Assembly: GCA_028718605.1 (NCBI GenBank) | Contig: JAQULM010000002.1 | Span: 257,776 to 321,775, forward strand | Source: Patescibacteria group bacterium | Lineage (GTDB): Bacteria; Patescibacteriota; Patescibacteriia; UBA10025; JAHIVO01 | Length of the DNA stretch: 64,000 bases | Direction of reading: 5' to 3' | Shown here: positions 1-64,000 of the stretch, one piece after another | Position numbering within the stretch: the first letter of the stretch is position 1 | Layout of the letters: each line of letters opens with the position of its first letter | Program-made: the position numbers and the translations under genes | The notes under the pieces: generated by a model | Database searches by the model: none | Told to the model about the DNA's origin: nothing | Seen by the model: the letters and a program-made list of their open reading frames with translations, nothing else

Positions 1-205
1 CAAACGGCGCATCGATCTCACACATCAGTGCGATGGCATCCACGGGCATCCGTTGCCCATGGTGCCACTCGGTCAGGAGTGTATCCATACACCCTGCTGC
101 ACTAAAGCGGTCTTCGATCGTGGCGATAAGCCGGAGCTCAGCAAGCGTCGGCCGGGAAAATGGCGGCCCGTTGGGGCTGCCGCGGATTACCTGTTTAATT
201 GCCAT
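1..205 (-). CDS. Hypothetical protein, 5' (N-terminal) portion only. The gene runs off the window start and is not in the supplied ORF track.
   Basis: ATG is the reverse complement of 203-205. A strong SD, GGGAGGG, lies 6 nt upstream at 209-215 on the minus strand. The frame stays open to position 1 (MAIKQVIRGSPNGPPFSRPTLAELRLIATIEDRF...). It begins 16 nt after the TGA stop of the upstream 221..1078 gene, so the two look like an operon. Confidence 0.4.
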   Translation of the reverse strand, partial: MAIKQVIRGSPNGPPFSRPTLAELRLIATIEDRFSAAGCMDTLLTEWHHGQRMPVDAIALMCEIDAPF

Positions 206-220
206 GGTAACCCTCCCGGA

Positions 221-1078
221 TCATTCCGCGTTCGCGAGCAGTTCCGTGACCTTGATGCCGAGTGTCTTGGCGATGAAATGCGCGATCTGGTAGTCCTCCA
301 GTTGCCCGGCACCATTGATGTGCTGCTGCCGTGCGACATTGATGAGGGCCAGTTTCCTGGCACCGCGCTGGCCGACTTCCCCGGCCGCTTCGATGATCGC
401 ACGTTCGAGCGCTTTCTTCGCTTTCGCATCGCCGCCCAGGCTGTTGATCAGCCGGGTGGCAAACGCTGAGTGGCGGCCGCCAGCTTGTGTCGGTTCAGCG
501 GCGCCGCTGTCCGTGTTGCCGAGGATCGCGTCGATATCATCGATGAATTTCGCGAGCACCAGGCGCGGATTGGCGTCATTCACGGAAACCTTCGCTTCCG
601 CATTGAGCCAGCGTGCCGTGCGCGCAAGCGCACCTGAGGACGATACCTTCGCTTCCTTCTTGAGCTGCGTGCGGATCGCATGGCGCGCCGCCTGTTCGTC
701 GCCGAAATGGCTGATGATGTTCTTCGCGATTGTGCCACGGGCTGCCGGCGCATGGTCCTGCGGGGCGTCCGATGCCTCACCGATGTCGTACACCAGTTCG
801 AGTTCGAGATCCTTGGCTTCTATCCTCAGATACTCGAAGAATTCAATCGCAACTACCACGGGATCCTTGTCGGTCAGGTCGAATACGTCTCCGACATACT
901 CGAGCACGGTCGAAAGCGCGATTCTGTTCTGACGTCCAAACTTGACACCCATGCGCATCATCGCCCGTTTGGCGAGTTCCTGAAAATACTCGTCAGCGTC
1001 CAATTGGGTCGCAACCCTGAACTGTGTGGTGAGAGTGCTTTTCAACACGCTTACCAACTTGTTTGCTCTGGCTGCCAT
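221..1078 (-). CDS. Hypothetical protein, 285 aa; no family recognised.
   Basis: Long ORF. AGGAGG SD 7 nt upstream of the ATG at 1078. No signal peptide or TM segment. Function unknown. Confidence 0.45.
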   Translation of the reverse strand: MAARANKLVSVLKSTLTTQFRVATQLDADEYFQELAKRAMMRMGVKFGRQNRIALSTVLEYVGDVFDLTDKDPVVVAIEFFEYLRIEAKDLELELVYDIGEASDAPQDHAPAARGTIAKNIISHFGDEQAARHAIRTQLKKEAKVSSSGALARTARWLNAEAKVSVNDANPRLVLAKFIDDIDAILGNTDSGAAEPTQAGGRHSAFATRLINSLGGDAKAKKALERAIIEAAGEVGQRGARKLALINVARQQHINGAGQLEDYQIAHFIAKTLGIKVTELLANAE

Positions 1079-1243
1079 AACAGCCTCCTTCCTTGGGTTT
1101 GATATTGTGATAATAAGGACAGTTTGTATTTCTGTATAATTACGCTATCGTACCAGACAAAACGTGCATTTGTCAAAGTAAAAAAACACCCCCTGCCAGA
1201 CAGCCAGCAGGGGGCGTGGATGTACCACTGAGATATTGCGATG

Positions 1244-2734
1244 TCACCCATTTTCCACGGGGACGGGAAATGGGTAATGGCCCGTATAGCAGGCCGTGCA
1301 ATAATTCCGAATATCGTCGCCGCGGCGATGCATGACCGTCGCGACGCCTTCAGGCGAAAGGTATCCCAAGGAATCGACTTTGAGCAACTCCTTGATCTGC
1401 GGCACTGTCAGTGACGAGGCTGCGAGCTCCTGTTTCGTCGGCATGGCGATCCCCATGAAACAGGGGTCGGTAACCGGCGGGTAGGTGATCCGAACGTGAA
1501 CCTGCTCGGCACCCGCATCTCGGAGTATTTGGACGATGCCCTGCATCGTCGTCGCACGGACGATAGAATCGTCCACGATGCAGACGCGGCGGCGACCCAC
1601 CTTCCGGAACATATCGGACATGAGCCCCAGCTTGAGCTGAACCATCAGGTCGCGAATCGTCTGCTGCGAGATGATGAATGTTCGCGGAATGGAGAAATTC
1701 CGGATGAAGATCTGCTTGACCGGTATCCCGGACTGCGTCGCATACCCGATTGCGCCCATGTCACCTGAGGTTGGAACTGAAGCAATGAAATTAGCGTCCA
1801 CCGGTGACTCATTCGCGAGTTGGCGGCCGAACGCATACGCGTAGGACCCCTTCTGACGAACGTCAGTGAACGGCCGATCATCGATAAATACCCTGCTTAC
1901 CGGGCTCGCAAAATAGTCGAGCTCGAAGATACAGTGAGCGGAGTGCTCAGGCAGATCGGACGGGTATGGGTGATGAGCCATGGTGCCATCATTCGAAATT
2001 TCCACGATTTCACCGCGCTGCACTTCGAATGCGAACTTCGCACCCAAGATATCGAGCGCACACGATTCCGAAGCGGCGACGATGATCCTGCCGTCGATAA
2101 GTCCCACGACGAGCGGCCGAACGCCCCATGGGTCACGCACGAGGTACGTCCTGCCCTTGGTCATGACCACTCCGGAGTACGCTCCCGGCACGTCACGCAT
2201 GTACTCGTGAATCGCCTGGGAACGCGGACAACCGAGACACTTCTTGCGATAGCACACGTACCGAAGCATAAATTCGCTGTCATTCCCCGATTCATGCTGC
2301 ACACCGAGCGTCTCCAGCTTTTCGCGTTCCTCCGCCAACATAGGGATATCCCCGTTCACGGCGCATACGACCCGTCCCTCATCCAGCTCATCTATAAAGA
2401 TGGGCGGATAGTTGATGAGGTCGTCGGCCGAACCAGCCGTCGCGTATCGCAGAAATCCCATGACCTTGAATGCGCCACGCTGCGTGAGCGACTGGAATTT
2501 ATCGACGAACCGGTTCCTATCCCTGCTGCGCGGATCGTACTGGTTTGCGACAAGGCCGAAAAACTTCCCGACGTGCAGGCGTACGCCGTCGCCCGGACTG
2601 TTTGTCACGTACGCAATGCCGCCGCCATCCTGGCCGCCGTGCTGCAAAACCGAAAGTCCGCAAAACATCCTCTCCGCCATTTCGAGGCCGGAAAGACGCT
2701 GATCTGGATCATGAACATACAGTACCCTGCACAT
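1244..2734 (-). CDS. purF: Amidophosphoribosyltransferase (glutamine PRPP amidotransferase).
   Basis: N-terminal Met-Cys nucleophile (MCRVL...). An LSVLQHGGQDGGGIAY motif close to the PurF LHSLQHRGQEGAGI motif. C-terminal PRTase motif VCIVDDSIVRATT. Size 496 aa fits the class. Confidence 0.85.
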   Translation of the reverse strand: MCRVLYVHDPDQRLSGLEMAERMFCGLSVLQHGGQDGGGIAYVTNSPGDGVRLHVGKFFGLVANQYDPRSRDRNRFVDKFQSLTQRGAFKVMGFLRYATAGSADDLINYPPIFIDELDEGRVVCAVNGDIPMLAEEREKLETLGVQHESGNDSEFMLRYVCYRKKCLGCPRSQAIHEYMRDVPGAYSGVVMTKGRTYLVRDPWGVRPLVVGLIDGRIIVAASESCALDILGAKFAFEVQRGEIVEISNDGTMAHHPYPSDLPEHSAHCIFELDYFASPVSRVFIDDRPFTDVRQKGSYAYAFGRQLANESPVDANFIASVPTSGDMGAIGYATQSGIPVKQIFIRNFSIPRTFIISQQTIRDLMVQLKLGLMSDMFRKVGRRRVCIVDDSIVRATTMQGIVQILRDAGAEQVHVRITYPPVTDPCFMGIAMPTKQELAASSLTVPQIKELLKVDSLGYLSPEGVATVMHRRGDDIRNYCTACYTGHYPFPVPVENG

Positions 2735-3131
2735 TCGGATCCTCCTTTCTTCTCTATATTTGTGCTGTCAATGGAACAGCGCTGTTTGTTTCTTATTTTA
2801 TTATTAACCTATCATTACTCTGTTTACTTGCTTTCTGGTAGAAAAACGTGTCGTCTATCTTTAAAAGTGAAAACAATAATACCCCTCAGCTATTATTCTG
2901 CGGAAAGAAAATATGGACTTTACTTGGAAAAAAGGAGATTTCATCGTACACCCTGAGTGCCCCTTTTGTCAACACGGGACGCCGAAACATGGATTCTGCT
3001 ATACTACAAAGGGGCAGGTATCGGTTGCAGTTGCGCCGCCCGAAAAGGTATTGGAATGCCGCACCTTCTTATCGGCGAATAACCTAAACTGAAACGATAC
3101 GGGCAGCATCAACACAAACCCAATCTCTTCT

Positions 3132-4064
3132 ATGCCAAAAAAAGTCCTCATAACCGGAACATTCGATATCATCCACCCGGGCCATATCGCGTACTTGAAT
3201 GAAGCGCGCACCCACGGGGATTCATTAATGGTGGTTATCGCTCGTGATGCCACGGTGGAAAAGGTAAAAGGCTATCGGCCATACTTCACGGAAACCGAAC
3301 GCGTGGAAAACCTGAAAAACCTCCACCGTGCGCAGCATGTACTGCTCGGCAACCGCGGGGACAAGCTCCGCATTGTCGAAGCGCTCAAGCCGGACGCGAT
3401 CTGCCTCGGGTACGACCAGCTGGCGTTCACGGAAAATCTCGCCCGCGAACTCAAACAGCGCGGACTGCATCCTGAAATAATCAGGCTCAAGCGCTACGAC
3501 CAGGTGCAGTACAAAACATCCGAATTGCACAAGAACGGCCTCGTTGCCATAAAGAATATCGACCCGACCATTCAGACTGAGCCTCGATATGCAACAACTG
3601 ATAACTTCATCGGGAAAAAACTCTACCAGAACCGCATCATCCTCGTGCGGAAAAATATCGCGGACATGCTCCAAAAAGCGCAACATATTTTACGACAGCA
3701 GAAACTGAAATTAAAAATCTGGGACGGATACCGGCCGCTCTCCGTCCAAAAAATCTTCTGGAATGCCAAACCTGACGAACAGTACATCGGCAACCCAGAA
3801 AAAGGCCCGTTCCACACGCGCGCGGCCGCCGTTGATTGCACGCTGGTCGATGCGCGGAACAATGAACTTCCAATGCCAACCCCCTTCGATGAATTTTCCG
3901 AACGGAGCCACCGTGCCTACCCGCATCCTGCAACCGAAAAACGAAACATGCTCATTCTTGAACATGCGATGGTACAAGCAGGCTTTGTCCCGTTCCCATC
4001 GGAGTGGTGGCACTTTTCCGATCCCGCGTGGCAAGCGTACCCGGTACTCGACATTTCCATCTAA
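3132..4064 (+). CDS. Fusion protein: N-terminal cytidylyltransferase-like (RibL/FAD-synthetase-like HxGH nucleotidyltransferase) domain and C-terminal D-Ala-D-Ala dipeptidase (VanX/DdpX, peptidase M15D) domain.
   Basis: N-terminus TGTFDIIHPGHIAYL carries the HxGH motif, followed by VVIARDATV. The C-terminal half has IWDGYRPLSVQ, HTRAAAVD and EWWHF, which are VanX family hallmarks. Confidence 0.6.
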   Translation: MPKKVLITGTFDIIHPGHIAYLNEARTHGDSLMVVIARDATVEKVKGYRPYFTETERVENLKNLHRAQHVLLGNRGDKLRIVEALKPDAICLGYDQLAFTENLARELKQRGLHPEIIRLKRYDQVQYKTSELHKNGLVAIKNIDPTIQTEPRYATTDNFIGKKLYQNRIILVRKNIADMLQKAQHILRQQKLKLKIWDGYRPLSVQKIFWNAKPDEQYIGNPEKGPFHTRAAAVDCTLVDARNNELPMPTPFDEFSERSHRAYPHPATEKRNMLILEHAMVQAGFVPFPSEWWHFSDPAWQAYPVLDISI

Positions 4065-4140
4065 GCACTTGAAGCGCACCGCAACTTCTGGTACACTACC
4101 ATCACCCATTCAAGAATACTTTTACTAATATTCAGTATTT

Positions 4141-4404
4141 ATGCCAAACAAGCACGCATCATTCAAGCATCTCCGCCAGACAAAAGTCCGGACCGAACGC
4201 AACAACCAGGTTGAAAAAACCCTGAAAGAAGCGGTAAAATCAGCGCGAGCTGCACTGTCCGCACAGGATAAGGCCAAAGCGGCTGACGCCGTTAAAAAGG
4301 CTGCCAAGCTTCTTGATAAGGCAGCGCAGAACAAAGTGATCAAACGCAACACCGCCGGCCGCATCAAATCACGGCTCGGAAGCCAGCTCGCGAAGATCAA
4401 ATAA
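4141..4404 (+). CDS. rpsT: 30S ribosomal protein S20.
   Basis: 87 aa, basic and Ala/Lys-rich (ASFKHLRQTKVRTERNNQVEK...AAKLLDKAAQNKVIKRNTAGR), typical of S20. Convergent with holA, as in many bacteria. Confidence 0.85.
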   Translation: MPNKHASFKHLRQTKVRTERNNQVEKTLKEAVKSARAALSAQDKAKAADAVKKAAKLLDKAAQNKVIKRNTAGRIKSRLGSQLAKIK

Positions 4405-5388
4405 TTACTGGGCGCCGCACGTGCGTGCGACGAACAAATCCAGCAGGAGCCGCGGCTCTGCGCGGCCTGTTTTGATGCTGAGATCAATTTCCAGTAATTG
4501 TGCGTAGATTGTTTTCAATTCCTGCAGCGTAAAACGCCGAGCATCACGGATCGCTTTCTGGGCAACAAACGGATGAATGCCAAGCCGCGTAGCGACAGTG
4601 TGATAATTCGGCTCCTGGTCAATGATTTCCCGAACTTGCAAGAGAATCCGGAACTGGCGCGTCAGCATCGTGAGGATATACAGCTCATGGTTGCCCGCAT
4701 CGAGCTGGTCGTGCAGCAGCTGCATCGACCGCTTCGCGTCCCGCGCAGCGATCGCGTCGGTAAAATGAAAAATATTTTCGTCAAACGCGCCGGTTACGTG
4801 GGTACGCACGTCTGCTGCGGCAATTTCGCGCTGTCCGCAGAATGCGATGAGCTTATCGATATTTGTCGACGCCGACCACAGGTCTGAACCAACAAGGCTC
4901 GCAAGTTCAAGCACTGCGGGTGCGGCGATCCGGCCGCCCCGCTCACGGACCGCTGCACGGATCCATGCATTGAGCTGTTCGCCGGCAAGCGGAGGAAATT
5001 CTTCCGCTTTCGCTTTGAGCAGGCGCCCGAGGAGGGTGTCTGTCGCAGGGCTGTTTTTCTTGCCCCGCCGCTTTCCTGCCACGTCCTCTTCCCAGAAAAC
5101 AAGCACGTTGTCATCCGCCCAATCCGTATCCAGATACTCCAGAACTGCCTTCTGGATATTTTTCTTCTTATTCTTTCCCAATAAATTCTCAACCACGATA
5201 AACCGCTTTGATGAGAGAAACCCCGCTTGGCCGACGTGCGTGCGCAATTCCTCGAGCGTCAGCTTCTCGCCGTCGAGGCGCGCGATATTCAAGCCGCGCG
5301 GGTCGTATTTTTTCTTGAACCCTTCGCGGTAGTAGGCGAGCCGCTGCCGCGAACGATACGTATCAGGGCCGTAGAGGAAAAGAATCAT
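4405..5388 (-). CDS. holA: DNA polymerase III delta subunit.
   Basis: 327 aa. N-terminus MILFLYGPDTYRSRQ and overall architecture typical of HolA. Adjacent to rpsT. Confidence 0.7.
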   Translation of the reverse strand: MILFLYGPDTYRSRQRLAYYREGFKKKYDPRGLNIARLDGEKLTLEELRTHVGQAGFLSSKRFIVVENLLGKNKKKNIQKAVLEYLDTDWADDNVLVFWEEDVAGKRRGKKNSPATDTLLGRLLKAKAEEFPPLAGEQLNAWIRAAVRERGGRIAAPAVLELASLVGSDLWSASTNIDKLIAFCGQREIAAADVRTHVTGAFDENIFHFTDAIAARDAKRSMQLLHDQLDAGNHELYILTMLTRQFRILLQVREIIDQEPNYHTVATRLGIHPFVAQKAIRDARRFTLQELKTIYAQLLEIDLSIKTGRAEPRLLLDLFVARTCGAQ

Positions 5389-5479
5389 AGGAAAATGGAC
5401 GTTTGACGTATGCCGATGGATTGATTAAGCTAATGTAACTGTACACAAACAAACCGCCACACACAATAGGAGGTACCCC

Positions 5480-5905
5480 GTGGCAAGACGACAAGAGCTC
5501 ATTGTGACATCCTTGCGGAGAATCCTCGCGGATACGGATCCGGCGGAATTCGCGAATATCTGGCCAGCTGCCGACGCCATTCCTCATATCTGCCAACTCA
5601 TAACGAAACATGTTGTAGCCAGTGATTATGCTCGGACTGGCTGTGCGGCATACTTATTCGGCAGATTTACCGGATCGCCCCCGACAGTACATGACCTGCT
5701 GTCAATCCTCGGGCACCGAATCATGGGAGATGCCCAGCTCGGCCAGGTATACGCAGCCCAAGTTATTAGCGATCTTATTGCTCCGACCAAGCCGGGAAGA
5801 CGCGGTATTCTGGTCCCACCGACGCGTCAAACTGGCGAAAAGCCATCCGTGAAGGATACACTGACCCTCAACTTCTCGCTCGTCAAACTGATTGAGGGAC
5901 AATAA
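5480..5905 (+). CDS. Hypothetical protein, 141 aa.
   Basis: GTG start with a GGAGG SD 6 nt upstream. No recognisable domain. Confidence 0.4.
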   Translation: MARRQELIVTSLRRILADTDPAEFANIWPAADAIPHICQLITKHVVASDYARTGCAAYLFGRFTGSPPTVHDLLSILGHRIMGDAQLGQVYAAQVISDLIAPTKPGRRGILVPPTRQTGEKPSVKDTLTLNFSLVKLIEGQ

Positions 5906-5949
5906 ATCCGAACGGCATGAGCCGTACGATTGCCTTGACCTGCCCCATC

Positions 5950-8712
5950 TCACGAAACGGGCAGGTCTTTCATTTCGCCCCAGCTCTTCCCGACTGACAC
6001 GTCTGTCCTGATCGGCGCACGGAGCTTATGAACGGTGTCCATTTCCTCCGCGACAAACGTCCCGACCCGCCCAACATCCGCGTCCGGTACCTCAAACACC
6101 AGCTCGTCATGCACCTGCAGGATCATCTTGGCCTTCGGGCACACCTGGGGCAGCTTCCGGTGGATATTAATCATGGCTATCTTCATGAGATCAGCGGCTG
6201 TGCCCTGTACCGGCATATTCACGGCCATGCGCTCTGCGGATGCGCGCACCTGCGGCATCGACGAGTTTATCTCCGGCAAATATCGCCGCCTGCCGAACAG
6301 TGTCTCGACATACTCCTGCTCGTGGGCAAGCGAGATAGTCTGCGCAAGGTACTCCTGAATCTCCGGATGCGCGTAGAAATATTTCTCGATAAACGCCCGC
6401 GCGCGCTCCCGCGTCATGTTTTTCCGCGACGCCAGGCCCCACGCTCCCATGCCGTACAGCACGCCAAAATTCACCTCTTTTGCCTCATAGCGCTGGGTGT
6501 CCGTCACCTCGGCAAGCGGAATGCCGTAGATATCCGCGGCAGTCCTGCGGTGGATGTCTTCGCCGTCCTGGAACGCCTTGATCATTTTCACGTCACCGGC
6601 AAGCGACGCAACAATCCGGAGCTCGATCTGGGAATAGTCAGCTGATACGATCGAAAATCCTTTTTCGGCGATGAACGCATTCCTGATTTTCTTCCCGATT
6701 TCGGTCCTGATCGGAATATTTTGCAAATTCGGCTCAGACGATGATAAGCGGCCGGTCGCGGTCACGGTCTGGTTAAAACTTGTATGCACCCTGCCGGTTT
6801 TCGGATTCACCAGCTTTGGCAGCGCCTCGAGGTACGTTGATTGGAGCTTCGCGAGCTCCCGATTCTCAATGATAAGGGGGACGAGCGGATGTTTGTCTTT
6901 CAGCTTCTCGAGCTCCGCAGCTGCCGTGGATATGCCCGTCTTAGTCTTATGGATTCCTTCCGTGCTCACGCCCAGCTTTTCGAACAGCACGCCCTTGAGC
7001 TGGAGCGGCGAATTAATGTTAAACGTCGTCCCGGCCGTATCATAAATTTTCTTCTCGAGTGAAGCGAGTGCCGCTCCGATCTCCCGAGACATTGCCTGAA
7101 GATACTTCGAATCAATCTTGACGCCGTTCTGTTCGAGTGCGGCCAGCACCGGCACGAGCGGCATTTCAATTTTCTGCATCAGCGGCAGTAAATTCTTTTC
7201 CTCCAGCTCCGGCTTGAAATACCGGCACAGGCGGTAGGTATAGTCAGCGTCCTCGCACGAATACCATGAAATTTTCTCGACCGGCACCAGTTCCATGGAA
7301 ATGGCCTGCTTGCCCTTGCCGATGAGGTCGGTGATCGGCTGCATGCGGTACCCGAACACTTCGAACGCGCAGTTATCGAGCCCATGCCCCCGAGAGCCAG
7401 GGTTCAGGAGGTATGAGGCGACCATACTGTCAAAGGCGACCGGCGCCACCGTAATGCCAGATTGGGCCAGTAATGCCATGTCGTATTTGATATTATGGCC
7501 AAACTTTTCGATTTTCGGATCCTCAAGAAGCGGCGTAAGAGTTTTCAACCAGTGGGAATGCGCATGCACATTGAGGTAAAAAGCCTTGCCGTCTTCCCAG
7601 CAAAAACTGATCCCGAGCAGCTTGGCGCGGAACGGATCAACACTCGTGGACTCAGTATCAACGGCGAATGCGTTGTGCGTTCGCGCCTCACCAAGAAAAT
7701 CCGCGAATGCATCGTCGGAATCAACCAACGTATAGGTCACGCCCTCATGCGTTGGTGTCGGCGCTTTCTCTCCCTGAACTGTGCCAGGGCGAGCGTCCGT
7801 TTTCATTTCCGTCATGGCAGCAGGCGATCCGGGCAATCGCGTGAGGAGGCTCTTGAACTGCAGCTCGCGGAATAAGTCAACCACTTCTTGCTCATTATAT
7901 CCGCCGAGGGTGCATTGCTCAATCGTATACTCGAGTGGCACATTACGCACGATCGTTGCGAGGCGTTTGCTCATGAGCGCGTCCTTCTTGTGTTCCCGCA
8001 GAAGCTTCTGGTATCGCGGCGGGACGGGCGTTTTTCCCGACGGCGCCTCCATCTTCCGGTAGATATTTTCGAGGCCGCCAAACTTCTTGAGCAGATCGAT
8101 AGCGCCTTTTTCGCCAATGCCACGGACGCCCGGAATGTTATCAGAGGGATCACCGGCGATTGCCTTGAGGTCAACCATCTGCTCTGGAGCAAGGCCGTAC
8201 CGCTCAGCAAACGCTTTGATGTCATACGTGATAGTGTCAGAAACTCCTTTACGCAGCGTGTACACGGTTGTTTTGTCGCTGATGAGCTGGAATGTGTCTT
8301 TGTCGCCCGTAACAATCACCGTCTTGAGACCGCGCTTTTCGTTGTCGGCTGCGAGCGTGCCAATAATATCATCTGCTTCGAACCCGTCTTTCTCGAATAC
8401 GCGGACGTGTAGCGCTCCGAGCGCTTGTTTTGCGATCGGAATCTGCGCATAGAATTCGTCCGGTGCGGCAACGCGTCCCGCTTTGTATTCTGCGTATTCC
8501 TCGTGCCTGAACGTTTTCTTTTTCTTGTCGAATGCGGCTGCAACGTATGCGGGCTTGAATTCCTTCAATACTTTGAAGAGTACGGTTAAAAAACCGTACA
8601 CGGCGTTCACGAGCTGGCCCTTCTTGGTCGCGAGCGGCGGCAGCGCATGAAAGCTCCGGTGCAGCAACGCATTGGCGTCTATCACCACGAATGTCTTTGC
8701 GGTAGTCTTCAT
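5950..8712 (-). CDS. polA: DNA polymerase I (5'-3' exo, 3'-5' exo-like and polymerase domains).
   Basis: N-terminus MKTTAKTFVVIDANALLHRSFHA is the 5'-nuclease domain. Polymerase motifs RYEAKEVNFGVLYGMG and ILQVHDELVFEV are present. The track ORF extends to 8775, but an extended -10 (TGgTACAAT) inside that extension (rc of 8731-8739) supports the ATG at 8712. Confidence 0.88.
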   Translation of the reverse strand: MKTTAKTFVVIDANALLHRSFHALPPLATKKGQLVNAVYGFLTVLFKVLKEFKPAYVAAAFDKKKKTFRHEEYAEYKAGRVAAPDEFYAQIPIAKQALGALHVRVFEKDGFEADDIIGTLAADNEKRGLKTVIVTGDKDTFQLISDKTTVYTLRKGVSDTITYDIKAFAERYGLAPEQMVDLKAIAGDPSDNIPGVRGIGEKGAIDLLKKFGGLENIYRKMEAPSGKTPVPPRYQKLLREHKKDALMSKRLATIVRNVPLEYTIEQCTLGGYNEQEVVDLFRELQFKSLLTRLPGSPAAMTEMKTDARPGTVQGEKAPTPTHEGVTYTLVDSDDAFADFLGEARTHNAFAVDTESTSVDPFRAKLLGISFCWEDGKAFYLNVHAHSHWLKTLTPLLEDPKIEKFGHNIKYDMALLAQSGITVAPVAFDSMVASYLLNPGSRGHGLDNCAFEVFGYRMQPITDLIGKGKQAISMELVPVEKISWYSCEDADYTYRLCRYFKPELEEKNLLPLMQKIEMPLVPVLAALEQNGVKIDSKYLQAMSREIGAALASLEKKIYDTAGTTFNINSPLQLKGVLFEKLGVSTEGIHKTKTGISTAAAELEKLKDKHPLVPLIIENRELAKLQSTYLEALPKLVNPKTGRVHTSFNQTVTATGRLSSSEPNLQNIPIRTEIGKKIRNAFIAEKGFSIVSADYSQIELRIVASLAGDVKMIKAFQDGEDIHRRTAADIYGIPLAEVTDTQRYEAKEVNFGVLYGMGAWGLASRKNMTRERARAFIEKYFYAHPEIQEYLAQTISLAHEQEYVETLFGRRRYLPEINSSMPQVRASAERMAVNMPVQGTAADLMKIAMINIHRKLPQVCPKAKMILQVHDELVFEVPDADVGRVGTFVAEEMDTVHKLRAPIRTDVSVGKSWGEMKDLPVS

Positions 8713-9090
8713 ATATTTTATACTGGCGTTATTGTACCATTTTTTCTGCCCGCCGTCCCTGCGGACAAATCGCATTGACAGTACGCATACGGCCTATGGT
8801 ACACTTGAAGTATAAAAGGGGGTGTTTGGTTGTCTCCCGATTCACTGAGAGGGGGAATCGAGAGTTCCTTCATCGGTTCGATGCCACAGATGGCATCGAA
8901 AGGTGCCACCAGGCACCGTAGTATCATCGACCGGCCGCCACACGTTCTGAAGTATCTTGATTTTCAGCGGCCGGTCTTTTTTTATTCCATCCAATGCTTG
9001 ACAAATAATGAATTCTCCAATACTATCACCTGATTTGCGTCACTCGCGTTTTTTGACAACATAACAACACGGAAAGAAAGGAAACTGCCA

Positions 9091-10488
9091 ATGGCATACG
9101 AAGAAGAAAGCCGGCGGCAGTTTATTGTCGATCCGGCACACGTACGAAGGTCAAGTTTTGGCTTGCACCCTCGTTTCCACAAGACATTCGCTCGGGCGAT
9201 GCGCGATGGCCGGCGGCTCCCCGTAGAAAAATGGGAAGCGCGCTATCAGCAGCCTATCGCAGCATACCGTGATCCACGGCATCCGTTTGTCTGCGTCCTG
9301 CCGCGTTCTGCGTTCTGCCAGTACGTCGACGACTGCGGCGACTGCATCGGTGGCACGCAAAGTCTGTGGTTCAGCTCCACGGACTTCTACGTCGATATGA
9401 GCGATAAACCGGGTGCGGTATTCGCCCAATTTCACCATCCGCTTTTCGAACGCTTATGGAGCGTATCAGAGCTCCAGTTCCTTGTCCCGCCTTATCCGAC
9501 CGACAAGGAAGATGGTGAACTAGTATTTATCACCCCTCCGTTCTCGCACTCTCGCGGTGAGCACTGCTTGCTCGCCGCTGCTATCGCGGAGGTGCTGCTG
9601 GCGCGGGCCGGATTTTCGACTGAGGAACGGGCGGCATTTGTCCTGGCTATGGGCTACCATGACATCGCCATGCCGGCTGGCGGCGATTCGGTCAAACGAG
9701 TATCCCCGGACGAGCTCGATGAGGAAAAAAACTTTGCCTCACTACTCGAACAAACCGGGCTCGCGGCTGCCTGGAAACAGCAATTCGGCTTCAGCCTGGA
9801 CGCAGCGGCTGCCTGGGTGCGCAATGAGGGAATGCTTGGCCTGCTGCTGGATATCATTGACAAGATATCCTACGTCTCCATGGACTGTTACTCACACGGG
9901 CTATTGTTCAATGGAAATGTGCGGAAGCACTGTTCCCGTCATCCGTTGTTTCTCGATGTGTGGCGGGACATCAGGTTCACCCCGGACCGGCAGCGCTTCG
10001 CCTTCCTCTATCCGGACCGGCTCTTCGACTTCCTTCTGGCGCGTGCGTACGAGTACCAGGAGTTGCTTTTCAACCCAGCTGCCCGGTTCCTCGACTTCCA
10101 CTTGACGAACCTCGTCCGCCCGCTGTACGAAACGGGGAGAATAACCAAAGACCAGCTGCTCAGCTGGTCGGACGGCCAGCTCGAGTGCTGCCTTGAGGCT
10201 CACTATGGGGAAGCGGCGGTTCACCTCTCCGTCATCAATGCTGCTAACTACCAATGGCAGCGGTTTGATACGCAGGAAGAACTGATTGACTTCTGGGGGA
10301 CGCTCGGCAAATCGTTCGATCATGTTGAAACGATTTCAGGATTCAACCCCAATCTTGAATGGCCGGTCTATGCCGCCAACGGCACCGACATCGTTCCTGC
10401 CCGCGAACGCCTTACGCCAGCTCAAATCAGCGAGCTGGAAACTATTGTCAAGGCAACGCGCGGCAACTTTATCTACTGGCACACTTAA
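9091..10488 (+). CDS. HD-domain phosphohydrolase family protein.
   Basis: H...HD metal-binding signature (HSRGEHCLLAAAIAE ... AMGYHDIAM). A promoter-like TTGACA-17-TACTAT lies at about 9000-9028. Confidence 0.5.
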   Translation: MAYEEESRRQFIVDPAHVRRSSFGLHPRFHKTFARAMRDGRRLPVEKWEARYQQPIAAYRDPRHPFVCVLPRSAFCQYVDDCGDCIGGTQSLWFSSTDFYVDMSDKPGAVFAQFHHPLFERLWSVSELQFLVPPYPTDKEDGELVFITPPFSHSRGEHCLLAAAIAEVLLARAGFSTEERAAFVLAMGYHDIAMPAGGDSVKRVSPDELDEEKNFASLLEQTGLAAAWKQQFGFSLDAAAAWVRNEGMLGLLLDIIDKISYVSMDCYSHGLLFNGNVRKHCSRHPLFLDVWRDIRFTPDRQRFAFLYPDRLFDFLLARAYEYQELLFNPAARFLDFHLTNLVRPLYETGRITKDQLLSWSDGQLECCLEAHYGEAAVHLSVINAANYQWQRFDTQEELIDFWGTLGKSFDHVETISGFNPNLEWPVYAANGTDIVPARERLTPAQISELETIVKATRGNFIYWHT

Positions 10489-10530
10489 AACCCCTTGACC
10501 AGCTTGCTGCCAAGTTGTGAAAGGGGTTTT
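10487..10530 (+). terminator. Intrinsic terminator after the HD-domain gene.
   Basis: AAAACCCCTT...AAGGGGTTTT stem directly after the TAA stop, followed by a T-run. Confidence 0.6.
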
Positions 10531-10547
10531 ATATTACGCATTTCCGG

Positions 10548-10576
10548 TTGACAAACGCCCTTTTTTGCGCTATAAT
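10548..10576 (+). promoter_or_regulatory. Consensus sigma70-type promoter: TTGACA, 17-bp spacer, TATAAT.
   Basis: Perfect -35 (10548-10553) and -10 (10571-10576) hexamers. Followed by an A-rich initial transcribed region. A near-identical module is at 61250-61278. Confidence 0.6.
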
Positions 10577-10582
10577 GGTAGT

Positions 10583-10695
10583 AGAAAATAAAAAGCAAAA
10601 GCAAAAAAAGGCTCTTTTGCATCAGGGGACAATCACTTACTCTCGATCCGTCACGCGCATGGCGGCCGGAAGCAAGTGATTGTCCCCGTTTTTTT
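10583..10695 (+). ncRNA. Candidate small RNA (~110 nt) between a consensus promoter and an intrinsic terminator.
   Basis: TSS predicted ~7 nt after the -10. The A-rich 5' part is followed by a 16-bp stem (GGGGACAATCACTTAC...GCAAGTGATTGTCCCC, 10625-10687) and a T7 run. No plausible CDS: the only ATG overlaps the -10 and there is no SD. Confidence 0.3.
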
Positions 10696-10710
10696 GCATA
10701 TAAAAGAAAC

Positions 10711-10737
10711 GGGCGCCGACGACTAGCATCGGTGCCC
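10711..10737 (-). terminator. Intrinsic terminator for the minus-strand gene ending at 10786.
   Basis: GGGCACCGATGCTAGTCGTCGGCGCCC hairpin followed on the minus strand by GTTTCTTTTAT. Confidence 0.5.
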
Positions 10738-10785
10738 GTAATTGTCTTGATAAGGCAGCAAAACATCCAGCATTGAACGAGTCGA

Positions 10786-11271
10786 TTACGCGATACTCAT
10801 CTGTATCGCCAGTGAGACGTGCAGCGCGAAATGACTAGTGCATGCCGCAATGCCAACATCCGACCGGGATAATGAATTGGCAACGTCCAGAACCGCATCA
10901 ATCGTTGATTCAAGCGTTGCTACCGTCAGCGTCGGAACATGCTGCGACACCACCATGCCGCAGGGAAGATAGTTGTCCTGGACATCATTGACCGCTGCAT
11001 GATAGGCAATCGCCATCATGCCTACCTCGAGCAGAAGCTGTTCCCTTCTCGGATCCCGGAAGCCTACTCGGTCAAACACTGAGCTGAGATTGGAAAGTCC
11101 CAGATTCAATGCCGTACCGAATTCTTCAATGAGTGAATTCCCGCCGAATGCGCCTCCGATCGCAGTACTCAGTTCGGTAGCTGGTGCCTCCGCACACTTC
11201 CTTGACATCCGGCCGCATAGAATATTGACGAGTTGGCTGCCAGATAGATTTACCTCATTGGTACAATCCAT
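10786..11271 (-). CDS. Hypothetical protein, 161 aa.
   Basis: ORF with reasonable codon usage and no recognised domain. Last gene of the sigma/anti-sigma/beta-propeller co-directional cluster. Confidence 0.4.
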   Translation of the reverse strand: MDCTNEVNLSGSQLVNILCGRMSRKCAEAPATELSTAIGGAFGGNSLIEEFGTALNLGLSNLSSVFDRVGFRDPRREQLLLEVGMMAIAYHAAVNDVQDNYLPCGMVVSQHVPTLTVATLESTIDAVLDVANSLSRSDVGIAACTSHFALHVSLAIQMSIA

Positions 11272-11451
11272 GTACTCTCCTTCCTGCGCTCCACGCAGGG
11301 ATATGAAAGGTTGATATGGTTAAGGACAATTTTTATGTCGGTTTACTATAACTGCGCAGTATACCGAAAAAAAAGATGCCTGTCAAGCCGCGCATTGGGG
11401 GAACGCAAAAACGCCGGCCTTACAAAGACTGGCGTTTCTGTTTTTAATGAG

Positions 11452-13932
11452 TTACTCAGTTTTAATTATCGTGTAGTCAGTGCCCGAATCTCCCGGCGCG
11501 AGCTTCAGCGACTTCACCTCATCCAACGTGTCGAGGCTGTGCGCCTTGAGGTACTTGTCCGAAAGCGTATATAGCACTGAATCGATGTACAAGCTGCGCT
11601 TCACGCTCGTACCGTAGTACGAGTAGCCCCAGTAGTACTTCGAATCCGAATCGTCCGCAGACCCATCCGAATGGTCGATCTGCTTGCGCAGCTCAAACCC
11701 CGTCGGTGTCACCTTGAACACCATGGCGCCATTGGTGTACGTCCGTTCGTACGACCCGGCGACGAGCTCCTTGCTCAGCGTCACCGGCACGACGAGGAGG
11801 TTCTTTTCTTTATCAAAGAGGAATGCCTTGTGGTCATTGAGTGCAATCGAATCGCTGCCGGCGTCGCCCATCTCGTACGTGTCGACCTCTTTCATGTTTG
11901 CAACATCAGCTACATCATAAAGCGACAGTTTCAATCCCTGCACTTGTCCGCTCTCGGTCGCCTGTTTGCCGAGGCCGATGAGCAGCGTGTCGCTGTACGG
12001 ATGCAGGTATGACGAGAAACCAGGCACCTTGAGCTCGCCGAGGAGCTTCGGATTCTTCGGATCCTGGAGGTCGATCGCGAATAGGGGGTCGGTCTGTCGG
12101 AACGTCACGAGGTACACACGGTTCTGCATGAACCGCGCTGAGTAAATCTGCTCGCCTTTCGCAAGTTCTTCAACCGAACCAACGACTTTTAGATTTTTAT
12201 CAAGCACATACACATTGCTGTACGAATCACTGTCCGAGCCGACAGTGGCGACGTCTTCTGCCATAACCATGCTCGACAACCAGCTCCTGCCTTTGGTCGT
12301 CGCGATGCGGAAATAATCGCCGCTCTCATCCATGGAAAACTGGTTCAGCACATGGCCGGTCACTTCCCCACTACCTTTATACTCAAGTTCGCCGTCCTTC
12401 AGCGCAATCTTATGTATCACGGTTTTTTCAAGCTCTTTCGAAATATCCTCATACACTTGCTTCACTTTTGCGCTGATCTGTTCCTGCAATGCGGTCTGTT
12501 CGTCGTCTGACAGCTGCTCAAGATACCTGCTCAATATTGTGTAAATTTTCATGACCTTCTCTTCCTGCGACAGGATGCGGTCTGAAACCGCTTCGATCTC
12601 CCTGATCCGCGCCTGTTCCCGCTCGCTCACTTTCTGCATGAGAACATCCCGGGACGCCTGCCACATCAGCTGGTATTCGCTCACGTACTTCGTATAGACG
12701 AGGTACATGTTCTCGAGTGATACGTACATGTTCTCGCTCGATCCGGTCAAATACAGCTCCTTTGAAACTGCCGAATCCTTATCGGTGATGTCAACTGCAC
12801 TGACGCTCGTGTACACGTAGTTATCGTACGGCGCATCGATATAGTAAATGTCCGGCAAGCTTTCCGTAGCGGTCGTGTCGATGTTCGCCGGAGACACTTT
12901 GCCGCCGTCAATCATGAGCGGAATCGGATACTCGTCAGTCACGTACATCGTCGGCTCTGCTGTCACCAGATACACATAGTCGCCAATCATCCGGGAATTG
13001 ACAAAGCTGCCCTCGAACGTGAGGTCGCGCACCTGCTCAGGATTCGCCGGGTCGGAGACGTCGAATACCTTCAGATACGTATACGAAGATTGCGGCCGTA
13101 TGTCTTCAAAAAATGGTTTTTCTGATATATTCGATTCGGTACCGTATATCACCAGGTTGTCGCCATTGATGTACAAATTGGTCGGAACCGAATCAAGGAC
13201 GATTGTCGAAATGATCTTCGCGTCGCCGGCGGGATATGCTTTGATGACAAACACACTCGTTTCTGAAACTGTATAAACATACTCGCCGTCTGTTTTTACA
13301 ATATCAGCCTCATCCACGCCTTCAACTTGCACATTCGTCCTCGAATAGTCTTCTGACCCACTGCTTTTCTGCGGTGCGCTCAGGTCAGCCGTGCCGAGGC
13401 CGAATGTCGTACCCATATCCTCCTCAACCATGATATCAGACGTAAACGCACGAGTACCGCCATAATAACTGGAATATGAGCTCGGCTCATGATCAACAAG
13501 GAACGATCGGACCTGATCGAGATTTTCGAACTTGCCGATCGTTGACTGTGCGGCGAGCTGTGCCGACAGCGAACGTATATCAGTGCTGCCCGTCGTGATC
13601 CGGTTGCTGTTGTATCCCGATACCAGCGCATTTGAATTCCCGTTCGCGTTTCCTTCCCATGGGAATCCGTACTGGAATCCGGCATAGACAAGCGCGGCGC
13701 ACACGACAACCGCGATCGCTCCCCCGACGAGCCAGGCCTTCCCTGAGGACGGCGTGGCATCGGGAACGAGCCGTCTTGCCTGGTGAATGTCCTCAGTGCG
13801 GTTCGTAATAATCGTTGCGTCAACCTGCTGTTTCGTCCAACCGCTCTTCATGAGATAGTCCCGGATCTCAGCATCGCTCCGCCCTTGGGCCCGTGCGGCG
13901 TCGATCCACTGCTCAATGTCTTTGCGAATCAT
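11452..13932 (-). CDS. Membrane-anchored beta-propeller domain protein: N-terminal cytoplasmic helix, one TM segment, extracytoplasmic propeller-like repeats.
   Basis: TM segment WLVGGAIAVVVCAALVYAGF. The repeated beta-strand-rich blocks (e.g. YVYTVSETSVFVIKAYPAGD, NLVIYGTE, YVYLVTAEP) resemble the secreted 'Beta_propel' family. Confidence 0.5.
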   Translation of the reverse strand: MIRKDIEQWIDAARAQGRSDAEIRDYLMKSGWTKQQVDATIITNRTEDIHQARRLVPDATPSSGKAWLVGGAIAVVVCAALVYAGFQYGFPWEGNANGNSNALVSGYNSNRITTGSTDIRSLSAQLAAQSTIGKFENLDQVRSFLVDHEPSSYSSYYGGTRAFTSDIMVEEDMGTTFGLGTADLSAPQKSSGSEDYSRTNVQVEGVDEADIVKTDGEYVYTVSETSVFVIKAYPAGDAKIISTIVLDSVPTNLYINGDNLVIYGTESNISEKPFFEDIRPQSSYTYLKVFDVSDPANPEQVRDLTFEGSFVNSRMIGDYVYLVTAEPTMYVTDEYPIPLMIDGGKVSPANIDTTATESLPDIYYIDAPYDNYVYTSVSAVDITDKDSAVSKELYLTGSSENMYVSLENMYLVYTKYVSEYQLMWQASRDVLMQKVSEREQARIREIEAVSDRILSQEEKVMKIYTILSRYLEQLSDDEQTALQEQISAKVKQVYEDISKELEKTVIHKIALKDGELEYKGSGEVTGHVLNQFSMDESGDYFRIATTKGRSWLSSMVMAEDVATVGSDSDSYSNVYVLDKNLKVVGSVEELAKGEQIYSARFMQNRVYLVTFRQTDPLFAIDLQDPKNPKLLGELKVPGFSSYLHPYSDTLLIGLGKQATESGQVQGLKLSLYDVADVANMKEVDTYEMGDAGSDSIALNDHKAFLFDKEKNLLVVPVTLSKELVAGSYERTYTNGAMVFKVTPTGFELRKQIDHSDGSADDSDSKYYWGYSYYGTSVKRSLYIDSVLYTLSDKYLKAHSLDTLDEVKSLKLAPGDSGTDYTIIKTE

Positions 13933-14195
13933 ATTGTTTCTATTGGTTAATAATTCTGACGGCCTCTCTCAGTATACGCTTTAAAAAATAAAAAGTGAAC
14001 GAATTCAGCACTGCTCCGGCGAAGGCGCCACGCCGGAGCAACCGTTCTTCTCGGAACCCTTACCGACCCGTACGGAATGCGCAGCGACCGCCTTTACGCC
14101 GTTATAGTATATAACGAACGAAGCGCTCCTCAGTAACGCGGAAGGGAAGCGGCGTATGCCGCTTCCCTTGTCTTGTGGCAAATGGAAAATAAAAG

Positions 14196-15737
14196 TTACT
14201 CCGCCCTCACGGGTGCATCAACGCCTGGCTCAACATCAGGCTCTGTCTGGAGAACAGGCACACCGCCTCCCTGGTCAGCGCTCTCAAGCGTATCCTTGAT
14301 AATCGGCACTACAACGCGTTCGCGGTAGAGAGTGCCATCGTCCGGCGCTTTCGTTACCGGAAATATAAATGCTGGCACGAGAAGCTCCTGGTACGTGCTC
14401 TCATTATAGTTGGTGGCGATAGTATACCCAATCGTCGGGCTCCCGAGCTCGATTTCAATGACATTTTCGGCCATGCTATCGCGGTATTCGAAGAGCCCGC
14501 CACGGTCGGCGACGGCGAGGATTTTCGAAACATCCTGTTCAGTATCATATGTGGAGCTGTCATACTGCTGACTGTACAGGCCGGTCACGCTTGAAACCTT
14601 TATGTCACGGAGATTGATCTCCACCGCGAGGCCGTTTACGTTGCCGTACAGGTCGTACACCCCCTTGCCATTAACCATGAGCGGATAGGTGACCGAGATA
14701 ACGTCCGGGATATAAATGGCGGTGTCATTGGGCCGCACCATATACTCCTGCTTCCATTGCGCGGACACGAATGGGTCGCCGTACGCTGTGGCATTGATCC
14801 CGTGTTCTGCGATAAAATCATCGGCAATTTCAATTAACTCCGCATCGGCGGGCACATCAGACTGCGTGAGCTCTGGCATGTCTGCGCACATGCCGGTTGA
14901 GCACCCAATCACTGCTGATGATTTCCACGTCGACCAACCCCGGCTGATCGTGACGCCCCCATCGATCGGGCTCACCATGACGACGTACCTATCGTCATCC
15001 GACTGGGTCAGGATAAAACTCTGGAGTGTGCTGTCTGAAAACGATGAAAGGTTGATCAGGCCAAGGTTTGTTTTCTCAAACGCACTCGGCGACACTGATT
15101 CGGGCACCCGCTTGAGGACCGGGAGCTGTTTCCCCGGCACCGACAGCGCCGCGCCTTGATACACGTACCGGTAGCTCGTCATCGTCGGCATTGGCGCTAC
15201 TCCCGGTTCGGTTCCTACGCTGTCAGATGCATATCTGCCGATGCCATACCCCGTACCGGCAGCATCCCGTTCCGCTGCCACCGCTGTGTCGGATGATTCC
15301 TCCGTATTGCTCTTCGCGGTCTGCGCGGTAAGCACGCCAAATGCATTGCTGCCAACTGCCTTAACCTCTGTATTCATGCGCTTCGTGCCATCAGCTGTAG
15401 TGTTACCAGCAGGCGTCCCGATATCATCACGGAAAAACACCACCATGACAACCGCAACAATAGCCGCACCTGCGAGTGCATATCCGAGGTTGCGGAAACG
15501 AAACCAGCGTGTGCCGGCAATGCCGCGCGCGTCTTCCTTATCGATCGGCCGAAACTGCTGCGCGTGGGCGAGCAACTGTGCCCGCAATTGTGCGCGGAAT
15601 GATTCATCGATCGTCGGCTGCGGCCGCGCTGCAGTAAATTTCGCGATAAGCTGCCGTAGTTTCACCTCGTGCTGCTGCAAACCCGGATCAATCTGGTAGA
15701 GTTCTTGCAATATTGATTGAATGTCCTTTTCGTTCAT
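14196..15737 (-). CDS. Putative anti-sigma factor: cytoplasmic N-terminal helix, single TM, large extracytoplasmic domain.
   Basis: 4-nt ATGA overlap with the upstream ECF sigma gene. TM segment YALAGAAIVAVVMVVFF at about aa 85-101. Topology typical of ECF anti-sigma factors. Confidence 0.5.
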   Translation of the reverse strand: MNEKDIQSILQELYQIDPGLQQHEVKLRQLIAKFTAARPQPTIDESFRAQLRAQLLAHAQQFRPIDKEDARGIAGTRWFRFRNLGYALAGAAIVAVVMVVFFRDDIGTPAGNTTADGTKRMNTEVKAVGSNAFGVLTAQTAKSNTEESSDTAVAAERDAAGTGYGIGRYASDSVGTEPGVAPMPTMTSYRYVYQGAALSVPGKQLPVLKRVPESVSPSAFEKTNLGLINLSSFSDSTLQSFILTQSDDDRYVVMVSPIDGGVTISRGWSTWKSSAVIGCSTGMCADMPELTQSDVPADAELIEIADDFIAEHGINATAYGDPFVSAQWKQEYMVRPNDTAIYIPDVISVTYPLMVNGKGVYDLYGNVNGLAVEINLRDIKVSSVTGLYSQQYDSSTYDTEQDVSKILAVADRGGLFEYRDSMAENVIEIELGSPTIGYTIATNYNESTYQELLVPAFIFPVTKAPDDGTLYRERVVVPIIKDTLESADQGGGVPVLQTEPDVEPGVDAPVRAE

Positions 15738-16303
15738 AGGTTACTGTTGTTAGTGATTAATATGATTCCAAGAGCCAGAAAAAATGCCATGTCCGCCCGC
15801 AATGCGTGGATTGCACGGGATACGATCATCTTGCAGCTTCCCGCGCTCCGTCCGACGATGTTCGAGATTGCGTCATACGGCAGGTCGTCCCAGAAACGCA
15901 TGATGAGGATCTCGCGCTGTTCCGGCTTGAGTTTTAGCAGGTACCCGTGCACGCGTTCCAGATTCGCCCGGACATCCATGTCCGATTCGATATCTTCATG
16001 CGACGACAATCCCCACACGCTTTCGATATCCTCCGTCGGGTGCTGTGTCCGGTAAAAATCAATGACGGTATTCCTGGCAATGCGGTAGAGCCACGAGCTG
16101 AACGTTCCCCGCGACGGATCAAACGAAGCAATGTGCTCAAGCGCTTTAAAAAATACTTCGGACACCAGATCCTCGGCAGTTTCACGGTGTGTCGTGCGGT
16201 AGTATACGAAATTGTAAATTTTCTGCAGGTACAGGTCGTAGAGCACGGCGAAATGCTCCACGTCGCCTTTCCGGCAATATTCAAGCGCTTGCTGTTCGGT
16301 CAT
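15734..16303 (-). CDS. RNA polymerase ECF-type sigma-70 factor.
   Basis: Region 2 (LVSEVFFKALE, WLYRIARNTVIDFYR) and region 4 (ILIMRFWDDLPYDAISNIVGRSAGSCKMIVSRA) motifs. Confidence 0.8.
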   Translation of the reverse strand: MTEQQALEYCRKGDVEHFAVLYDLYLQKIYNFVYYRTTHRETAEDLVSEVFFKALEHIASFDPSRGTFSSWLYRIARNTVIDFYRTQHPTEDIESVWGLSSHEDIESDMDVRANLERVHGYLLKLKPEQREILIMRFWDDLPYDAISNIVGRSAGSCKMIVSRAIHALRADMAFFLALGIILITNNSNL

Positions 16304-16410
16304 AGGGGTATGGGTTCCTACTATGCTCTACGAATGGGTCGAGTAAAAGGTAACAACGCCTGCCTGAGCGGGGGTTGCTACGCTAAAACTCAAAGCCCTC
16401 GTGTCGATTC

Positions 16411-17016
16411 TCAGGCTGGCGTCCCTGGCACTCCGCCGAGGTTCCGGATTTTCTGATAGAGCTCTGCGGTTGCTCGCTCATATGCTTGGCGTGGACATTC
16501 CTCCACAGCTGGCGGCGGCATGATAGGCTCGCCGATAGTAATCGTAACTGAACGGAACCGCCCGAAATGTAACGAAGTATTCGTTACTGGCCATATTGCG
16601 CCGGTACCGCTGATGTGGACCGGTACAATCGGGGTTTGTGCTCGATGCGAAATGACGGCAACCCCCGTACGGAGCCGTTCGGTGCGGAACCGCGGGTGAA
16701 CGTCGCCTTCCGGGAACAAACATATGGTTTTCCCGCGCTCACACTCCTGTATACAACGATCGACGGCTGTACCGCCGTTATTTGGAACGGACTCGCCGAT
16801 AAAATACACAAAAAAGCGAGGCAATAATCTCTTCTGGAGCCGCGCTTCGGCAACAAACGAGATGCGCCGCCTAAATGCCCATACCAAGACAAGCGCGTCG
16901 AGCGTACTCTCATGGTTCGCCGCGATAATGCACGGTCCGGCGGGGATGTTTTCTTTTCCAACAACGCTCCGCAGATACGGAGCAAACAGCGCATACCAAT
17001 GCCAGGGGGTCTTCAT
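16411..17016 (-). CDS. plsC: 1-acyl-sn-glycerol-3-phosphate acyltransferase family.
   Basis: Acyltransferase HX4D motif (AANHESTLD) and a FPEG-like block (CLFPEGDV). Confidence 0.7.
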   Translation of the reverse strand: MKTPWHWYALFAPYLRSVVGKENIPAGPCIIAANHESTLDALVLVWAFRRRISFVAEARLQKRLLPRFFVYFIGESVPNNGGTAVDRCIQECERGKTICLFPEGDVHPRFRTERLRTGVAVISHRAQTPIVPVHISGTGAIWPVTNTSLHFGRFRSVTITIGEPIMPPPAVEECPRQAYERATAELYQKIRNLGGVPGTPA

Positions 17017-17198
17017 GAGGAAAGGTTATTTTAAAAATAATACGTACATCATAGCAGATTGGCGCTCCTGCGGTCTACAGCGGGCCTACAAAAAGGAAGC
17101 CCCTGCGCAATCGGCACAGAAGCGCCAGCAAGGGCAGATCGAGCCAGAAATAGCGCCCCGTATCAAGAATGCTGTGCTATTAAAAGTTATGCCGTACA

Positions 17199-18323
17199 TT
17201 AATTACCGCTCGCTGGCCGAAAGGTGATTTCCACGATCTCCGACCGGGTTCCGGTGCGCAGCGGCGGACCCCACGTACCGACGCCGGTTGACGTATAGGA
17301 GTTGAATGTACCGTCCTGGTGCCAGCCAACATCGTATTCACGGTACATTGCTTTTGTGATGAATCCAAATGGCCACATCTGGCCTTTGTGTGTATGCCCG
17401 GAGATCACCAAATTAACACCCCGTGACTTTATCTGTTCCATGATATCCCGCCGCGGTTCGTGGTATAGCACGATGCTCGGTTTATCCGGTTCAAGTTTCT
17501 GAAGCGCCGGACCAGCGTCGTGCTTTTTGCCGGGCAGCGGGTAGTCGATGCCGAGCACCTGGACGCCGTCAATATCCGCGACTTCATCACGCAGTATCGT
17601 GAATGGGGACTCCTTAAGCGCCGCAAACACGGTGTCGAGGCCGACGTACGTTTCATGATTGCCGATAATATAGTAGGATCCGAGCGACGCCTCCAAATCT
17701 TTGAATGGCGCAATCAATAAACCGAGCTGCTTCCCCGCGCCGTCATACACATCGCCAGTAACAAATACGATGTCGGGCTTCAGGCTGTTCACGCGATTGA
17801 TTACCTTCCGCGCAAACTTGATATGGTGGATCGCGCCGAGATGCACATCAGACAGCTGCACCGCCGTCCTGCCGTCCCAGGAAGCGGGAAGATTCGGGAT
17901 GGTAACGGTAATCCTTGTAATGCGGGGGGTTTGGGCGCTCCAAAAGCCGTATGCGGAATATCCGAGTGAAATGATGAGCAAGGCGATGGCAAATGGTGTC
18001 GCATTGAACCTGACGTGGAATGCATTGGCAACGCCAACCGCAATCCACACAACGATCGTCGCGAGCATAATATTCCAGACAATGCCGAGCCAGGACGACG
18101 CGATAAAATACAGGTTCGATGTAAAAAAATTCTCCCGCCAGTGCACAAGGCCCATCGTTGCCATGAAACTAAGACTCAACACGAGCAACGTGATTAAAAT
18201 CACCCGCTGAACGGGCTTGTTCGTAATATTCAAAAACGACGTCCAGGAAGAATAGAGGACAAGGTGCCCGCCGACAAGCATGATGATTACGAGAGCTATA
18301 AAAACAATAATCATGGTTTTCAT
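17199..18323 (-). CDS. Membrane-anchored metallophosphoesterase (calcineurin-like).
   Basis: N-terminal TM helices, then GDVYDG, GNHE and GHTH phosphoesterase motifs. The second ATG (MKTM...) has an AAGGA SD, so 18323 is preferred over 18338. Confidence 0.7.
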   Translation of the reverse strand: MKTMIIVFIALVIIMLVGGHLVLYSSWTSFLNITNKPVQRVILITLLVLSLSFMATMGLVHWRENFFTSNLYFIASSWLGIVWNIMLATIVVWIAVGVANAFHVRFNATPFAIALLIISLGYSAYGFWSAQTPRITRITVTIPNLPASWDGRTAVQLSDVHLGAIHHIKFARKVINRVNSLKPDIVFVTGDVYDGAGKQLGLLIAPFKDLEASLGSYYIIGNHETYVGLDTVFAALKESPFTILRDEVADIDGVQVLGIDYPLPGKKHDAGPALQKLEPDKPSIVLYHEPRRDIMEQIKSRGVNLVISGHTHKGQMWPFGFITKAMYREYDVGWHQDGTFNSYTSTGVGTWGPPLRTGTRSEIVEITFRPASGN

Positions 18324-18654
18324 ATGTCCTTGCCTCATAGTATATTCTACGGCAGGAGAAAATGGAAATCGCAGAAATAATGAAGGCCCCCGTTACATGC
18401 GGAGGCCTGTCAGGCGTCCCAGTTAGGCAGATGTGCGCGATTTCCGCCACCGTGCAAGCACAAATGGCATCATAATCCATGCCAGGGGGACGACAATCAT
18501 CACAATGATCAGCAAGATTTTTTTCTTTCGTGTCACGAACCCTCCGCGATTGAACCATTCCCTGCATCAATCACCACACAGTAGCCGATAGATGCTTGTT
18601 TGTCAACAAAAAAGCTGGCAAGAATTCAGATACGCTGGTTTATGGCAATCCACC

Positions 18655-20976
18655 TCACGATTGCTGTGCGTTTTTCTTTTTGAGTATATACCACCGTAGC
18701 GCAAAACCAACGCCAGCTGCCGCACCAACGGATGCGATGACGATAACGGGAACCGAGGACGGCTGTTCGGGAATGTTCTGTGGCAACTCAACGGTACCTT
18801 CAGTCGACGTACCGAGAACGGTGCCCTCGCGCGTGGTGGCCGCTTCTGGGGCAATGGCAATATCGCCCTCTCCCCTCGGCAGTATCCGCAACCCGGCATC
18901 TGTCTTATCAAGGACTCCGGTTATAGTAATGCCGGCGCCTGCCGTAACGTCTGGCTTTGCCATGCCGGTTTTCGCTTGAATATACGCTCGGATTGAATTC
19001 CCCTGTGAGTCAACAATATAGACGCTCCGGCCGCTCACGCTTTCAACTTCACCAGAAATAGTAATCAGATCGCCAATCATCGCTTCATTAATATCGCCGA
19101 TCCCAACACGTTTAGGCGCGGAGCCGTTTGCACCATCTTCCCGCTCATCAACTGCGCTACTGCTCACCGGCGTTGCAGTTTTTTTGACGCTCCGTTCTTC
19201 GGTCTCGGCTTCTTCCTCGAGAGCATCGGCATTCTCGGCACCGGGCGTCGGTTCGTCAGTCCAGTACCATCCGTCCGACGATGCCGTGCGGGCAAATGAT
19301 AACCCTTCCTTGGCAGTTTCATACGAAACGCCGTTGATAATGCCGCCGTGCGGATCGATGAGGTAAACAGTTTCACGGTCATTATTCAGACTGATACGGC
19401 TCTCCGCGCGTTCCAAAAGAAAATAATCATGCGCTGCGATCTTCGAACCGGGCGGGAATGAAAAATACACCTTTGAATCGGTTACCTGCCAACAGTCCAG
19501 CGAGACATCGCGGCTGCCCGCATTGTACAGTTCGATAAATTCGCACTCCTGGTCCGGACCGGTGCAATTCGGGAATAGCTCGCTGAAAATAACATCGTTT
19601 GAATAATCAAAATCGGTTACGGTTACCGGCTCCTCAACTTCTGACTCGCCGCCATTGCCGTCCTGCACCAGCAATGTGACGGTGTATTTTCCCGCTTTCG
19701 GATACGAGTATTCAATTTCAACGCCATTACCGTCACCTCCATCTCCAAAATTCCAGATATACTCAAGCGAATCCCCATCGGGGTCATCCGAATCGGCGGC
19801 ACTAAACTGCACTGGCTGCCCGACTTTCGGCGATTCCTTATCGATTGAAATGATTGCTTCGGGCTGCTGGTTCGAAACGGTAAAAATATTCGCCTCTCCC
19901 GGCGTCGGCTGGTACGACCATGCCCATTCACCGTCAACCAAACTATACGAACGCCCTTCAGCGCAGCCAGCGTAGGTTACTGAATCCAGTGCGTTTCCAT
20001 TCGGCTGATACAGTGTAACGCCATCGGTTGAATTATTCAGCATAATGCCCGAAACGGACTTCGAAATCGTGAAAAAACCTCCGCCGGGAATAATCGTCGT
20101 ACTGAAATCCTCCTTCACGATTGTATAGCGCCGGGTACTCTGGTCACCGGCCTGCCAGCCTGCAACATCAACAGGCGTCGTGCCAGTATTGGCGAGCTCA
20201 ATAAATTCAGCATCGTCGCTGCCTTCGGGATTCGGAAGCAATTCGGACAACGCGATTGCGGTGGAATACGCTGGGCTTGCCGGGGGCGCTGGAGGCTCCG
20301 AGGGCTCTGCGGGATCATCAGGCGCTTCCGGTTCGTCCGGAACTTCGATGTTCAAATATTCCTGTTCAGACGCTGCGTCCTGCGGTTCGGACACGTCCCG
20401 AATATTGAAATCCGCGGCGTTTTGATCGGTGTCTTCCCCATTACCGAGATAGTAATGCGCTCCTCCCTCAACCATCGTTTCTGCCGTTGAATCAGCCTGC
20501 GCTTTGCGCTCCACGCTTTTATTCGGGCCAGGATTCGGGAGTGCCGCTCCCTCAAAAACCGACGCTGTACCAAAACCAACGGCGTCAACAACTTCTGCTG
20601 CGGCATCGAGGAGCAGGACTGTATTATTGTCAGCGATCGAGGTGGTGGTCGAGTAGTACAAATCAGGCTGTACACTGCCGAGGTACCCGGCAGGGTGCGC
20701 AACCAGTACGAAGGAATGTGCAGGAATGGAGCGGTCCCCAAACGTATCGACCAGAATATATTCCGTTCCCGAGGCTGTCTTTTTAATCAGCTGCCAACCA
20801 TCGACACTCACCGCACCATCCATCGGATTGTACAACTCGATAAACTCGTCCGTTGTCTTCCCGCTGCCGCCGGTTATTTGCACCTCGCTGATGACGATGT
20901 GGTCCACGGTTATTGCGTCACTAATAAACGGCCACGCGAAAAGCATCGCGATGAGGACAAACAGGAACTTTTTCAT
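18655..20976 (-). CDS. Large surface protein with three lamin-tail-domain (LTD) repeats, a PKD-like domain and a C-terminal TM anchor.
   Basis: Signal peptide MKKFLFVLIAMLFAW. LTD signatures IVISEVQ..DEFIELYNP, ALSELLPNPEGSDDAEFIELAN and VIFSELFPN..ECEFIELYN. The PKD-like block is YIWNFGDGGDG...KYTVTLLVQD. C-terminal hydrophobic segment plus KKKN. Confidence 0.6.
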   Translation of the reverse strand: MKKFLFVLIAMLFAWPFISDAITVDHIVISEVQITGGSGKTTDEFIELYNPMDGAVSVDGWQLIKKTASGTEYILVDTFGDRSIPAHSFVLVAHPAGYLGSVQPDLYYSTTTSIADNNTVLLLDAAAEVVDAVGFGTASVFEGAALPNPGPNKSVERKAQADSTAETMVEGGAHYYLGNGEDTDQNAADFNIRDVSEPQDAASEQEYLNIEVPDEPEAPDDPAEPSEPPAPPASPAYSTAIALSELLPNPEGSDDAEFIELANTGTTPVDVAGWQAGDQSTRRYTIVKEDFSTTIIPGGGFFTISKSVSGIMLNNSTDGVTLYQPNGNALDSVTYAGCAEGRSYSLVDGEWAWSYQPTPGEANIFTVSNQQPEAIISIDKESPKVGQPVQFSAADSDDPDGDSLEYIWNFGDGGDGNGVEIEYSYPKAGKYTVTLLVQDGNGGESEVEEPVTVTDFDYSNDVIFSELFPNCTGPDQECEFIELYNAGSRDVSLDCWQVTDSKVYFSFPPGSKIAAHDYFLLERAESRISLNNDRETVYLIDPHGGIINGVSYETAKEGLSFARTASSDGWYWTDEPTPGAENADALEEEAETEERSVKKTATPVSSSAVDEREDGANGSAPKRVGIGDINEAMIGDLITISGEVESVSGRSVYIVDSQGNSIRAYIQAKTGMAKPDVTAGAGITITGVLDKTDAGLRILPRGEGDIAIAPEAATTREGTVLGTSTEGTVELPQNIPEQPSSVPVIVIASVGAAAGVGFALRWYILKKKNAQQS

Positions 20977-21434
20977 ATATCTTTACGGTCAGTGTTTGAG
21001 GTGTCGCCGCCGGTATCGGCATACGGTTGCGTTCTGCGGCGATTTGTAAATGTATCCCATGCAATTGCCAAATTGAATAATTGCCGTGCAGATTTATCAT
21101 ATTCATTAATAAGCTTTTCACATACCGTTGTCTCAATTTGGTAAATATCTCGAATTTGTTCAAGGCTGACGACACATTCATTGCACTCAGCCATTGCGTC
21201 GTCGATATATTTCTGAAAACCACGCTTCTGATGTTTTTTGGCATACCCTTCCGCAACTAACCGGGGTGCTGCTTTACTTGACCTGCTGAGCTGATCTTTG
21301 AGGTCAAATTTTTCACATCCTGGCAATTGTGGAATTACCACGGTCATCACTTCGATGCATGCGGTATATAAATTTCTAAATACCTCTAAATCCTTAAAAC
21401 TTTTAATTGGACTACTCATATGTTGTTTACACAA
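20973..21434 (-). CDS. Four-helix-bundle protein of the family often annotated as 23S rRNA intervening-sequence protein.
   Basis: LEVFRNLY ... APRLVAEGYAKKHQKRGFQKYIDDAMAECNE matches this family. It overlaps the LTD gene start by 4 nt. The start could be 21434 or 21419; neither has an SD. Confidence 0.6.
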   Translation of the reverse strand: MCKQHMSSPIKSFKDLEVFRNLYTACIEVMTVVIPQLPGCEKFDLKDQLSRSSKAAPRLVAEGYAKKHQKRGFQKYIDDAMAECNECVVSLEQIRDIYQIETTVCEKLINEYDKSARQLFNLAIAWDTFTNRRRTQPYADTGGDTSNTDRKDI

Positions 21435-21558
21435 TCTTTAGCGATACCGGCAGCCCCAACGCCACCGCAAACGAACCTGACATTCACTCCCTCCCTCCCC
21501 AGCCCTGCCGAAAACCTTCCCCGTAAACGGCCAGGCCGGGAGGGGAAGGAGTGAAAAA

Positions 21559-21984
21559 TCACTCCTTGTCCTCCACGGACACCTTGTCCATGTCAATCTC
21601 CTCGACAACTACCTCGTCATTTACCTTCTCGGGAGTTGCTGAGCTCGCGTGTTTCGCCCCGCCGAGCATGATGAGGTTCTGCGCGATGATTTCAGTCGTG
21701 CTGCGCTTCACGCCGTCCTTGCCTGCCCACGAACGGTTGTGCAGCCGGCCGTCGATGTACACGCGGTCGCCCTTTTTCAGGTACTGGCCGACGACATCGC
21801 CGAGCTTGCCCCATGCGATGAGGCTGTGAAAGTCCGTTGTCTTCTGCTTCTTCTTCGACTTGAGATCGCGCCACGTGTAGTCAGTCGCCACACGGAACGA
21901 AGCGACAGACTGGCCTGACGGGAGCGAACGGAGCACTGGATCCGCGACCAGGTTGCCGATCAGCTCTGCCTTGTTGAGATTCAT
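21559..21984 (-). CDS. ssb: Single-stranded DNA-binding protein.
   Basis: OB-fold motifs (MNLNKAELIGNLVADPVLR, FRVATDYTWRD, ITAWGKLG-like block IAWGKLGDV) and a C-terminal acidic tail (EEIDMDKVSVEDKE). Start taken at the ATG with a GAAAGG SD. Confidence 0.8.
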   Translation of the reverse strand: MNLNKAELIGNLVADPVLRSLPSGQSVASFRVATDYTWRDLKSKKKQKTTDFHSLIAWGKLGDVVGQYLKKGDRVYIDGRLHNRSWAGKDGVKRSTTEIIAQNLIMLGGAKHASSATPEKVNDEVVVEEIDMDKVSVEDKE

Positions 21985-22134
21985 ACGACGATACCTTTCT
22001 TGGTTACCTGCCATGCACCGTGCACGACCGTTTCAGTAAAACGCGCTACACTCGTGAGGGGCCCCGCAGCGCATGAAAACGTGCATGCATAGTTTTGGCT
22101 TATATTAGATAAAGAACGATTTATTTAATCTGCC

Positions 22135-22162
22135 TTGACAGTATTTGTAAAATGGGTAGAAT
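22135..22162 (+). promoter_or_regulatory. Promoter-like element: TTGACA, 16-bp spacer, TAGAAT.
   Basis: Consensus -35 with a good -10. It faces the low-GC island and runs antisense to the minus-strand small membrane-protein genes. No convincing CDS lies downstream. Confidence 0.3.
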
Positions 22163-22422
22163 ATAAAACAGCTCTAGAAAAAAGGCGTTACTGACTTTGC
22201 AGGCTCTGCTATCCGAAACCCCTCGTAACCCGAGGTTGCTAAAGATGGTAGAGAAAAGTAGCGTTTATATTTCTACGTTATTCGAGCTCCAAACTGACGA
22301 CCGAACCCTCATGCTAAGGTCGTTTTTTGGTTATACGAAAAACATCCGGCGCGTGATCGGGATACGGAAAGACCCACGTTATCTCCGTACTAGAACGTCA
22401 CGACATTCCACCGTCCATGGCT

Positions 22423-22749
22423 TTACTCTTTTCGATCATTCAACGGGCGATTTTGGTTTACGTTTTCGTTTGGTATTTTTCGATACTTGTTTTCTAACTT
22501 ATTGAACATCAAGATGCCCCCGAAATACAATGCGAGCATTCCAATCAATCGAGGAATGCTATTGAGGTACCTGAACTGGTAATTCATGATGAGCATGATT
22601 ACGAATATATAATTGAATAGCGCCTCAAACGAAATCACCCGTGCTAATTTAAAATTACTAACACGCATCGGTTTTCTGACTCGGAAAAACAAAGCAACGA
22701 TCGTGGCGACCGACAGGACTATAGTCCAAATCTCAATATACATGTCCAT
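22423..22749 (-). CDS. Small membrane protein (~108 aa, 3 predicted TM). Paralog 3 of a tandem triplet in a low-GC island.
   Basis: Hydrophobic helices WTIVLSVATIVALFF, YIFVIMLIMNY and LIGMLALYFGGILMF. AT-rich coding region. Confidence 0.45.
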   Translation of the reverse strand: MDMYIEIWTIVLSVATIVALFFRVRKPMRVSNFKLARVISFEALFNYIFVIMLIMNYQFRYLNSIPRLIGMLALYFGGILMFNKLENKYRKIPNENVNQNRPLNDRKE

Positions 22750-22770
22750 AGATAAATGATCAGTGAATTA

Positions 22771-23049
22771 TCACTCGTTGAAAAAAATTAACCCCAATGA
22801 AACGACCACATGCACTCCCCACGCCATGAGCGCGCCCTGTGCGTGGTATTTGTAGTTCTTGCTCGACAATCCGAAAAAAGCAACGAAGAACATCACGCCA
22901 CTCATTATTCCGATAGCGACCGCAAATATGTCAATTTCGGAATGTGAAAATACCACCTTCGCGAGGTATAGCGCCAATGACACCACGACGTACAGGGTTA
23001 AACCAATGATTCGCTCCCTCGAGAAAAATGTTTTGCTTAGATTTTGCAT
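22771..23049 (-). CDS. Small membrane protein (92 aa). Paralog 2 of the tandem triplet.
   Basis: Three hydrophobic helices. Size and architecture match the neighbours. Confidence 0.45.
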   Translation of the reverse strand: MQNLSKTFFSRERIIGLTLYVVVSLALYLAKVVFSHSEIDIFAVAIGIMSGVMFFVAFFGLSSKNYKYHAQGALMAWGVHVVVSLGLIFFNE

Positions 23050-23060
23050 CGCTCTGCAAG

Positions 23061-23324
23061 TTACTGGTTTTTATACTTCTTCAGCAAATACGAATAGAAT
23101 ATTGCGCCAGCAATAAATAGCGCTGTTCCAATTAAATATACATAGAATTTAATCTGACTGCCGTAAGTAAAAATTAGAACCGCATACAAATAGAAGAAAA
23201 TCGAGGCAAGAAAAACAACGACCGAGGTCCGTACATTTTGGAATCGGGCATAGTGCCGATATGCCCCAAACTGCACAATGATGAAAAAGACCGTGATTCC
23301 AATGAGAGTTAGTTCTGTGTCCAT
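23061..23324 (-). CDS. Small membrane protein (87 aa). Paralog 1 of the tandem triplet.
   Basis: Three hydrophobic helices (LIGITVFFIIVQFGAY, VVVFLASIFFYLYAVLIF, LIGTALFIAGAIFYSYLL). Confidence 0.45.
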   Translation of the reverse strand: MDTELTLIGITVFFIIVQFGAYRHYARFQNVRTSVVVFLASIFFYLYAVLIFTYGSQIKFYVYLIGTALFIAGAIFYSYLLKKYKNQ

Positions 23325-23410
23325 AGGATACTCAGTGAATAGTAAATTTTATTACGAAATATGTTTACATTAATGTATCGGAGAGAAGTAGACCTTCTCT
23401 CCGATTTACT

Positions 23411-24019
23411 TCACGGCCTGGTAATCCACGGTGGTACTACGGGGAATCCCCATGATACATTAACGCAGAATCCACCCCATGCGTTATAACATGCTTGAAG
23501 TACCGAGCCAGTGAAACCGCTAACCGCTCCAACCAGTGGAAACCATAGCACTGTGATTGTGCCTATCTGCAATCCGTTGGCAATCTGCGAGGCGGTTGAC
23601 CCCCAGAAACAACACCGTATTCCCCACCAGTATCGCCAACAAGCGCTACCGAGAGCAGTCGAACCAGGTTTCCTCTGCTCCTGAAGTATCAGGGAGTTCA
23701 CAATCGGGATGCCGTCCTTCAAACCATTCGCGGCATTCATTTCGCCGGATGTGAGATTCTTGCCCTCTGCGCTTAGAAATCCCTGAAAATCCAAGGTATA
23801 CGTACCATCGTCATTAATGGTTACAAACCGATCCATCTTTGCAATGGTATTTTCCACTACCTTGTACTGTTCAAGCATGAGGGCGAGGGAATCAACACCG
23901 GGATTGTCCGTAGGACCGGCAATGGTCGTAGAGGTTTTATCGCCCAACTGCGAACAACCGTAGATCGCCAGTGCAAAGACACCGACAACCACCATAAAAA
24001 TCAAATTCTTGCGTTTCAT
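23411..24019 (-). CDS. Lipoprotein with a Cys/Trp/Gly-rich hydrophobic C-terminal domain. Candidate secreted toxin or bacteriocin-like protein.
   Basis: Signal peptide plus a lipobox-like AIYGC. C-terminal ~80 aa: SACWRYWWGIRCCFWGS...VLWFPLVGAVSGFTGSVLQACYNAWGGFCVNVSWGFPVVPPW. Confidence 0.45.
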   Translation of the reverse strand: MKRKNLIFMVVVGVFALAIYGCSQLGDKTSTTIAGPTDNPGVDSLALMLEQYKVVENTIAKMDRFVTINDDGTYTLDFQGFLSAEGKNLTSGEMNAANGLKDGIPIVNSLILQEQRKPGSTALGSACWRYWWGIRCCFWGSTASQIANGLQIGTITVLWFPLVGAVSGFTGSVLQACYNAWGGFCVNVSWGFPVVPPWITRP

Positions 24020-24212
24020 TTCGCAACCATCGCTTTCTGCCCGGAAATATTTTCCAGGCTGTTTCGTTCAGTTTCAGTTGACCGTGGTTTTTCAAAGGGC
24101 AGATGTGTCGGTTGCCAGAGACCCACGTACTATCTGGCTACCGGCGTTTGTGTCTAATCCAGAACGCCTCCTTTCTCACTCATTAAAGAGCAATTTAAAG
24201 ATGAAATTTCAA

Positions 24213-25277
24213 TCAATTCGCATCCTCAACCAACACCGGCCGGGTCGCTTCCCCTTGAGACGGATCCATCGTGAACCGCTTGCCGTTCGCTCGGAGAAAG
24301 AACACCCCATTTTCTACCTTTTCAATGACGACATCCGTAGTTATCAAATGGTCGGGATCTTCATATGAAATACCTGTATTAGCATACGGATCTGGTTCGG
24401 TGATATCAATATATTGAAAAGAAATGTGCTCCCCTGCTGGTATTATTGATATAAAATTGAGTCGTGTCCGATCATTATTCCATATAAAACTTGTGTACCG
24501 TTCATCAATCTTACCGAGTCCCCGAATTTCATTGGCTCCGAGCTCACGCGAGGTACCGTCTAATTGATTCCGCATAATAATACTCTGCTCGCCATTATTA
24601 TACGTTTGCAGTAGCAGAACATATACGCCGCCTGAAAATTCATATTGAACAACGTTTGTTACTAAAATGGAAAATGTCGACAGCGCTTTGTCAATCAAAC
24701 TGCGATTAGCATTGATTACCTCCGGCGACTGAGCTGCGAAATCAATCGCATAGTAGTACTGGCCGCTTGAAAAGATATAATATTCCATTGCTCCCCGTGC
24801 CGATTCAATTTCATGGCGAGAATCGTCCCTTAAAAAAAACTGGACGCTCTTCTCTCCTATTTTTTTCTCTGTGACAGTGGCCTCCGTAGTATTAATATCC
24901 GCGATTAATTCTCCTTCAGTCACGCCATCAGCCAAAGAATATACAATTATCCCCATCGAGATTCTTTCATCCGTTTCGGTATATGGTACCTTGTGATCCG
25001 CCTCGCTGCCGGAGCCAAACTCCTCGAGCGAGAGCGTTCGTATCGCCAGGTCCGACTCCTCGATTAATCCCTCCATCGGCACACTATGGTGCCACCAGGC
25101 CGACGGGTACTCGATTGAGTAGTGGTACTCTGCTGACGTAAAACGGGTCTGCCGGGTGTTCGTATTCCCCGTCCCCGTGCTTTCCGAATTCTCCTTTTGA
25201 AATACGATGAAAGCACACGCTCCGGCGACTACGGCAAGTGCAACACCGAATACAATTGCATTTCTTGTATTATTCAT
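24213..25277 (-). CDS. Secreted or membrane-anchored hypothetical protein, 354 aa.
   Basis: N-terminal signal/anchor (AIVFGVALAVVAGACAFIVF). No recognised catalytic motif. Confidence 0.45.
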   Translation of the reverse strand: MNNTRNAIVFGVALAVVAGACAFIVFQKENSESTGTGNTNTRQTRFTSAEYHYSIEYPSAWWHHSVPMEGLIEESDLAIRTLSLEEFGSGSEADHKVPYTETDERISMGIIVYSLADGVTEGELIADINTTEATVTEKKIGEKSVQFFLRDDSRHEIESARGAMEYYIFSSGQYYYAIDFAAQSPEVINANRSLIDKALSTFSILVTNVVQYEFSGGVYVLLLQTYNNGEQSIIMRNQLDGTSRELGANEIRGLGKIDERYTSFIWNNDRTRLNFISIIPAGEHISFQYIDITEPDPYANTGISYEDPDHLITTDVVIEKVENGVFFLRANGKRFTMDPSQGEATRPVLVEDAN

Positions 25278-25364
25278 ATTGTTAAAATAATTAATTAGTA
25301 ATGGTTGGGAAGAAAGCGCACTGCCCTCTTCCCAATCTGCGAAAGCGAGTCGAACATGGCTGAC

Positions 25365-26069
25365 CTATTCTTCATCGGTCAAGCAGTTGTCAATCACGTA
25401 AAACTTCAGGTCGGCGGTCTTCTCTTTGCCGGTATTTACGTTGATAACGTGCTTGGCAATCCGATTTCGAACGCAGTAGTTGCCGTCGACAACCTCGAAC
25501 CGCCCGTCATGGAAGTTCGTTATGATAACCGCGGTATGTTGCCGCGTTCCAGTGAATTGCATCACTTCACCCGGCTGAGCGTACCGAATTCCGTCCCCGC
25601 GGTTGCGCCAGGGGTAGGTGTCTCGGTAATCGTACGTACCGCCGGGCAACGATGCCGCACCGCCAGAAGCCCGTTCAAGCAGCTCGCACGTGAGCAGTTT
25701 ACATTCCCCGCTGTATCCAGGGATAGTACTGCGATTACTATAGTCCCAGTCGCCTGGGACATAGCAACCCCATACACCCAATATATACTGCTCCCATTCA
25801 CAGGTGACCCGATCATTCTGGTCCCAGATCTGCTGATCAACAGAGTATAATGCCTCGAGAACGATCTGGCGGTTGCGGCCTGCTCGACCGAGCGACTCCC
25901 ACCACGAGCAATTCGGTGGTCTAGCAGCTAACCGTACCTCTCTACTCTGGCCGGTATCTTCCAGCGTTGGTTCAACCACTTGCTCACTATCCCCGCACCC
26001 TTGGAACAGCCCGAGTGCGACGACAAACACAACGGCGCCAACAAGCGCCCAACGTCTCCGTTTCATCAC
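25365..26069 (-). CDS. Lipoprotein with a putative CHAP-like amidase/peptidase domain.
   Basis: Signal peptide plus lipobox (LGLFQGCG). Cys-containing segment (GECKLLTCELL) and TRQHTAVIITNFHDGRFEVVDGNY, resembling the CHAP His region. Confidence 0.4.
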   Translation of the reverse strand: MMKRRRWALVGAVVFVVALGLFQGCGDSEQVVEPTLEDTGQSREVRLAARPPNCSWWESLGRAGRNRQIVLEALYSVDQQIWDQNDRVTCEWEQYILGVWGCYVPGDWDYSNRSTIPGYSGECKLLTCELLERASGGAASLPGGTYDYRDTYPWRNRGDGIRYAQPGEVMQFTGTRQHTAVIITNFHDGRFEVVDGNYCVRNRIAKHVINVNTGKEKTADLKFYVIDNCLTDEE

Positions 26070-26387
26070 ATACCTCCTTAACTATCGTTTCAGATTTCGT
26101 TTTGACAAAGTGCACCGTTAAGGAGAAACCCACGTTCTCCCTAATGATTAGGTTTGTGCTCCATATATACCTCGCTTTCTACTCTTGAAATGAGCTTTGT
26201 TTCTTTGTTATCCACCTGCTTATAACGAACTCGATTTGTACTTGTCCACAGATTTTTTCGACGGCGCACGGATGCGACGGCGCAACCTTTTTCCTGCGAA
26301 CATTCCGCCGTCTCAAACCGACCTAGACAGCACATCCGACGGCGTAAATTGTATTCTTTCAACGTTCATTTCTACTTTAAGTATAGC

Positions 26388-26420
26388 AAAAAAACAGGCA
26401 TCAACAAATGCCTGTTTACG
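26388..26420 (-). terminator. Bidirectional intrinsic terminator.
   Basis: CAGGCAT-caacaa-ATGCCTG hairpin flanked by an A7 run and TTTACG. Confidence 0.5.
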
Positions 26421-26440
26421 ATGAAAATTCATCCTCACCC

Positions 26441-26968
26441 TTACCACATCGCAAGCGCGTCGGGGGACATAACGTGCAATCCCGCCGCAATATTTTCCGC
26501 GCCGACCTCGAGCACGTACGCGACTTCAAAATACTGATACGGTGACGCACCGATACCAGTGTAGTTATAATCCTGCCCGCCCGGTCCCGGATTGGTTGGC
26601 ACAGCGTCGATATAATCCGGCACAAGGTTGTCGAGCGTCTCAGGATAATTTCCCTTGTCCTGCTTATAGGCGCTCAGTGCACTTCGGAGCGTTTTCATGT
26701 GATTGAGCCGCTGGAGATCCCGCACGCGGCCTTGTTCCAGCTCATCGGCGGTCATTGCTGCGCGGTTTGCGAGAACATTCGCGTCGGCTTGCTCAAGCGA
26801 TGATTCCGATCCTGGGTTATCAGTGTTCGTGTTCGCGGTTTCATCATTGTCAGCCCAAAAACTGTAGGCAAAGAGCCCAATAATGACGACCCATGCGATA
26901 ACAAGGATAACGGGCACTGTGTATGAACGCTTTGGCTTTTGCGGTTGCTCTGGTTGTACGTTTTCCAT
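26441..26968 (-). CDS. Type II secretion/type IV pilin-like (pseudopilin-like) protein.
   Basis: N-terminal hydrophobic helix, then DLQRLNHMKTLRSALSAYKQDKGNYPETLDNLVPDYIDAVPTNP, which resembles the GspG/pilin globular-domain motif. No canonical G/FTLIE prepilin cleavage motif. Confidence 0.35.
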   Translation of the reverse strand: MENVQPEQPQKPKRSYTVPVILVIAWVVIIGLFAYSFWADNDETANTNTDNPGSESSLEQADANVLANRAAMTADELEQGRVRDLQRLNHMKTLRSALSAYKQDKGNYPETLDNLVPDYIDAVPTNPGPGGQDYNYTGIGASPYQYFEVAYVLEVGAENIAAGLHVMSPDALAMW

Positions 26969-27058
26969 ATAGAAAAAGTATACGGGAAATAAAAGAGGCT
27001 GTCGAGCAAGACCCGACAGCCTTTTGGAACCACCTTCAAACGGGAACGGATCGGACGG

Positions 27059-28213
27059 CTAGAAGAGCTTTCCGGTAAGGGATCGGTGTTTAAGATCCTC
27101 GATGAGGGCGCTAACCGGGCGGCCGTCGTGAATCCGACGAATCGTCCGGGCAAAAATCGGCGCGGCATCAAGAACCTTCACCTTACTCGGGACCACGCCA
27201 TCGAACGCGACTGTATTGGTTGTCACCAGCTGCGTGATGGGTGACACCTCAAGTCTCTCTCCCGCACCGTCGGACGCAACCAAATGGGCAACAAACGAGT
27301 AAATACTCGCCGCGCCCAACCCGTCAAGCTGCTCTGCGGCACCGATGTTGGTGCTCCCCTTAAGAATCTCGTCATCCCACATGATACAGTGCCTGCCGGT
27401 GATAGACGCCCGCGTCTCCTTCAAAAGAGGGCTCTCTGTATCATCAGGTCGGAACTTGTGGACGATAACGAGCTGGTCGGGTGCCAATCCGAGATCGATC
27501 GCAATCTTCTGGGCATTCTTGATCCGCCCGTCGTCCGCGAGCGCTACGACCCAATCCCTCCGACCCTGCTCACGGATGTACTGGTAGAACAGGGGGGCGG
27601 CATAGATGTGGTCAAACGTTCGAGGGTCGAAAAATCCCTGAATCTGTGCGGCATGCAGGTCCATCGCGAGAATTCGATGTGCGCCTGCCATCTCGAGCAG
27701 ATCAGCGACGAGCTTCGCTGTGATTGAAATTCGGCCCTCTACTTTCTTGTCCGAGCGGGCGTAAAAGTAGTACGGCATCACGACCGTGATCCGATTCGCA
27801 GACGCCCCCTTCAGTGCGTCAACGATGATCAGAAGCTCCATGAAATCCTTATTGCAGAGCAAGCTCGCAATGTTTGGAATCCAACCGAGCATCTTGATGA
27901 GGCTCAACGCATACTGCCTCGTGGGGTTTGCGAGCTTCTCGACGCACTCCCGGAACAACTCGAGTACCTGCCCGCGCGCATCAGCGCCAAGTTCCGTGAA
28001 GAAGCGGTTATCAATGTTGCCGCGTGCTCCACTCTGGAACACAAATACATCCGCTTCGCGGACGTTTTCGCCGACAGTTACCTTAATATTGCCGTTCGAA
28101 AAGTCTACAAAGTTGATGTCCGTCACCGGAATCTTCAGGTAGTCGCAGACACCTGCTGTCAGCCGTGGATTTGACCGACCGCCACACACCACCATCTTCC
28201 CATACCTGGTCAT
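27059..28213 (-). CDS. prs: Ribose-phosphate pyrophosphokinase (PRPP synthetase), long form with an insertion.
   Basis: N-terminal MVVCGGRSNPRL..CDYLKIP block, PRPP-binding loop ALADDGRIKNAQKIA, and a GGAG SD before the ATG at 28213. The track ORF extends to 28312 without support. Confidence 0.75.
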   Translation of the reverse strand: MTRYGKMVVCGGRSNPRLTAGVCDYLKIPVTDINFVDFSNGNIKVTVGENVREADVFVFQSGARGNIDNRFFTELGADARGQVLELFRECVEKLANPTRQYALSLIKMLGWIPNIASLLCNKDFMELLIIVDALKGASANRITVVMPYYFYARSDKKVEGRISITAKLVADLLEMAGAHRILAMDLHAAQIQGFFDPRTFDHIYAAPLFYQYIREQGRRDWVVALADDGRIKNAQKIAIDLGLAPDQLVIVHKFRPDDTESPLLKETRASITGRHCIMWDDEILKGSTNIGAAEQLDGLGAASIYSFVAHLVASDGAGERLEVSPITQLVTTNTVAFDGVVPSKVKVLDAAPIFARTIRRIHDGRPVSALIEDLKHRSLTGKLF

Positions 28214-28366
28214 ACAATCTCCATCCTTTCTCCGTATGATTCTATCAAGATAACAATCTGTATTTTTTTTAAAACGGCTCTTCATCTTACCGCTCACGAA
28301 ATTGTCTGTCAAACTTGTATTTTTGCTATTTATATATAATATAGGTAAGATTCACAGTGAGCGTAC

Positions 28367-28450
28367 GCCGAGATGGTGCAATTGGTAGACACGCTAGCCT
28401 TAGGAGCTAGTCCCCGCAAGGGGTTGGGAGTTCGAGTCTCCCTCTCGGCA
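28367..28450 (+). tRNA. tRNA-Leu, anticodon TAG (type II tRNA with a long variable arm).
   Basis: Acceptor GCCGAGA/TCTCGGC. D-loop GTGCAATTGGTAGAC. Anticodon stem CTAGC/GCTAG with loop CTTAGGA. Variable arm CCCCGCAAGGGG. T-arm GGGAGTTCGAGTCTCCC. CCA is not encoded. Confidence 0.85.
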
Positions 28451-28594
28451 CGAAATGATGCAGAAGCACATGCCCAATGGCATGTGCGTGGAGACGAGAA
28501 AGCCGCAGTGATGCGCGAGTTTCCCGTGAAACGGGAAGGCGAGCGCAACGAGGCGGGGTCGACCGCATTTTCCGTCAGGAAAATGACGGGTGAC

Positions 28595-28615
28595 CGAGTC
28601 TCCCTCTCGGCACCA
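28595..28615 (+). repeat. 19-bp direct repeat of the tRNA-Leu 3' end (CGAGTCTCCCTCTCGGCAC), here followed by an encoded CA that completes CCA.
   Basis: Exact copy of 28433-28451, located 146 bp downstream of the tRNA. The intervening segment contains three short inverted repeats. Confidence 0.5.
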
Positions 28616-28635
28616 ATGAACAAATAGTACCCCAA

Positions 28636-28675
28636 TAAAAAGAGGGCGGGAGTTTTAGGCTCCCGCCTCAATTCG
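28636..28675 (-). terminator. Bidirectional intrinsic terminator.
   Basis: GGGCGGGAG-TTTTAG-GCTCCCGCC hairpin flanked by an A-run and a T-rich run. Confidence 0.55.
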
Positions 28676-28686
28676 TGGAAACGGAT

Positions 28687-29298
28687 TTACTTCCCAAACT
28701 GATCCAGCGCGGCGTTGTATTCCTTCTTTTTCAGAATCGGGACACCGAGGTCTTGGGGCGAGAAGCCCGGTGACTGAGGTCCCCTGGATAGGAATGACAG
28801 GAAGCCGCGGTGGCTGCACAGGTAGTAGTAGTTGACCAGGATTGTCAGTGAGTCGGCGTGCGTCTTCGCCGCAGCCAGCAGGTTCGTGAGATGGCCGTTT
28901 TCTGCCATCACCGCGGCGATCGTCGTGTCAAACGTTGCCTTCATCTCCTGGTAAGCAGAATCGCGTTCTATGGCCTGGCAGGTCAGGGCATCGCGCTCCG
29001 CCGTCAGGCTAGTTACCTCTGCCTTCAATGTCTGCACTTCGGTGCACGCGAACGCGACATGCTCCTGCAGCTTCGCGTTCTCCTTCCCAATACTGTCAGC
29101 CACGGTGATCGCGCCCTGAATCACTTCGTCTGTCTGCTGGATAACGCTGCTCATCCGCGTCGTATCAGCCTCCAGGCGGTTGTTCTTCACCGTCAGGGCA
29201 GTAATCTGGTTGTTCAGCTCCTCCTCCTTGTTGGAGCAGCCGACAAACAGCGATACGGCGATAAACACCACAACGAGCATGGTAATGATCTTGTGCAT
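28687..29298 (-). CDS. Lipoprotein with a coiled-coil region.
   Basis: Signal peptide plus lipobox (LFVGCS). Heptad-like Q/E/L-rich region. Confidence 0.4.
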   Translation of the reverse strand: MHKIITMLVVVFIAVSLFVGCSNKEEELNNQITALTVKNNRLEADTTRMSSVIQQTDEVIQGAITVADSIGKENAKLQEHVAFACTEVQTLKAEVTSLTAERDALTCQAIERDSAYQEMKATFDTTIAAVMAENGHLTNLLAAAKTHADSLTILVNYYYLCSHRGFLSFLSRGPQSPGFSPQDLGVPILKKKEYNAALDQFGK

Positions 29299-29561
29299 TT
29301 CTGCACTCCTTTCTTTTTCGCACCGTTTCTGGGGCGCGAAGCTATATGTGTTTCAGGTATTTGTTTGCTCAACTCAAATGAGTAGTGAATCCTACCAGTA
29401 AAAACACACTTTTGTCAATGACGATAATAGTGGCGAGCGCACTTGCCTTTTTCTCCCCGGCGCGTACAATGACGTAATTCGCTCTTTTTCGTTTTCTGCA
29501 AAACAAACACACGTTCGTCACCAAACCCAATTCCATAGAATCCCAAAGAAGGAGGTGCTGC

Positions 29562-30896
29562 ATGTCAGCACATGAATCAACCGTCGATATTCTCATTATC
29601 GGCGGTGGTGGGCGTGAACTCACGATCGCCTGGAAATTACGGCAATCGCGCCGGGCTGGCAGGATTTTCATCGCACCAGGCAATGCGATGGTTGCGCGGC
29701 TCAAAGATGTCGAAGTCGCAATGCTCAATGGCGCGCCGATCAAGGCTAACGATATCGAAGGCCTCAAACAGTTTGCCCTGAGCCATTCGATCGGCCTGAC
29801 AGTCGTCGGGCCAGAAGGGCCGCTCTGCGCCGGTATCGTCGATGGGTTCGAAAAGGCCGGGCTCACGATTTTTGGCCCGAACAAAATTGCTTCCTGCCTC
29901 GAGGGATCCAAGGCAGTCGCCAAGGAACTCATGAAGGAATGCGGCATTCCCACGGCAGCGTTCGAAATCTTCACCGATTTCGATAAGGCCTGTGCCTCTG
30001 TGCGAAAACACTTCGCCGCGTCTGACGCGCCGATCGTCATCAAGGCGGACGGCCTGTGTGGCGGCAAAGGCGTCCGGGTCTGCCAATCGCTTGCCGAGGC
30101 AGAAGAATTCCTCACGATGCTCATGAAGACCAAGGTATTCGGCAAAGCCGGCACCATGGTCGTCATCGAGGACTTTCTCCGAGGGCAGGAAGTGTCGGTG
30201 ATGGGACTGTGGGACGGGAAAACACTCAGGATGTTGCTCCCTTCGCAGGACCACAAGCGTGTCGGCGACGGCGACACCGGGCCGAACACCGGCGGCATGG
30301 GCGCGTACGCTCCCGTACCGTGGGTTACCGACGCGATGCTCGAGAGTATCGGGGAAACGATTTTCCTGCCGATGCTGCAGGGTCTCCAGAAAAAGGCCCA
30401 CGTCGAGTACCGGGGCGTCCTCTACGCCGGATTGATCTGTGTCGACGGCATGTTCTGCGTTCTGGAGTACAACGTGCGCTTCGGGGATCCCGAAACGCAG
30501 GCAGTGCTGCCGCTCCTGAAGACAGATCTCCTCGAGCTCATGCTCGCATGCGTCAATGGCACCCTCGACAGCATCGATTTAGAATGGGAACCGGGATACG
30601 CGGTATGCGTTGTGACCGTAGCAAAACCCTACCCGGACAAGCCGAAAACTGGCTTCCCAATATCGGGCATCGCCGACGCCGAAACGACCGAAGGCGTTAT
30701 CGTGATCGACGCCGGCACCCAGCTCGATGAAAGTGGCCAGGTGATCACTGCCAGCGGACGCGTACTCGGCGTGATTGGACTGGACGATACGCTTCAGAAC
30801 GCGATCAATCGCGCCTACCGGGGGGTTGGGCGGATCGGGTACGATCACATGGGCTACCGCCATGATATCGGCAGAAAAGGTCTTATCAAACAATGA
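29562..30896 (+). CDS. purD: Phosphoribosylamine-glycine ligase.
   Basis: ATP-grasp PurD motifs (ILIIGGGGRE, VIKADGLCGGKGV, GGMGAYAPV, EYNVRFGDPETQ). GGAGG SD. Upstream promoter-like TTGCCT-16-TACAAT. Confidence 0.9.
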   Translation: MSAHESTVDILIIGGGGRELTIAWKLRQSRRAGRIFIAPGNAMVARLKDVEVAMLNGAPIKANDIEGLKQFALSHSIGLTVVGPEGPLCAGIVDGFEKAGLTIFGPNKIASCLEGSKAVAKELMKECGIPTAAFEIFTDFDKACASVRKHFAASDAPIVIKADGLCGGKGVRVCQSLAEAEEFLTMLMKTKVFGKAGTMVVIEDFLRGQEVSVMGLWDGKTLRMLLPSQDHKRVGDGDTGPNTGGMGAYAPVPWVTDAMLESIGETIFLPMLQGLQKKAHVEYRGVLYAGLICVDGMFCVLEYNVRFGDPETQAVLPLLKTDLLELMLACVNGTLDSIDLEWEPGYAVCVVTVAKPYPDKPKTGFPISGIADAETTEGVIVIDAGTQLDESGQVITASGRVLGVIGLDDTLQNAINRAYRGVGRIGYDHMGYRHDIGRKGLIKQ

Positions 30897-31004
30897 AGCC
30901 TCGGGGGCTCCCGCGCATTTCTGCGGGAGCTCCTTTTTCAAATTGTACGAATTGCCGAACTGCAGAGCATTTGATACGATAAAAGCCTGAATTAAGCGCA
31001 CTCA

Positions 31005-31733
31005 ATGAATATGATCGGCACATACCGCGTTACTCTCAGGGAAAAACGCGATGTCGCGGACGGCACCGTATCGCTCCACTTTGACCGGCCTGCCGGGTTT
31101 GAATACGCGGCCGGGCAATTTGCGACGCTCGTCAATGACGACCAAAAGCAAAACGACGGCCGCGGCAACCGGCGGCCAATGTCGATCGGCTCTTCTCCGA
31201 CTGAAAACGAAATTCAATTCGCCATGCGCCTGAGCGATTCGGCGTATAAGCGAGGCATCAAAGACGCTCGGCCAGGCTGCCATTTCTCAATCATCGGGCC
31301 TGCGGGAGAATTGACCTTGCCCGAAAACCCTTCCCTGCCGATCGCGTTCATAGCGGGCGGCGTTGGTATCGTGCCATTCCGCGGAATGGCGAAATACGCG
31401 ATCGATACCAACCAACCGCATGACATTACCCTTTTCTATCTCAACCGGACGCCGCGTGGCTCTCCGTATCTCGACGAATTACGAAATTTCGCGGGCCAAT
31501 CCAAACGCTTCCGTTTCGTTCCAATCATGACAGCGTGCGGTCCCGATGATGCATGGGATGGATTGCGCGGGCACCTCGATGAGCCAATGCTGAAAAACGC
31601 GCTTCCAGACATCGTCAACACCACCTATATGCTCGTCGGCACTCCTGGAATGCTCACTGCCGTCGTTGCCCTGCTCGAAAAGCTCTGTGTTCCGCGCGAG
31701 CACATCCTGACTGAAAAATTTACGGGGTATTAA
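31005..31733 (+). CDS. Ferredoxin-NADP reductase-like FAD/NAD(P)-binding oxidoreductase.
   Basis: FAD-binding R-x-Y-S-like block (RRPMSIGSSP) and NAD-binding GGVGIVPF. Confidence 0.55.
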   Translation: MNMIGTYRVTLREKRDVADGTVSLHFDRPAGFEYAAGQFATLVNDDQKQNDGRGNRRPMSIGSSPTENEIQFAMRLSDSAYKRGIKDARPGCHFSIIGPAGELTLPENPSLPIAFIAGGVGIVPFRGMAKYAIDTNQPHDITLFYLNRTPRGSPYLDELRNFAGQSKRFRFVPIMTACGPDDAWDGLRGHLDEPMLKNALPDIVNTTYMLVGTPGMLTAVVALLEKLCVPREHILTEKFTGY

Positions 31734-31778
31734 AAAACGCCATCCAGGACTCCGCGAAGTCCCGGATGGCACCGATGT

Positions 31779-32672
31779 TTACTGAAACGATACCCCGATA
31801 ATGAGGACACCGACAATACCGATCGCGAGGGCGTACCAACCCAAGCGGTCGAGCGTTTTGTGTTCCCGGTACCAAATGAGGCCGATAGCCAATGGTCCCG
31901 CCACGCGCATAACCATGAAGAACGGCTGTACCGCGACGATCGGGGACCGATACGCCCAAAACGTCAGGCATACCGATCCGACAAACGACAGTGCCATCAC
32001 GAATGACCAGAATGTCTCACGGCCCACCAACCGGACCTGCCCGGTCGCGGCGCGCGAGCGGCGCGTACAGAGGAATAGGACGGTTGCGACAATGCCGGTG
32101 CCCGTGTACCATCCGCCGAGGAATGTGCCCAGCGCGATCTCCTGTGCCGCACTCAACCGGATGAGGAACAGCGAAAACGCAAAGATGACCATCGCACCGA
32201 TGCACGTTCCGTAGAACCGGACCGGAACAGCTTGCCGTTCCGACCGCTCACGCCATACGTCGCGTACAACCAGGAGTAGGGCCGCGCTGACGCTCACCGC
32301 CGAACCGACCCACACGCCCGTCCTCACCATCCCTGCTTCACCGAGAAACGCAAGCGCAAGCCCGACGGCGCCGATATCACTCATGACGAGGAACAACGAT
32401 GTCCGCGTCAGGTTAACCCTGATCGAGGCCCAAAACAGGTAGCTCCCGAACGCATTGACCGCGCCAACCGCAACCAATCCCCCAAACGCCTTGTCCAGAG
32501 ACCAGCCGCCGGACAACGCCGCGAAGGTGAATGCAATCGGTATGCACCACCAGTAGGTGACGGTAAAAATGGTCCTCCACTGCACGTCGTCAGACTGGCG
32601 CTTGTTCAGGTACGGCGCAATAAGGTCATGGACAATGATCCGGAGTATCACGGGGACAAACCAAATGTTCAA
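31779..32672 (-). CDS. EamA/DMT-superfamily transporter (about 10 TM).
   Basis: Two repeated 5-TM halves, Gly/Ala-rich helices, 297 aa. Confidence 0.55.
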   Translation of the reverse strand: MNIWFVPVILRIIVHDLIAPYLNKRQSDDVQWRTIFTVTYWWCIPIAFTFAALSGGWSLDKAFGGLVAVGAVNAFGSYLFWASIRVNLTRTSLFLVMSDIGAVGLALAFLGEAGMVRTGVWVGSAVSVSAALLLVVRDVWRERSERQAVPVRFYGTCIGAMVIFAFSLFLIRLSAAQEIALGTFLGGWYTGTGIVATVLFLCTRRSRAATGQVRLVGRETFWSFVMALSFVGSVCLTFWAYRSPIVAVQPFFMVMRVAGPLAIGLIWYREHKTLDRLGWYALAIGIVGVLIIGVSFQ

Positions 32673-32879
32673 AGAACCTCCTCACTTCATTTCATGTGTT
32701 TTTGATATTTCAATAGAGCTTAGTACAAACCTTTGGCGGTGTCAAAAAAATCTGCAATGCAGATACCCACGGATGCCCACTGGTGCTTCGTGCGTATTGA
32801 CAGCGTCGGCCGAAGGTGTTACATTGCAACGAAAATTGAACAAATAGCCGCTCATTGAGCATTTGAAAAGGGGTTTAAC

Positions 32880-33542
32880 GTGGTACAGCATCATCGTCTC
32901 GCTGACCCAAGTCAGTTCAGTGACATCGCTACTCTCTACATGGCGATCCTATCGATTCCACGGCACCTTGCGTTCTCGACCGAGGGAATCCTCGCGTTCC
33001 CCGGCCAGGGCGAAGTGCAGAGAATCATCAATGCAGTTGCCCTCTGGGAGCAATCTCAGGCCGCGCAACGGTTGCTGGTAGCAGGACAGAACTATAAACT
33101 CGAGCGTACCGTCCAGGTACTGGACATCAACGTGCTGCAACAGCCGCCGTACCATCTCAAACGGACGAAGGGTGTCGTCGTCGAACAGTTTGCTACCCAT
33201 ACCGGCGACCAAGCCCTCTGGGCCCTGGACATGGTACGGACACATGGCCTGAGCAGTCTCACCTTGGCGGTGCCTGGGTACCATATGGTCAAGGCATACC
33301 TGTCAGTTCTCAAGAAGTTCCTCGACGGTGGGTGCCGCATCCCGATTATCCCGGCGCCAACCATCATGCCACCCGACCATTACGTGCCAGAGGTTCAGGT
33401 CAACACCTGGGCAATGGTGCCCGGTGAAGTCGAACGGCTAATCCAATACCAAAAGGATGGATTTGCCACCTCCATTGAGGAGCTTTTCGACTATCTCAAC
33501 TGGCTGTACCAGGATCCCTTCGTCAAGAAACTCTGCTGCTGA
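32880..33542 (+). CDS. Hypothetical protein, possibly DUF218/YdcF-like.
   Basis: Weak similarity pattern (LAVPGYHMVKAY). GTG start is uncertain. Confidence 0.3.
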   Translation: MVQHHRLADPSQFSDIATLYMAILSIPRHLAFSTEGILAFPGQGEVQRIINAVALWEQSQAAQRLLVAGQNYKLERTVQVLDINVLQQPPYHLKRTKGVVVEQFATHTGDQALWALDMVRTHGLSSLTLAVPGYHMVKAYLSVLKKFLDGGCRIPIIPAPTIMPPDHYVPEVQVNTWAMVPGEVERLIQYQKDGFATSIEELFDYLNWLYQDPFVKKLCC

Positions 33543-33648
33543 ATGTAAGCGCCACGCCCCTCTTCAAATCCCCAAATGTCGCCGCCGTAACCATCCCCTG
33601 GTTCCGGCGGCTCTTCCTATCCCCCCTCCACGGGTGCCGTTCGCCGGC

Positions 33649-33677
33649 TTGACACCCCCTCAAAACCGGTTTATACT
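33649..33677 (+). promoter_or_regulatory. rRNA operon promoter: TTGACA, 17-bp spacer, TATACT.
   Basis: Consensus -35 and a near-consensus -10, about 470 nt upstream of the mature 23S 5' end. Confidence 0.55.
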
Positions 33678-34147
33678 ATACATCGCAGCATCAGAACAGT
33701 ATCAACACTTTATCCTCAACAATCGAAAATATGCAAAAAACCCTAATAACTAACCAAAAAGGCGGCTAAATCGTACTATTTGTTGACGGTTTAGTCCCGC
33801 CAAAAGCGGGATTTTTGTTACTCCGAGCGAAGCGAGGAGTAACAACCCCGAGGGAATCGAGGGGTCCCACAGTTTGAAAGCTCAAAACGAAGAGGCGGCG
33901 GAAATATGGCTGAGGCAACAACCCCGAGAGAGCCGTCGGCGAATCGAAGGGTCCCCAAGCACTGCCGCCCAACGTACTTAATACCAAATATCCGAACTGC
34001 CGATCACTCTATCCTCGATAGAATGGTTCCAGATCAGATCTTTGACCGGACATTAACAACTGAATATGGTAGAACGAGATCTTGTAAGCAAGTTAAGTAA
34101 GTATACTAAGACACAAGGACGCAAGTTCAGTGTTTTAGTGATTGCAA

Positions 34148-37272
<3,125 letters not shown>

Positions 37273-37468
37273 CATATTGCAATCACTAATACGCTGATCT
37301 TTTTAGAATCCGTTCTACCATATGAACAAAGACTACGGTCCGCACCTTATTGCGGTCTTTGTTCTGGTGATAGTCCTCTTCGGACTTCTATTTTACCTGA
37401 CGCCGCTCTCATCCTAAGACCGGTCACCAGTGGCCAGAGAGAACAACCATGGTTCGTTGTTCGCTGGC

Positions 37469-37585
37469 CTCTGGTGATTAAGCACCAGGGTCACACCTGA
37501 TCCCATTCCGAACTCAGTCGTTAAGCCTGGTAGCGCCAATGATACTACGGGGCATACTGTCGGGAAAGTAGGTTATCGCCAGAAC
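37469..37585 (+). rRNA. rrf: 5S ribosomal RNA.
   Basis: Helix I CTCTGGTGAT/ATCGCCAGA. Conserved CCCATTCCGAACTCAG and GGTAGCGCCAATGATACTAC blocks. Confidence 0.8.
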
Positions 37586-37589
37586 TATC

Positions 37590-37622
37590 AAAAAACGTTT
37601 CTCGCAAGGGAGGCGTTTTTTG
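37590..37622 (+). terminator. rRNA operon terminator.
   Basis: AAAAAACG...hairpin...CGTTTTTTG immediately after 5S. Confidence 0.5.
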
Positions 37623-37795
37623 TTTGCATATTACATGTCTACAACGGGACCTATCCTGAGGCAGCCGAAGGATCTGCCATCGTATTAACTGCGAAGAGTG
37701 CCGTGTTGTTGGCGGGAATCTTGTAAATTCAGCACAAACATGAGGTGGTCCGCATGAACCACCTCACTATGCATCTCCTCGCGGAAGCTTTTTTC

Positions 37796-38281
37796 TTATG
37801 CCATCGTGATTCGCATAAACGATACTGTTCGCGGGAAATACTTACCAACCACGGAACGGTACCGGATGTACGCATCGCCAAATCGAGCGATCAGCTGCTG
37901 CTCCTCGGCATTTGCCCGGATGTTGTCGGTTACGAAGTAACACGCACCGAGTCCGAGGAACACTACGCTGCCAGTCGCGAGAAATACCCCAGCGAGCAAC
38001 ACGATATTGCTTGCATACACAGGATGCCGCACCAGCGCATAAGGACCCTCACGGACTAACGAATGGTCTTGGCGGATTTTCGGCGTCGCCGACCAATTCA
38101 TGCCAAGCGCTCTGTACGCAGCGACCTTCAGCACAATCGAAAAAAACATGACAACCATGCCTACCGCCGCAGCCCATGGCATGCCCAGAAACGGCAGTCG
38201 GAGCCACCGTACATCGTGAGGCTCAAAAGCATACAGCACAATCGCAAGCATGATCGCCGGCAACAGCACGCATGATTTCAC
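37796..38281 (-). CDS. Isoprenylcysteine carboxyl methyltransferase/phospholipid methyltransferase-family membrane protein.
   Basis: VREGPYALVRHPVYASN motif. Multi-TM. Confidence 0.65.
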   Translation of the reverse strand: MKSCVLLPAIMLAIVLYAFEPHDVRWLRLPFLGMPWAAAVGMVVMFFSIVLKVAAYRALGMNWSATPKIRQDHSLVREGPYALVRHPVYASNIVLLAGVFLATGSVVFLGLGACYFVTDNIRANAEEQQLIARFGDAYIRYRSVVGKYFPRTVSFMRITMA

Positions 38282-38656
38282 GGCAACAGCGACACGAACT
38301 GTCGTGCTCGTACCGCCCTCACGGCGGTCAGAATGGACCCCCCGCTGCAGGCAGAGCCGCTAATAGGAAGCAATGAGATGCAAAAGGACGAAGACAAACA
38401 GTACGAACCCCATGAATCGCCTCTTTTTCTTTCGGTGTTTTTACTTAATTACATTACTGTAATACATCTCATGGGAAACTGTCAATTTTCATAATACACA
38501 TTTTTATCACATTGCACCGCCGAATAGTCCCTTCTCAAGCACTGAGCTACAAAACAACCTGTTCATAACAGGTGGATAAACCCCTTGACATTAATTGATA
38601 AAAATGTAAGATATGGTATGATATTTTTACTGTTTATTTGCAAAAAACGCTGAAAA

Positions 38657-39493
38657 ATGGATAGAAAACGCCTTACTATAACGCTCAAAAAGGACCTTTT
38701 ACCATTAGTCGACGAGGTCATTGACGGTGCGCGCATACGCAACCGGTCACATGCTATTGAATACCTGCTCGGCCAGGCGCTCGGCCCCCGGGTTAAACGG
38801 GCGCTCATTCTCGCCGGCGGACGTGGAATCAAGATGCGGCCATTCACGTACGAAATACCAAAAACGCTGATCCCCGTCCACGGCAAGCCAATCCTCGAAT
38901 ACTCGATCGAGCTCCTGCGCGATGCCGGCTTGCGGGACATCCTCATCCATATCGGCCACCTCGGCGACAAGATCGTTGCCCACTTCGGGGACGGAAAGCG
39001 ATTCGGCGTGAAGATTACATATCTCCGGGAGGAATACGAACACGGCACCGCAGCGCCGATACGGCAGGCAAAAAAGCTCCTCGACAAAGAACCATTCATC
39101 ATGATGTACGGCGATACGCTCATCGACATCAACATCCGCGATATGATCGAATTCCACCTCATGCACGGCGCACCGGCAACAATGGCAATAACCTCATCGC
39201 CGAAACCGTACGAGTTCGGCGTCGCCAAGCTGCGTGGCAGTAAAGTTGTCGGGTTCCGCGAAAAGCCGCAGCGTACTCCCCGCATCTCGCACTTCATTAA
39301 CGCCGGATTATTTATCTTCAATCCCTCGGTTCTTGCCCTTATCCCGCCACGCGGACGGTCAATGCTCGAACAGGATGTGCTCCCCCGCCTCGCTGACCAG
39401 GGCCAGCTCTACGCATACCCATTCGAGGGGCAGTGGTTCGACGTGAGCACGCCGGAGATATACGAAGAAGTGCTCAAAGAGTGGAAGCGATAA
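38657..39493 (+). CDS. Ribbon-helix-helix (CopG-like) domain fused to a sugar-1-phosphate nucleotidyltransferase (RmlA/GMPP-like) domain.
   Basis: N-terminus KRLTITLKKDLLPLVDEVIDGARIRNRSHAIEYLLGQAL is an RHH pattern. Then LILAGGRGIKMRPFTYEIPKTLIPV, the G-x-G-x-R nucleotidyltransferase signature. Promoter-like TTGACA-16-TAAGAT upstream at about 38586-38613. Confidence 0.55.
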   Translation: MDRKRLTITLKKDLLPLVDEVIDGARIRNRSHAIEYLLGQALGPRVKRALILAGGRGIKMRPFTYEIPKTLIPVHGKPILEYSIELLRDAGLRDILIHIGHLGDKIVAHFGDGKRFGVKITYLREEYEHGTAAPIRQAKKLLDKEPFIMMYGDTLIDINIRDMIEFHLMHGAPATMAITSSPKPYEFGVAKLRGSKVVGFREKPQRTPRISHFINAGLFIFNPSVLALIPPRGRSMLEQDVLPRLADQGQLYAYPFEGQWFDVSTPEIYEEVLKEWKR

Positions 39494-39604
39494 ACGGTAC
39501 CTTCTTCTGTTGTTGCGATATTGATTATATAGACAGCGTATAATCCATACCGCGACACCAAAACACGCTGTTTGACACCAAGAACACAAGGATCGGAGGT
39601 ACGA

Positions 39605-40582
39605 ATGAAACGTGTTCTCGAGCGGCTGAATTTAGCAGGTGGGCAGGTCCAAGTGCTGCCCAGCGGCTACTATTCAGAAGTAGTAATGATAATCCAGAAC
39701 GGTTCGCCAATAACCGTGAGGATTGTCAAGGATAAACAAGGGCTCACTAAACAACCGGAAGTTGCGTTAGTAGCCAATAGGATTGAGGAATACCATAAAC
39801 GGCTGCGGGACGCGGGTGTTTCAACCACGACCTCACTCTCAACGCATTTACTCGAGGGGGAGGCCGGGTGGGATCTCATTGTCCTGACGCCCTACGTGGG
39901 TGATGATATTCAGCATCGGATGCAAGCTGGCGAAAACGCAGTGGGATTGACCCGCAAGATCCTCGTCGAACTGGAAAAGTGCTTCCAGTACCGATTCGAC
40001 GGATTTGCGCTTCAGCTCGGGATCGACTCGAAACCATCAAATTTCTGCATGCGTACAGAGGCAGATACTGAGGTTCGATATATCGATCTCGTGCCACCGC
40101 GTACTCGCCTCGAAGATGGTACCCCGCTCCTGGAGATCAATCTCCCTACCTCGCAAGAAGCTTTCGAATTCGGATGTTTTCGATACTTCGACCTGCGGGG
40201 AGTTCTCCTCGTTCTCCAGAACCAGGTATCGCGCCTTGTGCCGACCCAACGTCCGAAAATCAAGCGATTGATTCTCGAAACGGCTACGCGGCATGGTGCT
40301 GCGGATTTCTTCCGGGAATCAAAGGCGGAACAATTCGCCAGTGCTTCACCCAATGATCAGGAGGTGATCATCCAGGGGCTCCAGCGGAATGATGTTTATC
40401 CGCTCCGCGAAATCGCTTGCGAAATGGCCACTGCTGGCCAGATTAGTTCCGACAGCCTGGAAACCTTCTTCAGGCAGACCCACTTTTTCACTGATTTTCC
40501 TCCGGAGGATCAGATGACTGAAGTGAAACAAGCACTCGTTGCGTCCCTGAGGACCAACAAGTTACGCTCGCCGCAAAAATAG
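39605..40582 (+). CDS. Hypothetical protein.
   Basis: GGAGGT SD 5 nt before the ATG at 39605. The track ORF begins earlier, at 39572, without an SD. No domain recognised. Confidence 0.45.
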   Translation: MKRVLERLNLAGGQVQVLPSGYYSEVVMIIQNGSPITVRIVKDKQGLTKQPEVALVANRIEEYHKRLRDAGVSTTTSLSTHLLEGEAGWDLIVLTPYVGDDIQHRMQAGENAVGLTRKILVELEKCFQYRFDGFALQLGIDSKPSNFCMRTEADTEVRYIDLVPPRTRLEDGTPLLEINLPTSQEAFEFGCFRYFDLRGVLLVLQNQVSRLVPTQRPKIKRLILETATRHGAADFFRESKAEQFASASPNDQEVIIQGLQRNDVYPLREIACEMATAGQISSDSLETFFRQTHFFTDFPPEDQMTEVKQALVASLRTNKLRSPQK

Positions 40583-40631
40583 CACACTTTAGAAAGAAAG
40601 ATGAAAGGCCCATCACGCGTATGGGCCTTTT

Positions 40632-41552
40632 CTATTTTCTGCGGCTGATGGTAGATATGAGATAATGAAATTCCTCCTCACTGCTGCCACTTTTCCCAAA
40701 AACCCGCCCCGGATGATGGTAACGACCGTGCCAATCAGTCGAACCGAGAGTGAATAAATGCAGTTTTTTCGCAAGATCGGAAAGATATTTCGTTTCTTCC
40801 GGCGAACAGTCGGTATTTCGTATCTCTATGCCTTGCAAACCAACCCGTTGAAGGTCGACGATAAGTTTCTCGACGAACATCCTTTTCTCATCCTCGGTAC
40901 CACGGTATTTTCGTACATAAGCATCCGGATGCGCAAGGACGCTGATCCCGCCCGCGTCATAAATGATCCCACACGCCACATCAGGCCCGTAGAAATCATC
41001 TCCATAGGGAACAAATCCGGACCCACCTCGATTAACCAATGCTTCCAATTCTTTTTCGGCACCTTGCGGAAGTCCCCGTTCAATCCTCAAGGCAATCGCT
41101 ATGTCATATTTCACAACTGGGTCATGCAAGCTCTTTTTGGCTCGGAGTCCGGGGAATTCAATGCCCGTCAAGCCTTGCTCTCGAAGCTTATCAACCATCT
41201 GCGCACTACGCCTATCATACCCTTGGATGACCGGCTGCAATCCTCCGCGGAGCGCTTCAACGTTAAACTGACGTGCGTACCCAAGAACGTGTATCTCCAA
41301 TTCTTGATACTTCGTGCTTACTTCGACGCCCATGCACGTCTTGAGGCCGAACTCACGGCAGGCGGCACTGAACTCTTCACAACCTTCAATCGTGTTATGG
41401 TCAGCCAATACCACTCCGCGCAATCCGCTCGCCCGTGCCTGGCGAGCTACTTCACGTGGCGCAAAGTCACCATCGGAATGATTCGAATGCACATGGGTAT
41501 CGTAATAGTACAGCATAGAAATATTGTTAGACGCTGACGCTGTGTCGTACAT
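40632..41552 (-). CDS. PHP-domain (polymerase and histidinol phosphatase) metal-dependent phosphoesterase.
   Basis: YYDTHVHSNHSDG (H-x-H...SDG) PHP motif plus later His/Asp ligands. The start may instead be the internal ATG at 41516 (MLYYYDTH...). Confidence 0.65.
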   Translation of the reverse strand: MYDTASASNNISMLYYYDTHVHSNHSDGDFAPREVARQARASGLRGVVLADHNTIEGCEEFSAACREFGLKTCMGVEVSTKYQELEIHVLGYARQFNVEALRGGLQPVIQGYDRRSAQMVDKLREQGLTGIEFPGLRAKKSLHDPVVKYDIAIALRIERGLPQGAEKELEALVNRGGSGFVPYGDDFYGPDVACGIIYDAGGISVLAHPDAYVRKYRGTEDEKRMFVEKLIVDLQRVGLQGIEIRNTDCSPEETKYLSDLAKKLHLFTLGSTDWHGRYHHPGRVFGKSGSSEEEFHYLISTISRRK

Positions 41553-41692
41553 ACAGCGTTGCTATATAGTTTGTGAGCAAACGGATTTGGGCAGCATCCG
41601 ATCATTTTCCCATCGTCAACCTCTTCGGTCTGCCGTGATTGCTCGCCAGCAATTAGCATCGGCGCTGTAAAACTGCCCATTGATTGTTAACG

Positions 41693-42481
41693 CTAACGCA
41701 ATAGCTTCAGAACTTGTGTATGCAGCTGTTTATTTGCCGCTACAATACGATGCACTTTTGTATCAAATGGGTTGATCTCCTTGCCACCAAGATCTGTCAC
41801 TGTACCCCCTGCTTCAGCCACAATCAAAGATGCAGCGGCCATATTTATACCAGTAGTATCCGCCGTCCAAACATCAATTGATCCGTCTGCAATTCTCGTA
41901 AGGACCCATGGTGCTGAGCCGAGGATCCTGACCTTCCGAACCACGGGCGCTAATTTTTGTAAAATATGCAATCCGCGGGGAATATATTTCTTCCTGGTAT
42001 CTTGTACATGCCACGAGTACCATCCTGTGCAAACCACTGCTTGGGACAGCATTCCATTTGCAGAAACATGGATGCGCTTATGGTTTAAGACCGATCCCTT
42101 CCCACGCTCTGCAACATACACATCGCCAAGAATATGGTTCGCAACCACTCCCAGAACAACACGGCTGTCCTTAATGAGCGCGATAGAAGTGCAAAAACAG
42201 GGGATATTATGAAGAGAATTAATCATGCCATCGATCGGATCAATCAGCCAAACATAGCGCGCCCGCTTCTCGCTCTTCCAGTAGACGTCTGAAAAAATCC
42301 CGTGGGAAGGAAATGCCTTCTGGATCCGGCGAATCAACATACGTTCAACCATTACATCAATACTGGTAGTTTCATGCCTGGGAAGTTCAAATTTCGTCGT
42401 TGCTTTGATGTGGCGTAAATGCTTTTGCAACATCTGCACTGCTGACCGCGCCGCATACACGGCGACTTGTCGTGGAGTCAT
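41693..42481 (-). CDS. suhB: Inositol monophosphatase family protein.
   Basis: WLIDPIDGMINSLHNIP (DPIDGT motif) and WTADTTG..AAASLIVAEAGG C-terminal motif. Confidence 0.75.
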   Translation of the reverse strand: MTPRQVAVYAARSAVQMLQKHLRHIKATTKFELPRHETTSIDVMVERMLIRRIQKAFPSHGIFSDVYWKSEKRARYVWLIDPIDGMINSLHNIPCFCTSIALIKDSRVVLGVVANHILGDVYVAERGKGSVLNHKRIHVSANGMLSQAVVCTGWYSWHVQDTRKKYIPRGLHILQKLAPVVRKVRILGSAPWVLTRIADGSIDVWTADTTGINMAAASLIVAEAGGTVTDLGGKEINPFDTKVHRIVAANKQLHTQVLKLLR

Positions 42482-42622
42482 GGGGGAGGTTTTTGATTTA
42501 CTTGCTCTCGTGTATCTTTAATATATAGTATACCCCGCACAAAGAGCAATGTCACGAAAACTCGCGGTGTTTGAGCAATGAATACCGTAATGGTACACTG
42601 TACATACGAGCAATAGAAACAT

Positions 42623-43882
42623 ATGCCCCACTACATCGCCGATCTCCACTTCCATTCCAAATATTCCCGCGCCGTGTCGCGAGATATGGATCTCGAACAT
42701 ATCGCCCAGTGGGCGCGCACGAAAGGCATTGATGTTGCCACCACCGCTGACTTCACGCACCCAGTGTGGTATGCGGAGTTACAGAAGAAACTACAACGGG
42801 AGGATGACGGGCTGTACTCATTGAAAAACAATGGGCATGCTACACGCTTCATGCTGACAACGGAAATCAGCTGCATTTATTCAAAAAGCGGCAAAACACG
42901 CCGCGTGCACCATGTCATCATCATGCCTGACCTCGAAGCCGTAAAAAAAATCAACGGCCGCCTCAACCTTATCGGCAACCTGAAGTCGGACGGCAGGCCA
43001 ATCCTCGGCCTTGATTCCAAAGAACTGCTCAAGATTGTTCTCGATACGTCACCGGACGCAATGCTCATTCCTGCTCATATCTGGACGCCATGGTTCTCCA
43101 TGTTCGGATCAATGTCGGGATTCGATACTGTCGAGGAATGTTTCGAAGACCTGTCCCCGCACATTCATGCGGTTGAGACCGGCCTCTCGTCCGACCCAGC
43201 TATGAACTGGCGCCTGTCCCAGCTCGACCGGATGCAAATTGTTTCATTTTCCGACGCCCATTCGCCTCAAAATTTAGGGCGCGAAGCAACCGTCTTCGAG
43301 CTGCCTCAGCTTTCCTACGGAAATCTTACCAATGCACTCAAAGGCAAAAAAACTACAAGCAGCATAGCGCATACAATAGAATTTTACCCCGAAGAAGGCA
43401 GGTACCATTGGGACGGACACCGCAACTGCGCGGTACGGCTCGCGCCCGCCGAAACGAAAAAACTGAAAGGCATCTGCCCGAAATGCAAGAAGCGCATGAC
43501 GGTCGGCGTGCTGTACCGAGCAAACCTGCTCGCTGACCGGCCTGACGGGTACAAACCAGCGAACCGGCCGCCGTACCGCAGCCTGGTGCCCTTACGTGAA
43601 ATCATCGGCGAGGCATTGAACGTCGGCCCGGCTTCGAAAAAAGTCCAGGCCGAATACGAATCGCTCATACAGGTTGGGAAAAACGAACTTAATATCCTGC
43701 TCAATGTCCCGACGGAAGAGCTGGCAGCGATGACGCTTCCGAAAATCGCCGAGGGTATCGAACGCGTGCGTGCGGGTAAACTGACGATCAGCCCCGGCTA
43801 CGACGGCGAGTACGGCACCGTGCACGTATTCAGCGAAGCGGAACGCGCTGCGCCGGCAATGCGCCAATCAACCTTATTTTAA
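42623..43882 (+). CDS. PHP-domain protein with an internal CxxC zinc-ribbon, resembling the endonuclease Q/TIGR00375 family.
   Basis: N-terminal IADLHFHSKYSRAVS PHP-type motif. GICPKCKKRM zinc-binding motif. 419 aa. Family assignment is from memory and needs an alignment. Confidence 0.45.
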   Translation: MPHYIADLHFHSKYSRAVSRDMDLEHIAQWARTKGIDVATTADFTHPVWYAELQKKLQREDDGLYSLKNNGHATRFMLTTEISCIYSKSGKTRRVHHVIIMPDLEAVKKINGRLNLIGNLKSDGRPILGLDSKELLKIVLDTSPDAMLIPAHIWTPWFSMFGSMSGFDTVEECFEDLSPHIHAVETGLSSDPAMNWRLSQLDRMQIVSFSDAHSPQNLGREATVFELPQLSYGNLTNALKGKKTTSSIAHTIEFYPEEGRYHWDGHRNCAVRLAPAETKKLKGICPKCKKRMTVGVLYRANLLADRPDGYKPANRPPYRSLVPLREIIGEALNVGPASKKVQAEYESLIQVGKNELNILLNVPTEELAAMTLPKIAEGIERVRAGKLTISPGYDGEYGTVHVFSEAERAAPAMRQSTLF

Positions 43883-43889
43883 AGAAACC

Positions 43890-44429
43890 ATGCTGACCTC
43901 AGCCATTCTCCTCTTGATCGTAGCGGTCGCGCTCTGCGTACTCGCAGGAAGCATTTTTATAATTTTCCTGTATACCCGCGTCCCGTTTGTCAGGACGCCA
44001 TGGCCCGTTATCGAACTCGTCATCAAAGAAGCTGGCATCCAGCAAACCGACACGATGTACGACCTCGGCTGCGGAAACGCGCGCGTCCTCCTCGAAATAG
44101 AAAAGCGGATCGGCGCGAAAACCGTCGGCTACGAGCTGTCGCCGTGGGCGTACATGCTCGCGCGGCTGAACATCATGCTTCATCGGGCGAAAACGGAGAT
44201 ACGGTATAAAAATTTTTACCACGAAGACCTCTCGGATGCGAACGTCGTCTTCTGCTTTCTCCTGAGCACGGTCATGCCAAAAATTGCCGCTCAGCTTGAA
44301 CAACAGTTGAAGCCCGGGAGCCGCGTTATTTCATTCGCATTCCCGATACACAGCTGGAAACCAGCGAAGGTCCTGAACCCCTTCCCAGAAAAAGAAAAAG
44401 CGAGTAAAATCTATATCTACCAACGATAA
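43890..44429 (+). CDS. Class I SAM-dependent methyltransferase with an N-terminal TM anchor.
   Basis: MYDLGCGNARVLLEI motif I. N-terminal hydrophobic segment. Confidence 0.6.
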   Translation: MLTSAILLLIVAVALCVLAGSIFIIFLYTRVPFVRTPWPVIELVIKEAGIQQTDTMYDLGCGNARVLLEIEKRIGAKTVGYELSPWAYMLARLNIMLHRAKTEIRYKNFYHEDLSDANVVFCFLLSTVMPKIAAQLEQQLKPGSRVISFAFPIHSWKPAKVLNPFPEKEKASKIYIYQR

Positions 44430-44438
44430 TATTGCTCT

Positions 44439-44522
44439 GGAGAGGTGCCTGAGTGGTTGAAAGGGGTGGTCTCGGCCCGTCATTCGACGGGCCGCCCTGT
44501 CGGATGACAGGGCGAAAACCGT
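44439..44522 (+). pseudogene. Truncated tRNA-Ser-like 5' fragment (acceptor 5' strand, D-arm, anticodon arm) with a 40-nt double-hairpin insertion in the anticodon loop. It has no variable arm, T-arm or 3' acceptor.
   Basis: GGAGAGGTGCCTGAGTGGTTGAAAGGGGTGGTCTCG parallels the intact tRNA-Ser at 44806. The insertion GCCCGTCATTCGACGGGC + GCCCTGTCGGATGACAGGGC separates CTCG from AAAACCGT. It runs straight into the GIY-YIG ORF. Confidence 0.45.
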
Positions 44523-44531
44523 TACTCAACT

Positions 44532-44795
44532 ATGAACAATTACGTTTACATCCTATTATTATCAAACAAACAGTTATATACCGGATTTACAAATAATCTG
44601 AACCAAAGGCTTCGGCAGCATAAGGACGGTAAAGTTCAGTCAACAAAACACCAGCGGCCAGTCAAGCTTATCCACTACGAAGTTTACTTGCAGGAATCAG
44701 ACGCTCGGCGGCGTGAAAAATATCTCAAGACTACAGAAGGTAAAAGGTTCCTCAAACAACAAATCCGCGATCTGTTACTTGAAATGCAAAAGTAG
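44532..44795 (+). CDS. GIY-YIG nuclease-domain protein (87 aa), candidate homing-type endonuclease.
   Basis: YVYILLLSNKQLYTGFTNNLNQRLRQH matches the GIY-YIG motif (Y-x-Y..Y-x-G.T.N...R...H). Sits between a tRNA fragment and an intact tRNA. Confidence 0.7.
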   Translation: MNNYVYILLLSNKQLYTGFTNNLNQRLRQHKDGKVQSTKHQRPVKLIHYEVYLQESDARRREKYLKTTEGKRFLKQQIRDLLLEMQK

Positions 44796-44805
44796 CCCCC
44801 TGAAC

Positions 44806-44892
44806 GGAGGCGTGCGAGAGTGGTTGAATCGGACGGTCTCGAAAACCGTTATACCTGCAAAGGTATCGGAGGTTCGAATCCTCCCGCCTCCG
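44806..44892 (+). tRNA. tRNA-Ser, anticodon CGA.
   Basis: Acceptor GGAGGCG/CGCCTCC. D-arm CGAGAGTGGTTGAATCG. Anticodon stem ACGGT/ACCGT with loop CTCGAAA. Long variable arm TATACCTGCAAAGGTATC. T-arm GGAGGTTCGAATCCTCC. Discriminator G. The acceptor stem is extended by a 7-bp inverted repeat (CCTGAAC...GTTCAGG). Confidence 0.85.
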
Positions 44893-44914
44893 TTCAGGGG
44901 AGTAACTGAATCCC

Positions 44915-44934
44915 TGCCCTATCGAATGATAGGG
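44915..44934 (+). repeat. Member of a short GC-rich hairpin repeat family (GCCCTATCGAATGATAGGGC).
   Basis: Related copies at 44474-44493, 44494-44513, 45189-45208 and 51832-51859. All share a CCC(T)GTC-GRAT-GAC(A)GGG-like stem-loop. Confidence 0.45.
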
Positions 44935-45104
44935 CCACCCTCTCCGTTGAGAATCTTGAGATCAAGTATTTTCTCGAATGGCGAAATCCTCCGCCCTCAT
45001 GGCGGAGGGCTCCCGCCTCCGCTCTGAGGAATCCCACCCCTTCCGGTTTGGGGGCTCGCAACGCCATACGGCATCGCGTGGGGTTTATCCCGGGGCGAAA
45101 AGCG

Positions 45105-45137
45105 GTAAGGCTGCAAGGCCTTCGCGAGTTCAAATCT
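45105..45137 (+). other. tRNA-like 3' fragment: T-arm plus 3' acceptor strand, with no matching 5' half.
   Basis: GCGAG-TTCAAAT-CTCGC followed by CCCTTCC-G. No GGAAGGG 5' partner within 100 nt on either strand. Confidence 0.3.
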
Positions 45138-45257
45138 CGCCCCTTCCGCTTTGGGGAATATGGTACGTTATGTAATAAATTGAAGCTTCCCCCTGTCGAA
45201 TGACGGGCCTCGCCACTCAGACCACAACATATTACTATAGTCTTTAACTGGAAAACT

Positions 45258-45707
45258 ATGTCAAAAAAAATACTCACGGTCACCGCGTGTTTAGTTTTAG
45301 CGTTTGTTGTAAGCGCCTGCAGTAAAACTACCGACACAAACACTGCCAATAACGGCAAAGCGGCCAATACGAATACAACCGCGAGTGCCATAAACCAGAA
45401 TTCATCGGGAAGTGTACCGAGCGATACCGTCGTGTCGTGTGCTAACGTAATCACCATTGGTGATATTGTCGTGGAAGATGATCCCATAGGAGAGCCAGAA
45501 GCGTGGGTACGAATCGATTACACCTCGACCGCCACCCAAAAACTTTATTGCGAGTACACACTCACTTTCTATAACGGCCAGGATGCGGTTGTCCGGACAA
45601 TCCCGATTGTTAAGAGTACCTTTGAGTACCCGAGCGGCCAGATCCACAATGGCTACCCCAATACCCCTTTTCAGTCAGGCATGACCGCGCGGATCACCAT
45701 CAAGTAA
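45258..45707 (+). CDS. Lipoprotein, hypothetical.
   Basis: Signal peptide plus lipobox (LAFVVSAC). Asn/Thr-rich linker. Confidence 0.45.
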   Translation: MSKKILTVTACLVLAFVVSACSKTTDTNTANNGKAANTNTTASAINQNSSGSVPSDTVVSCANVITIGDIVVEDDPIGEPEAWVRIDYTSTATQKLYCEYTLTFYNGQDAVVRTIPIVKSTFEYPSGQIHNGYPNTPFQSGMTARITIK

Positions 45708-45959
45708 GCAGAGGGCAACAAATTTTATTTCAAGATCCTACCTTCTCCGATTTCCCGCCTGCCTCTCAGGACACCTTCTACAGAAATTGTGTTTTACAAA
45801 AAGGCATAAAGCCGTAATTTTCTTGCGACCCACATGCCCCAAATTCGCCCTTAGAAAAATAACCGAAAAAACCCCATAATACGTATAGGTTCCGGGTACT
45901 TAACCCGAGTGGCCCGCCAGACAGGATTTTGCAAGCGAAAAGAAATTTTTAATCAATTT

Positions 45960-46727
45960 ATGAATGGAGGCCTTGTACCAGAAAATTATAATTCTCAGAA
46001 TCTCGTTTCTATATGGCGAGAATTTATTGATTGGGAAAAACGTAGAACCGGTGAAGATAATTTTCTGGTAAATCAATTTCATACTCATAACGTTAAAAAG
46101 ATTTTTGACGCTTCTTTTGGTGATGGTTGTGATTCAATATATTTACTTAAGCAAGGATTTGATGTAACGAGCAATGAAATTGATAAAGTTTTTCTCGATA
46201 AGGCGTTAGAAAACGCTAAAGTCGAGAATGTAGATCTGAAAATAACCTCTCTTGATTGGCGAAAATTAGATACTAAAATTCCGGCAGAAAGTTTTGACGC
46301 GGTTATCTTGCTTGGTAATTCCTTAACATATCTTTTTAATGAAAAAGGCCAGTTAGAAAGCTTGCGCCAATTTAAACGAATTTTACGAAATGGCGGCGTG
46401 CTCATAATTGATGAGAGGAATTATCAATACATTCTCGACAATCGAGAAAAAATTTTGCGAGGAGATTTTCAATACAGCGGCAAGTATGTTTACTGTGGCG
46501 ACAAGGTTCACGGCAAGCCGGTGGAAATTTCTGATAGTCGTGTGAAAATGGAATACACCGATGAACGGACGGGGAAGAAAGGCCATCTCGTCTTGTATCC
46601 ATTTAAACGCGGAGAAGTAAAAAATCTCCTTGCGAAAATCGGATTTGCATCTATCGAGCAGTTGAGTGATTATAAGGTTGGTGAAAATCATAATGCTGAT
46701 TTTTATCAATATGTTTGTGTTAAATAA
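45960..46727 (+). CDS. Class I SAM-dependent methyltransferase in a low-GC segment.
   Basis: FDASFGDGCDSIYLLKQGFDV (motif I) and AVILLGNSLTYL (motif II-like). Strongly AT-rich codon usage against the window background. The track start (GTG 45909) is less likely than the ATG at 45960. Confidence 0.5.
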   Translation: MNGGLVPENYNSQNLVSIWREFIDWEKRRTGEDNFLVNQFHTHNVKKIFDASFGDGCDSIYLLKQGFDVTSNEIDKVFLDKALENAKVENVDLKITSLDWRKLDTKIPAESFDAVILLGNSLTYLFNEKGQLESLRQFKRILRNGGVLIIDERNYQYILDNREKILRGDFQYSGKYVYCGDKVHGKPVEISDSRVKMEYTDERTGKKGHLVLYPFKRGEVKNLLAKIGFASIEQLSDYKVGENHNADFYQYVCVK

Positions 46728-46879
46728 TTCGGAAAGAATTTGCCGCCAAAGAAAAACTTAAAATTGTCAATTTTCGCGGCGAGGAAATTCAGTTCGAGCT
46801 ATTTTAAGAATACTCCGCGCTGGGACGGTAAGAATCTTGAGGCCGCCAAGAGCCCGGATGAATCATTAAAAAACTCCTG

Positions 46880-47221
46880 ATGGCAACCAAACAATCAACC
46901 GTAGATTATATCTTGGATCAACTGGCGTCGCTCGGCAACGTTTCAGCGCGGAAAATGTTTGGCGAATACGCGCTGTACTGTGATGGCAAGGTGGTTGGTT
47001 TAGTGTGCGACGATACCTTGTATATCAAAATCACAGAGCACGGAAAAAAATTTGCCAGGAAGCATTATCGCGAAGGGCATGCGTACCAAGGCGCAAAAAC
47101 ATCCATGGTGATCGATGACGGCCAAATCGAGGATCGGGAATGGCTCTGTGAATTAGTCCGGATTACCGCCGAACATATGCCACTTCCGAGGAAGAAGGGC
47201 AGAAAAAAACTCCAGAAGTAG
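46880..47221 (+). CDS. TfoX/Sxy N-terminal domain protein.
   Basis: MFGEYALYCDGKVVGLVCDDTLYIK matches the TfoX_N pattern. 113 aa, N-domain only. Confidence 0.5.
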   Translation: MATKQSTVDYILDQLASLGNVSARKMFGEYALYCDGKVVGLVCDDTLYIKITEHGKKFARKHYREGHAYQGAKTSMVIDDGQIEDREWLCELVRITAEHMPLPRKKGRKKLQK

Positions 47222-47356
47222 CCATCATCCTATCATTCAAATCCGCATTTCTCATGACGCCGGCGCTTGCCCAAAGCGCTTCATTCGGCTATATTACCAG
47301 TATATCCGAGCGTTCTTCCATTGGTATATAAGCGAAAATTTTTTAGAAAAACGCGC

Positions 47357-48691
47357 ATGATCAATACTGAAGAGATACGAAAATATTTTCCGGCAATACA
47401 GAAAGGAAGGCTCGTATCCAACAACGCAGCGAGCACGCAAGTTCCCGTCCAACTACTGGACCTGATGAAAGAGCTCGTCGTCCAGTACGACAATGTCCAC
47501 CGGGGCCAGTCCCAGTCTTCCATGCTTACCACTGAACGGTTCGAGGCTGCCTACGATACCATCGCACAGTTCATCGGCGCCCCGTCCAGAAAAAACATCA
47601 TTCTCTACCGGAACACCACGGAAGCGATCAACTCGGTCGCTTATTCTTTGATGACTGAATTCAGGAACGGCGACAACGTGGTGACGACCTTCATGGAGCA
47701 CAATTCAAATTACGTTCCGTGGTACGGGCTGAGCAAGGAGATATTGTCGACATTCGGCGTCAACATTGAATACCGAATCGCGCGGTTCGACAAGGAAACG
47801 GGGCAGCTTGATCTGGAGCATTTCAAATCTCTTGTTGATGAAAAGACAAAACTGGTTTGCTGCAGCGGTGCGTCAAATTTTCTGGGGACGAAAAATCCCA
47901 TCAAGAAATTACGGGAAATCGCCGATACGAGCGGATACGTCCAGCCCAGCGGCGAGAAAAAATCATACTTGCTTATCGACGGCGCACAGGTCGTCCCCAA
48001 CATGTTCGTTGACGTAGAAGAACTGGGGATGGATTTTCTCGCGTGGTCGTTCCATAAAATCACAGCGCCGTTCGGCGTGGGCGCCCTGTATGCCCGGGAA
48101 GAATTGCTGGAACGTATGCGGCCGTTTCTGTACGGCGGGGATATGATTGCCGAGGGCAAGGTCAGCCCGGAAAAAGTCGAGTACAACGCACTCCCGTGGA
48201 AATTTACAGCCGGCACCCCGAATATCCTTGGGACGATTCTTTCTGCGCAAGCATTGCGGCTGCTCATGGATTTCGCCTTGAACCCAGGAGAGTACCGGTA
48301 TTTCAACACTGACAAAAAACTGGAATCCTCCGACGTTAAAAAGGCCATGGATGCTGTCGAGGACCACGAAAAGGCTATCATCGGAGAGGCATTAAAGATT
48401 CTGGGCGGAATACCATCAGTAACTCTCTTCGGCCCAAAGAATCCGCATGACAGGACGTCTCTCGTATCGTTTGACTGCAAAGGCGTGAGCCCGTTTGAAA
48501 TCGCGGAAGAGCTGAGCAAGCGGGGCGTCGAAGCCAGGGCCGGCTGCCACTGCGCGACACTGGCGCACTACTATTACGAATTGAACCCACCAGCGAGCTG
48601 CCGGTTAAGCTTCTATATTTATAATAACATTGATGACGTCAGAAAAGCGTGCCTCGCGGTAAAAGAAATCGTCGAAGCGAAGATCTCATAA
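47357..48691 (+). CDS. Cysteine desulfurase/class V aminotransferase (SufS/CsdA-like).
   Basis: PLP-lysine region SFHKITAPFGVG and active-site Cys loop RAGCHCA. Confidence 0.75.
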   Translation: MINTEEIRKYFPAIQKGRLVSNNAASTQVPVQLLDLMKELVVQYDNVHRGQSQSSMLTTERFEAAYDTIAQFIGAPSRKNIILYRNTTEAINSVAYSLMTEFRNGDNVVTTFMEHNSNYVPWYGLSKEILSTFGVNIEYRIARFDKETGQLDLEHFKSLVDEKTKLVCCSGASNFLGTKNPIKKLREIADTSGYVQPSGEKKSYLLIDGAQVVPNMFVDVEELGMDFLAWSFHKITAPFGVGALYAREELLERMRPFLYGGDMIAEGKVSPEKVEYNALPWKFTAGTPNILGTILSAQALRLLMDFALNPGEYRYFNTDKKLESSDVKKAMDAVEDHEKAIIGEALKILGGIPSVTLFGPKNPHDRTSLVSFDCKGVSPFEIAEELSKRGVEARAGCHCATLAHYYYELNPPASCRLSFYIYNNIDDVRKACLAVKEIVEAKIS

Positions 48692-48726
48692 CACATTATT
48701 AATCTCAAAATTTAATTCACCGCCCT

Positions 48727-49194
48727 ATGAAACAGTGCCAAATCTACGACGGTTCCCTGAAATTCTCCAGAGCAGTCTACGGAGCCCTGACGCTCCTCGC
48801 CTTCTTTATCCGCAGCGAATGGCTGGTCTTCGCAGTCGCTGTCCTGATAATCCTCGGCGCTTTTTCCTTGAAACTCAATTTCCTCTACCAATTCCACGCT
48901 GTTGTGCTGAAGAAAATGACGAAGAAACAAACAGTGCCGGTCCAAAAAGAAGCCGCAGAATTGAATTTTGTCGCCGCAATGACGGGGGCGCTCCTGCTCT
49001 TCGGCTTTCTCTTGCTCTACTTCAATACGTGGGTTAACTTCGCCTGGATATTCATTCTCCTGGTGTCATTGCTGATATTTCTGGCATGCTTTGTCGGATT
49101 CTGCGTGGCAACCTTGATGTATGTTTTGATAAAGAAGCTGTTCAAAAAAGAAAATCAAGGAACCACCGGCACTGACAGCGAGCAGGGCAAATAA
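48727..49194 (+). CDS. Membrane protein, 4 TM, hypothetical.
   Basis: Four hydrophobic helices. No known motif. Confidence 0.4.
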   Translation: MKQCQIYDGSLKFSRAVYGALTLLAFFIRSEWLVFAVAVLIILGAFSLKLNFLYQFHAVVLKKMTKKQTVPVQKEAAELNFVAAMTGALLLFGFLLLYFNTWVNFAWIFILLVSLLIFLACFVGFCVATLMYVLIKKLFKKENQGTTGTDSEQGK

Positions 49195-49204
49195 ATTTGA
49201 TGGA

Positions 49205-50362
49205 ATGCAAACAAACGCAGGGACAACAGTCGGAGGAGAAAAATACCTCAACTACAATTGCTGGCTGGTTAAGAATCTCAATTACGCTCCGTACCGGCGC
49301 TGCCAGTACTGCAAGTATCGGTTCCGCAATTGCCTGTTTCTGCAATACCAAATCGTCAGCGTCGCCCTGGCAGTAATTATCTTGCCCCTCTTTCTTCTGT
49401 TTGAAGGAAAAATTTCGGCGCTGGCGATTATATCCGTGTTCGCTTCGATCACGGTGTTCGGGTATTTTTTCAATAAAAGCACGGAAAAAATCATCAAAGC
49501 GCAATTCGCCCAGGAACAGGCTTCCCAAAAATTGAAGGAGCTGTCCGACATGCTGGAAGTGAAAGTCAACGAGCAAACGCAGGACATCATCGCAAAAAAC
49601 GCCCGCTTGGAAAAACTCCTGCAGGTCCGCTCCGAATTTCTGGACGTCGCCTCGCACCAGCTGCGCACGCCGGTTTCCATGATCCGGGGCGTGTTGTCCA
49701 TGATCCGGGACGGCGACCTAGAACATTTACCGAGGGACAAACAGGCGCAGTTCATCGAAAACGCCTGGCAAAAAGGAGCAAAGCTCGACATTATCATCAA
49801 TGATATTCTCGCCGCATCTGAATTCGACACGCAGACATTTATGGTTGATTCGAAAACGCCGACAATCTTCCTGGAAGACGTGGTTGACCAGGTCGTCAAG
49901 GGATTCCAGCTGGAAGCAGAACGCCGCAGCATTGAGCTCGTGTGGCACCCGCCGAAAAAACACTTCCCCAAGGTGAAAGGCCGAGTCAATTTCCTGGAAC
50001 AAGCAATCAGCAATTTAATCAGCAACGCGTTCAAATACACCCCCTCCACCAACATGGTGAAGGAAGCGAGGTCGCGGCGGGACAAGAAAGGCGTGGTGGG
50101 GGTAACCATAAATCAAGTGAAAAACAACATCGTTGTGGGGGTATCTGACAACGGCATCGGCATTCCCAAGGAAGAAATTAAAAAACTGTTCGAAAAATTC
50201 GTCCGTGCCTCGAATGCAACGGCCATGTATACGGACGGAAGCGGATTGGGACTCTTCATCGTGAGGGAAATTGTCGAGGGACACCATGGTAACGTATGGG
50301 TGGAAAGCGAACTGAATAAAGGATCCACCTTTTTCTTCAGTATTCCAGTTGTTAGTAATTAG
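49205..50362 (+). CDS. Sensor histidine kinase (HisKA + HATPase_c) with a Cys-rich N-terminal segment.
   Basis: H-box SHQLRTPVSMI. N-box NLISNAFKYT. G-boxes DNGIGIP and GSGLGL. N-terminal CxxxxxxxxxxxCxxCxxxxxC before the TM helices. Confidence 0.8.
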   Translation: MQTNAGTTVGGEKYLNYNCWLVKNLNYAPYRRCQYCKYRFRNCLFLQYQIVSVALAVIILPLFLLFEGKISALAIISVFASITVFGYFFNKSTEKIIKAQFAQEQASQKLKELSDMLEVKVNEQTQDIIAKNARLEKLLQVRSEFLDVASHQLRTPVSMIRGVLSMIRDGDLEHLPRDKQAQFIENAWQKGAKLDIIINDILAASEFDTQTFMVDSKTPTIFLEDVVDQVVKGFQLEAERRSIELVWHPPKKHFPKVKGRVNFLEQAISNLISNAFKYTPSTNMVKEARSRRDKKGVVGVTINQVKNNIVVGVSDNGIGIPKEEIKKLFEKFVRASNATAMYTDGSGLGLFIVREIVEGHHGNVWVESELNKGSTFFFSIPVVSN

Positions 50363-50408
50363 GCTGTTAGATTTTAGTTATTAGGTTATTAAGATACATG
50401 GGAATCCT

Positions 50409-50786
50409 ATGGATACAAAACTAAAAATCCTGCTCATCGAGGATGATACCGACCAGGTATTTCTTTATCAGAGTAAATTTGAGCTGGAGGGTTTTGAAAT
50501 GCTCTCCTCCCGATACGGATCAGAGGGGCTTCGGATTGCCGGCGAGCAAAAACCGGATATCATACTTCTTGACCTGGTGCTCATCGGTGAAAGCGGCCTG
50601 GATGTGCTGGCAAACCTGAAAAAAAACGCCCCCGTGAAGAATATCCCCGTGATAATCCTCACGAATCTGGAGCGTGACGACGCCAAAGCAAAAGCAAAAG
50701 AGCTGGGCGCCGCGGACTTCCTCACAAAAGCGAATATGATGCCGTCGGACGTAGTCAGGAGGATCAGGGAAATTTTGAAAAAGTGA
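50409..50786 (+). CDS. Stand-alone response regulator receiver domain (CheY-like).
   Basis: LLIEDD phospho-acceptor pocket, DLVLIGESG and conserved Lys region. No output domain. Confidence 0.8.
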   Translation: MDTKLKILLIEDDTDQVFLYQSKFELEGFEMLSSRYGSEGLRIAGEQKPDIILLDLVLIGESGLDVLANLKKNAPVKNIPVIILTNLERDDAKAKAKELGAADFLTKANMMPSDVVRRIREILKK

Positions 50787-51004
50787 CCATTCGCCAATAC
50801 GGACATCAATTGAGCGGCTCATGAAGCCTGCATCGTCTGTCCATGCATGATTCAAATTCCGGGGACGACAATGACACGAACGTGCTGTTCGCCATGCTGT
50901 TCATCGGCCCAGGGCTGCTGTTCCGGTACGCCGGTCCCAAGAAAAACGACCGCGAGACGCCAGAAGCCCGATTCGATAACAAAAAATAATTAACGCCATT
51001 TACT

Positions 51005-51817
51005 ATGAATATCCACAATAAGACAATCGTCATCACCGGCGCCGGCAGCGGTATTGGCCGGGCACTCGCGCTGTTGCTGCTTAAAAAAAACGCCAACGTC
51101 GCGGCTGTTGATTTGAACGAAAAAAGCCTGGCTGAAACCAAAAAGCTGGCCTACGAACAGGCTCATCATATCTCCACCCACGTGGTAAATATCACCGACT
51201 GGACAGCAGTCGAAACGCTGCCAAACGCTCTGATTGCCCAGCATGGAAATATTGACGGCCTGATCAATAATGCGGGCATTATCCAGCCTTTCATCAAAGT
51301 GAATACCCTTGATTACGAGGCCATAAACCGAGTAATGAGCGTCAATTTTTTCGGTGCCGTATATATGATCAAAACGTTCCTCCCCCTGCTCCTCAAGCGC
51401 CCCGAAGCGCATATTACCAACATTTCCAGCATGGGAGGCTTCTTGCCCGTGCCTGGTCAGAGCTTTTACGGGGCGTCAAAAGCGGCTATTAAACTACTGA
51501 CCGAAGGATTATACGCGGAATTAAAAGACACCAATGTTCATGTTAGTGTCGCCTTTCCCGGCGCTACGAATACCAACATCTCGGCTAATTCTGGGGTTAA
51601 TAGTCCGAACATGCCAGCTGGCGATACAAAAAAACAAAATATCCCCATGCAGTCAGCTCAAACTGCCGCCAAAATCATTCTTGATGGAATGGAAAAGAAT
51701 AAATTCCAAATATTCGTCGGCAGAGATTCAAAAATGATGAATTTCCTCTACCGGCTCAGCCCAGTATACGCAACGAACCTCATCGCCAAGAAAATGCGGT
51801 CGCTCCTGCCGGAATAA
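51005..51817 (+). CDS. Short-chain dehydrogenase/reductase (SDR) family oxidoreductase.
   Basis: TGAGSGIGRA Rossmann motif. NNAG. YGASKAA catalytic motif. Confidence 0.8.
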   Translation: MNIHNKTIVITGAGSGIGRALALLLLKKNANVAAVDLNEKSLAETKKLAYEQAHHISTHVVNITDWTAVETLPNALIAQHGNIDGLINNAGIIQPFIKVNTLDYEAINRVMSVNFFGAVYMIKTFLPLLLKRPEAHITNISSMGGFLPVPGQSFYGASKAAIKLLTEGLYAELKDTNVHVSVAFPGATNTNISANSGVNSPNMPAGDTKKQNIPMQSAQTAAKIILDGMEKNKFQIFVGRDSKMMNFLYRLSPVYATNLIAKKMRSLLPE

Positions 51818-51829
51818 AAGGTCGAATCT

Positions 51830-51868
51830 AAAACCGCCCCGTCGGATGACAGGGCGGTTCTGTTGTTG
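51830..51868 (+). terminator. Bidirectional terminator formed by a hairpin-repeat family member.
   Basis: AACCGCCCCGTC-GGAT-GACAGGGCGGTT, flanked by T-runs on both strands. Confidence 0.5.
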
Positions 51869-51888
51869 CGTTTTTTCGCGTATACGGT

Positions 51889-52716
51889 TTACTGCGCTGA
51901 CATCGTGATCGGAACTGACTCCGCCTCAGTGCCATTCACGATTAGTCTGAGATTGTACGAACCGGCGGCGGGAGGAAGGCTAAAGCAGCAGGAACCGTTA
52001 GAACCTTGCTGCAAGTTACTGTGCTGGCTCTGCCCTTCGACATCTGCGCCTGTGCTGTCGGTAAAACTGTGCGCGAACGTTGTGCCAGCAGCAAAATTAC
52101 CGGTAACGCTCAGGCCGAACAGGTCGCCAACGGTAAAGCTGGTGGTGGTTTCATACATATCGGTCGGCGTAAATGTCGTTCCAGCGGGGATGCGCTGCAA
52201 TTCAACCTTCGTGATCTGGTTTGCAGCATTTGTATTTGAGCCAGCTGCGGCATTGGCATTCAACGCGGTATTCGCATTAGCCGCCGTGTTCGCATTGGTA
52301 CTTGTATTAATGACGGTAACGGCAATGCTGCCGCAACTGGTGTTGAGGCACGTGAGCTGGTAGGTGCCGCCCGGGTCGTCGAGGTTTATCCGCGTGCCAA
52401 ACACGCCATTCGTTGATTGGGTAATGCCTTTGAATTCGAAATCGACCGGCTGGCCATTGTCGGTGAGGCGGATTTCCATCGCATCGCCAGCATAAACCGT
52501 TATGGTTTTATAATTGAGCAGGCCGTTTACCAATTGAAGGCTGAATATCTTTGTACCGTTCTCTGTGGTATAGGGCGCTTCGGTGACCACCGTGTTGGTG
52601 TTTTTGTTTGCGTTGGTCTTTGGCGTATTCGACGTTTTCTTGCCGCAACCGGAAACGGTTATGGCAACAGCGATAATAAGAACCGGCACGAGAACATACC
52701 ATGGTTTCATTCGCAT
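51889..52716 (-). CDS. Lipoprotein with an Asn/Thr/Ala-rich low-complexity region.
   Basis: Signal peptide plus lipobox (ITVSGCG). Confidence 0.4.
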   Translation of the reverse strand: MRMKPWYVLVPVLIIAVAITVSGCGKKTSNTPKTNANKNTNTVVTEAPYTTENGTKIFSLQLVNGLLNYKTITVYAGDAMEIRLTDNGQPVDFEFKGITQSTNGVFGTRINLDDPGGTYQLTCLNTSCGSIAVTVINTSTNANTAANANTALNANAAAGSNTNAANQITKVELQRIPAGTTFTPTDMYETTTSFTVGDLFGLSVTGNFAAGTTFAHSFTDSTGADVEGQSQHSNLQQGSNGSCCFSLPPAAGSYNLRLIVNGTEAESVPITMSAQ

Positions 52717-52832
52717 ACGATGCCTCTCCTAATATTAATATTTAACAATACTACTCTATTCTACACTACATGCCGATTTTTTCAAAATAAAGGGCAACTA
52801 TAGTATACTGGGGGTATTGCGGAAACAATACT

Positions 52833-53168
52833 ATGCCAAGCATCATAACAAGCGCCTTCGAACACGCTACCGCCCGCACCTTCCTCGACGGCAGCACGCG
52901 GTTGGTCATTACTATTGGGAATCTGAAAATCGGCCGTGGCATTTACAGGCCCGGCTGGAAATGGTCGTTACACGCCGGCCCCCAGACCGGCAAGCCGTCC
53001 GAACGGCACGTCGGCTATGTCATTTCGGGCACGATGCGGGTACAGGGCACTGACGGCCACGAACAAACAATAGGCCCTGAAACGGCATTCGAGGCCGCGC
53101 CAGGGGCTGATGCCTGGGTTGTCGGCAACGAGGACTGCGTGGCGCTCGATTTTGAATTCATTCATTAA
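52833..53168 (+). CDS. Cupin-domain protein.
   Basis: Small beta-barrel pattern (GYVISGTMRVQGTDGHE...WVVGNEDCVALDF). Confidence 0.5.
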   Translation: MPSIITSAFEHATARTFLDGSTRLVITIGNLKIGRGIYRPGWKWSLHAGPQTGKPSERHVGYVISGTMRVQGTDGHEQTIGPETAFEAAPGADAWVVGNEDCVALDFEFIH

Positions 53169-54136
53169 TGTTGAATCCTATGAACGTGCGCAGTGCTGTA
53201 CGACGAATCGCGGTAGCCTGCCTCCCCTGCTTGATGGCTGTCATCATATCGGGGTGTGGCAGCAAAACCGCTGCCCCGACGGCTGCTAACCAAACCAACG
53301 CCGCGCGCGAATCAGAGGCGGGATGGCAGGAACACGGCGCGGCGATCACCGGCGAATACGCTGACGCCGAGATCACTCCGCTCGGCGACGGCCGGTACCG
53401 CATGTACTACTCGGCCGAACCGGAAACAGCAGGCTTCCAAGGCCAGGTGTATTCGTCTGTCTCGACTGACGGCATCCGCTGGGCCCAGGAGGAAGGCGTA
53501 CGGAAATCGTGGGCCATATTCCCCGACATCATTACCCTGGCGGACGGAACGTACCGGATTTACTTCCAGAATGCCGGCAGCATCAAAAGCGCGCTCTCCA
53601 CTGATGGAATGACCTGGGCTGACGAGGACGGCGTGCGGATTGATACGAGCGAAACCGGATATGCTCTGGACACTGTTGGAGCACAAACGACCACGCGGCT
53701 GGCGGACGGAACGTACGTGATGGTGTACCGAGGCACGATCAATGAAAAATACCAGACAACCGAGGAGATTCCGAATTCGACAACGCAACTTTTCTTTTGG
53801 GCGACGTCCGCAGACGGCCTCACATTTGAAAAGAAAGGTGTGGCAATCGACTCGAGGAATGAAACGCTCTACGGGCTCGCGGATGGCGCAGAATGGGCGA
53901 CATGGGACAATGCCGAGCTGCGCCTGTACTTCTGGAGCTACGCGGGCGTTTTCCATGTTGTCTTTTCCAATGGAGTATTTTCCGAACCAGTGTTTGACTG
54001 GACGAATAACACCGACAGCCGCGCCAAGTTCGCACCCAATCCGCCATGCGACCCGACCTTTGCGAAAATCAATGGGACGTGGTACATGTACTATGGCCAG
54101 CATGCGAAAGGCGTTTATTACGCAACATTCCAATAA
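53168..54136 (+). CDS. Lipoprotein with repeated DG-YR-Y blocks, probably a beta-propeller/GH-like fold.
   Basis: Lipobox IISGCG. Repeats DGRYRMYY, DGTYRIYF, DGTYVMVY and NGTWYMYY. Confidence 0.4.
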   Translation: MLNPMNVRSAVRRIAVACLPCLMAVIISGCGSKTAAPTAANQTNAARESEAGWQEHGAAITGEYADAEITPLGDGRYRMYYSAEPETAGFQGQVYSSVSTDGIRWAQEEGVRKSWAIFPDIITLADGTYRIYFQNAGSIKSALSTDGMTWADEDGVRIDTSETGYALDTVGAQTTTRLADGTYVMVYRGTINEKYQTTEEIPNSTTQLFFWATSADGLTFEKKGVAIDSRNETLYGLADGAEWATWDNAELRLYFWSYAGVFHVVFSNGVFSEPVFDWTNNTDSRAKFAPNPPCDPTFAKINGTWYMYYGQHAKGVYYATFQ

Positions 54137-54300
54137 CCTGCACCTCGAAGGGCGCTGCCTGATCAAAAGCACCACACCATCCCCCGTCTTCCCTCCCAAA
54201 CTTACAACTTTCTTCCTTTTTCAATACCCCCTTCCGGCAACGTAGTACCAAAAACCCTCTCCTCCTGGTTGATTAACTATTAACCACTGACAGCAATTCT

Positions 54301-54765
54301 ATGAAAGCCCTCATCATCTACGACTCCCTGTACGGCAACACGGAAAAAATTGCGCGTACGATCGGCGCCGCATTAGGTGGCGGCACTCGCGTTCTCAAAG
54401 TGAACGAAGCTTCTGCTGCTGAAACAAACGCATGCGAACTGCTCATCATCGGTTCGCCAACCCACGGCGGTAGGCCATCGCAGCCAATGCAGCAATTCCT
54501 CAACCAAATCCCCGCTGGTGCATTGACGAGCATCCGTGCGGCAGCATTCGATACTGGCAACACGCCCGAAGGCCAGGGTGGGCTCATCCGCATAGTCATT
54601 AAATTCTTCGGCTACGCGTCAAAGCGGATCGCCGGTATCCTCAAATCAAAGGGTGCGATAGCCGTCGCGGCAGAAACATTCTTCGTGCTCGGCAAAGAAG
54701 GTCCACTCAAGGACGGCGAGGTGGAACGGGCACAGGGCTGGGCGAAAAAACTTATAACACCATAA
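54301..54765 (+). CDS. Flavodoxin-like protein.
   Basis: MKALIIYDSLYGNTEKIA flavodoxin N-terminus. IGSPTHGG. Confidence 0.7.
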   Translation: MKALIIYDSLYGNTEKIARTIGAALGGGTRVLKVNEASAAETNACELLIIGSPTHGGRPSQPMQQFLNQIPAGALTSIRAAAFDTGNTPEGQGGLIRIVIKFFGYASKRIAGILKSKGAIAVAAETFFVLGKEGPLKDGEVERAQGWAKKLITP

Positions 54766-54777
54766 TCCAGGACGGCT

Positions 54778-55959
54778 GTGGATACATTTTCAAAAGACAA
54801 ACGGTACATCGCCCGTGAAAGCGCGCCAATCCCGCTCAATATCGTACGGACCGACGGCAGCTGCATGTACGATGCGCGGGGCAAACGCTACATCGATTTC
54901 TACGTCGGGTGGTGCGTTGGCAATATCGGATGGACGAACGCGCGTGTGCGCGAAGCAAGGCGATCCTTCCGGGGGCCGGATTATTTCAGCCCGACGTACG
55001 CGAACAGGCTGTGGGCTGATCTCGCGGAACTGCTGGTAAAAATTACGCCCGCGGGTCTCAATAAAATATACTTCACGACCGGCGGCACTGAGTCGGTCGA
55101 GTACGCACTCCAGGCGGCGATGTCGCATACAAAACGCGCTGAATTTATTTCAATCGAGGGTAGTTACCACGGCCACTCGATTGGTGCGATGAGCGTCGGC
55201 GACTCTGAATTCCGCAAACACTATTCGAACCTCCTCCCCCGCTGCCACAAGATCAAGGCGCCGCTCGACAGGAAAGCCGCGCAAAAAATCGTCCAGCTGC
55301 TTAAAGGCGGGCGCGTTGCCGCGTACATTTCCGAGCCTGTCGTTTGCAACCTCGGCGTTGAAATACCGACACGTGACTATTTCAAAACAGTCGCCCATGC
55401 GTGCAAACGGTACGGCACCGTACTCATCATCGACGAGGTTGCGACGGGTTTTGGCAGGACCGGCACGCTGTTCGGCGCTGAACACTACACGCTCAACCCG
55501 GACATTCTGTGCATGGCCAAGGGCCTGACCGGCGGATACAGCGTGCTGGGCGCGGTGGCGATGACAAACGCGGTTGCGAAATCAATGCAATGGAACTTCA
55601 GCTTTTATTCGACATTTGGCGGGCACCCGCTCAACACGGCGATCGCGCTCGAGAACGTGCGGTATATTATTAACAATAAAAATCAATTACTGTCGAACGC
55701 CAACCGGATCGGCGGATATTTCGTTCAGCGGCTCACGGCTATGGAATTTCGGCACCAGCCCGTAATCCACACGAAAGGCTTGGCGATCGGCATCCACTTC
55801 CCGAACACGGCGTACCCGAGCGCCATCAAGCGCCGCTGCCGCGAAAACGGGCTGCTCATCGCGGGCGCAACGCCCGAATCAATCATCATGTTCCCAGCGC
55901 TCAACCTGCCCCACGGGCTGGCGCGGGAAGGGCTCGATATTTTTGAGCAGTGCCTCTAA
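54778..55959 (+). CDS. Class III aminotransferase (acetylornithine/GABA/putrescine aminotransferase family).
   Basis: LIIDEVATGFGRTG and the PLP-Lys region MAKGLTGGY. Confidence 0.8.
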   Translation: MDTFSKDKRYIARESAPIPLNIVRTDGSCMYDARGKRYIDFYVGWCVGNIGWTNARVREARRSFRGPDYFSPTYANRLWADLAELLVKITPAGLNKIYFTTGGTESVEYALQAAMSHTKRAEFISIEGSYHGHSIGAMSVGDSEFRKHYSNLLPRCHKIKAPLDRKAAQKIVQLLKGGRVAAYISEPVVCNLGVEIPTRDYFKTVAHACKRYGTVLIIDEVATGFGRTGTLFGAEHYTLNPDILCMAKGLTGGYSVLGAVAMTNAVAKSMQWNFSFYSTFGGHPLNTAIALENVRYIINNKNQLLSNANRIGGYFVQRLTAMEFRHQPVIHTKGLAIGIHFPNTAYPSAIKRRCRENGLLIAGATPESIIMFPALNLPHGLAREGLDIFEQCL

Positions 55960-55973
55960 CTGACCACTGAAGT

Positions 55974-56165
55974 ATGCTTCTGCCAACGCGCCACGACATC
56001 AATCCCGGAACTCGGGTTGCGATCGTGCAAAAACAGGACCAACGCACCGGTAAATTGACACAAGGCACTGTCAGAGATATCCTAACAAAATCACCGACCC
56101 ACCCGCACGGCATCAAGGTGCGGCTCGAAACCGGCGAGATTGGGAGGGTACAAATGATTGTATAG
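55974..56165 (+). CDS. YwbE-like small protein (DUF2196).
   Basis: 63 aa. GTVRDILTKSPTHPHGIKVRLETGEIGRVQ pattern. Confidence 0.4.
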   Translation: MLLPTRHDINPGTRVAIVQKQDQRTGKLTQGTVRDILTKSPTHPHGIKVRLETGEIGRVQMIV

Positions 56166-56235
56166 TAGCCAACTAATAAAAGGGCTGTATACTATATATA
56201 ATCACTTTTAACTTTTAACATCGCGAAATAACAAG

Positions 56236-57423
56236 ATGGCAAACGACAATGGGAGCGGCAATGGCCTTGAACGGTATATGACCCGAGAGGAGTTTGAAAA
56301 GATCAAACAATTCGGCAAAGGGAAAGAAACTCCCTTTCTCGTCGTCAGCCTCTCGAAGGTTGCGCAGAAATACGACGAGCTGAAAAAAAACTTCCCGTAC
56401 GGCAAAATTTACTTCGCGATCAAGGCGTGCCCCATCGATGAGGTCATCTCCCTCCTGCACGCACGAGGGTCGTGCTTCGACGTCGCCTCGCCGAACGAAA
56501 TCGACAAAGTGCTCCGGCTCGGGGTCCCTCCGGAAAAAATCAGCTTCGGGAATACCATCAAGAAAGAACGGGACATCGCGTACGCGTACCAGAAAGGCGT
56601 CCGGCTTTTCGCCACGGATGCGCCGTCTGACGTTGAAAAACTCGCACGCCAAGCCCCCGGGAGCAAAGTGTTCATGCGGATCATGTGCGAGGGCGGGAAC
56701 GCGGACTGGCCTTTGTCAAAAAAGTTCGGCGCGCATCCTGATCTGATCTACAAAATCGCTCAGCGTGTGCAGGAAGCGGGATTGATCCCCTACGGCGTCT
56801 CGTTCCATGTCGGAAGCCAGCAGCGGGACATCGGCCAGTGGGACAATGCCATCGCACAAACTAAATACCTCTTCGAGTCCCTCAGAAAAGATAAAGGCAT
56901 CACCTTGCGCATGATCAACCTGGGCGGCGGGCTCCCGGCCAGTTACATCCAGCCGACGCAGCCGCTCACCACGTACGCCAAAGAAATTACGCGGTTCCTC
57001 CGTGAGGACTTTGGTGATAATATGCCTGAGATTCTCATCGAGCCAGGAAGAAGCATTATGGCCGAGGCTGGCGTTATCGTCACTGAGATCGTCATGGTCT
57101 CAAAAAAATCTACGTCCGCAAACATCAGCTGGGTATACTTCGACGCCGGCAAATTTAATGGGCTCATCGAAACCATGAACGAATCGATCAAATATCCCAT
57201 CTTCGTTGACGGCCCGAAATCAAAGGAAACCAAAGAAGTCATCCTTGCCGGCCCCTCGTGCGATTCTATGGACACCCTGTATGAAACCTACAAGTACAAG
57301 CTGCCGAAGGACATCAAGGAGGGCGACCGCGCATACGTCCTTTCGACGGGAGCATACACCGCTTCCTACTGTTCAGTTTTTTTCAACGGCTTCTCCCCAA
57401 TGAAGTTTTACGTGATGGATTGA
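56236..57423 (+). CDS. PLP-dependent Orn/Lys/Arg/DAP decarboxylase family protein (eukaryotic-type ODC fold).
   Basis: IYFAIKACP (PLP-Lys), FDVASPNE, FHVGSQ, GGGLP and the C-terminal GAYT motif. Confidence 0.7.
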   Translation: MANDNGSGNGLERYMTREEFEKIKQFGKGKETPFLVVSLSKVAQKYDELKKNFPYGKIYFAIKACPIDEVISLLHARGSCFDVASPNEIDKVLRLGVPPEKISFGNTIKKERDIAYAYQKGVRLFATDAPSDVEKLARQAPGSKVFMRIMCEGGNADWPLSKKFGAHPDLIYKIAQRVQEAGLIPYGVSFHVGSQQRDIGQWDNAIAQTKYLFESLRKDKGITLRMINLGGGLPASYIQPTQPLTTYAKEITRFLREDFGDNMPEILIEPGRSIMAEAGVIVTEIVMVSKKSTSANISWVYFDAGKFNGLIETMNESIKYPIFVDGPKSKETKEVILAGPSCDSMDTLYETYKYKLPKDIKEGDRAYVLSTGAYTASYCSVFFNGFSPMKFYVMD

Positions 57424-57454
57424 TCGTCGCAGCCGAATAGTAAGTTTTCCAACT

Positions 57455-57487
57455 CAAAAGAACTGCACCATGCGGGCAGTCCTTTTG
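57455..57487 (+). terminator. Bidirectional terminator between convergent genes.
   Basis: 12-bp stem CAAAAGAACTGC/GCAGTCCTTTTG. Confidence 0.5.
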
Positions 57488-57497
57488 AAAATGCTTT

Positions 57498-58638
57498 TTA
57501 CTGGTTGGCCGGTGGTTGTTGCGCTGGAGTGCCTGGCTTTTTCTTCCGCATGACCATGACGAGCACGATTACAATTACGAGCAGCAGCACAGCGCCGCCA
57601 ATGATGTAATACATCATCATCGAATCCTCATCCTCGTCATCATCGGTGGTTGCTGCCGTATTGCTGTTCCTATTCGCCGTAGCCGCCGTGGTGTTGGTGT
57701 TTGTATCCAACGGCGCGATAAGATTTTGGTTTACGGCTTCAGCGCTGTTGGTATTGGCATTCCCCGACGTTGCGGCATTCTGATTGACTGCCGTTACGCT
57801 GCCGTTGGTATTCGTTGCCGCCGGAGCCGCTATCACGAACTGATACTCGGCTGGCGTCTTCCCTAAGTAGAAATACGAAGCAACTTTTATAAAAACTTTG
57901 GCGCCACTCGTTGCCTGCACGGTGCTCGTAACGATGCTGCCTTCGTTGTTGCCTATCTGCGAGTCAACCTCCGTACGATTCGCATCATAGATGGCGAGCT
58001 CCACCTCCATATCGGTTGGTGGGGTCACGGTAACGATGTACGCACCATCCGCCGGTGGCACGAAGGCGAACATATCCGCCGTATCGGTACCGCCCTCGTC
58101 GTCGCCCGTCACGTACCCTTTCATCGTTCCGGCACTGACGCTCAGCGCGTTTTCGAACGTCGCTGGTGCATCCTGAGTGGTTCCCGCGTCGAACCGGTCG
58201 GTAATGGTGAGCGTCAGATTGTACGACGTTACGCCATCATCATCCGAAGCCAGTTTCAGGTAATACTTATATGTCGGCTGGTCGCCATTAACCAGCCAGT
58301 CAGCGGTAAGGGTAACCGACGTGTAGTTTGCGTCAAATTCCTCCACGACCTGATTCCGGTCCTGGTCGTACAGAGCGATCGTACTGATTGTCCCCGTCTC
58401 GATCGCGGACGTCAACATCGCCTTCGCGGTTACCTGCTGCCCCTGGCCGAGCGTCACATAGAAATACTGCGTTGTATCCCCGGTAATCGCTCCGCCAGTA
58501 TACGTACCTGCCTTGAGTTCGACGGCAGTATCCATGCTGCTTCCGCCGGTGATTGCTGCTGCATTGCAGTTCGCTGCTGAGAACAGAGCGACGAACGCCA
58601 TGCCAGCCACCGCCATTAGGAAGATTTTTTTTGCCATA
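57498..58638 (-). CDS. Cell-surface protein with PPC-like (pre-peptidase C-terminal-like) domains and a C-terminal TM anchor.
   Basis: Signal peptide. DTAVELKAGTYTG...QYFYV pattern twice. Asn/Thr-rich linker. C-terminal hydrophobic segment plus KKK. Confidence 0.4.
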
Positions 58639-58753
58639 GGCCTCCTGTATTTAATAATTACACGCATGATCATTATACGGTAGCGGCTGCCTCACCGTCA
58701 AATAAATTGTGCCGGTTCGCCAGCAGTGCGTTTTTCTGGTACCCTTACAAGCA

Positions 58754-59869
58754 ATGGTTACCATCAAGGAAATCAATACTCCTGATGAAATCAAGCAGTT
58801 CGTGATGTTCCCGTGGCGGATCTACGCGAATGACCCGAACTGGGTGCCACCGCTCATCGGTGAACAGCGCGCTTTTTTTAATCCCGAGAAAAATCCGTAC
58901 TATCGCCATTCAAAAGTATTGCTGCTCATGGCATATCGCGGGAACGAACCAGTCGGCCGGCTGTCAGTGCACGAGAACACATTGCATGTAAAAAAATACA
59001 ATGAAAAAGTAGGCTTCTTTGGATTTTTTGAATGCATTGACGATTTCGAAGTTGCAAAAGCGCTGTTTGATTACGCGAAAATTTGGCTCAAAAAGCTTGG
59101 GTATGAAAAGATGCGCGGACCGGCAAATTTCTCCGTCAATGGCGAGTACTCCCTGCTCGTTAAAGGATTTGACTCACCGCCCGCCATCATGATGACGTAC
59201 AACCCGCCGTACTATGAAACATTATTGACGCAGTACGGGTTCCAGACATCCCAGGAAATGTATGCGTACCAAATGTACACGGAGGCGGGGTTGCCAGAGG
59301 ACGTGCTCAAACGCGCAGCTGAAGCAGAGCGCAAACACCCGGAATTCATCGTGAGAAAAATGAGCAAGCTCCATCTCGACCGCGAAACAAAGATTGTCCA
59401 GGAGATTTATAACGAAGCGTGGAACGAAAACTGGGGCGCGATATGGTTTTCTGATGAAGAAATCAAGGCGCTCGCGAAACAATTGGTCCTCATCATAGAT
59501 GAGGATATCGCATTTATTGGAGAGGTCAATGGCAAGCCAATCGGCTTCTCGCTCTCAATACCGGACGCAAACCAGGCATTGAGAGTGGCAAATGGCAGGC
59601 TCTTCCCCTGGGGGCTCATGAAAATGCTCTGGGCAAAACGGCATATCAAAAACGTTCGTGTATTGGTTATGGGCGTGCTCAAGGCATACCGGCACCAGGG
59701 ACTTGATACTGTGTTCTACAAAAAAACGTATGAAGAGGGCCTGAAGAAAGGTTACCATGCTGCCGAGGGGTCGCTCGTAAATGAATCCAACACGCCCATG
59801 CGCCGGGTGCTGGAAAAGCTCGGGGCGAAAATTTACAAGACGTACCGGATGTATGATCTCACTTTTTGA
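58754..59869 (+). CDS. Large GNAT-family N-acetyltransferase-like protein.
   Basis: About 370 aa. GNAT-like core around VLVMGVLKAYRHQGLDTVFY. The start ATG at 58754 is preferred to the track's GTG at 58709. Confidence 0.45.
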   Translation: MVTIKEINTPDEIKQFVMFPWRIYANDPNWVPPLIGEQRAFFNPEKNPYYRHSKVLLLMAYRGNEPVGRLSVHENTLHVKKYNEKVGFFGFFECIDDFEVAKALFDYAKIWLKKLGYEKMRGPANFSVNGEYSLLVKGFDSPPAIMMTYNPPYYETLLTQYGFQTSQEMYAYQMYTEAGLPEDVLKRAAEAERKHPEFIVRKMSKLHLDRETKIVQEIYNEAWNENWGAIWFSDEEIKALAKQLVLIIDEDIAFIGEVNGKPIGFSLSIPDANQALRVANGRLFPWGLMKMLWAKRHIKNVRVLVMGVLKAYRHQGLDTVFYKKTYEEGLKKGYHAAEGSLVNESNTPMRRVLEKLGAKIYKTYRMYDLTF

Positions 59870-59930
59870 CCTCCCCCGTCATTCTGCTACAATACGAATG
59901 CATAATCATTAACCACAAAGGGACCCCCAT

Positions 59931-60488
59931 ATGAAAAAGACATATGAAAACCTGCTGAAAGCAATCGCAGGAGAGTCAATGGCCCGGAATAAGTACACTT
60001 TTTTCGCTAAGCAAGCGCGCAAAGAAGGTTACGAATGGATCGCACGCGTCTTTGAAGAAACAGCGGATAACGAACGCGCCCATGCCGAGGAAGAGCTGGA
60101 ATACATCCCGGAAAAAACGGAGATGACCAATACATACGACATCCACCCGGTTGCCGACACGCTGACAAACCTGAAACATGCAGCCGAGGGGGAAGAATAC
60201 GAGTTCGGCACCATGTACCCTGATTTCCAAAAAGTTGCCGAGGAAGAAGGAGAGAAAGACATCGCTGAATTATTCAAGCGAATTGCGATGGTCGAGGAAA
60301 AACATGCAGAACGGTATCGCATCCTCCTCAAAAAACTCGAAGACGGCACGCTGTACGCAAGCGAAAAGGAAATCGAATGGAAATGCGAGAATTGCGGATA
60401 CATCCATAAGGGTAAAAACGCGCCGGGCAAATGCCCGCTCTGCAAAAAAGCCCAAGGGTGGTACCGCGGGCTCGGTATTGTCCGATAA
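59931..60488 (+). CDS. Rubrerythrin.
   Basis: Ferritin-like E..EXXH pairs (ESMARNKY, ADNERAHAEE, EGEEYEF, MVEEKHAERY) and a C-terminal rubredoxin-like CENCGY...CPLCK. Confidence 0.85.
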   Translation: MKKTYENLLKAIAGESMARNKYTFFAKQARKEGYEWIARVFEETADNERAHAEEELEYIPEKTEMTNTYDIHPVADTLTNLKHAAEGEEYEFGTMYPDFQKVAEEEGEKDIAELFKRIAMVEEKHAERYRILLKKLEDGTLYASEKEIEWKCENCGYIHKGKNAPGKCPLCKKAQGWYRGLGIVR

Positions 60489-60506
60489 ACAGCGACTGGA
60501 AATCCA

Positions 60507-60884
60507 GTGCAAGCCCAAAACCGGACACCGCTTGATTCCCACGAAATAGCGCACCGCCCATTCACCGGTACGGCGTGGTTGCACCTGTGTGCAATTATCG
60601 TTATCTGGGCATCGCCGTTCCTGTTCCGCTGGCCTGTTATTGCCGCAGGCATCGCGCTCTATTTCATCCAGATACTCTGGCTTGGCGACTGCGTGCTGAC
60701 ACGGCAGCAGTTCAAAACACAGCGCCGAAGCGTAACATTCTACTACTACCTCCTCACTCGGCTCGGATTCACGCCAGACGGGTACCGCGTGCGGTTCGTC
60801 GCTGACTACGTCATGCCGCCGATCATCCTGGGAGCAAGTATCGTATGGCAGGTGGTTTTCGTGAAAGAACCTCTGATTTGGTAA
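60507..60884 (+). CDS. Small membrane protein, hypothetical.
   Basis: Three hydrophobic helices. GTG start. Confidence 0.3.
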   Translation: MQAQNRTPLDSHEIAHRPFTGTAWLHLCAIIVIWASPFLFRWPVIAAGIALYFIQILWLGDCVLTRQQFKTQRRSVTFYYYLLTRLGFTPDGYRVRFVADYVMPPIILGASIVWQVVFVKEPLIW

Positions 60885-60947
60885 ATATTAACCAGGCCAG
60901 ATGTATGAAACGTCGGCCTGGTTACACAATCGCGCACGTGCCTTCGA

Positions 60948-61205
60948 TCATCCAGGAACATGTTCGCGTGCCCGCACCGGACACCTCTCCACGAGGCATA
61001 ATTCACATGCTTCGTGCCATGTTGAACTTGCAGCAAACAAGATAGCTGAGTCAGCAGGAAAGGTGCCTGAGCCATCCCACCGATGTACGCACCCCTGAGG
61101 GAAGAAATCACGGACGGCAAGGAGCGCCCGGACTGACTGCCGTGTTTTATCTGATACTGGCATTGGCTTCCTCCGCAATGTAGCGAGTACGATTTTAATT
61201 TTCAT
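60948..61205 (-). CDS. Hypothetical small protein (85 aa), possibly leaderless.
   Basis: Minus-strand TTGACA-17-TACACT lies immediately (2 nt) upstream of the ATG. GAAGG lies 8 nt upstream. No homology recognised. Confidence 0.25.
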   Translation of the reverse strand: MKIKIVLATLRRKPMPVSDKTRQSVRALLAVRDFFPQGCVHRWDGSGTFPADSAILFAASSTWHEACELCLVERCPVRAREHVPG

Positions 61206-61249
61206 CAGTGTACCTTCGTGCCTTTAAATTGTCAATCACTCGTATGTGA

Positions 61250-61278
61250 TTGACAAAAACCTTTTTTTCCGCTATAAT
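61250..61278 (+). promoter_or_regulatory. Consensus promoter TTGACA-17-TATAAT, second copy of the module at 10548.
   Basis: Perfect hexamers. The -35 is embedded in the palindrome TTGTCAATCAC-N7-GTGATTGACAA (61229-61257). A-rich leader. About 190-nt 5' UTR before the large repeat-protein gene. Confidence 0.55.
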
Positions 61279-61467
61279 AACGTTAGAAATCAAAAATAAA
61301 AATCAGAAAAATAATGTCTAATGCCTATCACATGCGCAGTGGCGAGGGGAATTGCATTTGGATAGGAGGTACTGCCATACGAGCGGTGTACGCTAGATAC
61401 TGCCCGAAGGTTTTTTATATAATTCATTTTCATATACTACTACATTTAAAAAAATAATCGTATCACT

Positions 61468-64000
61468 ATGATTTCACGGAAAGCTCTCAAATTAATACAC
61501 TCCGCCGCATCTATCGTGACGATTCTCGCCATGATTGGGCCATTCTCATTCCAGGGCATGCCGATCGCGCAGGCAGCTGGCGCAGGCAGCGCAAATATCA
61601 CGGGTGTCGTGACAGAACCAGACGGCACCACGCCCGTTGCCTACGCCTTTATCAATATCCATACGAGCACCTGGGACTACTATCTAGGGGCATCGGCGAA
61701 TGAAGCTGGCGCTTTTACCTTCTCCGACGTGCCTGCGGGTTCCTATATACTCGAAGTATGGGCGAACGACGATACATACATTGACCCGCCGAGCCAAACC
61801 ATCACGGTTCCTTCGAGCGGCACGCTCGATGTCGGCACGCTCCGACTAAAAAATCCGAATGTCACTGGTGTTGTCCTGAAAATGGATGGTGTTACTCCCG
61901 TCGCGACTGCAGGGCTCAATCTGCACAACAGTGACTGGTCATATCAACGTTCGGCATCAACGAATGCGGATGGCGAATTTGCCTATTATCTCGGCGCAAG
62001 TGGAACATATACGCTGGAAGTGTGGGCAAATGACCCCGATGGGGCAAACCCGCCCCCGACAGTGTTTAATTTCACCGCAGGCGGGTCAAAATCATTCACG
62101 GGGGCAAACGCGTTGACCCTTCAGGCGCCGAGCGTCCGAGGTAAAATTCTCCTGCCTGACGGCATAACCCCGGCACCGTACGCTAATGTCAGCGTTCATG
62201 ACGAATACTATGCGTACGAAAATTCCGACTGGGTGACGACTGATGCTGATGGCCTTTTTAAAACGAAAAGCCTTGAGGCCGGCACGTATACGATTGAAAT
62301 GACGAACCTCTCTGGTGCTGGCGAGGGGCTCCTTGCGCCCGACGCGCTCACCGCAACGGTAACTGCGGGAACGACGAACACCTACTATCTCACCCACCCC
62401 ATTGTGCTCCAGGAGGCAAAAAAAACCATCCGCGGCACCGTGACAACGCCTGACGGAACGCCTATCACTGACGGGATAGTAAATGCGTGGAGAATGGATG
62501 GAGGCATGGGCAACGCTACAGCAACAACCGACAGCAAGGGGCGATACTCCCTCCTCGTCGGCATGGGAAAATGGCAGGTTATGGTGAACCCTACCTGGAC
62601 CGATGGACAACCAACATGGGGGTACAACGAAATGCCGGTAACTGTAAAATTCGAGCAAGCAAATACAATCGCCGAAACAAAGACCGCCAATTTCGAAGTG
62701 ACAGAGTACACCGCAACAATTACCGGCCGCGTCCTCAATCCAAACGGTTCGATACCGGAGATGAATGAAGTGAACGTAAACGCGTGGAACCCTGGCGGAG
62801 GAGGCGGTGCGTGGGGCCAGATTGATGACGGCGGATATTTTTCCTTGCGAGTCGGGGCAGGCACGTATCAAGTGGAAATTATGCCAAATAACGAAGAGTA
62901 TGGAGCGCCTGAAATCGGACTCATAACTGTCGCTGACGGGGAAACAAAAAATGTCGGCACAAACCGCCTCGTGGTAAAGGATGAATTTATTACCGGCAAA
63001 GTGATCGATTCCAACGGCACGCCGCTCGCGGACCAAGACGTAAACGCATGGAAAGCAACCGGCTCGGGCTGGGGCTGGACGATGACGGATGAGAATGGGG
63101 AATTTACGCTCGGAGTGACGTCAGGTGCGTGGTTCGTCGACGTGATGACGGGCGGCGGCTCTACGGGCGCGGGGGGTGGAGACGGGACGGGAGAAACCGT
63201 ATACGTGCGAACTGATCCTCCACAAAAAATTCTCCTCGACGAAGACGAAACGGTCAGCAATATACTCTTTGAGCTTGCTATCGCAGACGCGACAATCAAC
63301 GGCACCGTACAGGATGACAGCGATACGGTGCTCTCGGATCTGAATGCGTGGGCTGAAGCAACTGACGCCAACCGAACGATGGGTTCGGGAATGGGCGACG
63401 AGGGATATAGCGGCCTGGGGGGTGAGGTGCAGAACGGTAGCTTCTCCATCAAGGTACCTGCGGGCACGTACAATATTAGCGTCTTCATGCCATGGGGATC
63501 TGATTATACGGCCTCCTCAGCCACCTCAGTCACGGTCGATTCTGGGGAAACGTATAATGGCGCTGTCGTGACGGTACTGCCGAATAATGCAACAATCAGC
63601 GGTTCGCTCGTCGATAAAAACGGTGACCCAGTAACCGACGTATGGGGCGAAGTTTTTGCAGACAACGGCATGGGCGGCAACCAATGGGCCCAATTCGAGG
63701 ATGGAACGTATGAGCTGAATGTATCCGCCGGCGAATGGAATATCGGATACTGGACTGACCCGCTGTCCGGGTACCTCCCGAGCAATTCCCATGGTGACTC
63801 AGTGGCTGCGGTCGCTGACAAAATAGTAACGCATGACCTGACCCTGCTCCAGGCTGACTCAACCATCACCGGCACAGTGCTGGACCCGGACGGCAATCCT
63901 CTGAAAAACGTATGGGTTTCGGCAGATACCGAGCTTGGCGGAAGGCAGAGCGGTGCTGATGACTCTCTGTTCTACGACCCCATGTTCAACCAGGGTAATA
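61468..64000 (+). CDS. Very large secreted protein made of tandem CarboxypepD_reg-like (prealbumin-like) repeats. The 5' partial continues beyond the window and is not in the supplied ORF track.
   Basis: I verified codon by codon that the frame is open from the ATG at 61468 to 64000 (844 codons). Signal peptide MISRKALKLIHSAASIVTILAMIGPFSFQGMPIAQA. At least nine repeats of about 85 aa share the pattern [IV]xGxVxxxxGxPxxxAxVxxxxxx ... DxxGxFxxxxxxGxYxxxxxxxG (e.g. ITGVVTEPDGTTPVAYAFINI...AGAFTFSDVPAGSYILEVWANDD). Confidence 0.75.
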   Translation, partial: MISRKALKLIHSAASIVTILAMIGPFSFQGMPIAQAAGAGSANITGVVTEPDGTTPVAYAFINIHTSTWDYYLGASANEAGAFTFSDVPAGSYILEVWANDDTYIDPPSQTITVPSSGTLDVGTLRLKNPNVTGVVLKMDGVTPVATAGLNLHNSDWSYQRSASTNADGEFAYYLGASGTYTLEVWANDPDGANPPPTVFNFTAGGSKSFTGANALTLQAPSVRGKILLPDGITPAPYANVSVHDEYYAYENSDWVTTDADGLFKTKSLEAGTYTIEMTNLSGAGEGLLAPDALTATVTAGTTNTYYLTHPIVLQEAKKTIRGTVTTPDGTPITDGIVNAWRMDGGMGNATATTDSKGRYSLLVGMGKWQVMVNPTWTDGQPTWGYNEMPVTVKFEQANTIAETKTANFEVTEYTATITGRVLNPNGSIPEMNEVNVNAWNPGGGGGAWGQIDDGGYFSLRVGAGTYQVEIMPNNEEYGAPEIGLITVADGETKNVGTNRLVVKDEFITGKVIDSNGTPLADQDVNAWKATGSGWGWTMTDENGEFTLGVTSGAWFVDVMTGGGSTGAGGGDGTGETVYVRTDPPQKILLDEDETVSNILFELAIADATINGTVQDDSDTVLSDLNAWAEATDANRTMGSGMGDEGYSGLGGEVQNGSFSIKVPAGTYNISVFMPWGSDYTASSATSVTVDSGETYNGAVVTVLPNNATISGSLVDKNGDPVTDVWGEVFADNGMGGNQWAQFEDGTYELNVSAGEWNIGYWTDPLSGYLPSNSHGDSVAAVADKIVTHDLTLLQADSTITGTVLDPDGNPLKNVWVSADTELGGRQSGADDSLFYDPMFNQGN

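Follow-up and report, generated by a model that had tools for sequence, protein, structure and literature searches.

The fusion gene and its locus

The window (the whole 64,000-nucleotide stretch of Patescibacteria DNA analysed here) carries a single open reading frame that joins a RibL-type nucleotidyltransferase domain to an M15 peptidase domain. The conserved order of the locus is purF ... fusion > rpsT > < holA < polA. The features discussed below are listed by position in the window, with residues numbered along the 310-residue fusion protein (aa).

1244-2734, minus strand: purF (amidophosphoribosyltransferase), divergent upstream neighbour, part of the conserved locus
2735-3131, plus strand: leader between purF and the fusion gene, 397 nt, AT-richer (GC 0.43-0.48)
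3132-4064, plus strand: complete fusion gene, 310 codons, ATG start, TAA stop at 4062-4064
3132-3539, plus strand: N-terminal RibL-type nucleotidyltransferase (aa 1-136), predicted FMN adenylyltransferase/FAD synthase
3174-3185, plus strand: HxGH motif H15-P-G-H18, nucleotide-phosphate-binding signature
3513-3521, plus strand: K128-T129-S130, a degenerate version of the second nucleotidyltransferase motif (ISSTxxR), in the final loop of the RibL domain and next to the junction
3522-3539, plus strand: junction E131-L-H-K-N-G136, the C-terminal tail of RibL being followed at once by a DdpX-type sequence from its residue ~7 onwards
3540-4061, plus strand: C-terminal DdpX/VanX-type M15 zinc dipeptidase (aa 137-310), predicted D-Ala-D-Ala dipeptidase
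3729-3737, plus strand: Y200-R201-P202
3813-3836, plus strand: H228-x6-D235
3888-3890, plus strand: D253
4002-4013, plus strand: E291-W-W-H294
4141-4404, plus strand: rpsT (ribosomal protein S20), 76 nt downstream of the fusion gene
4405-5388, minus strand: holA, convergent with rpsT, synteny anchor
5950-8775, minus strand: polA, convergent with rpsT, synteny anchor

A preliminary description of this DNA had reported one ORF bearing motifs of two enzyme families, and all of the motifs that it quoted were located in the same frame: TGTFDIIHPGHIAYL at residues 8-22, IWDGYRP at 196-202, HTRAAAVD at 228-235 and EWWHF at 291-295. It had also allowed for a frameshift or fusion artefact. We consider an assembly, frameshift or gene-calling error merging two genes practically negligible, because the fusion recurs across assemblies and orthologues. 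The identical 310-residue protein is present in three independent assemblies (NCBI MAG GCA_028711455.1 and two Logan assemblies), and about 30 orthologues from unrelated studies (49-66% identity) keep the junction without indels and the synteny around it. Two 279-residue matches that appeared to be M15-only versions (P0017 and P0023) proved to be intact fusions with mis-called starts. A seemingly truncated fusion on a 754-nt contig (P0121) was left out of the evidence. The NCBI record of the 100% identical protein (P0001) is labelled 'M15 family metallopeptidase'.

Scans of the leader with Rfam gathering and E-value thresholds found no riboswitch or other Rfam element, its folding was not unusual (z-score +0.8), and a promoter scan returned one weak sigma-70-like site at 2867-2896. 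No terminator-like site was found in the scan between the fusion gene and rpsT, and the two are probably co-transcribed; rpsT adjoins the ribL slot in all relatives, fused and unfused. Searches of the 64-kb window and its flanks gave neither a riboflavin kinase nor a flavin transporter nor an FMN riboswitch. The conserved neighbourhood and the 64-kb window are likewise free of van, ddp, riboflavin and peptidoglycan genes, and also of mur, ddl, alr and dadA. The window does encode a flavodoxin and an FNR-like protein, so the organism uses flavins. In its sequence the fusion protein has neither an N-terminal signal peptide nor a hydrophobic segment, and its nucleotidyltransferase needs NTP; it would therefore be cytoplasmic.

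Identity of the two halves

Domain annotation placed Pfam PF01467 (CTP_transf_like) over residues 7-131 (E 1.9e-17, 64 bits, cut-off 21) and PF01427 (Peptidase_M15) over residues 134-299 (E 5.8e-36, 124.6 bits, cut-off 27), far beyond chance in both cases, in agreement with the RibL-like and VanX/DdpX-like halves first proposed. The AlphaFold2 model of the 310-residue protein has a pLDDT of 94.1 and a pTM of 0.88.

Among characterised nucleotidyltransferase subfamilies the N-terminal domain is nearest to RibL: it is 43% identical over 131 residues (109 bits) to the characterised RibL of M. jannaschii (Q58579), a sequence verified as such, against 34 bits to ECT, 34 to HldC, 32 to TarD and 26 to TagD. 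Its top structural match is PDB 3glv (sequence E 4.7e-24; Foldseek TMt 0.92, rmsd 1.6 A, 39% identity), a structural-genomics RibL-like protein of Thermoplasma volcanium deposited as 'LPS core biosynthesis protein', which, in contrast to the fusion, is a single-domain archaeal protein and whose function is not established experimentally. The best NCBIfam model, rfaE_dom_II, scores 67.5 bits, far under its cut-off of 181.5, and g3p_cytidyltrns scores 33.3 against 165.4. A TagD, HldE or PPAT identity was rejected, the rfaE_dom_II, PPAT and TagD models all falling far under their cut-offs. Among the matches listed, the closest standalone relatives belong to the DPANN/methanogen RibL group, and standalone relatives are annotated as FAD synthase or synthetase. 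The best reading of these sequence comparisons is a RibL-type domain, a predicted FMN adenylyltransferase and not a cell-wall sugar- or glycerol-nucleotide enzyme. Of the original term 'RibL-like cytidylyltransferase', the fold holds and the activity does not: the latter is a Pfam fold name, and the relative that has been characterised acts mainly as an adenylyltransferase.

The HxGH motif is invariant in the 28 fusion members that we aligned, in RibL and in the standalone relatives, and G9, T10 and D12 just upstream of it are invariant in the 28 members too. At the other end of the domain, fusions and standalone forms alike conserve the pattern YK[TS][SG]; pLDDT falls to 77 at the K128-T129-S130 block. 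The ISSTxxR-like second motif is also degenerate in an active enzyme from Entamoeba (PMC11423594). In our alignment, Cys126 and Cys143 of RibL are absent from the fusions and from the standalone forms of CPR and DPANN. These residues have been tied to air sensitivity and metal binding in M. jannaschii RibL, and the active RibL-type FAD synthase of Entamoeba lacks both (PMC11423594), so they appear dispensable for activity. Like RibL (MJ1179; KEGG K14656), the fusion has the small Rossmann nucleotidyltransferase fold with the GTFDxxHPGH motif. It differs in being bacterial (CPR), in lacking the two cysteines and the C-terminal helix, and in adding a 174-residue C-terminal M15 peptidase. Our literature search found no characterised bacterial member of the RibL family.

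The C-terminal domain aligns with the whole of E. coli DdpX (41% identity over 171 residues, 134 bits). It scores 157.6 bits with the NCBIfam DdpX equivalog NF007557, just under the cut-off of 176, and can formally be called only DdpX-like. VanX (Enterococcus vanHAX, PDB 1r44) shares the M15D fold and the active site (sequence E 1.9e-16; Foldseek E 6e-16, TMt 0.74), but the M15 half is only 29% identical to it. A resistance VanX was rejected: the VanX equivalog scores 67.8 bits against a cut-off of 320, and the lack of vanH/vanA context argues against it.

Six residues (R201, H228, D235, D253, E291 and H294) are invariant in the 28 orthologues and align with both VanX and DdpX. Y200-R201-P202 is invariant in fusions and DdpX-like proteins; by alignment its arginine corresponds to R71 of E. 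coli DdpX, and we take it to be the transition-state stabiliser Arg71 of VanX. The invariant H228-x6-D235 aligns to the HSRGSAID of VanX and presumably supplies the zinc ligands His116 and Asp123. D253, invariant and aligned with VanX, would be Asp142, with its role at the substrate amino group, and in the invariant E291-W-W-H294 we take E291 and H294 to be the catalytic base Glu181 and the third zinc ligand His184. E. coli DdpX (b1488), encoded in the ddpXABCDF starvation operon, is likewise cytoplasmic, and all of its catalytic and zinc residues are kept in the fusion. In contrast to DdpX, the M15 half is fused to RibL and has no ddp transporter operon nearby.

Junction, distribution and history of the fusion

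Refined boundaries put the N-terminal domain at residues 1-136 and the start of the M15 domain at L137, opposite residue 7 of DdpX in the alignment, leaving essentially no linker. The junction columns are gap-free in the 28 members, in which no conserved internal Met is found at the junction. The M15 domain takes the exact place of the C-terminal segment bearing Cys143 in M. jannaschii RibL. Mean pairwise identity is 53.6% for the N-terminal half and 56.5% for the M15 half, i.e. the halves evolve at equal rate, and their identities co-vary (r = 0.79). A zero-length, indel-free junction and the pTM of the predicted model suggest a fixed inter-domain geometry. Such a geometry would be unlike that of merely co-expressed modules, and leaves room for functional cross-talk.

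The orthologues, about 30 in number, belong to Patescibacteria/Kerfeldbacteria and have the same junction at the same locus; the fusion is present in at least two species-representative genomes. A profile search of 1.84 billion protein representatives gave one end-to-end match, which argues that the architecture is confined to this Patescibacteria family. Profile matches reaching back to position ~90-104 contained no nucleotidyltransferase domain. We found no paper on a RibL-M15 fusion, and no solved structure in the Foldseek search covers both halves. Hence, as initially suspected, the domain combination is apparently undescribed so far.

In close relatives the slot by purF, rpsT, holA and polA is taken by a standalone ribL, an orthologue with 49-56% identity. 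These sister genes encode 133-150 residues, end 3-10 codons past YKSS and have no M15 domain; examples are P0200/L055 and P0201/L066 ('FAD synthase', Kerfeldbacteria), P0132/L090 and P0123/L091. At least five close relatives keep ribL without the M15 half, with no replacement nearby. In a neighbour-joining tree with 82 standalone homologues, the M15 domains of the fusions form a single clade, with a support of only 35/60. We used holA and polA as species markers. In the rooted PolA tree one unfused genome is basal (97%), the fused genomes branch off in three successive steps, and the crown has five unfused genomes nested within it (96-100%). These neighbour-joining trees, built from few taxa, indicate a single capture of the M15 domain followed by secondary loss. 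Since sister lineages dropped it, the M15 half looks like an optional add-on and not a new pathway.

Functional readings of the fusion

The reading that we favour, with a probability of roughly 0.6, is a cytoplasmic bifunctional enzyme with two complete catalytic modules, an FMN adenylyltransferase and a D-Ala-D-Ala dipeptidase, that probably act independently, and that came from one fusion event followed by losses of the M15 half. The archaeal-type RibL-family module would convert FMN and ATP to FAD for the flavoenzymes of the organism. The Zn-dependent DdpX-type D,D-dipeptidase module would split cytoplasmic D-Ala-D-Ala into two D-Ala, likely in dipeptide salvage or turnover as for DdpX, and not in VanX-type vancomycin resistance. 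The fusion would have been born once, in the ancestor of a Kerfeldbacteria-related Patescibacteria clade, when a DdpX-like gene inserted immediately 3' of the housekeeping ribL (purF-ribL-rpsT / holA-polA), after which the ribL stop and the M15 start disappeared and left the two joined end to end. The fusion would then have passed on by vertical descent, purifying selection acting on both active sites, and the M15 half would have been deleted again in several descendant lineages, with ribL always kept. Against this reading count the scores under the DdpX and VanX cut-offs, the missing Cys126 and Cys143, the riboflavin kinase, flavin transporter and FMN riboswitch sought without success in the window and its flanks, the lack of ribK and ribF in Parcubacteria reported by Nelson & Stegen (PMC4508563), and the fixed geometry that the junction and the pTM suggest. 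The ORF, the two folds, the conserved catalytic residues, the recurrence, the synteny, the confinement to one clade and the pattern of gain and loss are observations; the two activities, their substrates and their independence are predictions.

The preliminary description had suggested that the protein couples the synthesis of a nucleotide-activated intermediate to peptidoglycan D-Ala-D-Ala turnover. Our results do not support this: the N-terminal domain belongs to the RibL group, whose members make the FAD cofactor, and is orthologous to a standalone housekeeping gene, and several sister lineages lack the M15 half. Coupling could take another form, with the fusion enforcing stoichiometry or allosteric cross-talk in a cell-wall/D-Ala module, either by tying the supply of FAD for MurB (UDP-MurNAc synthesis) to the D-Ala-D-Ala pool for MurF, or by supplying an FAD-dependent D-amino-acid dehydrogenase with the D-Ala that the dipeptidase sets free. 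A rigid join without linker or indels (pTM 0.88), the tethering of M15 right behind the nucleotide-binding KTS loop and the equal evolutionary rates of the halves are in line with this, as is the presence of MurB among the few FAD enzymes retained by Parcubacteria (PMC4508563). Yet the loss of M15 from at least five close relatives that keep ribL, with no replacement nearby, and the lack of mur, ddl, alr and dadA in the conserved neighbourhood and the window make it quite unlikely. Also against it, we know of no pathway that joins FAD synthesis to D-Ala-D-Ala hydrolysis. More speculative still, and in our view very unlikely, is a mechanistic link between both active sites in one rigid enzyme: the Zn-peptidase might gate or allosterically control FAD synthesis according to the D-Ala-D-Ala/D-Ala pool or, more radically, the HxGH domain might activate a product of the peptidase. 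Gating, if true, would tie flavin supply (MurB, TrxB) to the status of peptidoglycan precursors within one protein, and linked sites would amount to a previously unknown metabolic coupling and to the first biochemically defined bacterial RibL.

Two further alternatives concern one half each. The N-terminal domain could be a RibL-like nucleotidyltransferase that is not an FAD synthase and uses a different phosphorylated compound (sugar-1-phosphate, glycerol-phosphate or phosphopantetheine) in making an envelope polymer. Both halves would in this case serve envelope biogenesis, a reading nearer to that of the preliminary description. The rank of rfaE domain II as top NCBIfam match fits this idea, although its 67.5 bits lie far below the cut-off, and similarity to RibL (109 bits, 43%) exceeds that to HldC, TagD or ECT roughly threefold. 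The missing cysteines would fit as well, but the Cys-less Entamoeba RibL is an active FAD synthase (PMC11423594). There remain on its side the lack of a riboflavin kinase, with none known in these bacteria (PMC4508563) and none in the window, and the lack of a characterised bacterial RibL-family member in the literature that we searched. The closest standalone relatives among the matches listed, which are DPANN/methanogen RibL, speak against it, and we hold it to be unlikely. Equally improbable is an M15 domain repurposed for another small amide or dipeptide (e.g. other D,D- or L,D-dipeptides), or serving mainly to oligomerise or stabilise RibL, standing in for the C-terminal helix and Cys pair of the archaeal enzyme. 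Its score under the DdpX equivalog threshold, its position exactly where M. jannaschii RibL has the Cys143-bearing segment and a context that is neither ddpABCDF nor vanHA are compatible with such a change of role. On the other hand, the 28 orthologues show no variation in the zinc ligands, in the catalytic Arg and Glu or in the Asp aligned to VanX Asp142, the domain matches E. coli DdpX along its full length at 41% identity, and the standalone RibL of CPR and DPANN, also devoid of the C-terminal helix, work without any M15.

Returning to the bifunctional enzyme with independent modules, other FAD synthases set a precedent, since FMN adenylyltransferase modules often come with a second catalytic domain. 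Bacterial RibF (riboflavin kinase/FMN adenylyltransferase) is such a case, and in eukaryotic or plant FAD synthases the second domain is an FAD pyrophosphatase, either active or inactivated (PMC9678776). In all of these the partner acts in flavin metabolism, whereas the partner in the fusion is a peptidase that is not known to be connected with flavins. The protein does not look like a new kind of system, both modules being of well-known enzyme families and their combination apparently optional.

If both halves are active, a RibL-type (archaeal) FAD synthase module would here be shown for the first time as a conserved bacterial housekeeping gene. Parcubacteria retain the FAD enzymes MurB and TrxB (PMC4508563), and ribF, ribK and ribL have been reported absent from Parcubacteria/CPR (Nelson & Stegen, PMC4508563). 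A RibL-type module bears on this puzzle, and the fusion is a natural construct for bacterial RibL biochemistry. The DdpX half suggests that these episymbionts hydrolyse cytoplasmic D-Ala-D-Ala, which would be relevant to their feeding on or remodelling of cell-wall material. With one gain and several losses in one syntenic slot, the locus offers a natural experiment on the rise and decay of a domain fusion in streamlined genomes.

Two enzyme folds in one reading frame

Window positions 3132..4064 (+) hold one ORF of 310 codons with an ATG start. All motifs quoted in the preliminary description lie within this single uninterrupted frame: the nucleotidyltransferase signature, TGTFDIIHPGHIAYL (aa 8-22), and, in frame with it, the M15 motifs IWDGYRP (aa 196-202), HTRAAAVD (aa 228-235) and EWWHF (aa 291-295). 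Pfam annotation, proposed there as a check, supports both domains well over the gathering thresholds: PF01467 CTP_transf_like at aa 7-131 (E 1.9e-17) and PF01427 Peptidase_M15 (D-Ala-D-Ala dipeptidase) at aa 134-299 (E 5.8e-36). A sequence search of the PDB matched aa 4-134 to 3glv, a 143-aa RibL-like protein from Thermoplasma (E 4.7e-24), and aa 144-295 to VanX 1r44 (E 1.9e-16). The AlphaFold2 model, computed from 28 orthologues, has high confidence along the whole chain (pLDDT 94.1, pTM 0.88); in Foldseek searches of the PDB its N-half matched 3glv (TMt 0.92, rmsd 1.6 Å) and its C-half VanX (TMt 0.74), and no solved chain spanned both halves. The single-ORF, two-domain fusion is confirmed as real.

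The RibL-like assignment of the first ~140 aa holds. Against the biochemically characterised RibL of M. jannaschii (query verified as an exact match to Q58579/WP_010870692) the N-half shows 43% identity over 131 aa (109 bits, E 3e-34), vs 34 bits for ECT, 34 for HldC, 32 for TarD and 26 for TagD. NCBIfam models for rfaE-II, TagD and PPAT all scored far under their cut-offs, and these identities were rejected. The closest standalone relatives (46-60% identity, 128-150 aa) belong to Woesearchaeota, Nanoarchaeota, Methanosarcinales and Patescibacteria, and carry, by annotation only, the JGI/NCBI label FAD synthetase or FAD synthase. Residues G9, T10, D12, H15 and H18 are invariant. C126, C143 and the C-terminal helix of RibL are missing; a RibL-type enzyme of Entamoeba, likewise devoid of both cysteines, is active as an FAD synthase specific for ATP (PMC11423594). 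We consider it unlikely that the substrate of the N-domain is something other than FMN.

The last ~170 aa, described as VanX/DdpX-type, proved to be so: they are 41% identical to the characterised DdpX of E. coli over 171 aa, the entire enzyme (134 bits, E 2e-43), and keep the catalytic residues. The zinc ligands H228, D235 and H294, the catalytic E291, R201, and D253, which aligns with Asp142 of VanX, are invariant across the fusion family. It is improbable that the M15 domain has changed its specificity or plays a structural part. On the NCBI equivalog models the C-half scored 157.6 bits for DdpX, where the cut-off is 176, and 67.8 for VanX, where it is 320; it is therefore DdpX-like and no resistance VanX. 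Another unusual M15 architecture was seen in P0033-P0035 and P0202, secreted proteins of 398-427 aa with two tandem DdpX-like M15 domains.

Junction, distribution and history of the fusion

The preliminary description had also raised a frameshift or fusion artefact, a reading that recurrence of the gene refutes and whose probability we regard as negligible. Exactly this protein (P0001) recurs in GCA_028711455.1, a Patescibacteria MAG at NCBI, and in a pair of independent Logan assemblies made from different sequencing runs. Some 30 more 90%-identity clusters carry both Pfam domains; they derive from unrelated projects, whose MAGs are assigned to Patescibacteria, Kerfeldbacteria or the "Parcubacteria group", are 49-66% identical and nearly all exactly 310 aa long. 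The junction region contains neither indels nor a conserved internal Met in 28 aligned fusions, and two 279-aa "M15-only" versions are mis-called starts, since the frame runs on upstream to MKKVLVTGTFDIIHPGH. A 754-nt ENA contig encodes a 148-aa "standalone" RibL-like protein (P0121) that ends in ...YKTSLLHKNNLVAIKKYRSNYYH and so retains the start of the fusion junction ahead of the point where it diverges. Either it is a fusion that has been frameshifted or cut short, or it captures M15 decay in progress.

The anatomy of the junction is that of an end-to-end join essentially without a linker. Standalone CPR/DPANN ribL genes end 3-10 codons past the conserved YK[ST]S loop, standalone DdpX-like proteins start 2-7 residues ahead of the LV(D/A)(L/I) strand, and the fusion connects these ends directly (...YKTS-ELHKNG-LVAIKNIDPT...), as expected from loss of the stop and start between adjacent genes. 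Both halves diverge at an equal rate (mean pairwise identities 53.6% and 56.5%), and their divergence is correlated (r = 0.79).

The order uvrB - sigma70 - hyp - (purF) <- / fusion -> rpsT -> / <- holA <- polA is kept in fused genomes down to 49% identity. rpsT starts 76 nt downstream of the fusion gene, and no terminator-like site was found between them; nor was an FMN riboswitch or other structured element found upstream. The leader holds a 59-aa ORF (2913..3092, +) with a CPFC...H...C pattern, uncalled in public assemblies. In five unfused close relatives (L048, L050, L055, L090 and L091) a standalone ribL of 133-150 aa occupies the same position, ~55-90 nt from rpsT and with no M15 remnant; in a sixth, L066 (Kerfeldbacteria CG08), it sits instead between uvrB and purF.

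When rooted with E. coli PolA, the NJ tree of PolA places unfused L066 at the base (97% support for the remainder), followed by fused L005 and L006, then fused L004 (100%), and a crown (96%) that mixes the fused window genome and L007 with the five unfused relatives. The HolA tree agrees, with those included (L048, L050, L055) nested within fused genomes. In a tree with 82 standalone homologues and E. coli DdpX, all 28 fusions group by their M15 domains into a single clade without intruders (bootstrap 35/60); in the RibL-domain tree, 15 standalone genes are interleaved among fusions. Most simply, ribL captured a DdpX-like gene and fused with it once; the fusion was then passed on vertically, and the M15 half was deleted secondarily at least once and probably several times. 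This half is optional within its own clade; ribL was never lost from its slot. L048 and L050 are binchicken co-assembly MAGs titled "uncultured Gammaproteobacteria bacterium", a label that must be wrong given a PolA 68% identical to that of the window and the shared rpsT/holA/polA synteny: they are Patescibacteria. MAGs L077, L078, L083, L084 and L086, with standalone ribL, bear the same title.

The suspicion that this architecture was undescribed is borne out. An exhaustive search of 1.84 billion 50%-identity representatives with a profile of the 28 fusions gave exactly one end-to-end match (P0024, 521 bits), the next being a tandem double-M15 protein (301 bits); all others cover the M15 part only, and PF01467 is absent from matches whose alignments stray into the N-half. 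A scan of genome contigs found the full fusion in at least two species-representative genomes (L007, L008). Databases already name such proteins "M15 family metallopeptidase" or "adenylyltransferase/cytidyltransferase family protein", and the literature searched held no paper combining RibL and M15 domains, or on RibL in CPR bacteria. Each module comes from a well-known enzyme family, RibL-type FMN adenylyltransferases for one and MEROPS M15D DdpX/VanX for the other, and we rate the fusion as an apparently undescribed, clade-restricted architecture, not a new kind of system. FMN adenylyltransferase modules are often joined to a second domain, riboflavin kinase in RibF and an FAD pyrophosphatase domain in the FADS of eukaryotes and plants (PMC9678776). 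In those cases the added domain is a flavin enzyme; here it is a peptidoglycan-dipeptide hydrolase, unprecedented within the literature searched.

Proposed function

We favour, with a probability of about 0.6, a bifunctional protein with two independent active sites, in which the RibL module would adenylylate FMN to FAD and the DdpX module would hydrolyse D-Ala-D-Ala; we infer both activities, their substrates and their mutual independence. The protein is cytoplasmic, as it has no signal peptide and an N-terminal NTP-using domain. The window encodes a flavodoxin, an FMN protein (54301..54765, +), an FNR-like NAD_binding_1 oxidoreductase (31005..31733, +) and a rubrerythrin (59931..60488, +); the organism thus has flavoproteins and anaerobe-type oxidative-stress proteins, clearly uses flavins, and this bears on its need for FMN and FAD. 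Parcubacteria keep the FAD enzymes MurB and TrxB, although neither ribF nor ribK was recognised among their genes (PMC4508563). A ribL conserved as a housekeeping gene would partly fill this gap. The fusion has some bearing on how CPR bacteria obtain FAD, and its evolutionary story is clear.

The coupling of nucleotide-activated intermediate synthesis to peptidoglycan turnover initially suggested is unsupported. In a rival reading the halves would be truly coupled, with FAD serving, for example, MurB or an FAD-dependent D-amino-acid dehydrogenase while the D-Ala-D-Ala pool is controlled; only the rigid linkerless join and high pTM favour it, and we give it little credence. Sister lineages repeatedly lost the M15 half, and no flavin, mur, ddl, van or ddp genes occur in the conserved neighbourhood or the 64-kb window. 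From this we argue that the fusion stems from co-expression or compaction of the genome and not from an obligatory link between pathways.

Other genes of the window

Further features of the window include:

34142..37284, +, 23S rRNA gene (3143 nt vs a 2925-nt model)
37470..37584, +, 5S rRNA, after the 23S
20973..21434, -, PF05635 "23S rRNA-intervening sequence protein" gene (four-helix-bundle family)

The 23S rRNA gene may contain a ~200-nt insertion. No 16S lies upstream of it, where a protein ORF ends ~600 nt ahead, leaving the rRNA operon unlinked, which is common in CPR bacteria. The PF05635 gene is directly downstream of a gene for a 773-aa surface protein with LTD and PKD domains (18655..20976). 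An NTP_transferase (sugar-1-phosphate nucleotidylyltransferase, PF00483; 38657..39493, +) and an inositol monophosphatase-family gene (41693..42481, -), ~35 kb from the fusion, show that the genome has separate sugar-nucleotide synthesis enzymes. Also notable, since nucleotide biosynthesis is usually said to be missing from CPR genomes, are the de novo purine/PRPP genes purF (1244..2734, -), PRPP synthetase (27059..28312, -) and purD (29562..30896, +). A second GARS-like gene lies just past the window end (locus L087, 20414..21188).

Follow-up and report, generated by a model that had tools for sequence, protein, structure and literature searches.

A probable free-standing gene for a small non-coding RNA in one lineage of Patescibacteria

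Among the terminator-ended, trans-acting sRNAs of bacteria are the Hfq 'class II' sRNAs, such as ChiX and MgrR. Another sRNA with its own promoter and terminator is Spot 42 (spf, RF00021) of Enterobacteria, which has a length of ~109 nt and is encoded next to polA in E. coli. The SRP (4.5S) and 6S RNAs, on the other side, are stable and abundant, and strong promoters drive their synthesis. Patescibacteria (CPR) have small genomes with few recognisable regulators and, to our knowledge, hardly any regulatory RNAs have been described in them. Here, we analysed a locus within a stretch of 64,000 nt from a Patescibacteria group bacterium (the window), for which an initial annotation, made from the letters alone, had proposed an independently transcribed small RNA. 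This proposal is supported by conservation across five genomes, by covariation within the long hairpin P2 and by the lack of a conserved ORF. Probably, the locus is a free-standing RNA gene whose product, non-coding and ~110 nt long, represents a hitherto uncurated family of one Patescibacteria (CPR) lineage.

The RNA resembles the class II sRNAs in having its own sigma-70 promoter, a length of about 100 nt, an unstructured conserved 5' domain and a 3' terminator hairpin with a U-tail, as well as in having no ORF and an orphan intergenic site. The A-rich domain also contains AAN/ARN-like repeats (e.g., AAU AAA AAG CAA AAG CAA AAA AAG), later followed by U7, and this is a resemblance to class II only. 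Unlike in these sRNAs, there is no Rfam sequence or structure match, and what is conserved is an A-rich domain of low complexity, not a seed of mixed sequence. The terminator hairpin, with 63 nt and ~25 pairs, is unusually long and has irregularities that are conserved, and the host belongs to the Patescibacteria. With Spot 42, the RNA shares the size of ~110 nt, the own promoter and terminator and, in three of the genomes compared (L072, L074 and L085), the polA neighbour. However, while spf lies on the downstream side of polA, the RNA gene described here is divergent and on its upstream side, no match to RF00021 was obtained by cmscan, there is no sequence similarity and the phylum is unrelated; the resemblance is only positional and probably coincidental. 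Like the bacterial small SRP RNA, the RNA is one long, irregular hairpin, and the sizes are similar, but the conserved apical domain IV motifs (GNRA tetraloop, symmetric-loop AGCA/AGG) are missing. Finally, hairpins with T-runs facing both ways between convergent genes are also what back-to-back convergent terminators look like. In contrast to such pairs, the plus-strand hairpin would end a dedicated transcript of ~110 nt coming from its own conserved promoter, no gene ends there, and the terminator of the HD-domain gene is another one, 95 nt upstream.

The comparison with Rfam, which the initial annotation had suggested, was negative. The best hit overlapping the region in a cmscan against Rfam 15 (E<=10) was a miRNA model (22 bits vs a threshold of 100, E=1), and at gathering thresholds only rRNA and tRNA were found in the whole window. 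Nothing relevant was obtained for the four homologue loci (E<=1), the paralogue region and a second orphan unit, nor was anything relevant found in the literature on CPR sRNAs and on the stem sequence.

The RNA unit is placed between the terminator of an HD-domain gene (9091-10488, with the stop codon at 10486-10488) and that of a convergent orphan gene (10786-11271 on the minus strand, 161 aa), for which no homologues were found outside the same population. Both flanking terminators that had been claimed are present, and promoter, leader and hairpin likewise lie where the initial annotation had put them (Table 1). The two terminators are boundary elements, the one of the HD-domain gene being outside the RNA gene. 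Since the simple terminator scan accepts only loops of 3-8 nt, all three hairpins were missed by it. The minus-strand ORF overlapping the region (10485-10766, 93 aa) had been regarded as implausible; it has no Pfam match, and gene callers leave the equivalent gap gene-free in L072, L074 and L085. Two further loci, L019 and L020, are 100% identical copies and uninformative for comparison. In the runs behind SRR22315506 and SRR22315508, the locus is found in identical form.

Table 1. Features of the RNA gene, its boundaries and the paralogous promoter, in coordinates of the window
Feature	Position	Strand	Evidence and details
Intrinsic terminator of the HD-domain gene	10486-10531	+	Inverted repeat; fold -23.1 kcal/mol, z=-5.0; then UUUUAUAUU
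Sigma-70-type promoter	10548-10576	+	12/12 consensus matches
Predicted transcription start and A-rich 5' domain, AGAAAAUAAAAAGCAAAAGCAAAAAAAGG	10583-10611	+	81% mean pairwise identity, five homologues
Pyrimidine-rich linker, CUCUUUUGCAUCA	10612-10624	+	13 nt; 48% identity, indels of 1-5 nt
Long hairpin P2	10625-10687	+	63 nt; MFE, z-score, five-sequence alignment
G, then U7 tract	10688-10695	+	U7 at 10689-10695; U-run directly after P2 in all five homologues
Intrinsic terminator of the convergent orphan gene	10699-10739	-	Inverted repeat (stem 10709-10739, U-run 10699-10708); -20.7 kcal/mol, z=-4.4; then UUUCUUUUAU
Paralogue of promoter and A-rich leader only	61228-61313	+	Pattern, alignment

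The perfect TTGACA-17-TATAAT promoter that had been described from the letters was borne out, with the -35 hexamer TTGACA at 10548-10553 and the -10 hexamer TATAAT at 10571-10576 separated by the 17-nt spacer AACGCCCTTTTTTGCGC. Based on the base composition of the window, 0.0055 perfect matches are expected per 64 kb considering both strands, and two were observed, the second one (61250) being a paralogue of the first. The -35 and -10 hexamers, the 17-nt spacing and the spacer end TTTTTGCGC are kept in all five homologues (the window and the four described below). No upstream co-directional gene explains the transcription of the unit; in L072, L074 and L085 the only upstream gene is the divergent polA, so the RNA needs its own promoter.

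The transcription start was inferred at ~10583, i.e., 7 nt past the -10, and the 3' end is likewise a prediction. The A-rich 5' domain (~30 nt) is probably single-stranded, as a helix P1 pairing it with the U-rich/pyrimidine linker is unsupported (61 of 500 shuffles equal it). The basal helix of P2 is formed by 14 contiguous base pairs (10625-10638 with 10674-10687), above which there are an A.C mismatch (10639/10673), CU/AG, a C.A mismatch (10642/10670), UCG/CGG and the apical helix (10648-10653 with 10660-10665), closed by the loop 10654-10659. Of the 16-bp GC-rich stem with a T7 run in the initial annotation, the T7 run was found as described and the stem length was not, since the 14 contiguous base pairs are extended, with interruptions, to ~25 pairs. 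P2 together with U7 is modelled as an intrinsic terminator; with the predicted 3' end placed there, the RNA would have a length of ~110 nt. For the 114-nt predicted transcript, the minimum free energy (MFE) is -43.2 kcal/mol (z=-6.0), and none of 200 shuffles folds as well. All five homologues have a hairpin followed by U4-U8 (z from -5.5 to -7.6), and on the opposite strand of P2 no U-run follows the hairpin. Since, by hairpin energy, the sense strand is the better one in two homologues and the antisense in three, the energies give no preference for the sense, and the orientation of the RNA is based on promoter and U-run.

The initial annotation had also proposed looking for the promoter and hairpin module in other genomes, and the full unit (-35, 17-nt spacer, -10, A-rich leader, hairpin and U-run) was found in four, all from metagenomes and MAGs. 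These were identified by a DNA pattern scan (L056 and L063), by synteny (L072 and L074, the latter corresponding to L063) and by a covariance model (L085, E=1.8e-10, absent from the training set), and the alignment consists of them and the window. The RNA family recurs in at least four other uncultured Patescibacteria. In the metagenome pattern scan, 14 of the 16 matches were unrelated palindromes. The neighbouring beta-propeller proteins of the homologues are only 51-62% identical to that of the window, and at this distance unconstrained intergenic DNA should not align. In L072, L074 and L085, polA is divergent and upstream of the unit, with 57-116 nt from the -35 to the polA ATG. In the window, the HD-domain gene lies between polA and the unit; trxB of L056 is co-directional and begins ~75 nt after the U-run. 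In both genomes, the unit is intact. The next gene downstream is convergent in four of the five genomes and its identity differs between them.

Of 18 genome loci fetched by synteny of the HD-domain gene, 12 were inspected and no similar unit was seen downstream in any of them; searches by nhmmer and blastn found nothing either. The RNA is not linked to this gene. It is also absent from the beta-propeller homologue loci L073 and L075-L084. Family-specific patterns had no matches in viral contigs, where the promoter-only pattern gave 35 matches, all of them generic strong phage promoters and not homologues, and blastn against phage and plasmid collections gave no match. The small ORFs adjoining the RNA were considered for a protein partner, but they lack homology from one genome to another. 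Complementarity of the RNA to the 5' regions of polA, the HD-domain gene, the small ORFs and the beta-propeller gene in four genomes was not above that of shuffles (|z| <= 1.5); base-pairing targets are hard to predict because the A-rich domain is of low complexity.

Conservation begins exactly at the -35 hexamer and stops after the U-run. The mean identity of the five homologues is 87% in the promoter vs 35% in the flank upstream of the -35, and along the transcript the leader is followed by P2 base arms with 85% and 76% and a P2 top with 37%, which is nevertheless still paired. Within the five sequences of the P2 alignment, 94.7% of cells are paired (39-54% in slid controls), and compensatory changes are observed in 8 of 23 pairs, a result reached by none of 500 shuffles, so that the structure of P2 is supported by covariation, in five sequences only. 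For instance, in the basal helix CAC/GUG is exchanged for UGC/GCA in L072 and for CGC/GCG in L085. The basal helix GGGGACAAUCRCUUAC is nearly invariant and the C.A mismatch is kept in four of the five homologues. The invariance at the stem base is partly forced, because two homologues were found with a pattern demanding identical basal arms.

The paralogous promoter (61250-61278) is a perfect one too. Its -35 is overlapped by an 11-bp palindrome, TTGTCAATCAC-N6-GTGATTGACAA, and it is followed by the leader UAGAAAUCAAAAAUAAAAAUCAGAAAAAUA, which has the A-rich 5' domain in common with the RNA (at 61284). From there, the sequence continues as the ~185-nt 5' region of a surface-protein gene (start at 61468, at least 844 aa) with CarboxypepD_reg repeats. 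The pattern TTGACAAAnnCCyTTTTTTsCGCTATAAT occurs in the window only at these two sites, with 0 expected. At the paralogue, the covariance model gives a weak match (E=1), and the palindrome and the P2 arms have the core CAATCAC/GTGATTG in common.

Several other explanations were considered. It is unlikely, in our view, that the selected object is the DNA or the act of transcription, with the RNA product being irrelevant, as would be the case for a short but strong divergent transcription unit driving or insulating the neighbouring polA promoter via supercoiling, for a terminator-promoter cassette or for a palindromic protein-binding site. This would fit the back-to-back position of the unit with polA in three genomes, the recurrence of CAATCAC/GTGATTG as an operator-like palindrome over the paralogous -35 and the about equal folding of sense and antisense; besides, a palindrome that changes symmetrically can look like a covarying RNA. 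However, conservation of the A-rich leader and of the 5' arm equals that of the promoter, which a pure transcription driver does not require, and the arms are 35-39 nt apart, unlike in a dimer operator. Eleven cells among the sense-strand pairs of P2 are G.U, and such cells would turn into A.C mismatches if DNA or the antisense strand were what pairs. The unit is intact both in the window, where it is apart from polA, and upstream of trxB in L056. A translated product is very unlikely. The initial annotation saw no SD and, apart from an ATG inside the -10, no ORF at the locus; the window does contain a 20-codon TTG-initiated ORF (10617-10679, MHQGTITYSRSVTRMAAGSK) after an SD-like AAAGG, but no ORF is conserved. 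The transcript could accordingly be a tiny mRNA, the AAAGG leader serving as ribosome-binding region for a TTG/ATG micro-ORF that encodes a small peptide, or else a leader peptide that opens the terminator while it is being translated. In four of the five homologues an in-frame TTG or ATG is found just after the leader, the frame reads GGG ACA ATC ACT (GTIT/GTIA), the peptides share (L)LF.SGTI(T/A)Y, and the paralogous leader directly precedes an ATG at 61314. Yet the small-ORF reading was rejected, as frames, starts and stops are inconsistent between genomes: the best frames have 14, 14 and 20 codons in three of them, the one in L072 runs through the terminator without a stop (>32 codons), and in L085 there is none, a start codon being missing and the frame closed by a TAG right before the shared codons. 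Moreover, the ATG of L072 arises by a lineage-specific G-to-T change (the other four have G there), the start in L056 is 0 nt from the AGG, and the linker lengths (13, 14 and 16 nt) differ by non-multiples of three. Start, frame and stop are not conserved with a synonymous bias. The third-codon positions of GGG ACA ATC ACT TAC do not vary, apart from a single change for which the opposite arm compensates, and two arm substitutions are compensated in the 3' arm.

A cis-regulatory unit, i.e., an attenuator or riboswitch-like leader, or a conditional terminator with antisense read-through against the convergent beta-propeller operon, has a very low probability as well. A strong promoter followed by leader and terminator does resemble attenuators, trxB in L056 is co-directional, and read-through in the remaining four genomes would run antisense to convergent genes. 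On the other hand, the downstream gene varies and, since it is convergent in four of the five genomes, a leader or attenuator role is excluded; for trxB in L056, there is a separate extended -10 (TGTTATACT). Neither a conserved co-directional gene nor an alternative helix was found, there being no conserved anti-terminator pairing and P1 being unsupported, a second, convergent terminator is directly behind P2, and no Rfam cis-regulatory family matches. It would be even more surprising, and is regarded as extremely improbable, if the RNA were a highly diverged 4.5S/SRP or 6S RNA missed by the Rfam models. Perfect-consensus promoters are typical of stable RNAs, the single long irregular hairpin is of SRP-like size, and the 3' strand in the window contains GGAAGCA, as in the E. 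coli 4.5S domain IV. But this motif varies, being GAAGGUA, GAGGACA and UAUGCAA in the homologues, and the apical loop and helix are the most variable part here while being the most conserved one in SRP RNA, so that the SRP-like reading was rejected by manual comparison and by the variation of the apex. A length of ~110 nt without a central bubble does not fit 6S RNA, and Rfam gave no such match at either of the E-value limits used for window and homologues.

If the locus is a free-standing RNA gene, as we consider probable, the consensus sigma-70 promoter would start transcription near 10583, and the transcript would consist of an A-rich, mostly unpaired 5' domain of ~30 nt, a short pyrimidine linker and the long irregular P2 with its U-tract, where P2 and U-tract would together act as the intrinsic terminator of the RNA itself. 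Because the promoter is a perfect consensus, the RNA is expected to be abundant, and it may act in trans. The A-rich domain, with AAN/ARN-type repeats ending in AAAAAGG, would bind a U-rich RNA partner or an RNA-binding protein, whereas P2 would give termination and 3' stability and possibly serve as a protein-recognition helix. The most specific hypothesis would be a co-regulation with the surface-protein mRNA, or a competition for a factor binding its leader. Since promoter and A-rich domain copy those of this presumably highly expressed mRNA (61250-61313) and the near-invariant basal helix matches the half-sites of the -35 palindrome, the RNA might be a molecular mimic or decoy, titrating a leader- or operator-binding regulator of cell-surface gene expression, although we regard this as quite unlikely. 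If true, an episymbiotic CPR lineage would have a control circuit built on RNA, and we know of almost no riboregulation in CPR lineages.

The type of object, an sRNA that brings along a promoter and an intrinsic terminator of its own, is familiar, and its value lies in the addition to the catalogue and in the lineage, with no concept being changed. The sRNA family itself is new and of an ordinary kind, a candidate at the level of sequence, and its covariance model (R1) is ready for use. The promoter and leader in common with the surface-protein gene point to a specific regulon, and the conserved RNA gene, extending from promoter to terminator and displaying covariation, offers a concrete and testable riboregulator candidate for the Patescibacteria.

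All parts that the initial annotation had described downstream of the HD-domain gene (the terminator of this gene, a promoter, an A-rich stretch, a hairpin with U-run, and a convergent terminator) were located where it had placed them, and their layout, together with that of the related features, is collected in the table. The window belongs to a metagenome-assembled genome of the Patescibacteria (CPR). The promoter lies 17 bases beyond the HD gene terminator, and given the base composition of the window, only 0.0055 perfect promoter matches would be expected per 64 kb. The predicted transcript ends in a G followed by U7 and has a minimum free energy of -43.2 kcal/mol (z = -6.0). Its terminator hairpin, P2, had been read as a 16-bp GC-rich stem; the actual stem is longer and more irregular, being composed of 14 unbroken basal pairs, A.C, CU/AG, C.A, UCG/CGG, a 6-bp apical helix, and a 6-nt loop. 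The reported absence of a Shine-Dalgarno sequence or ORF did not hold either, as a TTG ORF of 20 codons (10617-10679) is found behind an SD-like AAAGG.

Features of the sRNA gene, its surroundings, and its paralogue (window coordinates unless a locus is named)
Feature	Position or sequence	Strand	Remarks
HD-domain gene	9091-10488	+	ends in own hairpin terminator
HD gene terminator hairpin	10486-10531	+	inverted repeat, fold
sRNA promoter	10548-10576	+	TTGACA-17-TATAAT, 12/12 consensus match
Predicted sRNA start	near 10583	+	
A-rich leader	AGAAAAUAAAAAGCAAAAGCAAAAAAAGG	+	about 30 nt
Linker	after A-rich leader	+	13 nt, pyrimidine-rich
Hairpin P2	10625-10687	+	63 nt
Convergent orphan gene (small ORF)	10786-11271	-	its terminator (10699-10739) directly behind sRNA U-run
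Small ORF, L072	7586-8050		beside sRNA gene
Small ORF, L074	5820-6362		beside sRNA gene
Small ORF, L085	8690-9549		beside sRNA gene
Paralogue 5' region	61228-61467	+	leader about 185 nt; heads surface-protein gene
Paralogous perfect promoter	61250-61278	+	second of two perfect promoters in the window
ORF inside paralogue leader	61314-61457	+	47 codons

To our knowledge, such RNAs are almost undescribed in the Patescibacteria (CPR) lineage, and our literature search retrieved nothing relevant on CPR sRNAs. The Rfam comparison suggested by the initial annotation gave no match to the sRNA region at E ≤ 10 (Rfam 15), and at gathering thresholds nothing in the whole window beyond 23S, 5S, and two tRNAs; phage and plasmid collections held no match to the gene. 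In several of the phage contigs L041, L042, L044, L045, and L052, a GC-rich hairpin carries the -35 TTGACAAA as its loop, and its 3' arm together with the T-run serves as the promoter spacer. Terminator and promoter thus overlap compactly, a layout that the T-rich spacer of the sRNA promoter resembles. Two further assemblies from this population show 100% identity. Downstream of HD homologues, 12 CPR loci carry unrelated DNA (the closest homologues are just 47% identical to the window protein), and the convergent 161-aa gene yielded no homologues. Scanning metagenomes for the P2 arms (GGACAATCAC-N33-43-GTGATTGTCC) returned 16 loci, two of which (L056 and L063) hold the entire unit. Since L063 carries a beta-propeller gene 62% identical to that at 11452-13932 of the window, the contigs of the closest beta-propeller homologues were looked up, leading to L072, which carries the unit as well; L074 is a longer contig of the same organism as L063. 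A covariance model trained on four sequences, without L085, then found this fifth homologue (E = 1.8e-10). Thus, the module recurs in other genomes, as the initial annotation had proposed to search for. Among the chance hits of the arm pattern, L057, L065, L069, L070, and L071 represent one unrelated conserved element, a hairpin of 54 nt that shares the 10-nt arm ends and is located in a conserved flank adjoining a short ORF starting MATI.

The five homologues share the promoter (TTGACA, a 17-nt spacer ending in TTTTTGCGC, and TATAAT or TATACT), the start region (T/C)AGAAA, the A-rich leader (with terminal AAAAAGG in 4/5), a pyrimidine linker, the basal P2 5' arm (G/A)GGGACAAUYRCU (followed by UAC in four), and the U-run. 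Mean pairwise identity is 35% upstream of the -35, 87% in the promoter, 81% in the leader, 48% in the linker, and 37% in the P2 top; the 5' and 3' arms of the P2 base reach 85% and 76%, L056 and L063 having been found with a pattern that fixes ten bases of each arm. Neighboring proteins of these loci are 51-62% identical, and therefore neutral intergenic DNA is not expected to align. As the conserved block begins exactly at the -35 and ends past the U-run, it delimits a gene that carries a promoter and a terminator of its own. In L085, a perfect 12-bp hairpin (CCCCGTTAGAGA-ATTT-TCTCTAACGGGG; 9778-9806, minus strand of the locus) abuts the -35, between the sRNA gene and polA.

Every homologue shows the same fold architecture (z between -5.5 and -7.6). 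In the model-based alignment (n = 5, with the structure derived from four of the sequences), standard pairs fill 94.7% of 114 P2 pair cells and 8/23 pairs show compensatory double changes; none of 500 shuffles reached any main P2 measure, and sliding the partners by 1-3 columns lowered pairing to 39-54%. Even the near-invariant basal helix covaries (CAC/GUG to UGC/GCA in L072 and to CGC/GCG in L085). CUUAC of the 5' arm is conserved, and four homologues retain a C.A mismatch 2-4 pairs above the first irregularity. The weak helix P1, proposed between the A-rich leader and a U-rich tract, was unsupported, being equaled by 61 of 500 shuffles, with slid controls pairing at 55-70%. Hairpin energies do not separate the sense from the antisense strand, so the orientation of the RNA rests on the promoter and U-run, present on one strand only.

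A coding role was considered for the frame GGG ACA ATC ACT, which in three homologues belongs to TTG ORFs of 14-20 codons, and was rejected because start, length, and stop are inconsistent among the five. The ATG ORF of L072 owes its start to a G-to-T change where all other homologues have G and passes through the terminator without a stop, while L085 has a TAG immediately upstream of the shared codons and no start codon. Linker length differences are not multiples of three, third-codon positions are invariant in the P2 arm, and the only two arm substitutions are matched in the opposite arm. A role as leader of a downstream gene was likewise discarded: in the window, L063/L074, L072, and L085, a convergent gene comes next, and in L056 trxB follows in the same direction, preceded by an extended -10 of its own. 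On the promoter side, polA is divergent in L072, L074, and L085, and thus nothing can read into the unit there; in the window, polA and the sRNA gene have become separated by the HD gene, which has a terminator of its own.

The paralogous promoter at 61250 closely matches the sRNA gene in spacer, start region, and A-rich leader, and the protein encoded behind it (gene start 61468) carries CarboxypepD_reg repeats and is at least 844 aa long. An 11-bp palindrome, TTGTCAATCAC-N6-GTGATTGACAA, has the -35 of this promoter as its right arm and shares the core CAATCAC/GTGATTG with the sRNA hairpin arms, a motif pairing seen nowhere else in the window; from the left arm, the minus strand would gain a mirror-image -35. 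These similarities suggest common descent of the two, and possibly co-regulation or competition for one factor. Elsewhere in the window, another orphan unit (22135-22330, +; promoter TTGACA-16-TAGAAT, 11/12 consensus) sits in the gap from an ssb-like gene (21559-22014, -) to small membrane ORFs. Its predicted transcript of about 160 nt, starting ..CUCUAGAAAAAAGGCG and ending in a hairpin with U6, folds into a rod (-50.6 kcal/mol, z = -3.9), has no Rfam match at E ≤ 1, is overlapped by a doubtful 102-aa TTG ORF, and may be another sRNA. The 23S rRNA (within 34142-37584, +; 5S next) spans 3143 nt, about 220 nt over the bacterial model, and probably contains an insertion; 16S is absent from the 34 kb upstream and 26 kb downstream, so the rRNA operon appears split.

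In four genomes, the 5' half of the sRNA was no more complementary than shuffles to the start regions compared (polA, the HD gene, the beta-propeller gene, and the small ORFs). The small ORFs hold the same position in each genome, between the beta-propeller and sRNA genes; compared mutually they show no significant similarity (best E = 0.04), that of the window has no Pfam match, and these ORFs either evolve very fast or do not represent real genes. The sRNA reading holds, with the conserved promoter-to-U-run unit, the P2 covariation, and the lack of a consistent ORF as comparative support: the finding is real, and the unit is a gene for a predicted sRNA. Within the RNA, conservation is highest in the 5' arm and in the predicted single-stranded A-rich domain, while the hairpin top varies but stays paired, a pattern that points to a trans-acting RNA. 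The 5' domain would serve as the interaction surface, and the hairpin as terminator and stability element, possibly also recognized by a protein. On this comparative reading, the predicted sRNA gene defines a new family within a gene type that is itself ordinary.

Follow-up and report, generated by a model that had tools for sequence, protein, structure and literature searches.

Neighbouring minus-strand genes encoding a 202-aa lipoprotein (p202) and three small 3-TM proteins (p87, p92 and p108) form, as comparison with related loci shows, a conserved and vertically inherited chromosomal module that is a real feature and was previously undescribed, and that comprises two or three previously undescribed protein families. 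The genes lie within the window, by which we mean the whole 64,000-nt stretch of Patescibacteria DNA that was analysed; they are short, hydrophobic and low in GC, and the annotation labels them "hypothetical protein". All five minus-strand ORFs claimed by the initial annotation were found in our ORF check (Table 1), with intergenic gaps of 86, 11 and 21 nt between p202, p87, p92 and p108. We favour, at somewhat less than even confidence, an envelope or cell-wall module in which the small proteins serve as membrane anchors or co-subunits and not as antidotes; a toxin-antidote pair is a somewhat less likely alternative.

Table 1. Features of the module and its flanking genes, in window coordinates
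Feature	Position	Strand	Basis
p354	24213-25277	minus	ORF; neighbour gene
p202 lipoprotein, 202 aa	23411-24019	minus	ORF and 45 full-length homologs
p87, 87 aa, 3-TM	23061-23324	minus	ORF and small-TM family membership
p92, 92 aa, 3-TM, separate family	22771-23049	minus	ORF and L010 fusion homology
p108, 108 aa, 3-TM	22423-22749	minus	ORF and leave-one-out HMM
Gene-end hairpin	23377-23405	minus	Inverted repeat and RNA folding
p234, candidate wall-hydrolase lipoprotein	25365-26069	minus	Weak CHAP match and papain-like pattern

The p202 family and its predicted fold

Exhaustive HMMER searching gathered the full-length p202 homologs, which are of similar length and have E-values from 4e-38 to 7e-4; a word-indexed search with p202 alone returned itself only, and family profiles returned 4-5 members. 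Neither p202 nor the small proteins matched any entry in Pfam, NCBIfam, PADLOC or PHROGs, in keeping with the initial description of the lipoprotein C-domain and the small proteins as unrecognised. Likewise p202 had no match in the PDB, and no housekeeping family claimed the lipoprotein in Pfam, NCBIfam, or PDB sequence-profile and fold searches. One weak PDB sequence-profile match, to the SRCR protein PIT54 (E 0.0035), was dismissed as Cys/Trp-compositional. Lipoprotein-HMM matches at 28687-29298 of the window and at 5052-5621 of locus L025 covered the signal peptide only and hence do not represent p202 paralogs.

Common to the family are the lipobox Cys, an N-domain bearing MDPYVT-N-DGTY and a C-domain of the form CxxYWWGxxCC...YGGFCxN...WxTxP. 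In p202 the signal peptide and lipobox Cys22 are followed by a disordered linker (23-39), a helical N-domain (40-116) that includes the conserved MDPYVT-N-DGTY beta-hairpin, and a C-domain (125-202) that runs from a Trp/Cys-rich beta-hairpin (CWRYWWGIRCC) through a helical hairpin (140-181) to conserved C-terminal strands (GGFCVNVSW...WITRP). Taking as a lipobox an N-terminal h-region followed by [LVI][ASTVI][GAS]C, p202 qualifies as a predicted bacterial lipoprotein (Lgt/Lsp substrate), as had been claimed, its hydrophobic N-terminus closing in AIYG-C22; the lipobox Cys is kept at the end of the hydrophobic segment in 44 of the 45 family members, with a consensus resembling L-x-G-C-S. The description of the C-terminus as Cys/Trp-rich also held up, with 5 Cys and 8 Trp within the last ~80 aa; the mature protein has 5 Cys, among which C176 is lineage-specific. 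In the alignments W131, W132 and G133 are invariant and C22, N108, C137 and C185 near-invariant, and the fuller list of such positions adds V66, F81, L100, F184 and W198. No catalytic-type constellation of invariant polar residues was seen in the family alignments, N108 being the sole near-invariant polar residue. Because Cys pairs appear and vanish together across the family (phi 0.95 and 0.81), as disulfides do, the pattern supports two predicted disulfides, C127-C136 and C137-C185.

The AF2 model of p202 has a mean pLDDT of 84.2 and a pTM of 0.63, with pLDDT below 50 at residues 28-38. A fold search with this model against the PDB and BFVD (viral) found no match, and the modelled fold is apparently new. 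Model and alignment together place an almost uncharged, hypervariable helical hairpin upon a conserved Trp-rich beta scaffold: the hairpin is as variable as the signal peptide, whereas the flanking beta elements are conserved. It contains no charged residue among 41 in p202 (family mean 2.2 in 39) and is moderately hydrophobic (mean Kyte-Doolittle 0.63), and it could lie buried at the centre of a soluble domain.

Small membrane proteins, linkage and surroundings

The initial annotation had described three paralogous 3-TM proteins of the same architecture. Three hydropathy peaks are present in each, and p87 and p108 are homologous, but p92 is unrelated to them and has the opposite predicted topology. 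Smith-Waterman comparison of p87 with p108 gave z-scores of 8.7 (global shuffles) and 3.9 (local shuffles), and the leave-one-out HMM of the small-TM family scored them at 32 and 40 bits (40.4 for p108); p92 showed no similarity to either by Smith-Waterman or family HMM, and its score of 1.5 bits therefore indicates that the HMM responds to more than TM composition. All family members are predicted N-out/C-in, and their most conserved motif, K-x-A-x-F-x-N...R, falls in the predicted cytoplasmic loop. This holds for p87, modelled by AF2 as three long helices, in which the A-x-F-x-N loop motif (ARFQN) follows TM1, and for p108, whose topology score is 13 versus 1 for this orientation and which ends in a long basic C-terminal tail. 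In a nearest-neighbour analysis p108 lay closest to L017_a (BLASTP E 1e-8), L013_a and L005_a, and its divergence from p87, a paralog in this family, is ancient. The same analysis found within-locus paralogs in general to be ancient and not recent arrays, with two divergent core-family copies occurring together in the window, L005, L008 and L020.

The p92-like proteins, a third family present in some loci only, are tied to the others by a fusion. In L010 a 180-aa, 6-TM protein has a p87-like N-terminal half and a p92-like C-terminal half, the latter (residues 93-180) sharing 36% identity with p92 over 87 aa (BLASTP E 2e-12). The N-in/C-out orientation predicted for p92 (K+R 5 versus 1 in the inverted sense) matches its place in this protein, and the topologies of the two halves fit a direct 3+3 fusion, which suggests that p87-like and p92-like proteins are subunits of one complex.

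Related loci, about 20 in all, were found with a 13-sequence sub-alignment of the p202 family and hence gathered by lipoprotein homology, which makes the linkage statistics one-directional; L001-L003 are re-assemblies of one genome, identical at 100%, and offer no strain variation for dN/dS. In 16 of the 18 loci with downstream sequence the lipoprotein gene is followed directly by small-TM genes, one to three per locus, and among 1,340 ORFs the small-TM HMM matched solely small ORFs following the lipoprotein. The small ORFs are thus conserved as proteins beside lipoprotein homologs in many genomes, a point on which the initial annotation had staked its claim. Loci L006, L008, L010, L011 and L022 share with the window the gene order PRPP synthetase - pilin-like p175 - ... 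- lipoprotein - small TM - ... - ssb; in them identity to the window is ~48% for PurD, ~70% for SSB and 31-43% for p202, so that p202 evolves only slightly faster than PurD. Because this synteny is conserved across deeply diverged relatives, the module is vertically inherited and not a mobile island. The small partners are undetectable by tblastn between these syntenic relatives. We saw no domain swapping or polymorphism of the lipoprotein among the loci, and found no mobility genes in them or in the window. An intact lipoprotein stands without an adjacent intact partner in three loci (L007, L012 and L016), the last with a 23-nt frameshift; orphan small-TM genes were not seen in this set collected by lipoprotein homology. 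Between the near-identical strains L009 and L016, indels fall exactly in three genes: those for the lipoprotein, the small TM protein and the M23 peptidase.

A GC drop had been reported at 22.1-24.2 kb. It is real at 22.1-23.4 kb, where values of 0.37-0.45 compare with a mean of 0.52 (sd 0.048) for the window, but p202 at 23.4-24.0 kb is average (~0.50), and the dip resumes within p354. Amino-acid composition explains about half of the GC shortfall in the small genes, and the remainder is a GC3 deficit (z -2.9 to -6.6). Recent horizontal transfer as the cause was rejected, given the synteny in diverged relatives: the module keeps its place in genomes with ~48% PurD identity, and therefore it is not a recently acquired island. 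Just past p202, 5 nt beyond its stop codon, lies a hairpin with a perfect 12-bp stem and a 5-nt loop but no T-tract, and the RNA between p202 and p87 folds with a z of -3.97. The position after the lipoprotein stop is structured in 15/15 loci examined; however, control intergenic regions of the same genomes are equally structured (mean z -3.2), which rules out a module-specific operon attenuator. The hairpin is a generic terminator-like gene-end element.

Upstream, p354 was initially called secreted. It is extracytoplasmic, but with one TM at residues 8-26 and no good lipobox or cleavage site it looks membrane-anchored at its N-terminus and not freely secreted. Its N-terminus has a weak PsbP_2-like match (E 0.0063), and although p354 does not accompany the module elsewhere among the genomes, analogous N-anchored PsbP_2-like proteins are encoded upstream of the lipoprotein in L004 (7080-7724, PsbP_2 E 7.5e-5) and L009. 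The next gene encodes the Cys/Trp-rich p234, a lipoprotein by its lipobox FQGC, which matches CHAP weakly (E 0.019) and has in common with its L010 homolog the papain-like pattern G-x-C-K ... H-T-A-V/I ... D-G/A-N-Y; it is probably an NlpC/P60-CHAP-type cell-wall hydrolase. M23 peptidase genes occupy the equivalent position in other genomes. M23 or CHAP-like hydrolase genes adjoin the module in the window, L004, L006, L009, L010, L022 and L025, but are absent near L005 and L008, and these neighbouring hydrolases carry signal peptides or lipoboxes. The surrounding region is variable in gene content, with M23, C39-like and CHAP-like hydrolases, PsbP-like proteins and secreted or surface proteins.

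Possible roles of the module

In the envelope complex that we favour, p202 would leave the cytoplasm through Sec, receive its lipid at C22 and stay attached to the outside of the cytoplasmic membrane through its ~17-residue disordered linker. The two disulfides would lock the Trp-rich beta platform, with C137-C185 also stapling the base of the ~40-residue, almost uncharged helical hairpin, which may dip into the outer leaflet and pack against one or more 3-TM partners; since hardly any part of the small partners protrudes from the bilayer, they would meet p202 within or at the membrane. The outcome would be a small hetero-oligomeric complex of p202 and 3-TM partners, linking the extracellular Trp platform, a candidate surface for binding glycan, peptidoglycan or a lipid headgroup, to the conserved cytoplasmic loop of the partners. 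Judging from the neighbourhood, the complex would most likely serve a structural or a regulatory purpose, either when envelope or cell wall is remodelled or at a host-contact surface. The intact lipoproteins without partners, the anciently retained paralogs and the fusion all point to such a complex and lead us to favour it. Partner copy number ranges from 0 to 3 and gene order varies, observations that run against an envelope complex, as they are unusual for fixed stoichiometry and typical of immunity arrays.

The toxin-immunity function initially proposed is compatible with the architecture, but vertical inheritance, partner-less lipoproteins, ancient paralogs and the p92 fusion fit it poorly. 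It would make p202 a pore-forming or membrane-perturbing surface lipoprotein acting against the host or the competitors of an episymbiont lineage, which we think unlikely, if worth serious consideration. It is similarly doubtful that the hairpin inserts into target membranes once the neighbouring hydrolases have digested the wall locally; that the 3-TM proteins neutralise the hairpin in the producer membrane by helix-helix binding, as with pore-forming colicins, is a tentative proposal of about the same standing. A lipobox, disordered linker and compact domain followed by one or more TM genes is the layout of simple lipoprotein toxin systems (PMC12419801), and an uncharged, disulfide-stapled, hypervariable hairpin on a conserved scaffold would suit a toxin, as would fast-diverging partners in one to three copies, the tight same-strand linkage (16/18 loci), the variable secretome region with its hydrolases and PsbP-like proteins, and the L009/L016 indels. 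Opposing this are the deep vertical synteny without mobility genes or domain swapping, a lipoprotein only slightly faster-evolving than PurD, and the occurrence of partner-less lipoproteins (L007, L012 and L016) without orphan partners, where toxin-immunity systems usually show the opposite. Neither a patchy or mobile distribution nor polymorphism nor an excess of orphan immunity genes, all generic marks of such systems, was observed in these loci, collected as they were by lipoprotein homology. Two divergent core-family copies coexist in several genomes, p92 belongs to a separate family fused to a p87-like protein, and the motif best conserved among the partners lies on the cytoplasmic side. 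Nor is it evident how a protein anchored by lipid under the wall of the producing cell would reach its target. Searches of Pfam (including its toxin, immunity and colicin families), NCBIfam, PADLOC, PHROGs, PDB profiles, and PDB and BFVD folds detected nothing homologous to known toxins or immunity proteins. We accordingly give only a minority chance to the p202 family being a new-fold membrane-inserting effector, with p87/p108 and the p92 co-subunit as a new intramembrane immunity class.

The remaining explanations are far less probable than either of these. The holin-like alternative in the initial annotation, in which the 3-TM proteins would be class-I-type holins releasing or activating the hydrolases (type 10 secretion-like) and the lipoprotein a spanin-like or accessory part, is improbable. 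Size, charged C-tails and the 3-TM, N-out/C-in topology known from the class I holin lambda S105 match in p87 and p108 (p92 has the opposite orientation), and M23 or CHAP-like genes adjoin the module in the loci listed above, but beyond topology we found nothing that supports it: there was no Pfam or PHROG holin or spanin match, p202 has no viral structural relatives, the window and loci present a chromosomal housekeeping context without phage genes, and the hydrolases come with export signals of their own, signal peptides or lipoboxes. It is the lipoprotein and not a hydrolase to which the small genes are tightly linked (L005 and L008 have no hydrolase nearby), and a spanin is not needed in monoderm-type envelopes. 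Still less probable are accessory parts of a T4SS or type IV pilus, with VirB3/PrgI/VirB2-like small proteins, a VirB7-like lipoprotein and a VirB1-like hydrolase. A monoderm-type T4SS that includes small VirB3/PrgI and VirB2-like proteins and has hydrolases associated with it does occur in Patescibacteria (PMC12102498), and pilin-like p175 and ssb are syntenic with the module; however, VirB4, VirB6, the coupling protein and TrsD are absent from the window and from the called genes of every locus, the small proteins have no Pfam VirB3, PrgI or TrbC match, and the published clusters lie near dnaA/dnaN and not at the module locus (PMC12102498). Finally, short, hydrophobic, unannotated genes of low GC could be chance ORFs in an AT-rich stretch with no real feature, an explanation that we consider scarcely credible and that the conservation data effectively refute: length, topology, motif and position are conserved in about 16 independent loci, and p92 serves as a negative control for the HMM.

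Significance and comparison with known systems

A large part of bacterial diversity belongs to the Patescibacteria (CPR), which live attached to the cells of other microbes, and to our knowledge almost nothing is known of the surface proteins that mediate this lifestyle. With the module come two or three families that are conserved and unannotated, a lipoprotein domain modelled with confidence and without a structural relative, and the testable idea that a lipoprotein hairpin pairs with 3-TM partners inside the membrane. As an envelope complex it would define a component, specific to this lineage, of a cell envelope that is poorly understood. An effector with its antidote would offer a first handle on host-membrane damage by self-protected episymbionts and, as far as our searches show, the first such pair defined for this uncultured radiation. 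Whichever reading holds, HMMs of the module families would allow genes now called hypothetical to be annotated.

Among pore-forming colicins, immunity proteins of the E1 type (Cei) have 3 TM and those of the A type (Cai) 4 TM. The module resembles these systems in pairing an exported protein that has an uncharged helical hairpin with an adjacent small gene of the 3-4-TM type, and its 87-108-aa partners share the size range (~90-110 aa) and TM number of E1-type immunity proteins, an analogy without a Pfam colicin-immunity match. In contrast to colicins, p202 has 180 mature residues, is a lipoprotein, and is built on a beta/disulfide scaffold and not on a 10-helix globin-like pore-forming bundle with a buried hydrophobic hairpin; its own hairpin is less hydrophobic, and sequence and fold similarity are lacking. 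The module also has no receptor or translocation domains, plasmid or SOS context, or lysis gene, being chromosomal and vertical.

Similar in layout are the Lipocone toxins Min-Wnt and CapCone-2, which are lipobox-anchored and have TM or lipoprotein immunity partners (Burroughs, Nicastro and Aravind 2025, PMC12419801). Like them, p202 has a lipobox, a poorly structured linker, a compact helical domain and a membrane-associated partner gene. Lipocone domains are defined by a 4-helix cone and an active site of conserved His (H2), Glu (H3) and Asp (H4), and their immunity proteins, predicted to act in or at the membrane, adopt BamE-like, 4-TM, beta-jelly-roll and other folds (PMC12419801) that differ from the 3-TM family here. 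Lipocone/Min-Wnt identity, considered for the WxWGGC-like motif, lipobox and linker, was rejected: the defining His, Glu and Asp are absent from the p202 alignment, whose invariant residues are Trp, Gly, Cys and Phe, and Pfam Wnt, SAA, VanZ and DUF2279 gave no match.

Class I holin/endolysin/spanin cassettes and type 10 secretion likewise bring ~90-108-aa 3-TM, N-out/C-in proteins with basic C-tails close to hydrolases and a lipoprotein; unlike those cassettes, the module shows no homology to them and no phage context, its hydrolases are Sec or lipoprotein substrates, and its conserved partner is a 200-aa lipoprotein. The T6SS membrane effector/immunity pairs Tse4/Tsi4 and VasX/TsiV2 provide a further parallel, as does Ssp6/Sip6, a membrane-targeting effector with a polytopic immunity protein (bioRxiv 10.1101/676247). 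The module differs from such pairs in its monoderm-type envelope, in having no T6SS or dedicated delivery machinery and in sequence, but is like them in combining a candidate membrane-active effector with a small multi-TM partner, and like T6SS loci in having wall-hydrolase genes and PsbP/DUF1795-type accessory proteins nearby.

The lipoprotein p202 and its family

The gene for the 202-aa lipoprotein p202 and the small transmembrane (TM) protein genes that follow it form a real, conserved and previously undescribed lipoprotein and small-TM-partner module of Patescibacteria. In its observations the initial annotation is largely correct: all five minus-strand reading frames named there are present at the coordinates claimed, and its description of p202 as a Cys/Trp/Gly-rich lipoprotein holds, with a hydrophobic N-terminal segment that ends in the lipobox cysteine C22 and a Cys/Trp/Gly-rich composition over the last ~80 residues. 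The three TM segments assigned to each of p87, p92 and p108 were likewise recovered as three hydropathy peaks apiece, and the AF2 model of p87 consists of three long helices (pLDDT 72). The reading frame of p354, previously listed as a secreted protein in the module order, exists, but the protein appears to be N-terminally anchored and lies outside the module. Searches of Pfam, NCBIfam, PADLOC and PHROGs gave no match of meaningful E-value for any of the proteins, and the only annotation of p202 is hypothetical protein PHY34_00480 (MAG GCA_028711455.1, contig JAQTSE010000001.1).

The low GC content reported for this region was borne out in part: the dip is real at 22.1-23.4 kb, where values of 0.37-0.45 compare with 0.52 for the window on average, but p202 is average (0.50), with the dip starting again in p354. 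When the codon usage of this genome is taken into account, amino-acid composition explains about half of what the small genes lack; what remains is a GC3 deficit (z -2.9 to -6.6) common to p354, p202, p87 and p108 and opposite in sign to the deviation of the highly expressed ssb. The lowest GC3 in the region (0.36) belongs to a '23S rRNA-intervening sequence protein' family gene that adjoins ssb; its overlap with the beginning of the LTD/PKD surface protein gene is 4 nt.

A word-indexed homology search with p202 returned only the query itself. Exhaustive HMMER comparison with 1.84 billion representatives identified 45 relatives of 147-239 aa (E down to 4e-38), most aligned over most of their length, and judging from these alignments p202 is a member of a real protein family. 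The lipobox cysteine is kept in 44 of the 45 sequences; the N-domain carries the motif YE-WI--MDPYVT-N-DGTY, and the C-domain motif, C-x-x-Y-W-W-G-x-x-C-C-Y-x-G ... P..G ... Y-G-G-F-C-x-N-x-S-W-x-G-G-x-W-x-T-x-P, extends up to the final residue. Cysteines are gained and lost in pairs: C127 and C136 occur together in 28 sequences and are both missing from 16, with one discordant case (phi 0.95), while C137 and C185 are both present in 42 and both absent in two (phi 0.81). Positions 181 and 201 hold an alternative cysteine pair, mostly in sequences that lack C127/C136. Such paired gain and loss is the signature of disulfide bonds in a domain that lies outside the cytoplasm. Two genes upstream of the family member at locus L025 (the handles L001-L025 denote related loci from other genomes or contigs) lies a 189-aa lipoprotein gene with a similar signal peptide, to which the family HMM match is limited, and degenerate 'KWW...CYGG...SWTW' motifs; it may be a decayed paralog.

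With the family alignment as input, AF2 modelled p202 confidently, with a mean pLDDT of 84 and a pTM of 0.63 (see table), and the fold of the lipoprotein domain seems to be new. The helical hairpin would be stapled at its base by a C137-C185 disulfide; it contains many Gly, Ala, Ser, Thr and aromatic residues and has no charged residue in 41 positions (family mean 2.2 in 39). This hairpin equals the signal peptide in variability (entropy 2.67 bits), whereas the flanking beta elements are strongly conserved (1.6-1.9 bits).

Coordinates of the module, its neighbours and the modelled elements of p202
Feature	Location	Basis
p354	window 24213-25277 (-)	
p202	window 23411-24019 (-)	
p87	window 23061-23324 (-)	
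p92	window 22771-23049 (-)	
p108	window 22423-22749 (-)	
p234 family	window 25365-26069 (-); L010 8697-9542; L006 7308-7928	
Hydrolase/PsbP_2-like alternation	L004 1815-11038; L009 804-6034; L022 7145-10423; L025 7363-10037; window 24213-26069	
Upstream lipoprotein, L025	L025 5052-5621	
Candidate small RNA region	window 22135-22328 (+); L008 7321-7508 (-); L010 11057-11250 (-); L022 10426-10620 (-)	promoter, conserved blocks, hairpin and T-run
Post-stop stem-loop	window 23377-23405; gene ends in L004-L025	
23S rRNA match	window 34142-37284 (+)	
23S rRNA-intervening sequence protein gene	window 20973-21434 (-)	
Disordered linker	p202 residues 23-39	AF2 model
Helices	p202 residues 40-65, 78-88, 91-116	AF2 model
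Beta-hairpin	p202 residues 66-76	AF2 model
Beta-hairpin with WWG/CC motif	p202 residues 125-139	AF2 model
Helical hairpin	p202 residues 140-158 and 161-181	AF2 model
Strands	p202 residues 183-189 and 198-200	AF2 model

Small membrane partners

Across ~20 independent loci, each with a lipoprotein-homolog gene, the next same-strand gene or genes encode 3-TM proteins of 83-108 aa in 16 of the 18 loci with downstream sequence. The small membrane proteins are conserved partners of the lipoprotein in relatives. In L010 the position is filled by a 180-aa 6-TM fusion, and in L025 by a protein of 158 aa that has five hydropathy peaks and partially matches the small-TM family profile twice. Among 1,340 reading frames from the window and all loci, this profile matched only those directly downstream of lipoprotein genes, including members outside its training set (L022 at 53.7 bits; L009 and L025 weakly).

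The proposal of three tandem paralogs needs amending: in leave-one-out scoring p87 (32 bits) and p108 (40 bits) belong to the same family, but p92 (1.5 bits) represents a separate one with the opposite predicted orientation. All core-family members are predicted by the positive-inside rule to be N-out/C-in, and many carry the motif K-x-A-x-F-x-N in the cytoplasmic loop that follows TM1 and end in a basic C-tail. For p92 a single relative was detected, the L010 fusion, which it matches in the C-terminal half (36% identity, E 2e-12); the N-terminal half of the fusion is p87-like, the halves follow the order of the window, and their topologies are compatible with a direct 3+3 fusion. Two core-family copies in one genome are never mutual closest relatives, so the duplications are ancient.

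An intact lipoprotein without an intact adjacent partner was found in three loci, L007, L012 (a Zixibacteria MAG) and L016, the last a near-identical strain of L009 with a 23-nt frameshift in its small-TM gene. Over a shared stretch of ~8.5 kb, L009 (Parcubacteria GW2011_GWA2_48_9) and L016 (a JGI contig) are 99.9-100% identical apart from three indels, all within locus genes: this frameshift, 51 nt in frame in the lipoprotein linker and 66 nt in an M23 peptidase gene. The indels may reflect true variation within the population or an error of assembly.

Genomic neighbourhood and RNA elements

The rest of the window holds the genes of an ordinary chromosomal core (PolA, PurF, HolA, PurD, PRPP synthetase, 23S/5S rRNA and tRNAs), and no phage, T4SS or mobility genes were found in it. 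Five loci (L006, L008, L010, L011 and L022) have in common with it PRPP synthetase, the pilin-like p175, the lipoprotein, small TM genes, ssb and the LTD surface protein, at identities of ~48% for PurD, ~70% for SSB and 31-43% for p202. Since this neighbourhood is shared despite such PurD divergence, the module is, by synteny, vertically inherited across deep divergence, and the recent acquisition implied by the term 'island' is not supported. Two of these loci, L006 (CAYPXF010000022.1) and L010 (CAZJUO010000026.1), come from MAGs titled 'uncultured Gammaproteobacteria bacterium', yet their gene order is that of the Patescibacteria window, p234 family included, and identities reach 69% for SSB (L010) and 40-48% for p175; the label or the binning is probably wrong.

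Content between the conserved flanks is variable and consists mostly of secreted or anchored proteins. M23 peptidase lipoprotein genes directly follow the small-TM gene in L004, L022 and L025 and lie nearby in L009. The Cys/Trp-rich p234 lipoproteins are syntenic with the module in three genomes; a weak CHAP match (E 0.019), a papain-like Cys...His...Asn pattern and the elements G-x-C-K...L-x-R-A-x-G...H-T-A-V/I...D-G/A-N-Y common to p234 and its L010 homolog suggest a divergent NlpC/P60-CHAP cell-wall hydrolase. N-anchored PsbP_2-like proteins are also among the neighbours, p354 being a weak case. These anchored proteins, of 180-370 aa, recurrently alternate with wall hydrolases that are secreted or lipoproteins (M23, C39-like, CHAP-like; a Por_Secre_tail is present in some) in what look like hydrolase/partner gene pairs.

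The 408-nt gap between p108 and ssb contains, antisense to both, a putative gene for a small RNA of ~155-160 nt (candidate RNA at 22170-22328, plus strand). Its features are a promoter close to consensus (TTGACA-N16-TAGAAT, 11/12 matches), blocks of conserved sequence and a GACGACC...GGTCGT hairpin with a T-run behind it. Its layout upstream of ssb recurs in three genomes with PurD only ~48% identical, and it goes with ssb, not with the module. Rfam gave no match at E up to 1; RNAalifold found a conserved internal stem with two compensatory pairs in only four sequences. In nearly every same-strand intergenic region of these loci a strong GC-rich stem-loop, usually without a T-tract, soon follows the stop codon (folding z mean -3.2 in 19 control regions and -2.4 to -6.4 in 15 lipoprotein/small-TM gaps), and looks like a lineage-wide gene-end element, either terminator or mRNA stabiliser. 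The window has 23S and 5S genes without a 16S gene, and its 23S match, 3,143 nt long where the model has 2,925 positions, suggests insertions of ~220 nt.

Functional readings and known systems

Physically, p202 would be tethered at the outer face of the cytoplasmic membrane, with its Trp-rich beta platform at the membrane interface and its hairpin dipping into the outer leaflet to pack against the 3-TM partner or partners. As little of the small proteins protrudes from the bilayer, any specific contact between them and the lipoprotein has to be in or at the membrane, and the uncharged, disulfide-stapled hairpin is the only plausible contact element of p202. Two biological readings share this inferred arrangement, an envelope complex and an effector-immunity pair.

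Tentatively, the module may encode an envelope complex in which the small proteins serve as anchors or co-subunits. In favour of this are its deep synteny, the lack of polymorphism or domain swapping, the ancient paralogs (several genomes retain two divergent core-family copies), the p87-like::p92-like fusion, conservation of the cytoplasmic loop, and the existence of lipoproteins without intact partners but of no orphan partners. By analogy, the lipoprotein might instead be an effector and the small proteins its immunity partners, which we consider somewhat less likely; the hypervariable hairpin, the variable copy number and fast evolution of the partners, the 'secretome' context with hydrolases and the strain-level indels in exactly the lipoprotein, small-TM and M23 genes (L009 vs L016) point this way. 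Holin-like and T4SS-associated readings have only superficial support.

Membership in colicin/immunity systems, the Lipocone superfamily, holins or T4SS was rejected for lack of homology, a His/Glu/Asp site, a matching fold or context. Pfam, NCBIfam, PADLOC and PHROGs contain none of the two or three module families, and sources that name their proteins call them 'hypothetical protein'. The module should be useful for CPR envelope and host-interaction biology. On the effector-immunity reading its analogues would be pore-forming colicins with Cei/Cai and simple lipobox toxins (Burroughs et al., PMC12419801), and its likeness to toxin-immunity systems lies in gene layout and partner topology only.

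Follow-up and report, generated by a model that had tools for sequence, protein, structure and literature searches.

The stretch of DNA analysed here, a window of 64 kb of Patescibacteria (CPR) chromosomal DNA, carries in this order prs, a class II tRNA-Leu(TAG) gene, a spacer closed by a second (distal) copy of the tRNA 3' end, a gene encoding a 203-aa coiled-coil protein, and purD, which is accompanied by a gene for an NAD-binding oxidoreductase. The name given to the Prs protein at NCBI agrees with an origin from Patescibacteria. While prs lies on the minus strand, tRNA-Leu(TAG) is on the plus strand, and the 203-aa gene is convergent with it and has its own terminator. An AT-rich, -10-like box is found upstream of the tRNA gene (Table 1); no call was made at this box by a consensus promoter scan, and it is on its sequence the presumed promoter of a transcript comprising the tRNA and the DNA that follows it (hereafter the trailer). 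The terminator of the convergent gene may also stop this transcript on the plus strand. The divergent prs/tRNA-Leu promoter region (28214-28366) is strongly conserved in the related loci L003, L010, L012, L017, and L019 (L-numbers denote loci or contigs of relatives, or Logan contigs), spanning lineages with only about 50% Prs identity, and the motifs common to these regions are CCATCCTTTCTCCGTA, TTCATCTTACCGC, GTCAAAYTTG, and TATATATAATAGG. An 84-aa ORF (28373-28627) was rejected as protein-coding, as it overlaps the tRNA and its frame is disrupted by indels in L003.

Table 1. Features at the tRNA-Leu(TAG) locus, with positions in the window.
Feature	Position	Strand	Basis
Presumed promoter: AT-rich -10-like box (TATATATAATATAGG) 5' of the tRNA	28330..28345	+	TATATATAATAGG-like box at the same place in 6 related loci
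tRNA-Leu(TAG), class II, CCA not encoded (GGCA then CGAA)	28367..28450	+	ARAGORN; Rfam RF00005, 55.5 bits
Proximal 19-mer: T-loop C56 to discriminator A73, plus C	28433..28451	+	sequence, repeat count, Rfam
Whole putative trailer RNA, about 165 nt, homologous to the L003 element	28451..28616	+	MFE; 86% over 118 nt with L003
Conserved 5' block CGAAAUGAUG	28451..28464	+	invariant between the window and L003
Predicted P0 5' strand UGAUGCAGA	28456-28464	+	MFE fold, partner strand 28607-28615
Hairpin A, 9 bp, loop CAAU	28466..28487	+	5 double-sided pair changes in L003
Predicted P1 5' strand (GUGGAGAC) and conserved junction CGAGAAAG	28488..28502	+	MFE fold
Hairpin B, long irregular helix with GA/GA internal loops	28503..28556	+	RNAalifold, alignment, fold
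Hairpin C, GGUC/GACC base, 11-bp upper stem, loop GUCA	28557..28595	+	2 separate double-sided pair changes in L003
Distal 19-mer plus CA	28595..28615	+	repeat; MFE fold; deleted homologous stretch in L003
Intrinsic terminator of the convergent 203-aa gene	28645..28667	-	terminator scan
Possible older degenerate tRNA-3'-like tail (TCTCCCCGGC)	29449..29459	+	same 10-mer as the tails of the L010 and L017 trailers

The repeated segment is a 19-mer, CGAGTCTCCCTCTCGGCAC, which covers the T-loop from C56, the T-stem 3' strand, the acceptor 3' strand, the discriminator A73, and one further C; the 3' boundary of the tRNA was placed at 28450/51 by both ARAGORN and Rfam. The exact recurrence of this tRNA end, put forward in the original prediction, was confirmed, with two copies at 28433-28451 and 28595-28613, and a search for further copies found none across the 64 kb at up to three mismatches. 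The proximal copy is followed by GAAATG, so that the gene reads GGCA-C-GAA and lacks CCA, whereas the distal copy is followed by CAATG (GGCA-CCA-A); as predicted, an encoded CCA, completed by the CA found at the second copy only, is thus confined to the distal GGCACCA. The distance between the copies, first given as 146 bp, is 143 nt (28452-28594), with 162 nt from start to start, and the three inverted repeats noticed within it are borne out as stems of 9 bp, about 9 bp, and 8-11 bp. The 7 nt on the 5' side of the two 19-mers are weakly alike (GGGAGTT and GGGTGAC), extending the similarity to 29 nt at 86%. Exact loss of the 162-bp unit would yield a tRNA...GGCACCAATGAAC junction. Although the source is a metagenome-assembled genome, it is next to inconceivable that the repeat arose by chance or by faulty assembly: shuffled sequence gave 0 expected matches for the 19-mer, the NCBI MAG contig (GCA_028711455.1) and an independent Logan contig (SRR22315506) showed no difference over the whole region, and a homologous element occurs in another genome. 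Two other Logan contigs, from two runs (L291 and L292), end at 28409 and a third (L002) begins at 28382, both positions lying inside tRNA-Leu, which suggests a graph branch caused by another tRNA-Leu, in the genome or in the community, whose anticodon arm is nearly identical in sequence.

When folded as RNA, the trailer has an MFE of -80 kcal/mol (z = -6.1 against shuffles), in line with the suggestion that it might be a structured RNA. In the predicted fold, a closing helix (P0) is followed by hairpin A, a second closing helix (P1, 28488-28495 paired with 28598-28604), and hairpins B and C. Hairpin C draws its final pair from the distal 19-mer, which also forms the 3' sides of P1 (28598-28604) and P0 (28607-28615), and the 3' end of the trailer is the tRNA-like GGCACCA. 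No match was found in 28452-28611 among the families of Rfam 15 at E ≤ 10, and on six related loci Rfam at E ≤ 1 returned tRNAs only. ARAGORN detected two tRNAs only in the window and no tmRNA or tRNA-like domain. No promoter-like site was found between the tRNA and the trailer, which adjoins the tRNA on its 3' side and on the same strand, that is, in the position of a tRNA 3'-trailer sRNA.

A scan of a genome collection with Prs yielded one close relative, the Patescibacteria MAG locus L003, the closest genome available (74% Prs identity), which has the same divergent prs/tRNA-Leu(TAG) arrangement. A homologue of the spacer starts 10 nt past tRNA-Leu(TAG) on the same strand (the gap in the window is 0 nt), and it is 81% identical to the window trailer overall and 86% over 118 nt, the tRNA-Leu(TAG) genes themselves being 80% identical. 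The third codon positions of prs are only 42% identical between the two, and those of conserved A/G/P/T/V/L/R/S codons, which are roughly four-fold sites, 34%, so that neutral sites are saturated. Judged by sequence identity, the conservation of the trailer (81-86%) exceeds this neutral level (34% at the near-four-fold sites of the adjacent prs). The L003 trailer also folds more stably than its shuffles (MFE -66.5, z = -3.4), and the differences between the two trailers lie mostly in helix tips and are compensatory. RNAalifold gave 44 pairs, 8 of them with double-sided changes that keep the pairing: 5 in hairpin A, 2 independent ones in hairpin C, and 1 in a weak 2-bp outer helix. Seven of these (the consecutive 5 of hairpin A and the separate 2 of hairpin C) were counted as solid; the covariation comes from a single sequence pair, the window and L003 being the two known members of the family, and the five changes in hairpin A could stem from one replacement event. 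Two G-U pairs in hairpin B (alignment columns 74-119 and 85-108) fit the plus strand, and together with the better folding energy show that the tRNA strand is favoured. The tip of hairpin B is variable, with a 4-nt indel in L003. As the trailers differ by indels of 1 and 4 nt, they have no reading frame in common.

The distal end is the part in which the two trailers differ most clearly. Most of the 19-mer copy is gone from L003 (about 11-17 nt lost), where the alignment with the distal copy reads CGA--------CT---CAC--ATCAAC, with several deletions; going by this alignment, the L003 stretch is a decayed version of the distal copy. The 3' strands of P0 and P1 cannot be aligned between the two sequences, and both helices are predicted ones, the covariation lying in hairpins A and C. 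Despite the decay, L003 is predicted to form a 5-bp P1 (GUGAG/CUCAC) and a 4-bp P0 (UGAU/AUCA), which suggests selection on the fold. A hammerhead-like UGAUGAG in L003 was dismissed, as it is absent from the window and gave no Rfam match. A covariance model built from the two trailers, R1, scored 199 and 202 bits on them, as expected from its construction, and found no copies elsewhere in the window or in 17 other Prs-bearing loci; a 17.8-bit match at 56312-56490 was rejected, as it lies within a gene and aligns poorly.

Together, the conservation, the compensatory changes, the folding z-scores, and the broken reading frame argue for a structured RNA under selection and not for decaying island DNA; above-neutral conservation and compensatory changes (from two sequences only) are both features of structured ncRNAs. 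Of the three readings originally offered, namely an excision scar, a miniature element, and a tRNA-linked structured RNA, the last is the best supported, by the conservation in L003 and the compensatory changes, whereas a recent scar is not supported. It is thus considered rather probable that 28451-28616 is a selected structured RNA of about 165 nt, cotranscribed with the tRNA and built on an old duplication of the tRNA 3' end. The trailer would most likely be transcribed together with tRNA-Leu(TAG). Processing of CCA-less tRNA genes by RNase Z-type cleavage is established, and cleavage of this kind past the discriminator could free the trailer RNA, which would then adopt the predicted fold of P0, hairpin A, P1, and hairpins B and C. 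As part of this RNA, the displaced tRNA end would supply the 3' strands of P1 and P0 and the GGCACCA terminus, and it may be speculated that this terminus defines and protects the 3' end. An insertion or duplication at the tRNA T-loop, before the split from the L003 lineage, would be the most likely source. The original CCA-bearing 3' end and the native trailer behind it would thereby have come to lie distally, and this end may later have been co-opted and kept by selection. Counting against the RNA reading, the two 19-mers of the window are identical at 19/19 positions although the T-stem differs between the window and L003, which calls for gene conversion, for selection that keeps the copies matched, or for an event of later date.

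A further property of the trailer concerns its relationship with the T-arm. On its 5' side, P1 is a copy of the T-stem 5' strand (GGAG in the window, GAGG in L003) and is followed by a T-loop-like A-CGAG; past hairpin C the likeness resumes at CGAGU and continues through the T-stem 3' strand and the acceptor strand to ACCA. This layout amounts to a T-arm-like helix in which about 95 nt stand in place of the loop. The 5' strand of P1 is also complementary to the T-arm of the tRNA in its own genome (GGAGAC/GUCUCC in the window and GAGGAC/GUCCUC in L003, with two covarying positions), a match which could reflect paralogous segments evolving in concert, functional pairing between trailer and tRNA within the precursor, or a decoy function of the distal copy. 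If such pairing takes place, the trailer may act in cis as a maturation switch, in which GGAGACGAGAA would pair with the T-loop and T-stem 3' strand in the precursor, the distal copy would serve as a decoy that captures this segment or as a second, CCA-bearing acceptor partner for the tRNA 5' strand, and 3' processing of tRNA-Leu(TAG) would be tuned. The fit of this segment to each genome's own tRNA favours such a switch, as do switch duplexes near -13.5 kcal/mol and precursor MFE structures in which the tRNA 5' strand is paired with the distal copy (window) or the trailer invades the T-arm (L003). However, a segment that is simply a paralogue of the T-stem 5' strand would be expected to show the same complementarity, the cross-genome duplex is nearly as good one way (-13.2) and weaker the other way (-9.9), the equivalent helix in the distant loci L010 and L017 does not match the resident T-stem, and MFE predictions are unreliable for tRNA precursors, all of which make a switch quite unlikely.

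The T-arm-like layout also raises the question of whether the trailer is a derived tandem duplicate of the whole tRNA-Leu, in which the D and variable arms would have been lost, the anticodon arm would have become hairpin A, hairpins B and C would represent a 95-nt T-loop insertion, and gene conversion would keep the 3' end identical. The layout is indeed colinear: CGAAATGATGC and the tRNA 5' end CGAGATGGTGC are alike at 9/11 positions, hairpin A sits at the expected position of the anticodon arm, and GGAGA-CGAG resembles the T-stem 5' strand and T-loop, while CGAGT leads on to the T-stem 3' strand and acceptor strand and then to ACCA. In a distant relative, the trailer tail of L017 aligns over 33 nt with the variable-arm/T-arm/acceptor region of an L019-type tRNA-Leu. 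Beyond its last 26 nt, however, the trailer has no significant similarity to six tRNA-Leu sequences (p = 0.37-0.99), and neither the Rfam tRNA model nor ARAGORN detects a tRNA in it, so that an origin from a whole tRNA is statistically unsupported and was set aside as very unlikely.

More distant relatives of the locus (L012, L010/L009, and L017) have Prs proteins about 45-53% identical to that of the window. In L012, tRNA-Leu(TAG) has an encoded CCA and is followed after 120 nt by purD, with no trailer element. The original prediction had named conservation of the same spacer as part of an ordinary tRNA trailer as a finding that would speak against it; this was found in part. The lack of a trailer in L012 implies that the putative trailer RNA is dispensable or lineage-specific. 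In L010/L009 the tRNA, with CCA, is followed by a 95-nt trailer of two perfect hairpins ending in CGGGGCTCTCCCCGGCACCA, and this end aligns with the T-loop-to-CCA end of the L012-type tRNA-Leu, not with that of the resident tRNA. L017 has another trailer, with a degenerate 33-nt tRNA-Leu 3' portion at its end and the same 12-mer, CTCTCCCCGGCA. The covariance model of the window and L003 detected no homology in the L010 and L017 trailers. The genes between the tRNA and purD are different in each genome compared, and together these loci show that the tRNA-Leu(TAG) locus is unusually plastic among distant relatives.

Plasticity is also seen on the other side of the tRNA. Between the conserved promoter and the functional tRNA-Leu(TAG), a 5' fragment of another tRNA-Leu allele, with a hairpin breaking its D-loop, is found in L003 (about 1470-1600), L018 (50-110), and L010 (2790-2860), in each case on the minus strand; the window itself is without this leader element. 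The L003 fragment, GTCCAGGTGG...CGGCATCCACGCCAGCC, ends at the anticodon loop, and the hairpin in its D-loop is followed by TAAACTCCA. This D-loop hairpin differs between L003 and L018 with the pairing kept. The motif GUAAACUCCAC also occurs in E. coli RNase P RNA, but Rfam gave no RNase P match.

A scan of metagenomes with a Prs alignment gave, among the matches listed, mostly distant Prs genes and one useful locus, L019. Directly downstream of its tRNA-Leu(TAG), and convergent with it, lies a gene (1396-2217) for a 273-aa XerA-type tyrosine recombinase, which has >5000 close homologs, the best 120 being 60-86% identical and the named ones mostly from Patescibacteria. This protein was rejected as an island integrase because it reaches the NCBIfam XerA-type equivalog cutoff and has so large a family of close homologs, and it is probably a housekeeping Xer enzyme. 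The 2.2 kb downstream at L019 showed no second copy of the tRNA 3' end, and no integrase-bearing island was seen at the tRNA-Leu(TAG) site in the loci compared.

Direct repeats of a tRNA 3' end are expected from tyrosine integrases, and it was originally suggested that the two copies bear the signature of attL and attR. Tyrosine-integrase islands leave displaced 3' fragments, more rarely 5' fragments, and crossover sites in the T-stem region of tRNA genes, the T-stem region being the commonest att sublocation (1836/3919 islands in Islander; PMC4383910). On an att-type reading, an integrase would have inserted DNA at the T-loop/3' end of tRNA-Leu(TAG) and supplied a CCA-less replacement end, and near-total deletion would later have left attL, a 143-bp arm, and attR, the hairpins having no role as RNA. 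The geometry is real: as att sites do, the repeat runs from the T-loop to the tRNA 3' end, and the CCA occurs at the distal copy only, followed by a trailer resembling the native CCAACAG of L012. It also recurs in distant relatives with unrelated inserts, those of L010 and L017 being short, different from each other, and closed by displaced tRNA-3'-like tails, and the window may hold a third tail (29449-29459); the variation of the genes between tRNA and purD in every relative points the same way. The start of the repeat in the T-loop and the distal location of both CCA and native-looking trailer make an integrase-type or duplication origin plausible. On the other hand, no integrase or phage domain was found by Pfam in 20 ORFs flanking the locus on both sides, and no tyrosine-recombinase box turned up when the entire 64-kb window was scanned for motifs in six frames; the sole recombinase adjoining this tRNA is the Xer-type enzyme of L019. 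Neutral arm DNA could not remain 86% identical with synonymous sites saturated, the compensatory changes and the re-closing of P1 and P0 in L003 indicate selection on structure, and the variable genes sit outside the repeats and not between them. The variable neighbour genes gave nothing convincing with PHROGs, tRNA-Leu genes were the only matches in a similarity search of phage records, and two conserved 14-15-mers had only chance matches in viral contigs, with no second block nearby. With respect to the Islander scheme, an intact tDNA is accompanied by a cognate fragment in the same orientation (19/19, same strand), whereas the interval of 143 nt holds no tyrosine integrase and is not foreign DNA absent from close relatives, as L003 has a homologue. 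The attL/attR reading accounts for the geometry of the repeat and perhaps for its origin; a recent scar or an active island, with neither integrase nor cargo, is not supported, and a miniature or remnant element whose hairpins have no RNA role is unlikely.

The locus can be set beside several known systems. Like tRNA-gene att sites in the Islander/Williams scheme, it has a 3' direct repeat in the same orientation starting from the T-loop/T-stem, with a distal CCA and native trailer, but it lacks integrase and cargo, has only 143 nt between the copies, and appears selected, with compensatory changes. Two att-like repeats with no recombinase between them are also a feature of cis-mobilizable elements (CIMEs), which in the Streptococcus ICE literature are kilobases long and were identified through the full ICEs to which they are related; for the window no such full element was found, and its insert behaves like an RNA gene. 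Among RNAs, 3'ETS-leuZ of E. coli is an sRNA from a tRNA 3' external transcribed spacer. The trailer resembles it in being a tRNA-Leu trailer on the same strand, presumably freed by tRNA processing, and differs in that the RNA would be about three times longer, multi-helix, and would end in a copy of the tRNA 3' end. The tRNA-like 3' modules of tmRNA, bacterial YrlA, viral TLS, and mascRNA share with it the order of a T-stem-like helix, an acceptor-3'-like strand, and ACCA, whereas the window trailer has no complete acceptor/T minihelix or D/T-loop elbow, about 95 nt replacing the T-loop, and neither ARAGORN nor Rfam called a module of this kind in it.

A more far-reaching proposal, which we hold to be improbable, is that the trailer belongs to a new class of tRNA-coupled regulatory RNA, a decoy of the tRNA 3' half whose T-loop has been expanded into a folded domain. 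Such an RNA might either gate the maturation of tRNA-Leu(TAG), decoy and tRNA competing for an internal anti-T-arm strand, or be handled by tRNA enzymes (the CCA-adding enzyme, RNase P/Z, possibly LeuRS). It would draw on the related architecture found after tRNA-Leu(TAG) in at least three Patescibacteria lineages, with a T-stem-like helix around inserted hairpins, an acceptor-3' strand, and A(CCA).

Returning to the favoured reading of a selected structured RNA, its implications are twofold. Direct repeats of tRNA 3' ends are routinely taken as island boundaries, and this locus, at which selection would be maintaining the DNA between the repeats as a folded RNA that now includes the displaced tRNA end, is a caution for automated island callers. 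If confirmed, it would represent a candidate for a new RNA family among the small-genome Patescibacteria, which retain little non-coding DNA, and a case in which a functional RNA has been made from what recombination left behind at a tRNA gene.

Other features of the window are worth recording. Upstream of purD, the stretch 29432-29459 contains GGCGAGCGC, the same 9-mer as in the conserved hairpin B block, and TCTCCCCGGC, which lies about 100 nt upstream of purD (a match that is only suggestive, at a shuffle p of about 0.03-0.04), a position comparable with that of the tRNA end in L012, about 120 nt upstream of purD. By their sequence, these two elements may be an older displaced tRNA 3' end at the original tRNA-purD junction. 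At 44790-44905, tRNA-Ser(CGA) lies between a leader, CCCCTGAAC, and a complementary trailer, GTTCAGGGG, whose pairing would lengthen the acceptor stem to about 16 bp and cover the discriminator, and this extended helix is possibly a processing stem. In the 64-kb window as a whole, no 16S rRNA was found. The 23S rRNA, which is followed by 5S rRNA (34142-37584), spans 3143 nt against a model of 2925 positions, which suggests that about 200 nt have been inserted into it; at 20973-21434, 13 kb from the 23S rRNA, a '23S rRNA intervening sequence protein' (PF05635) is encoded.
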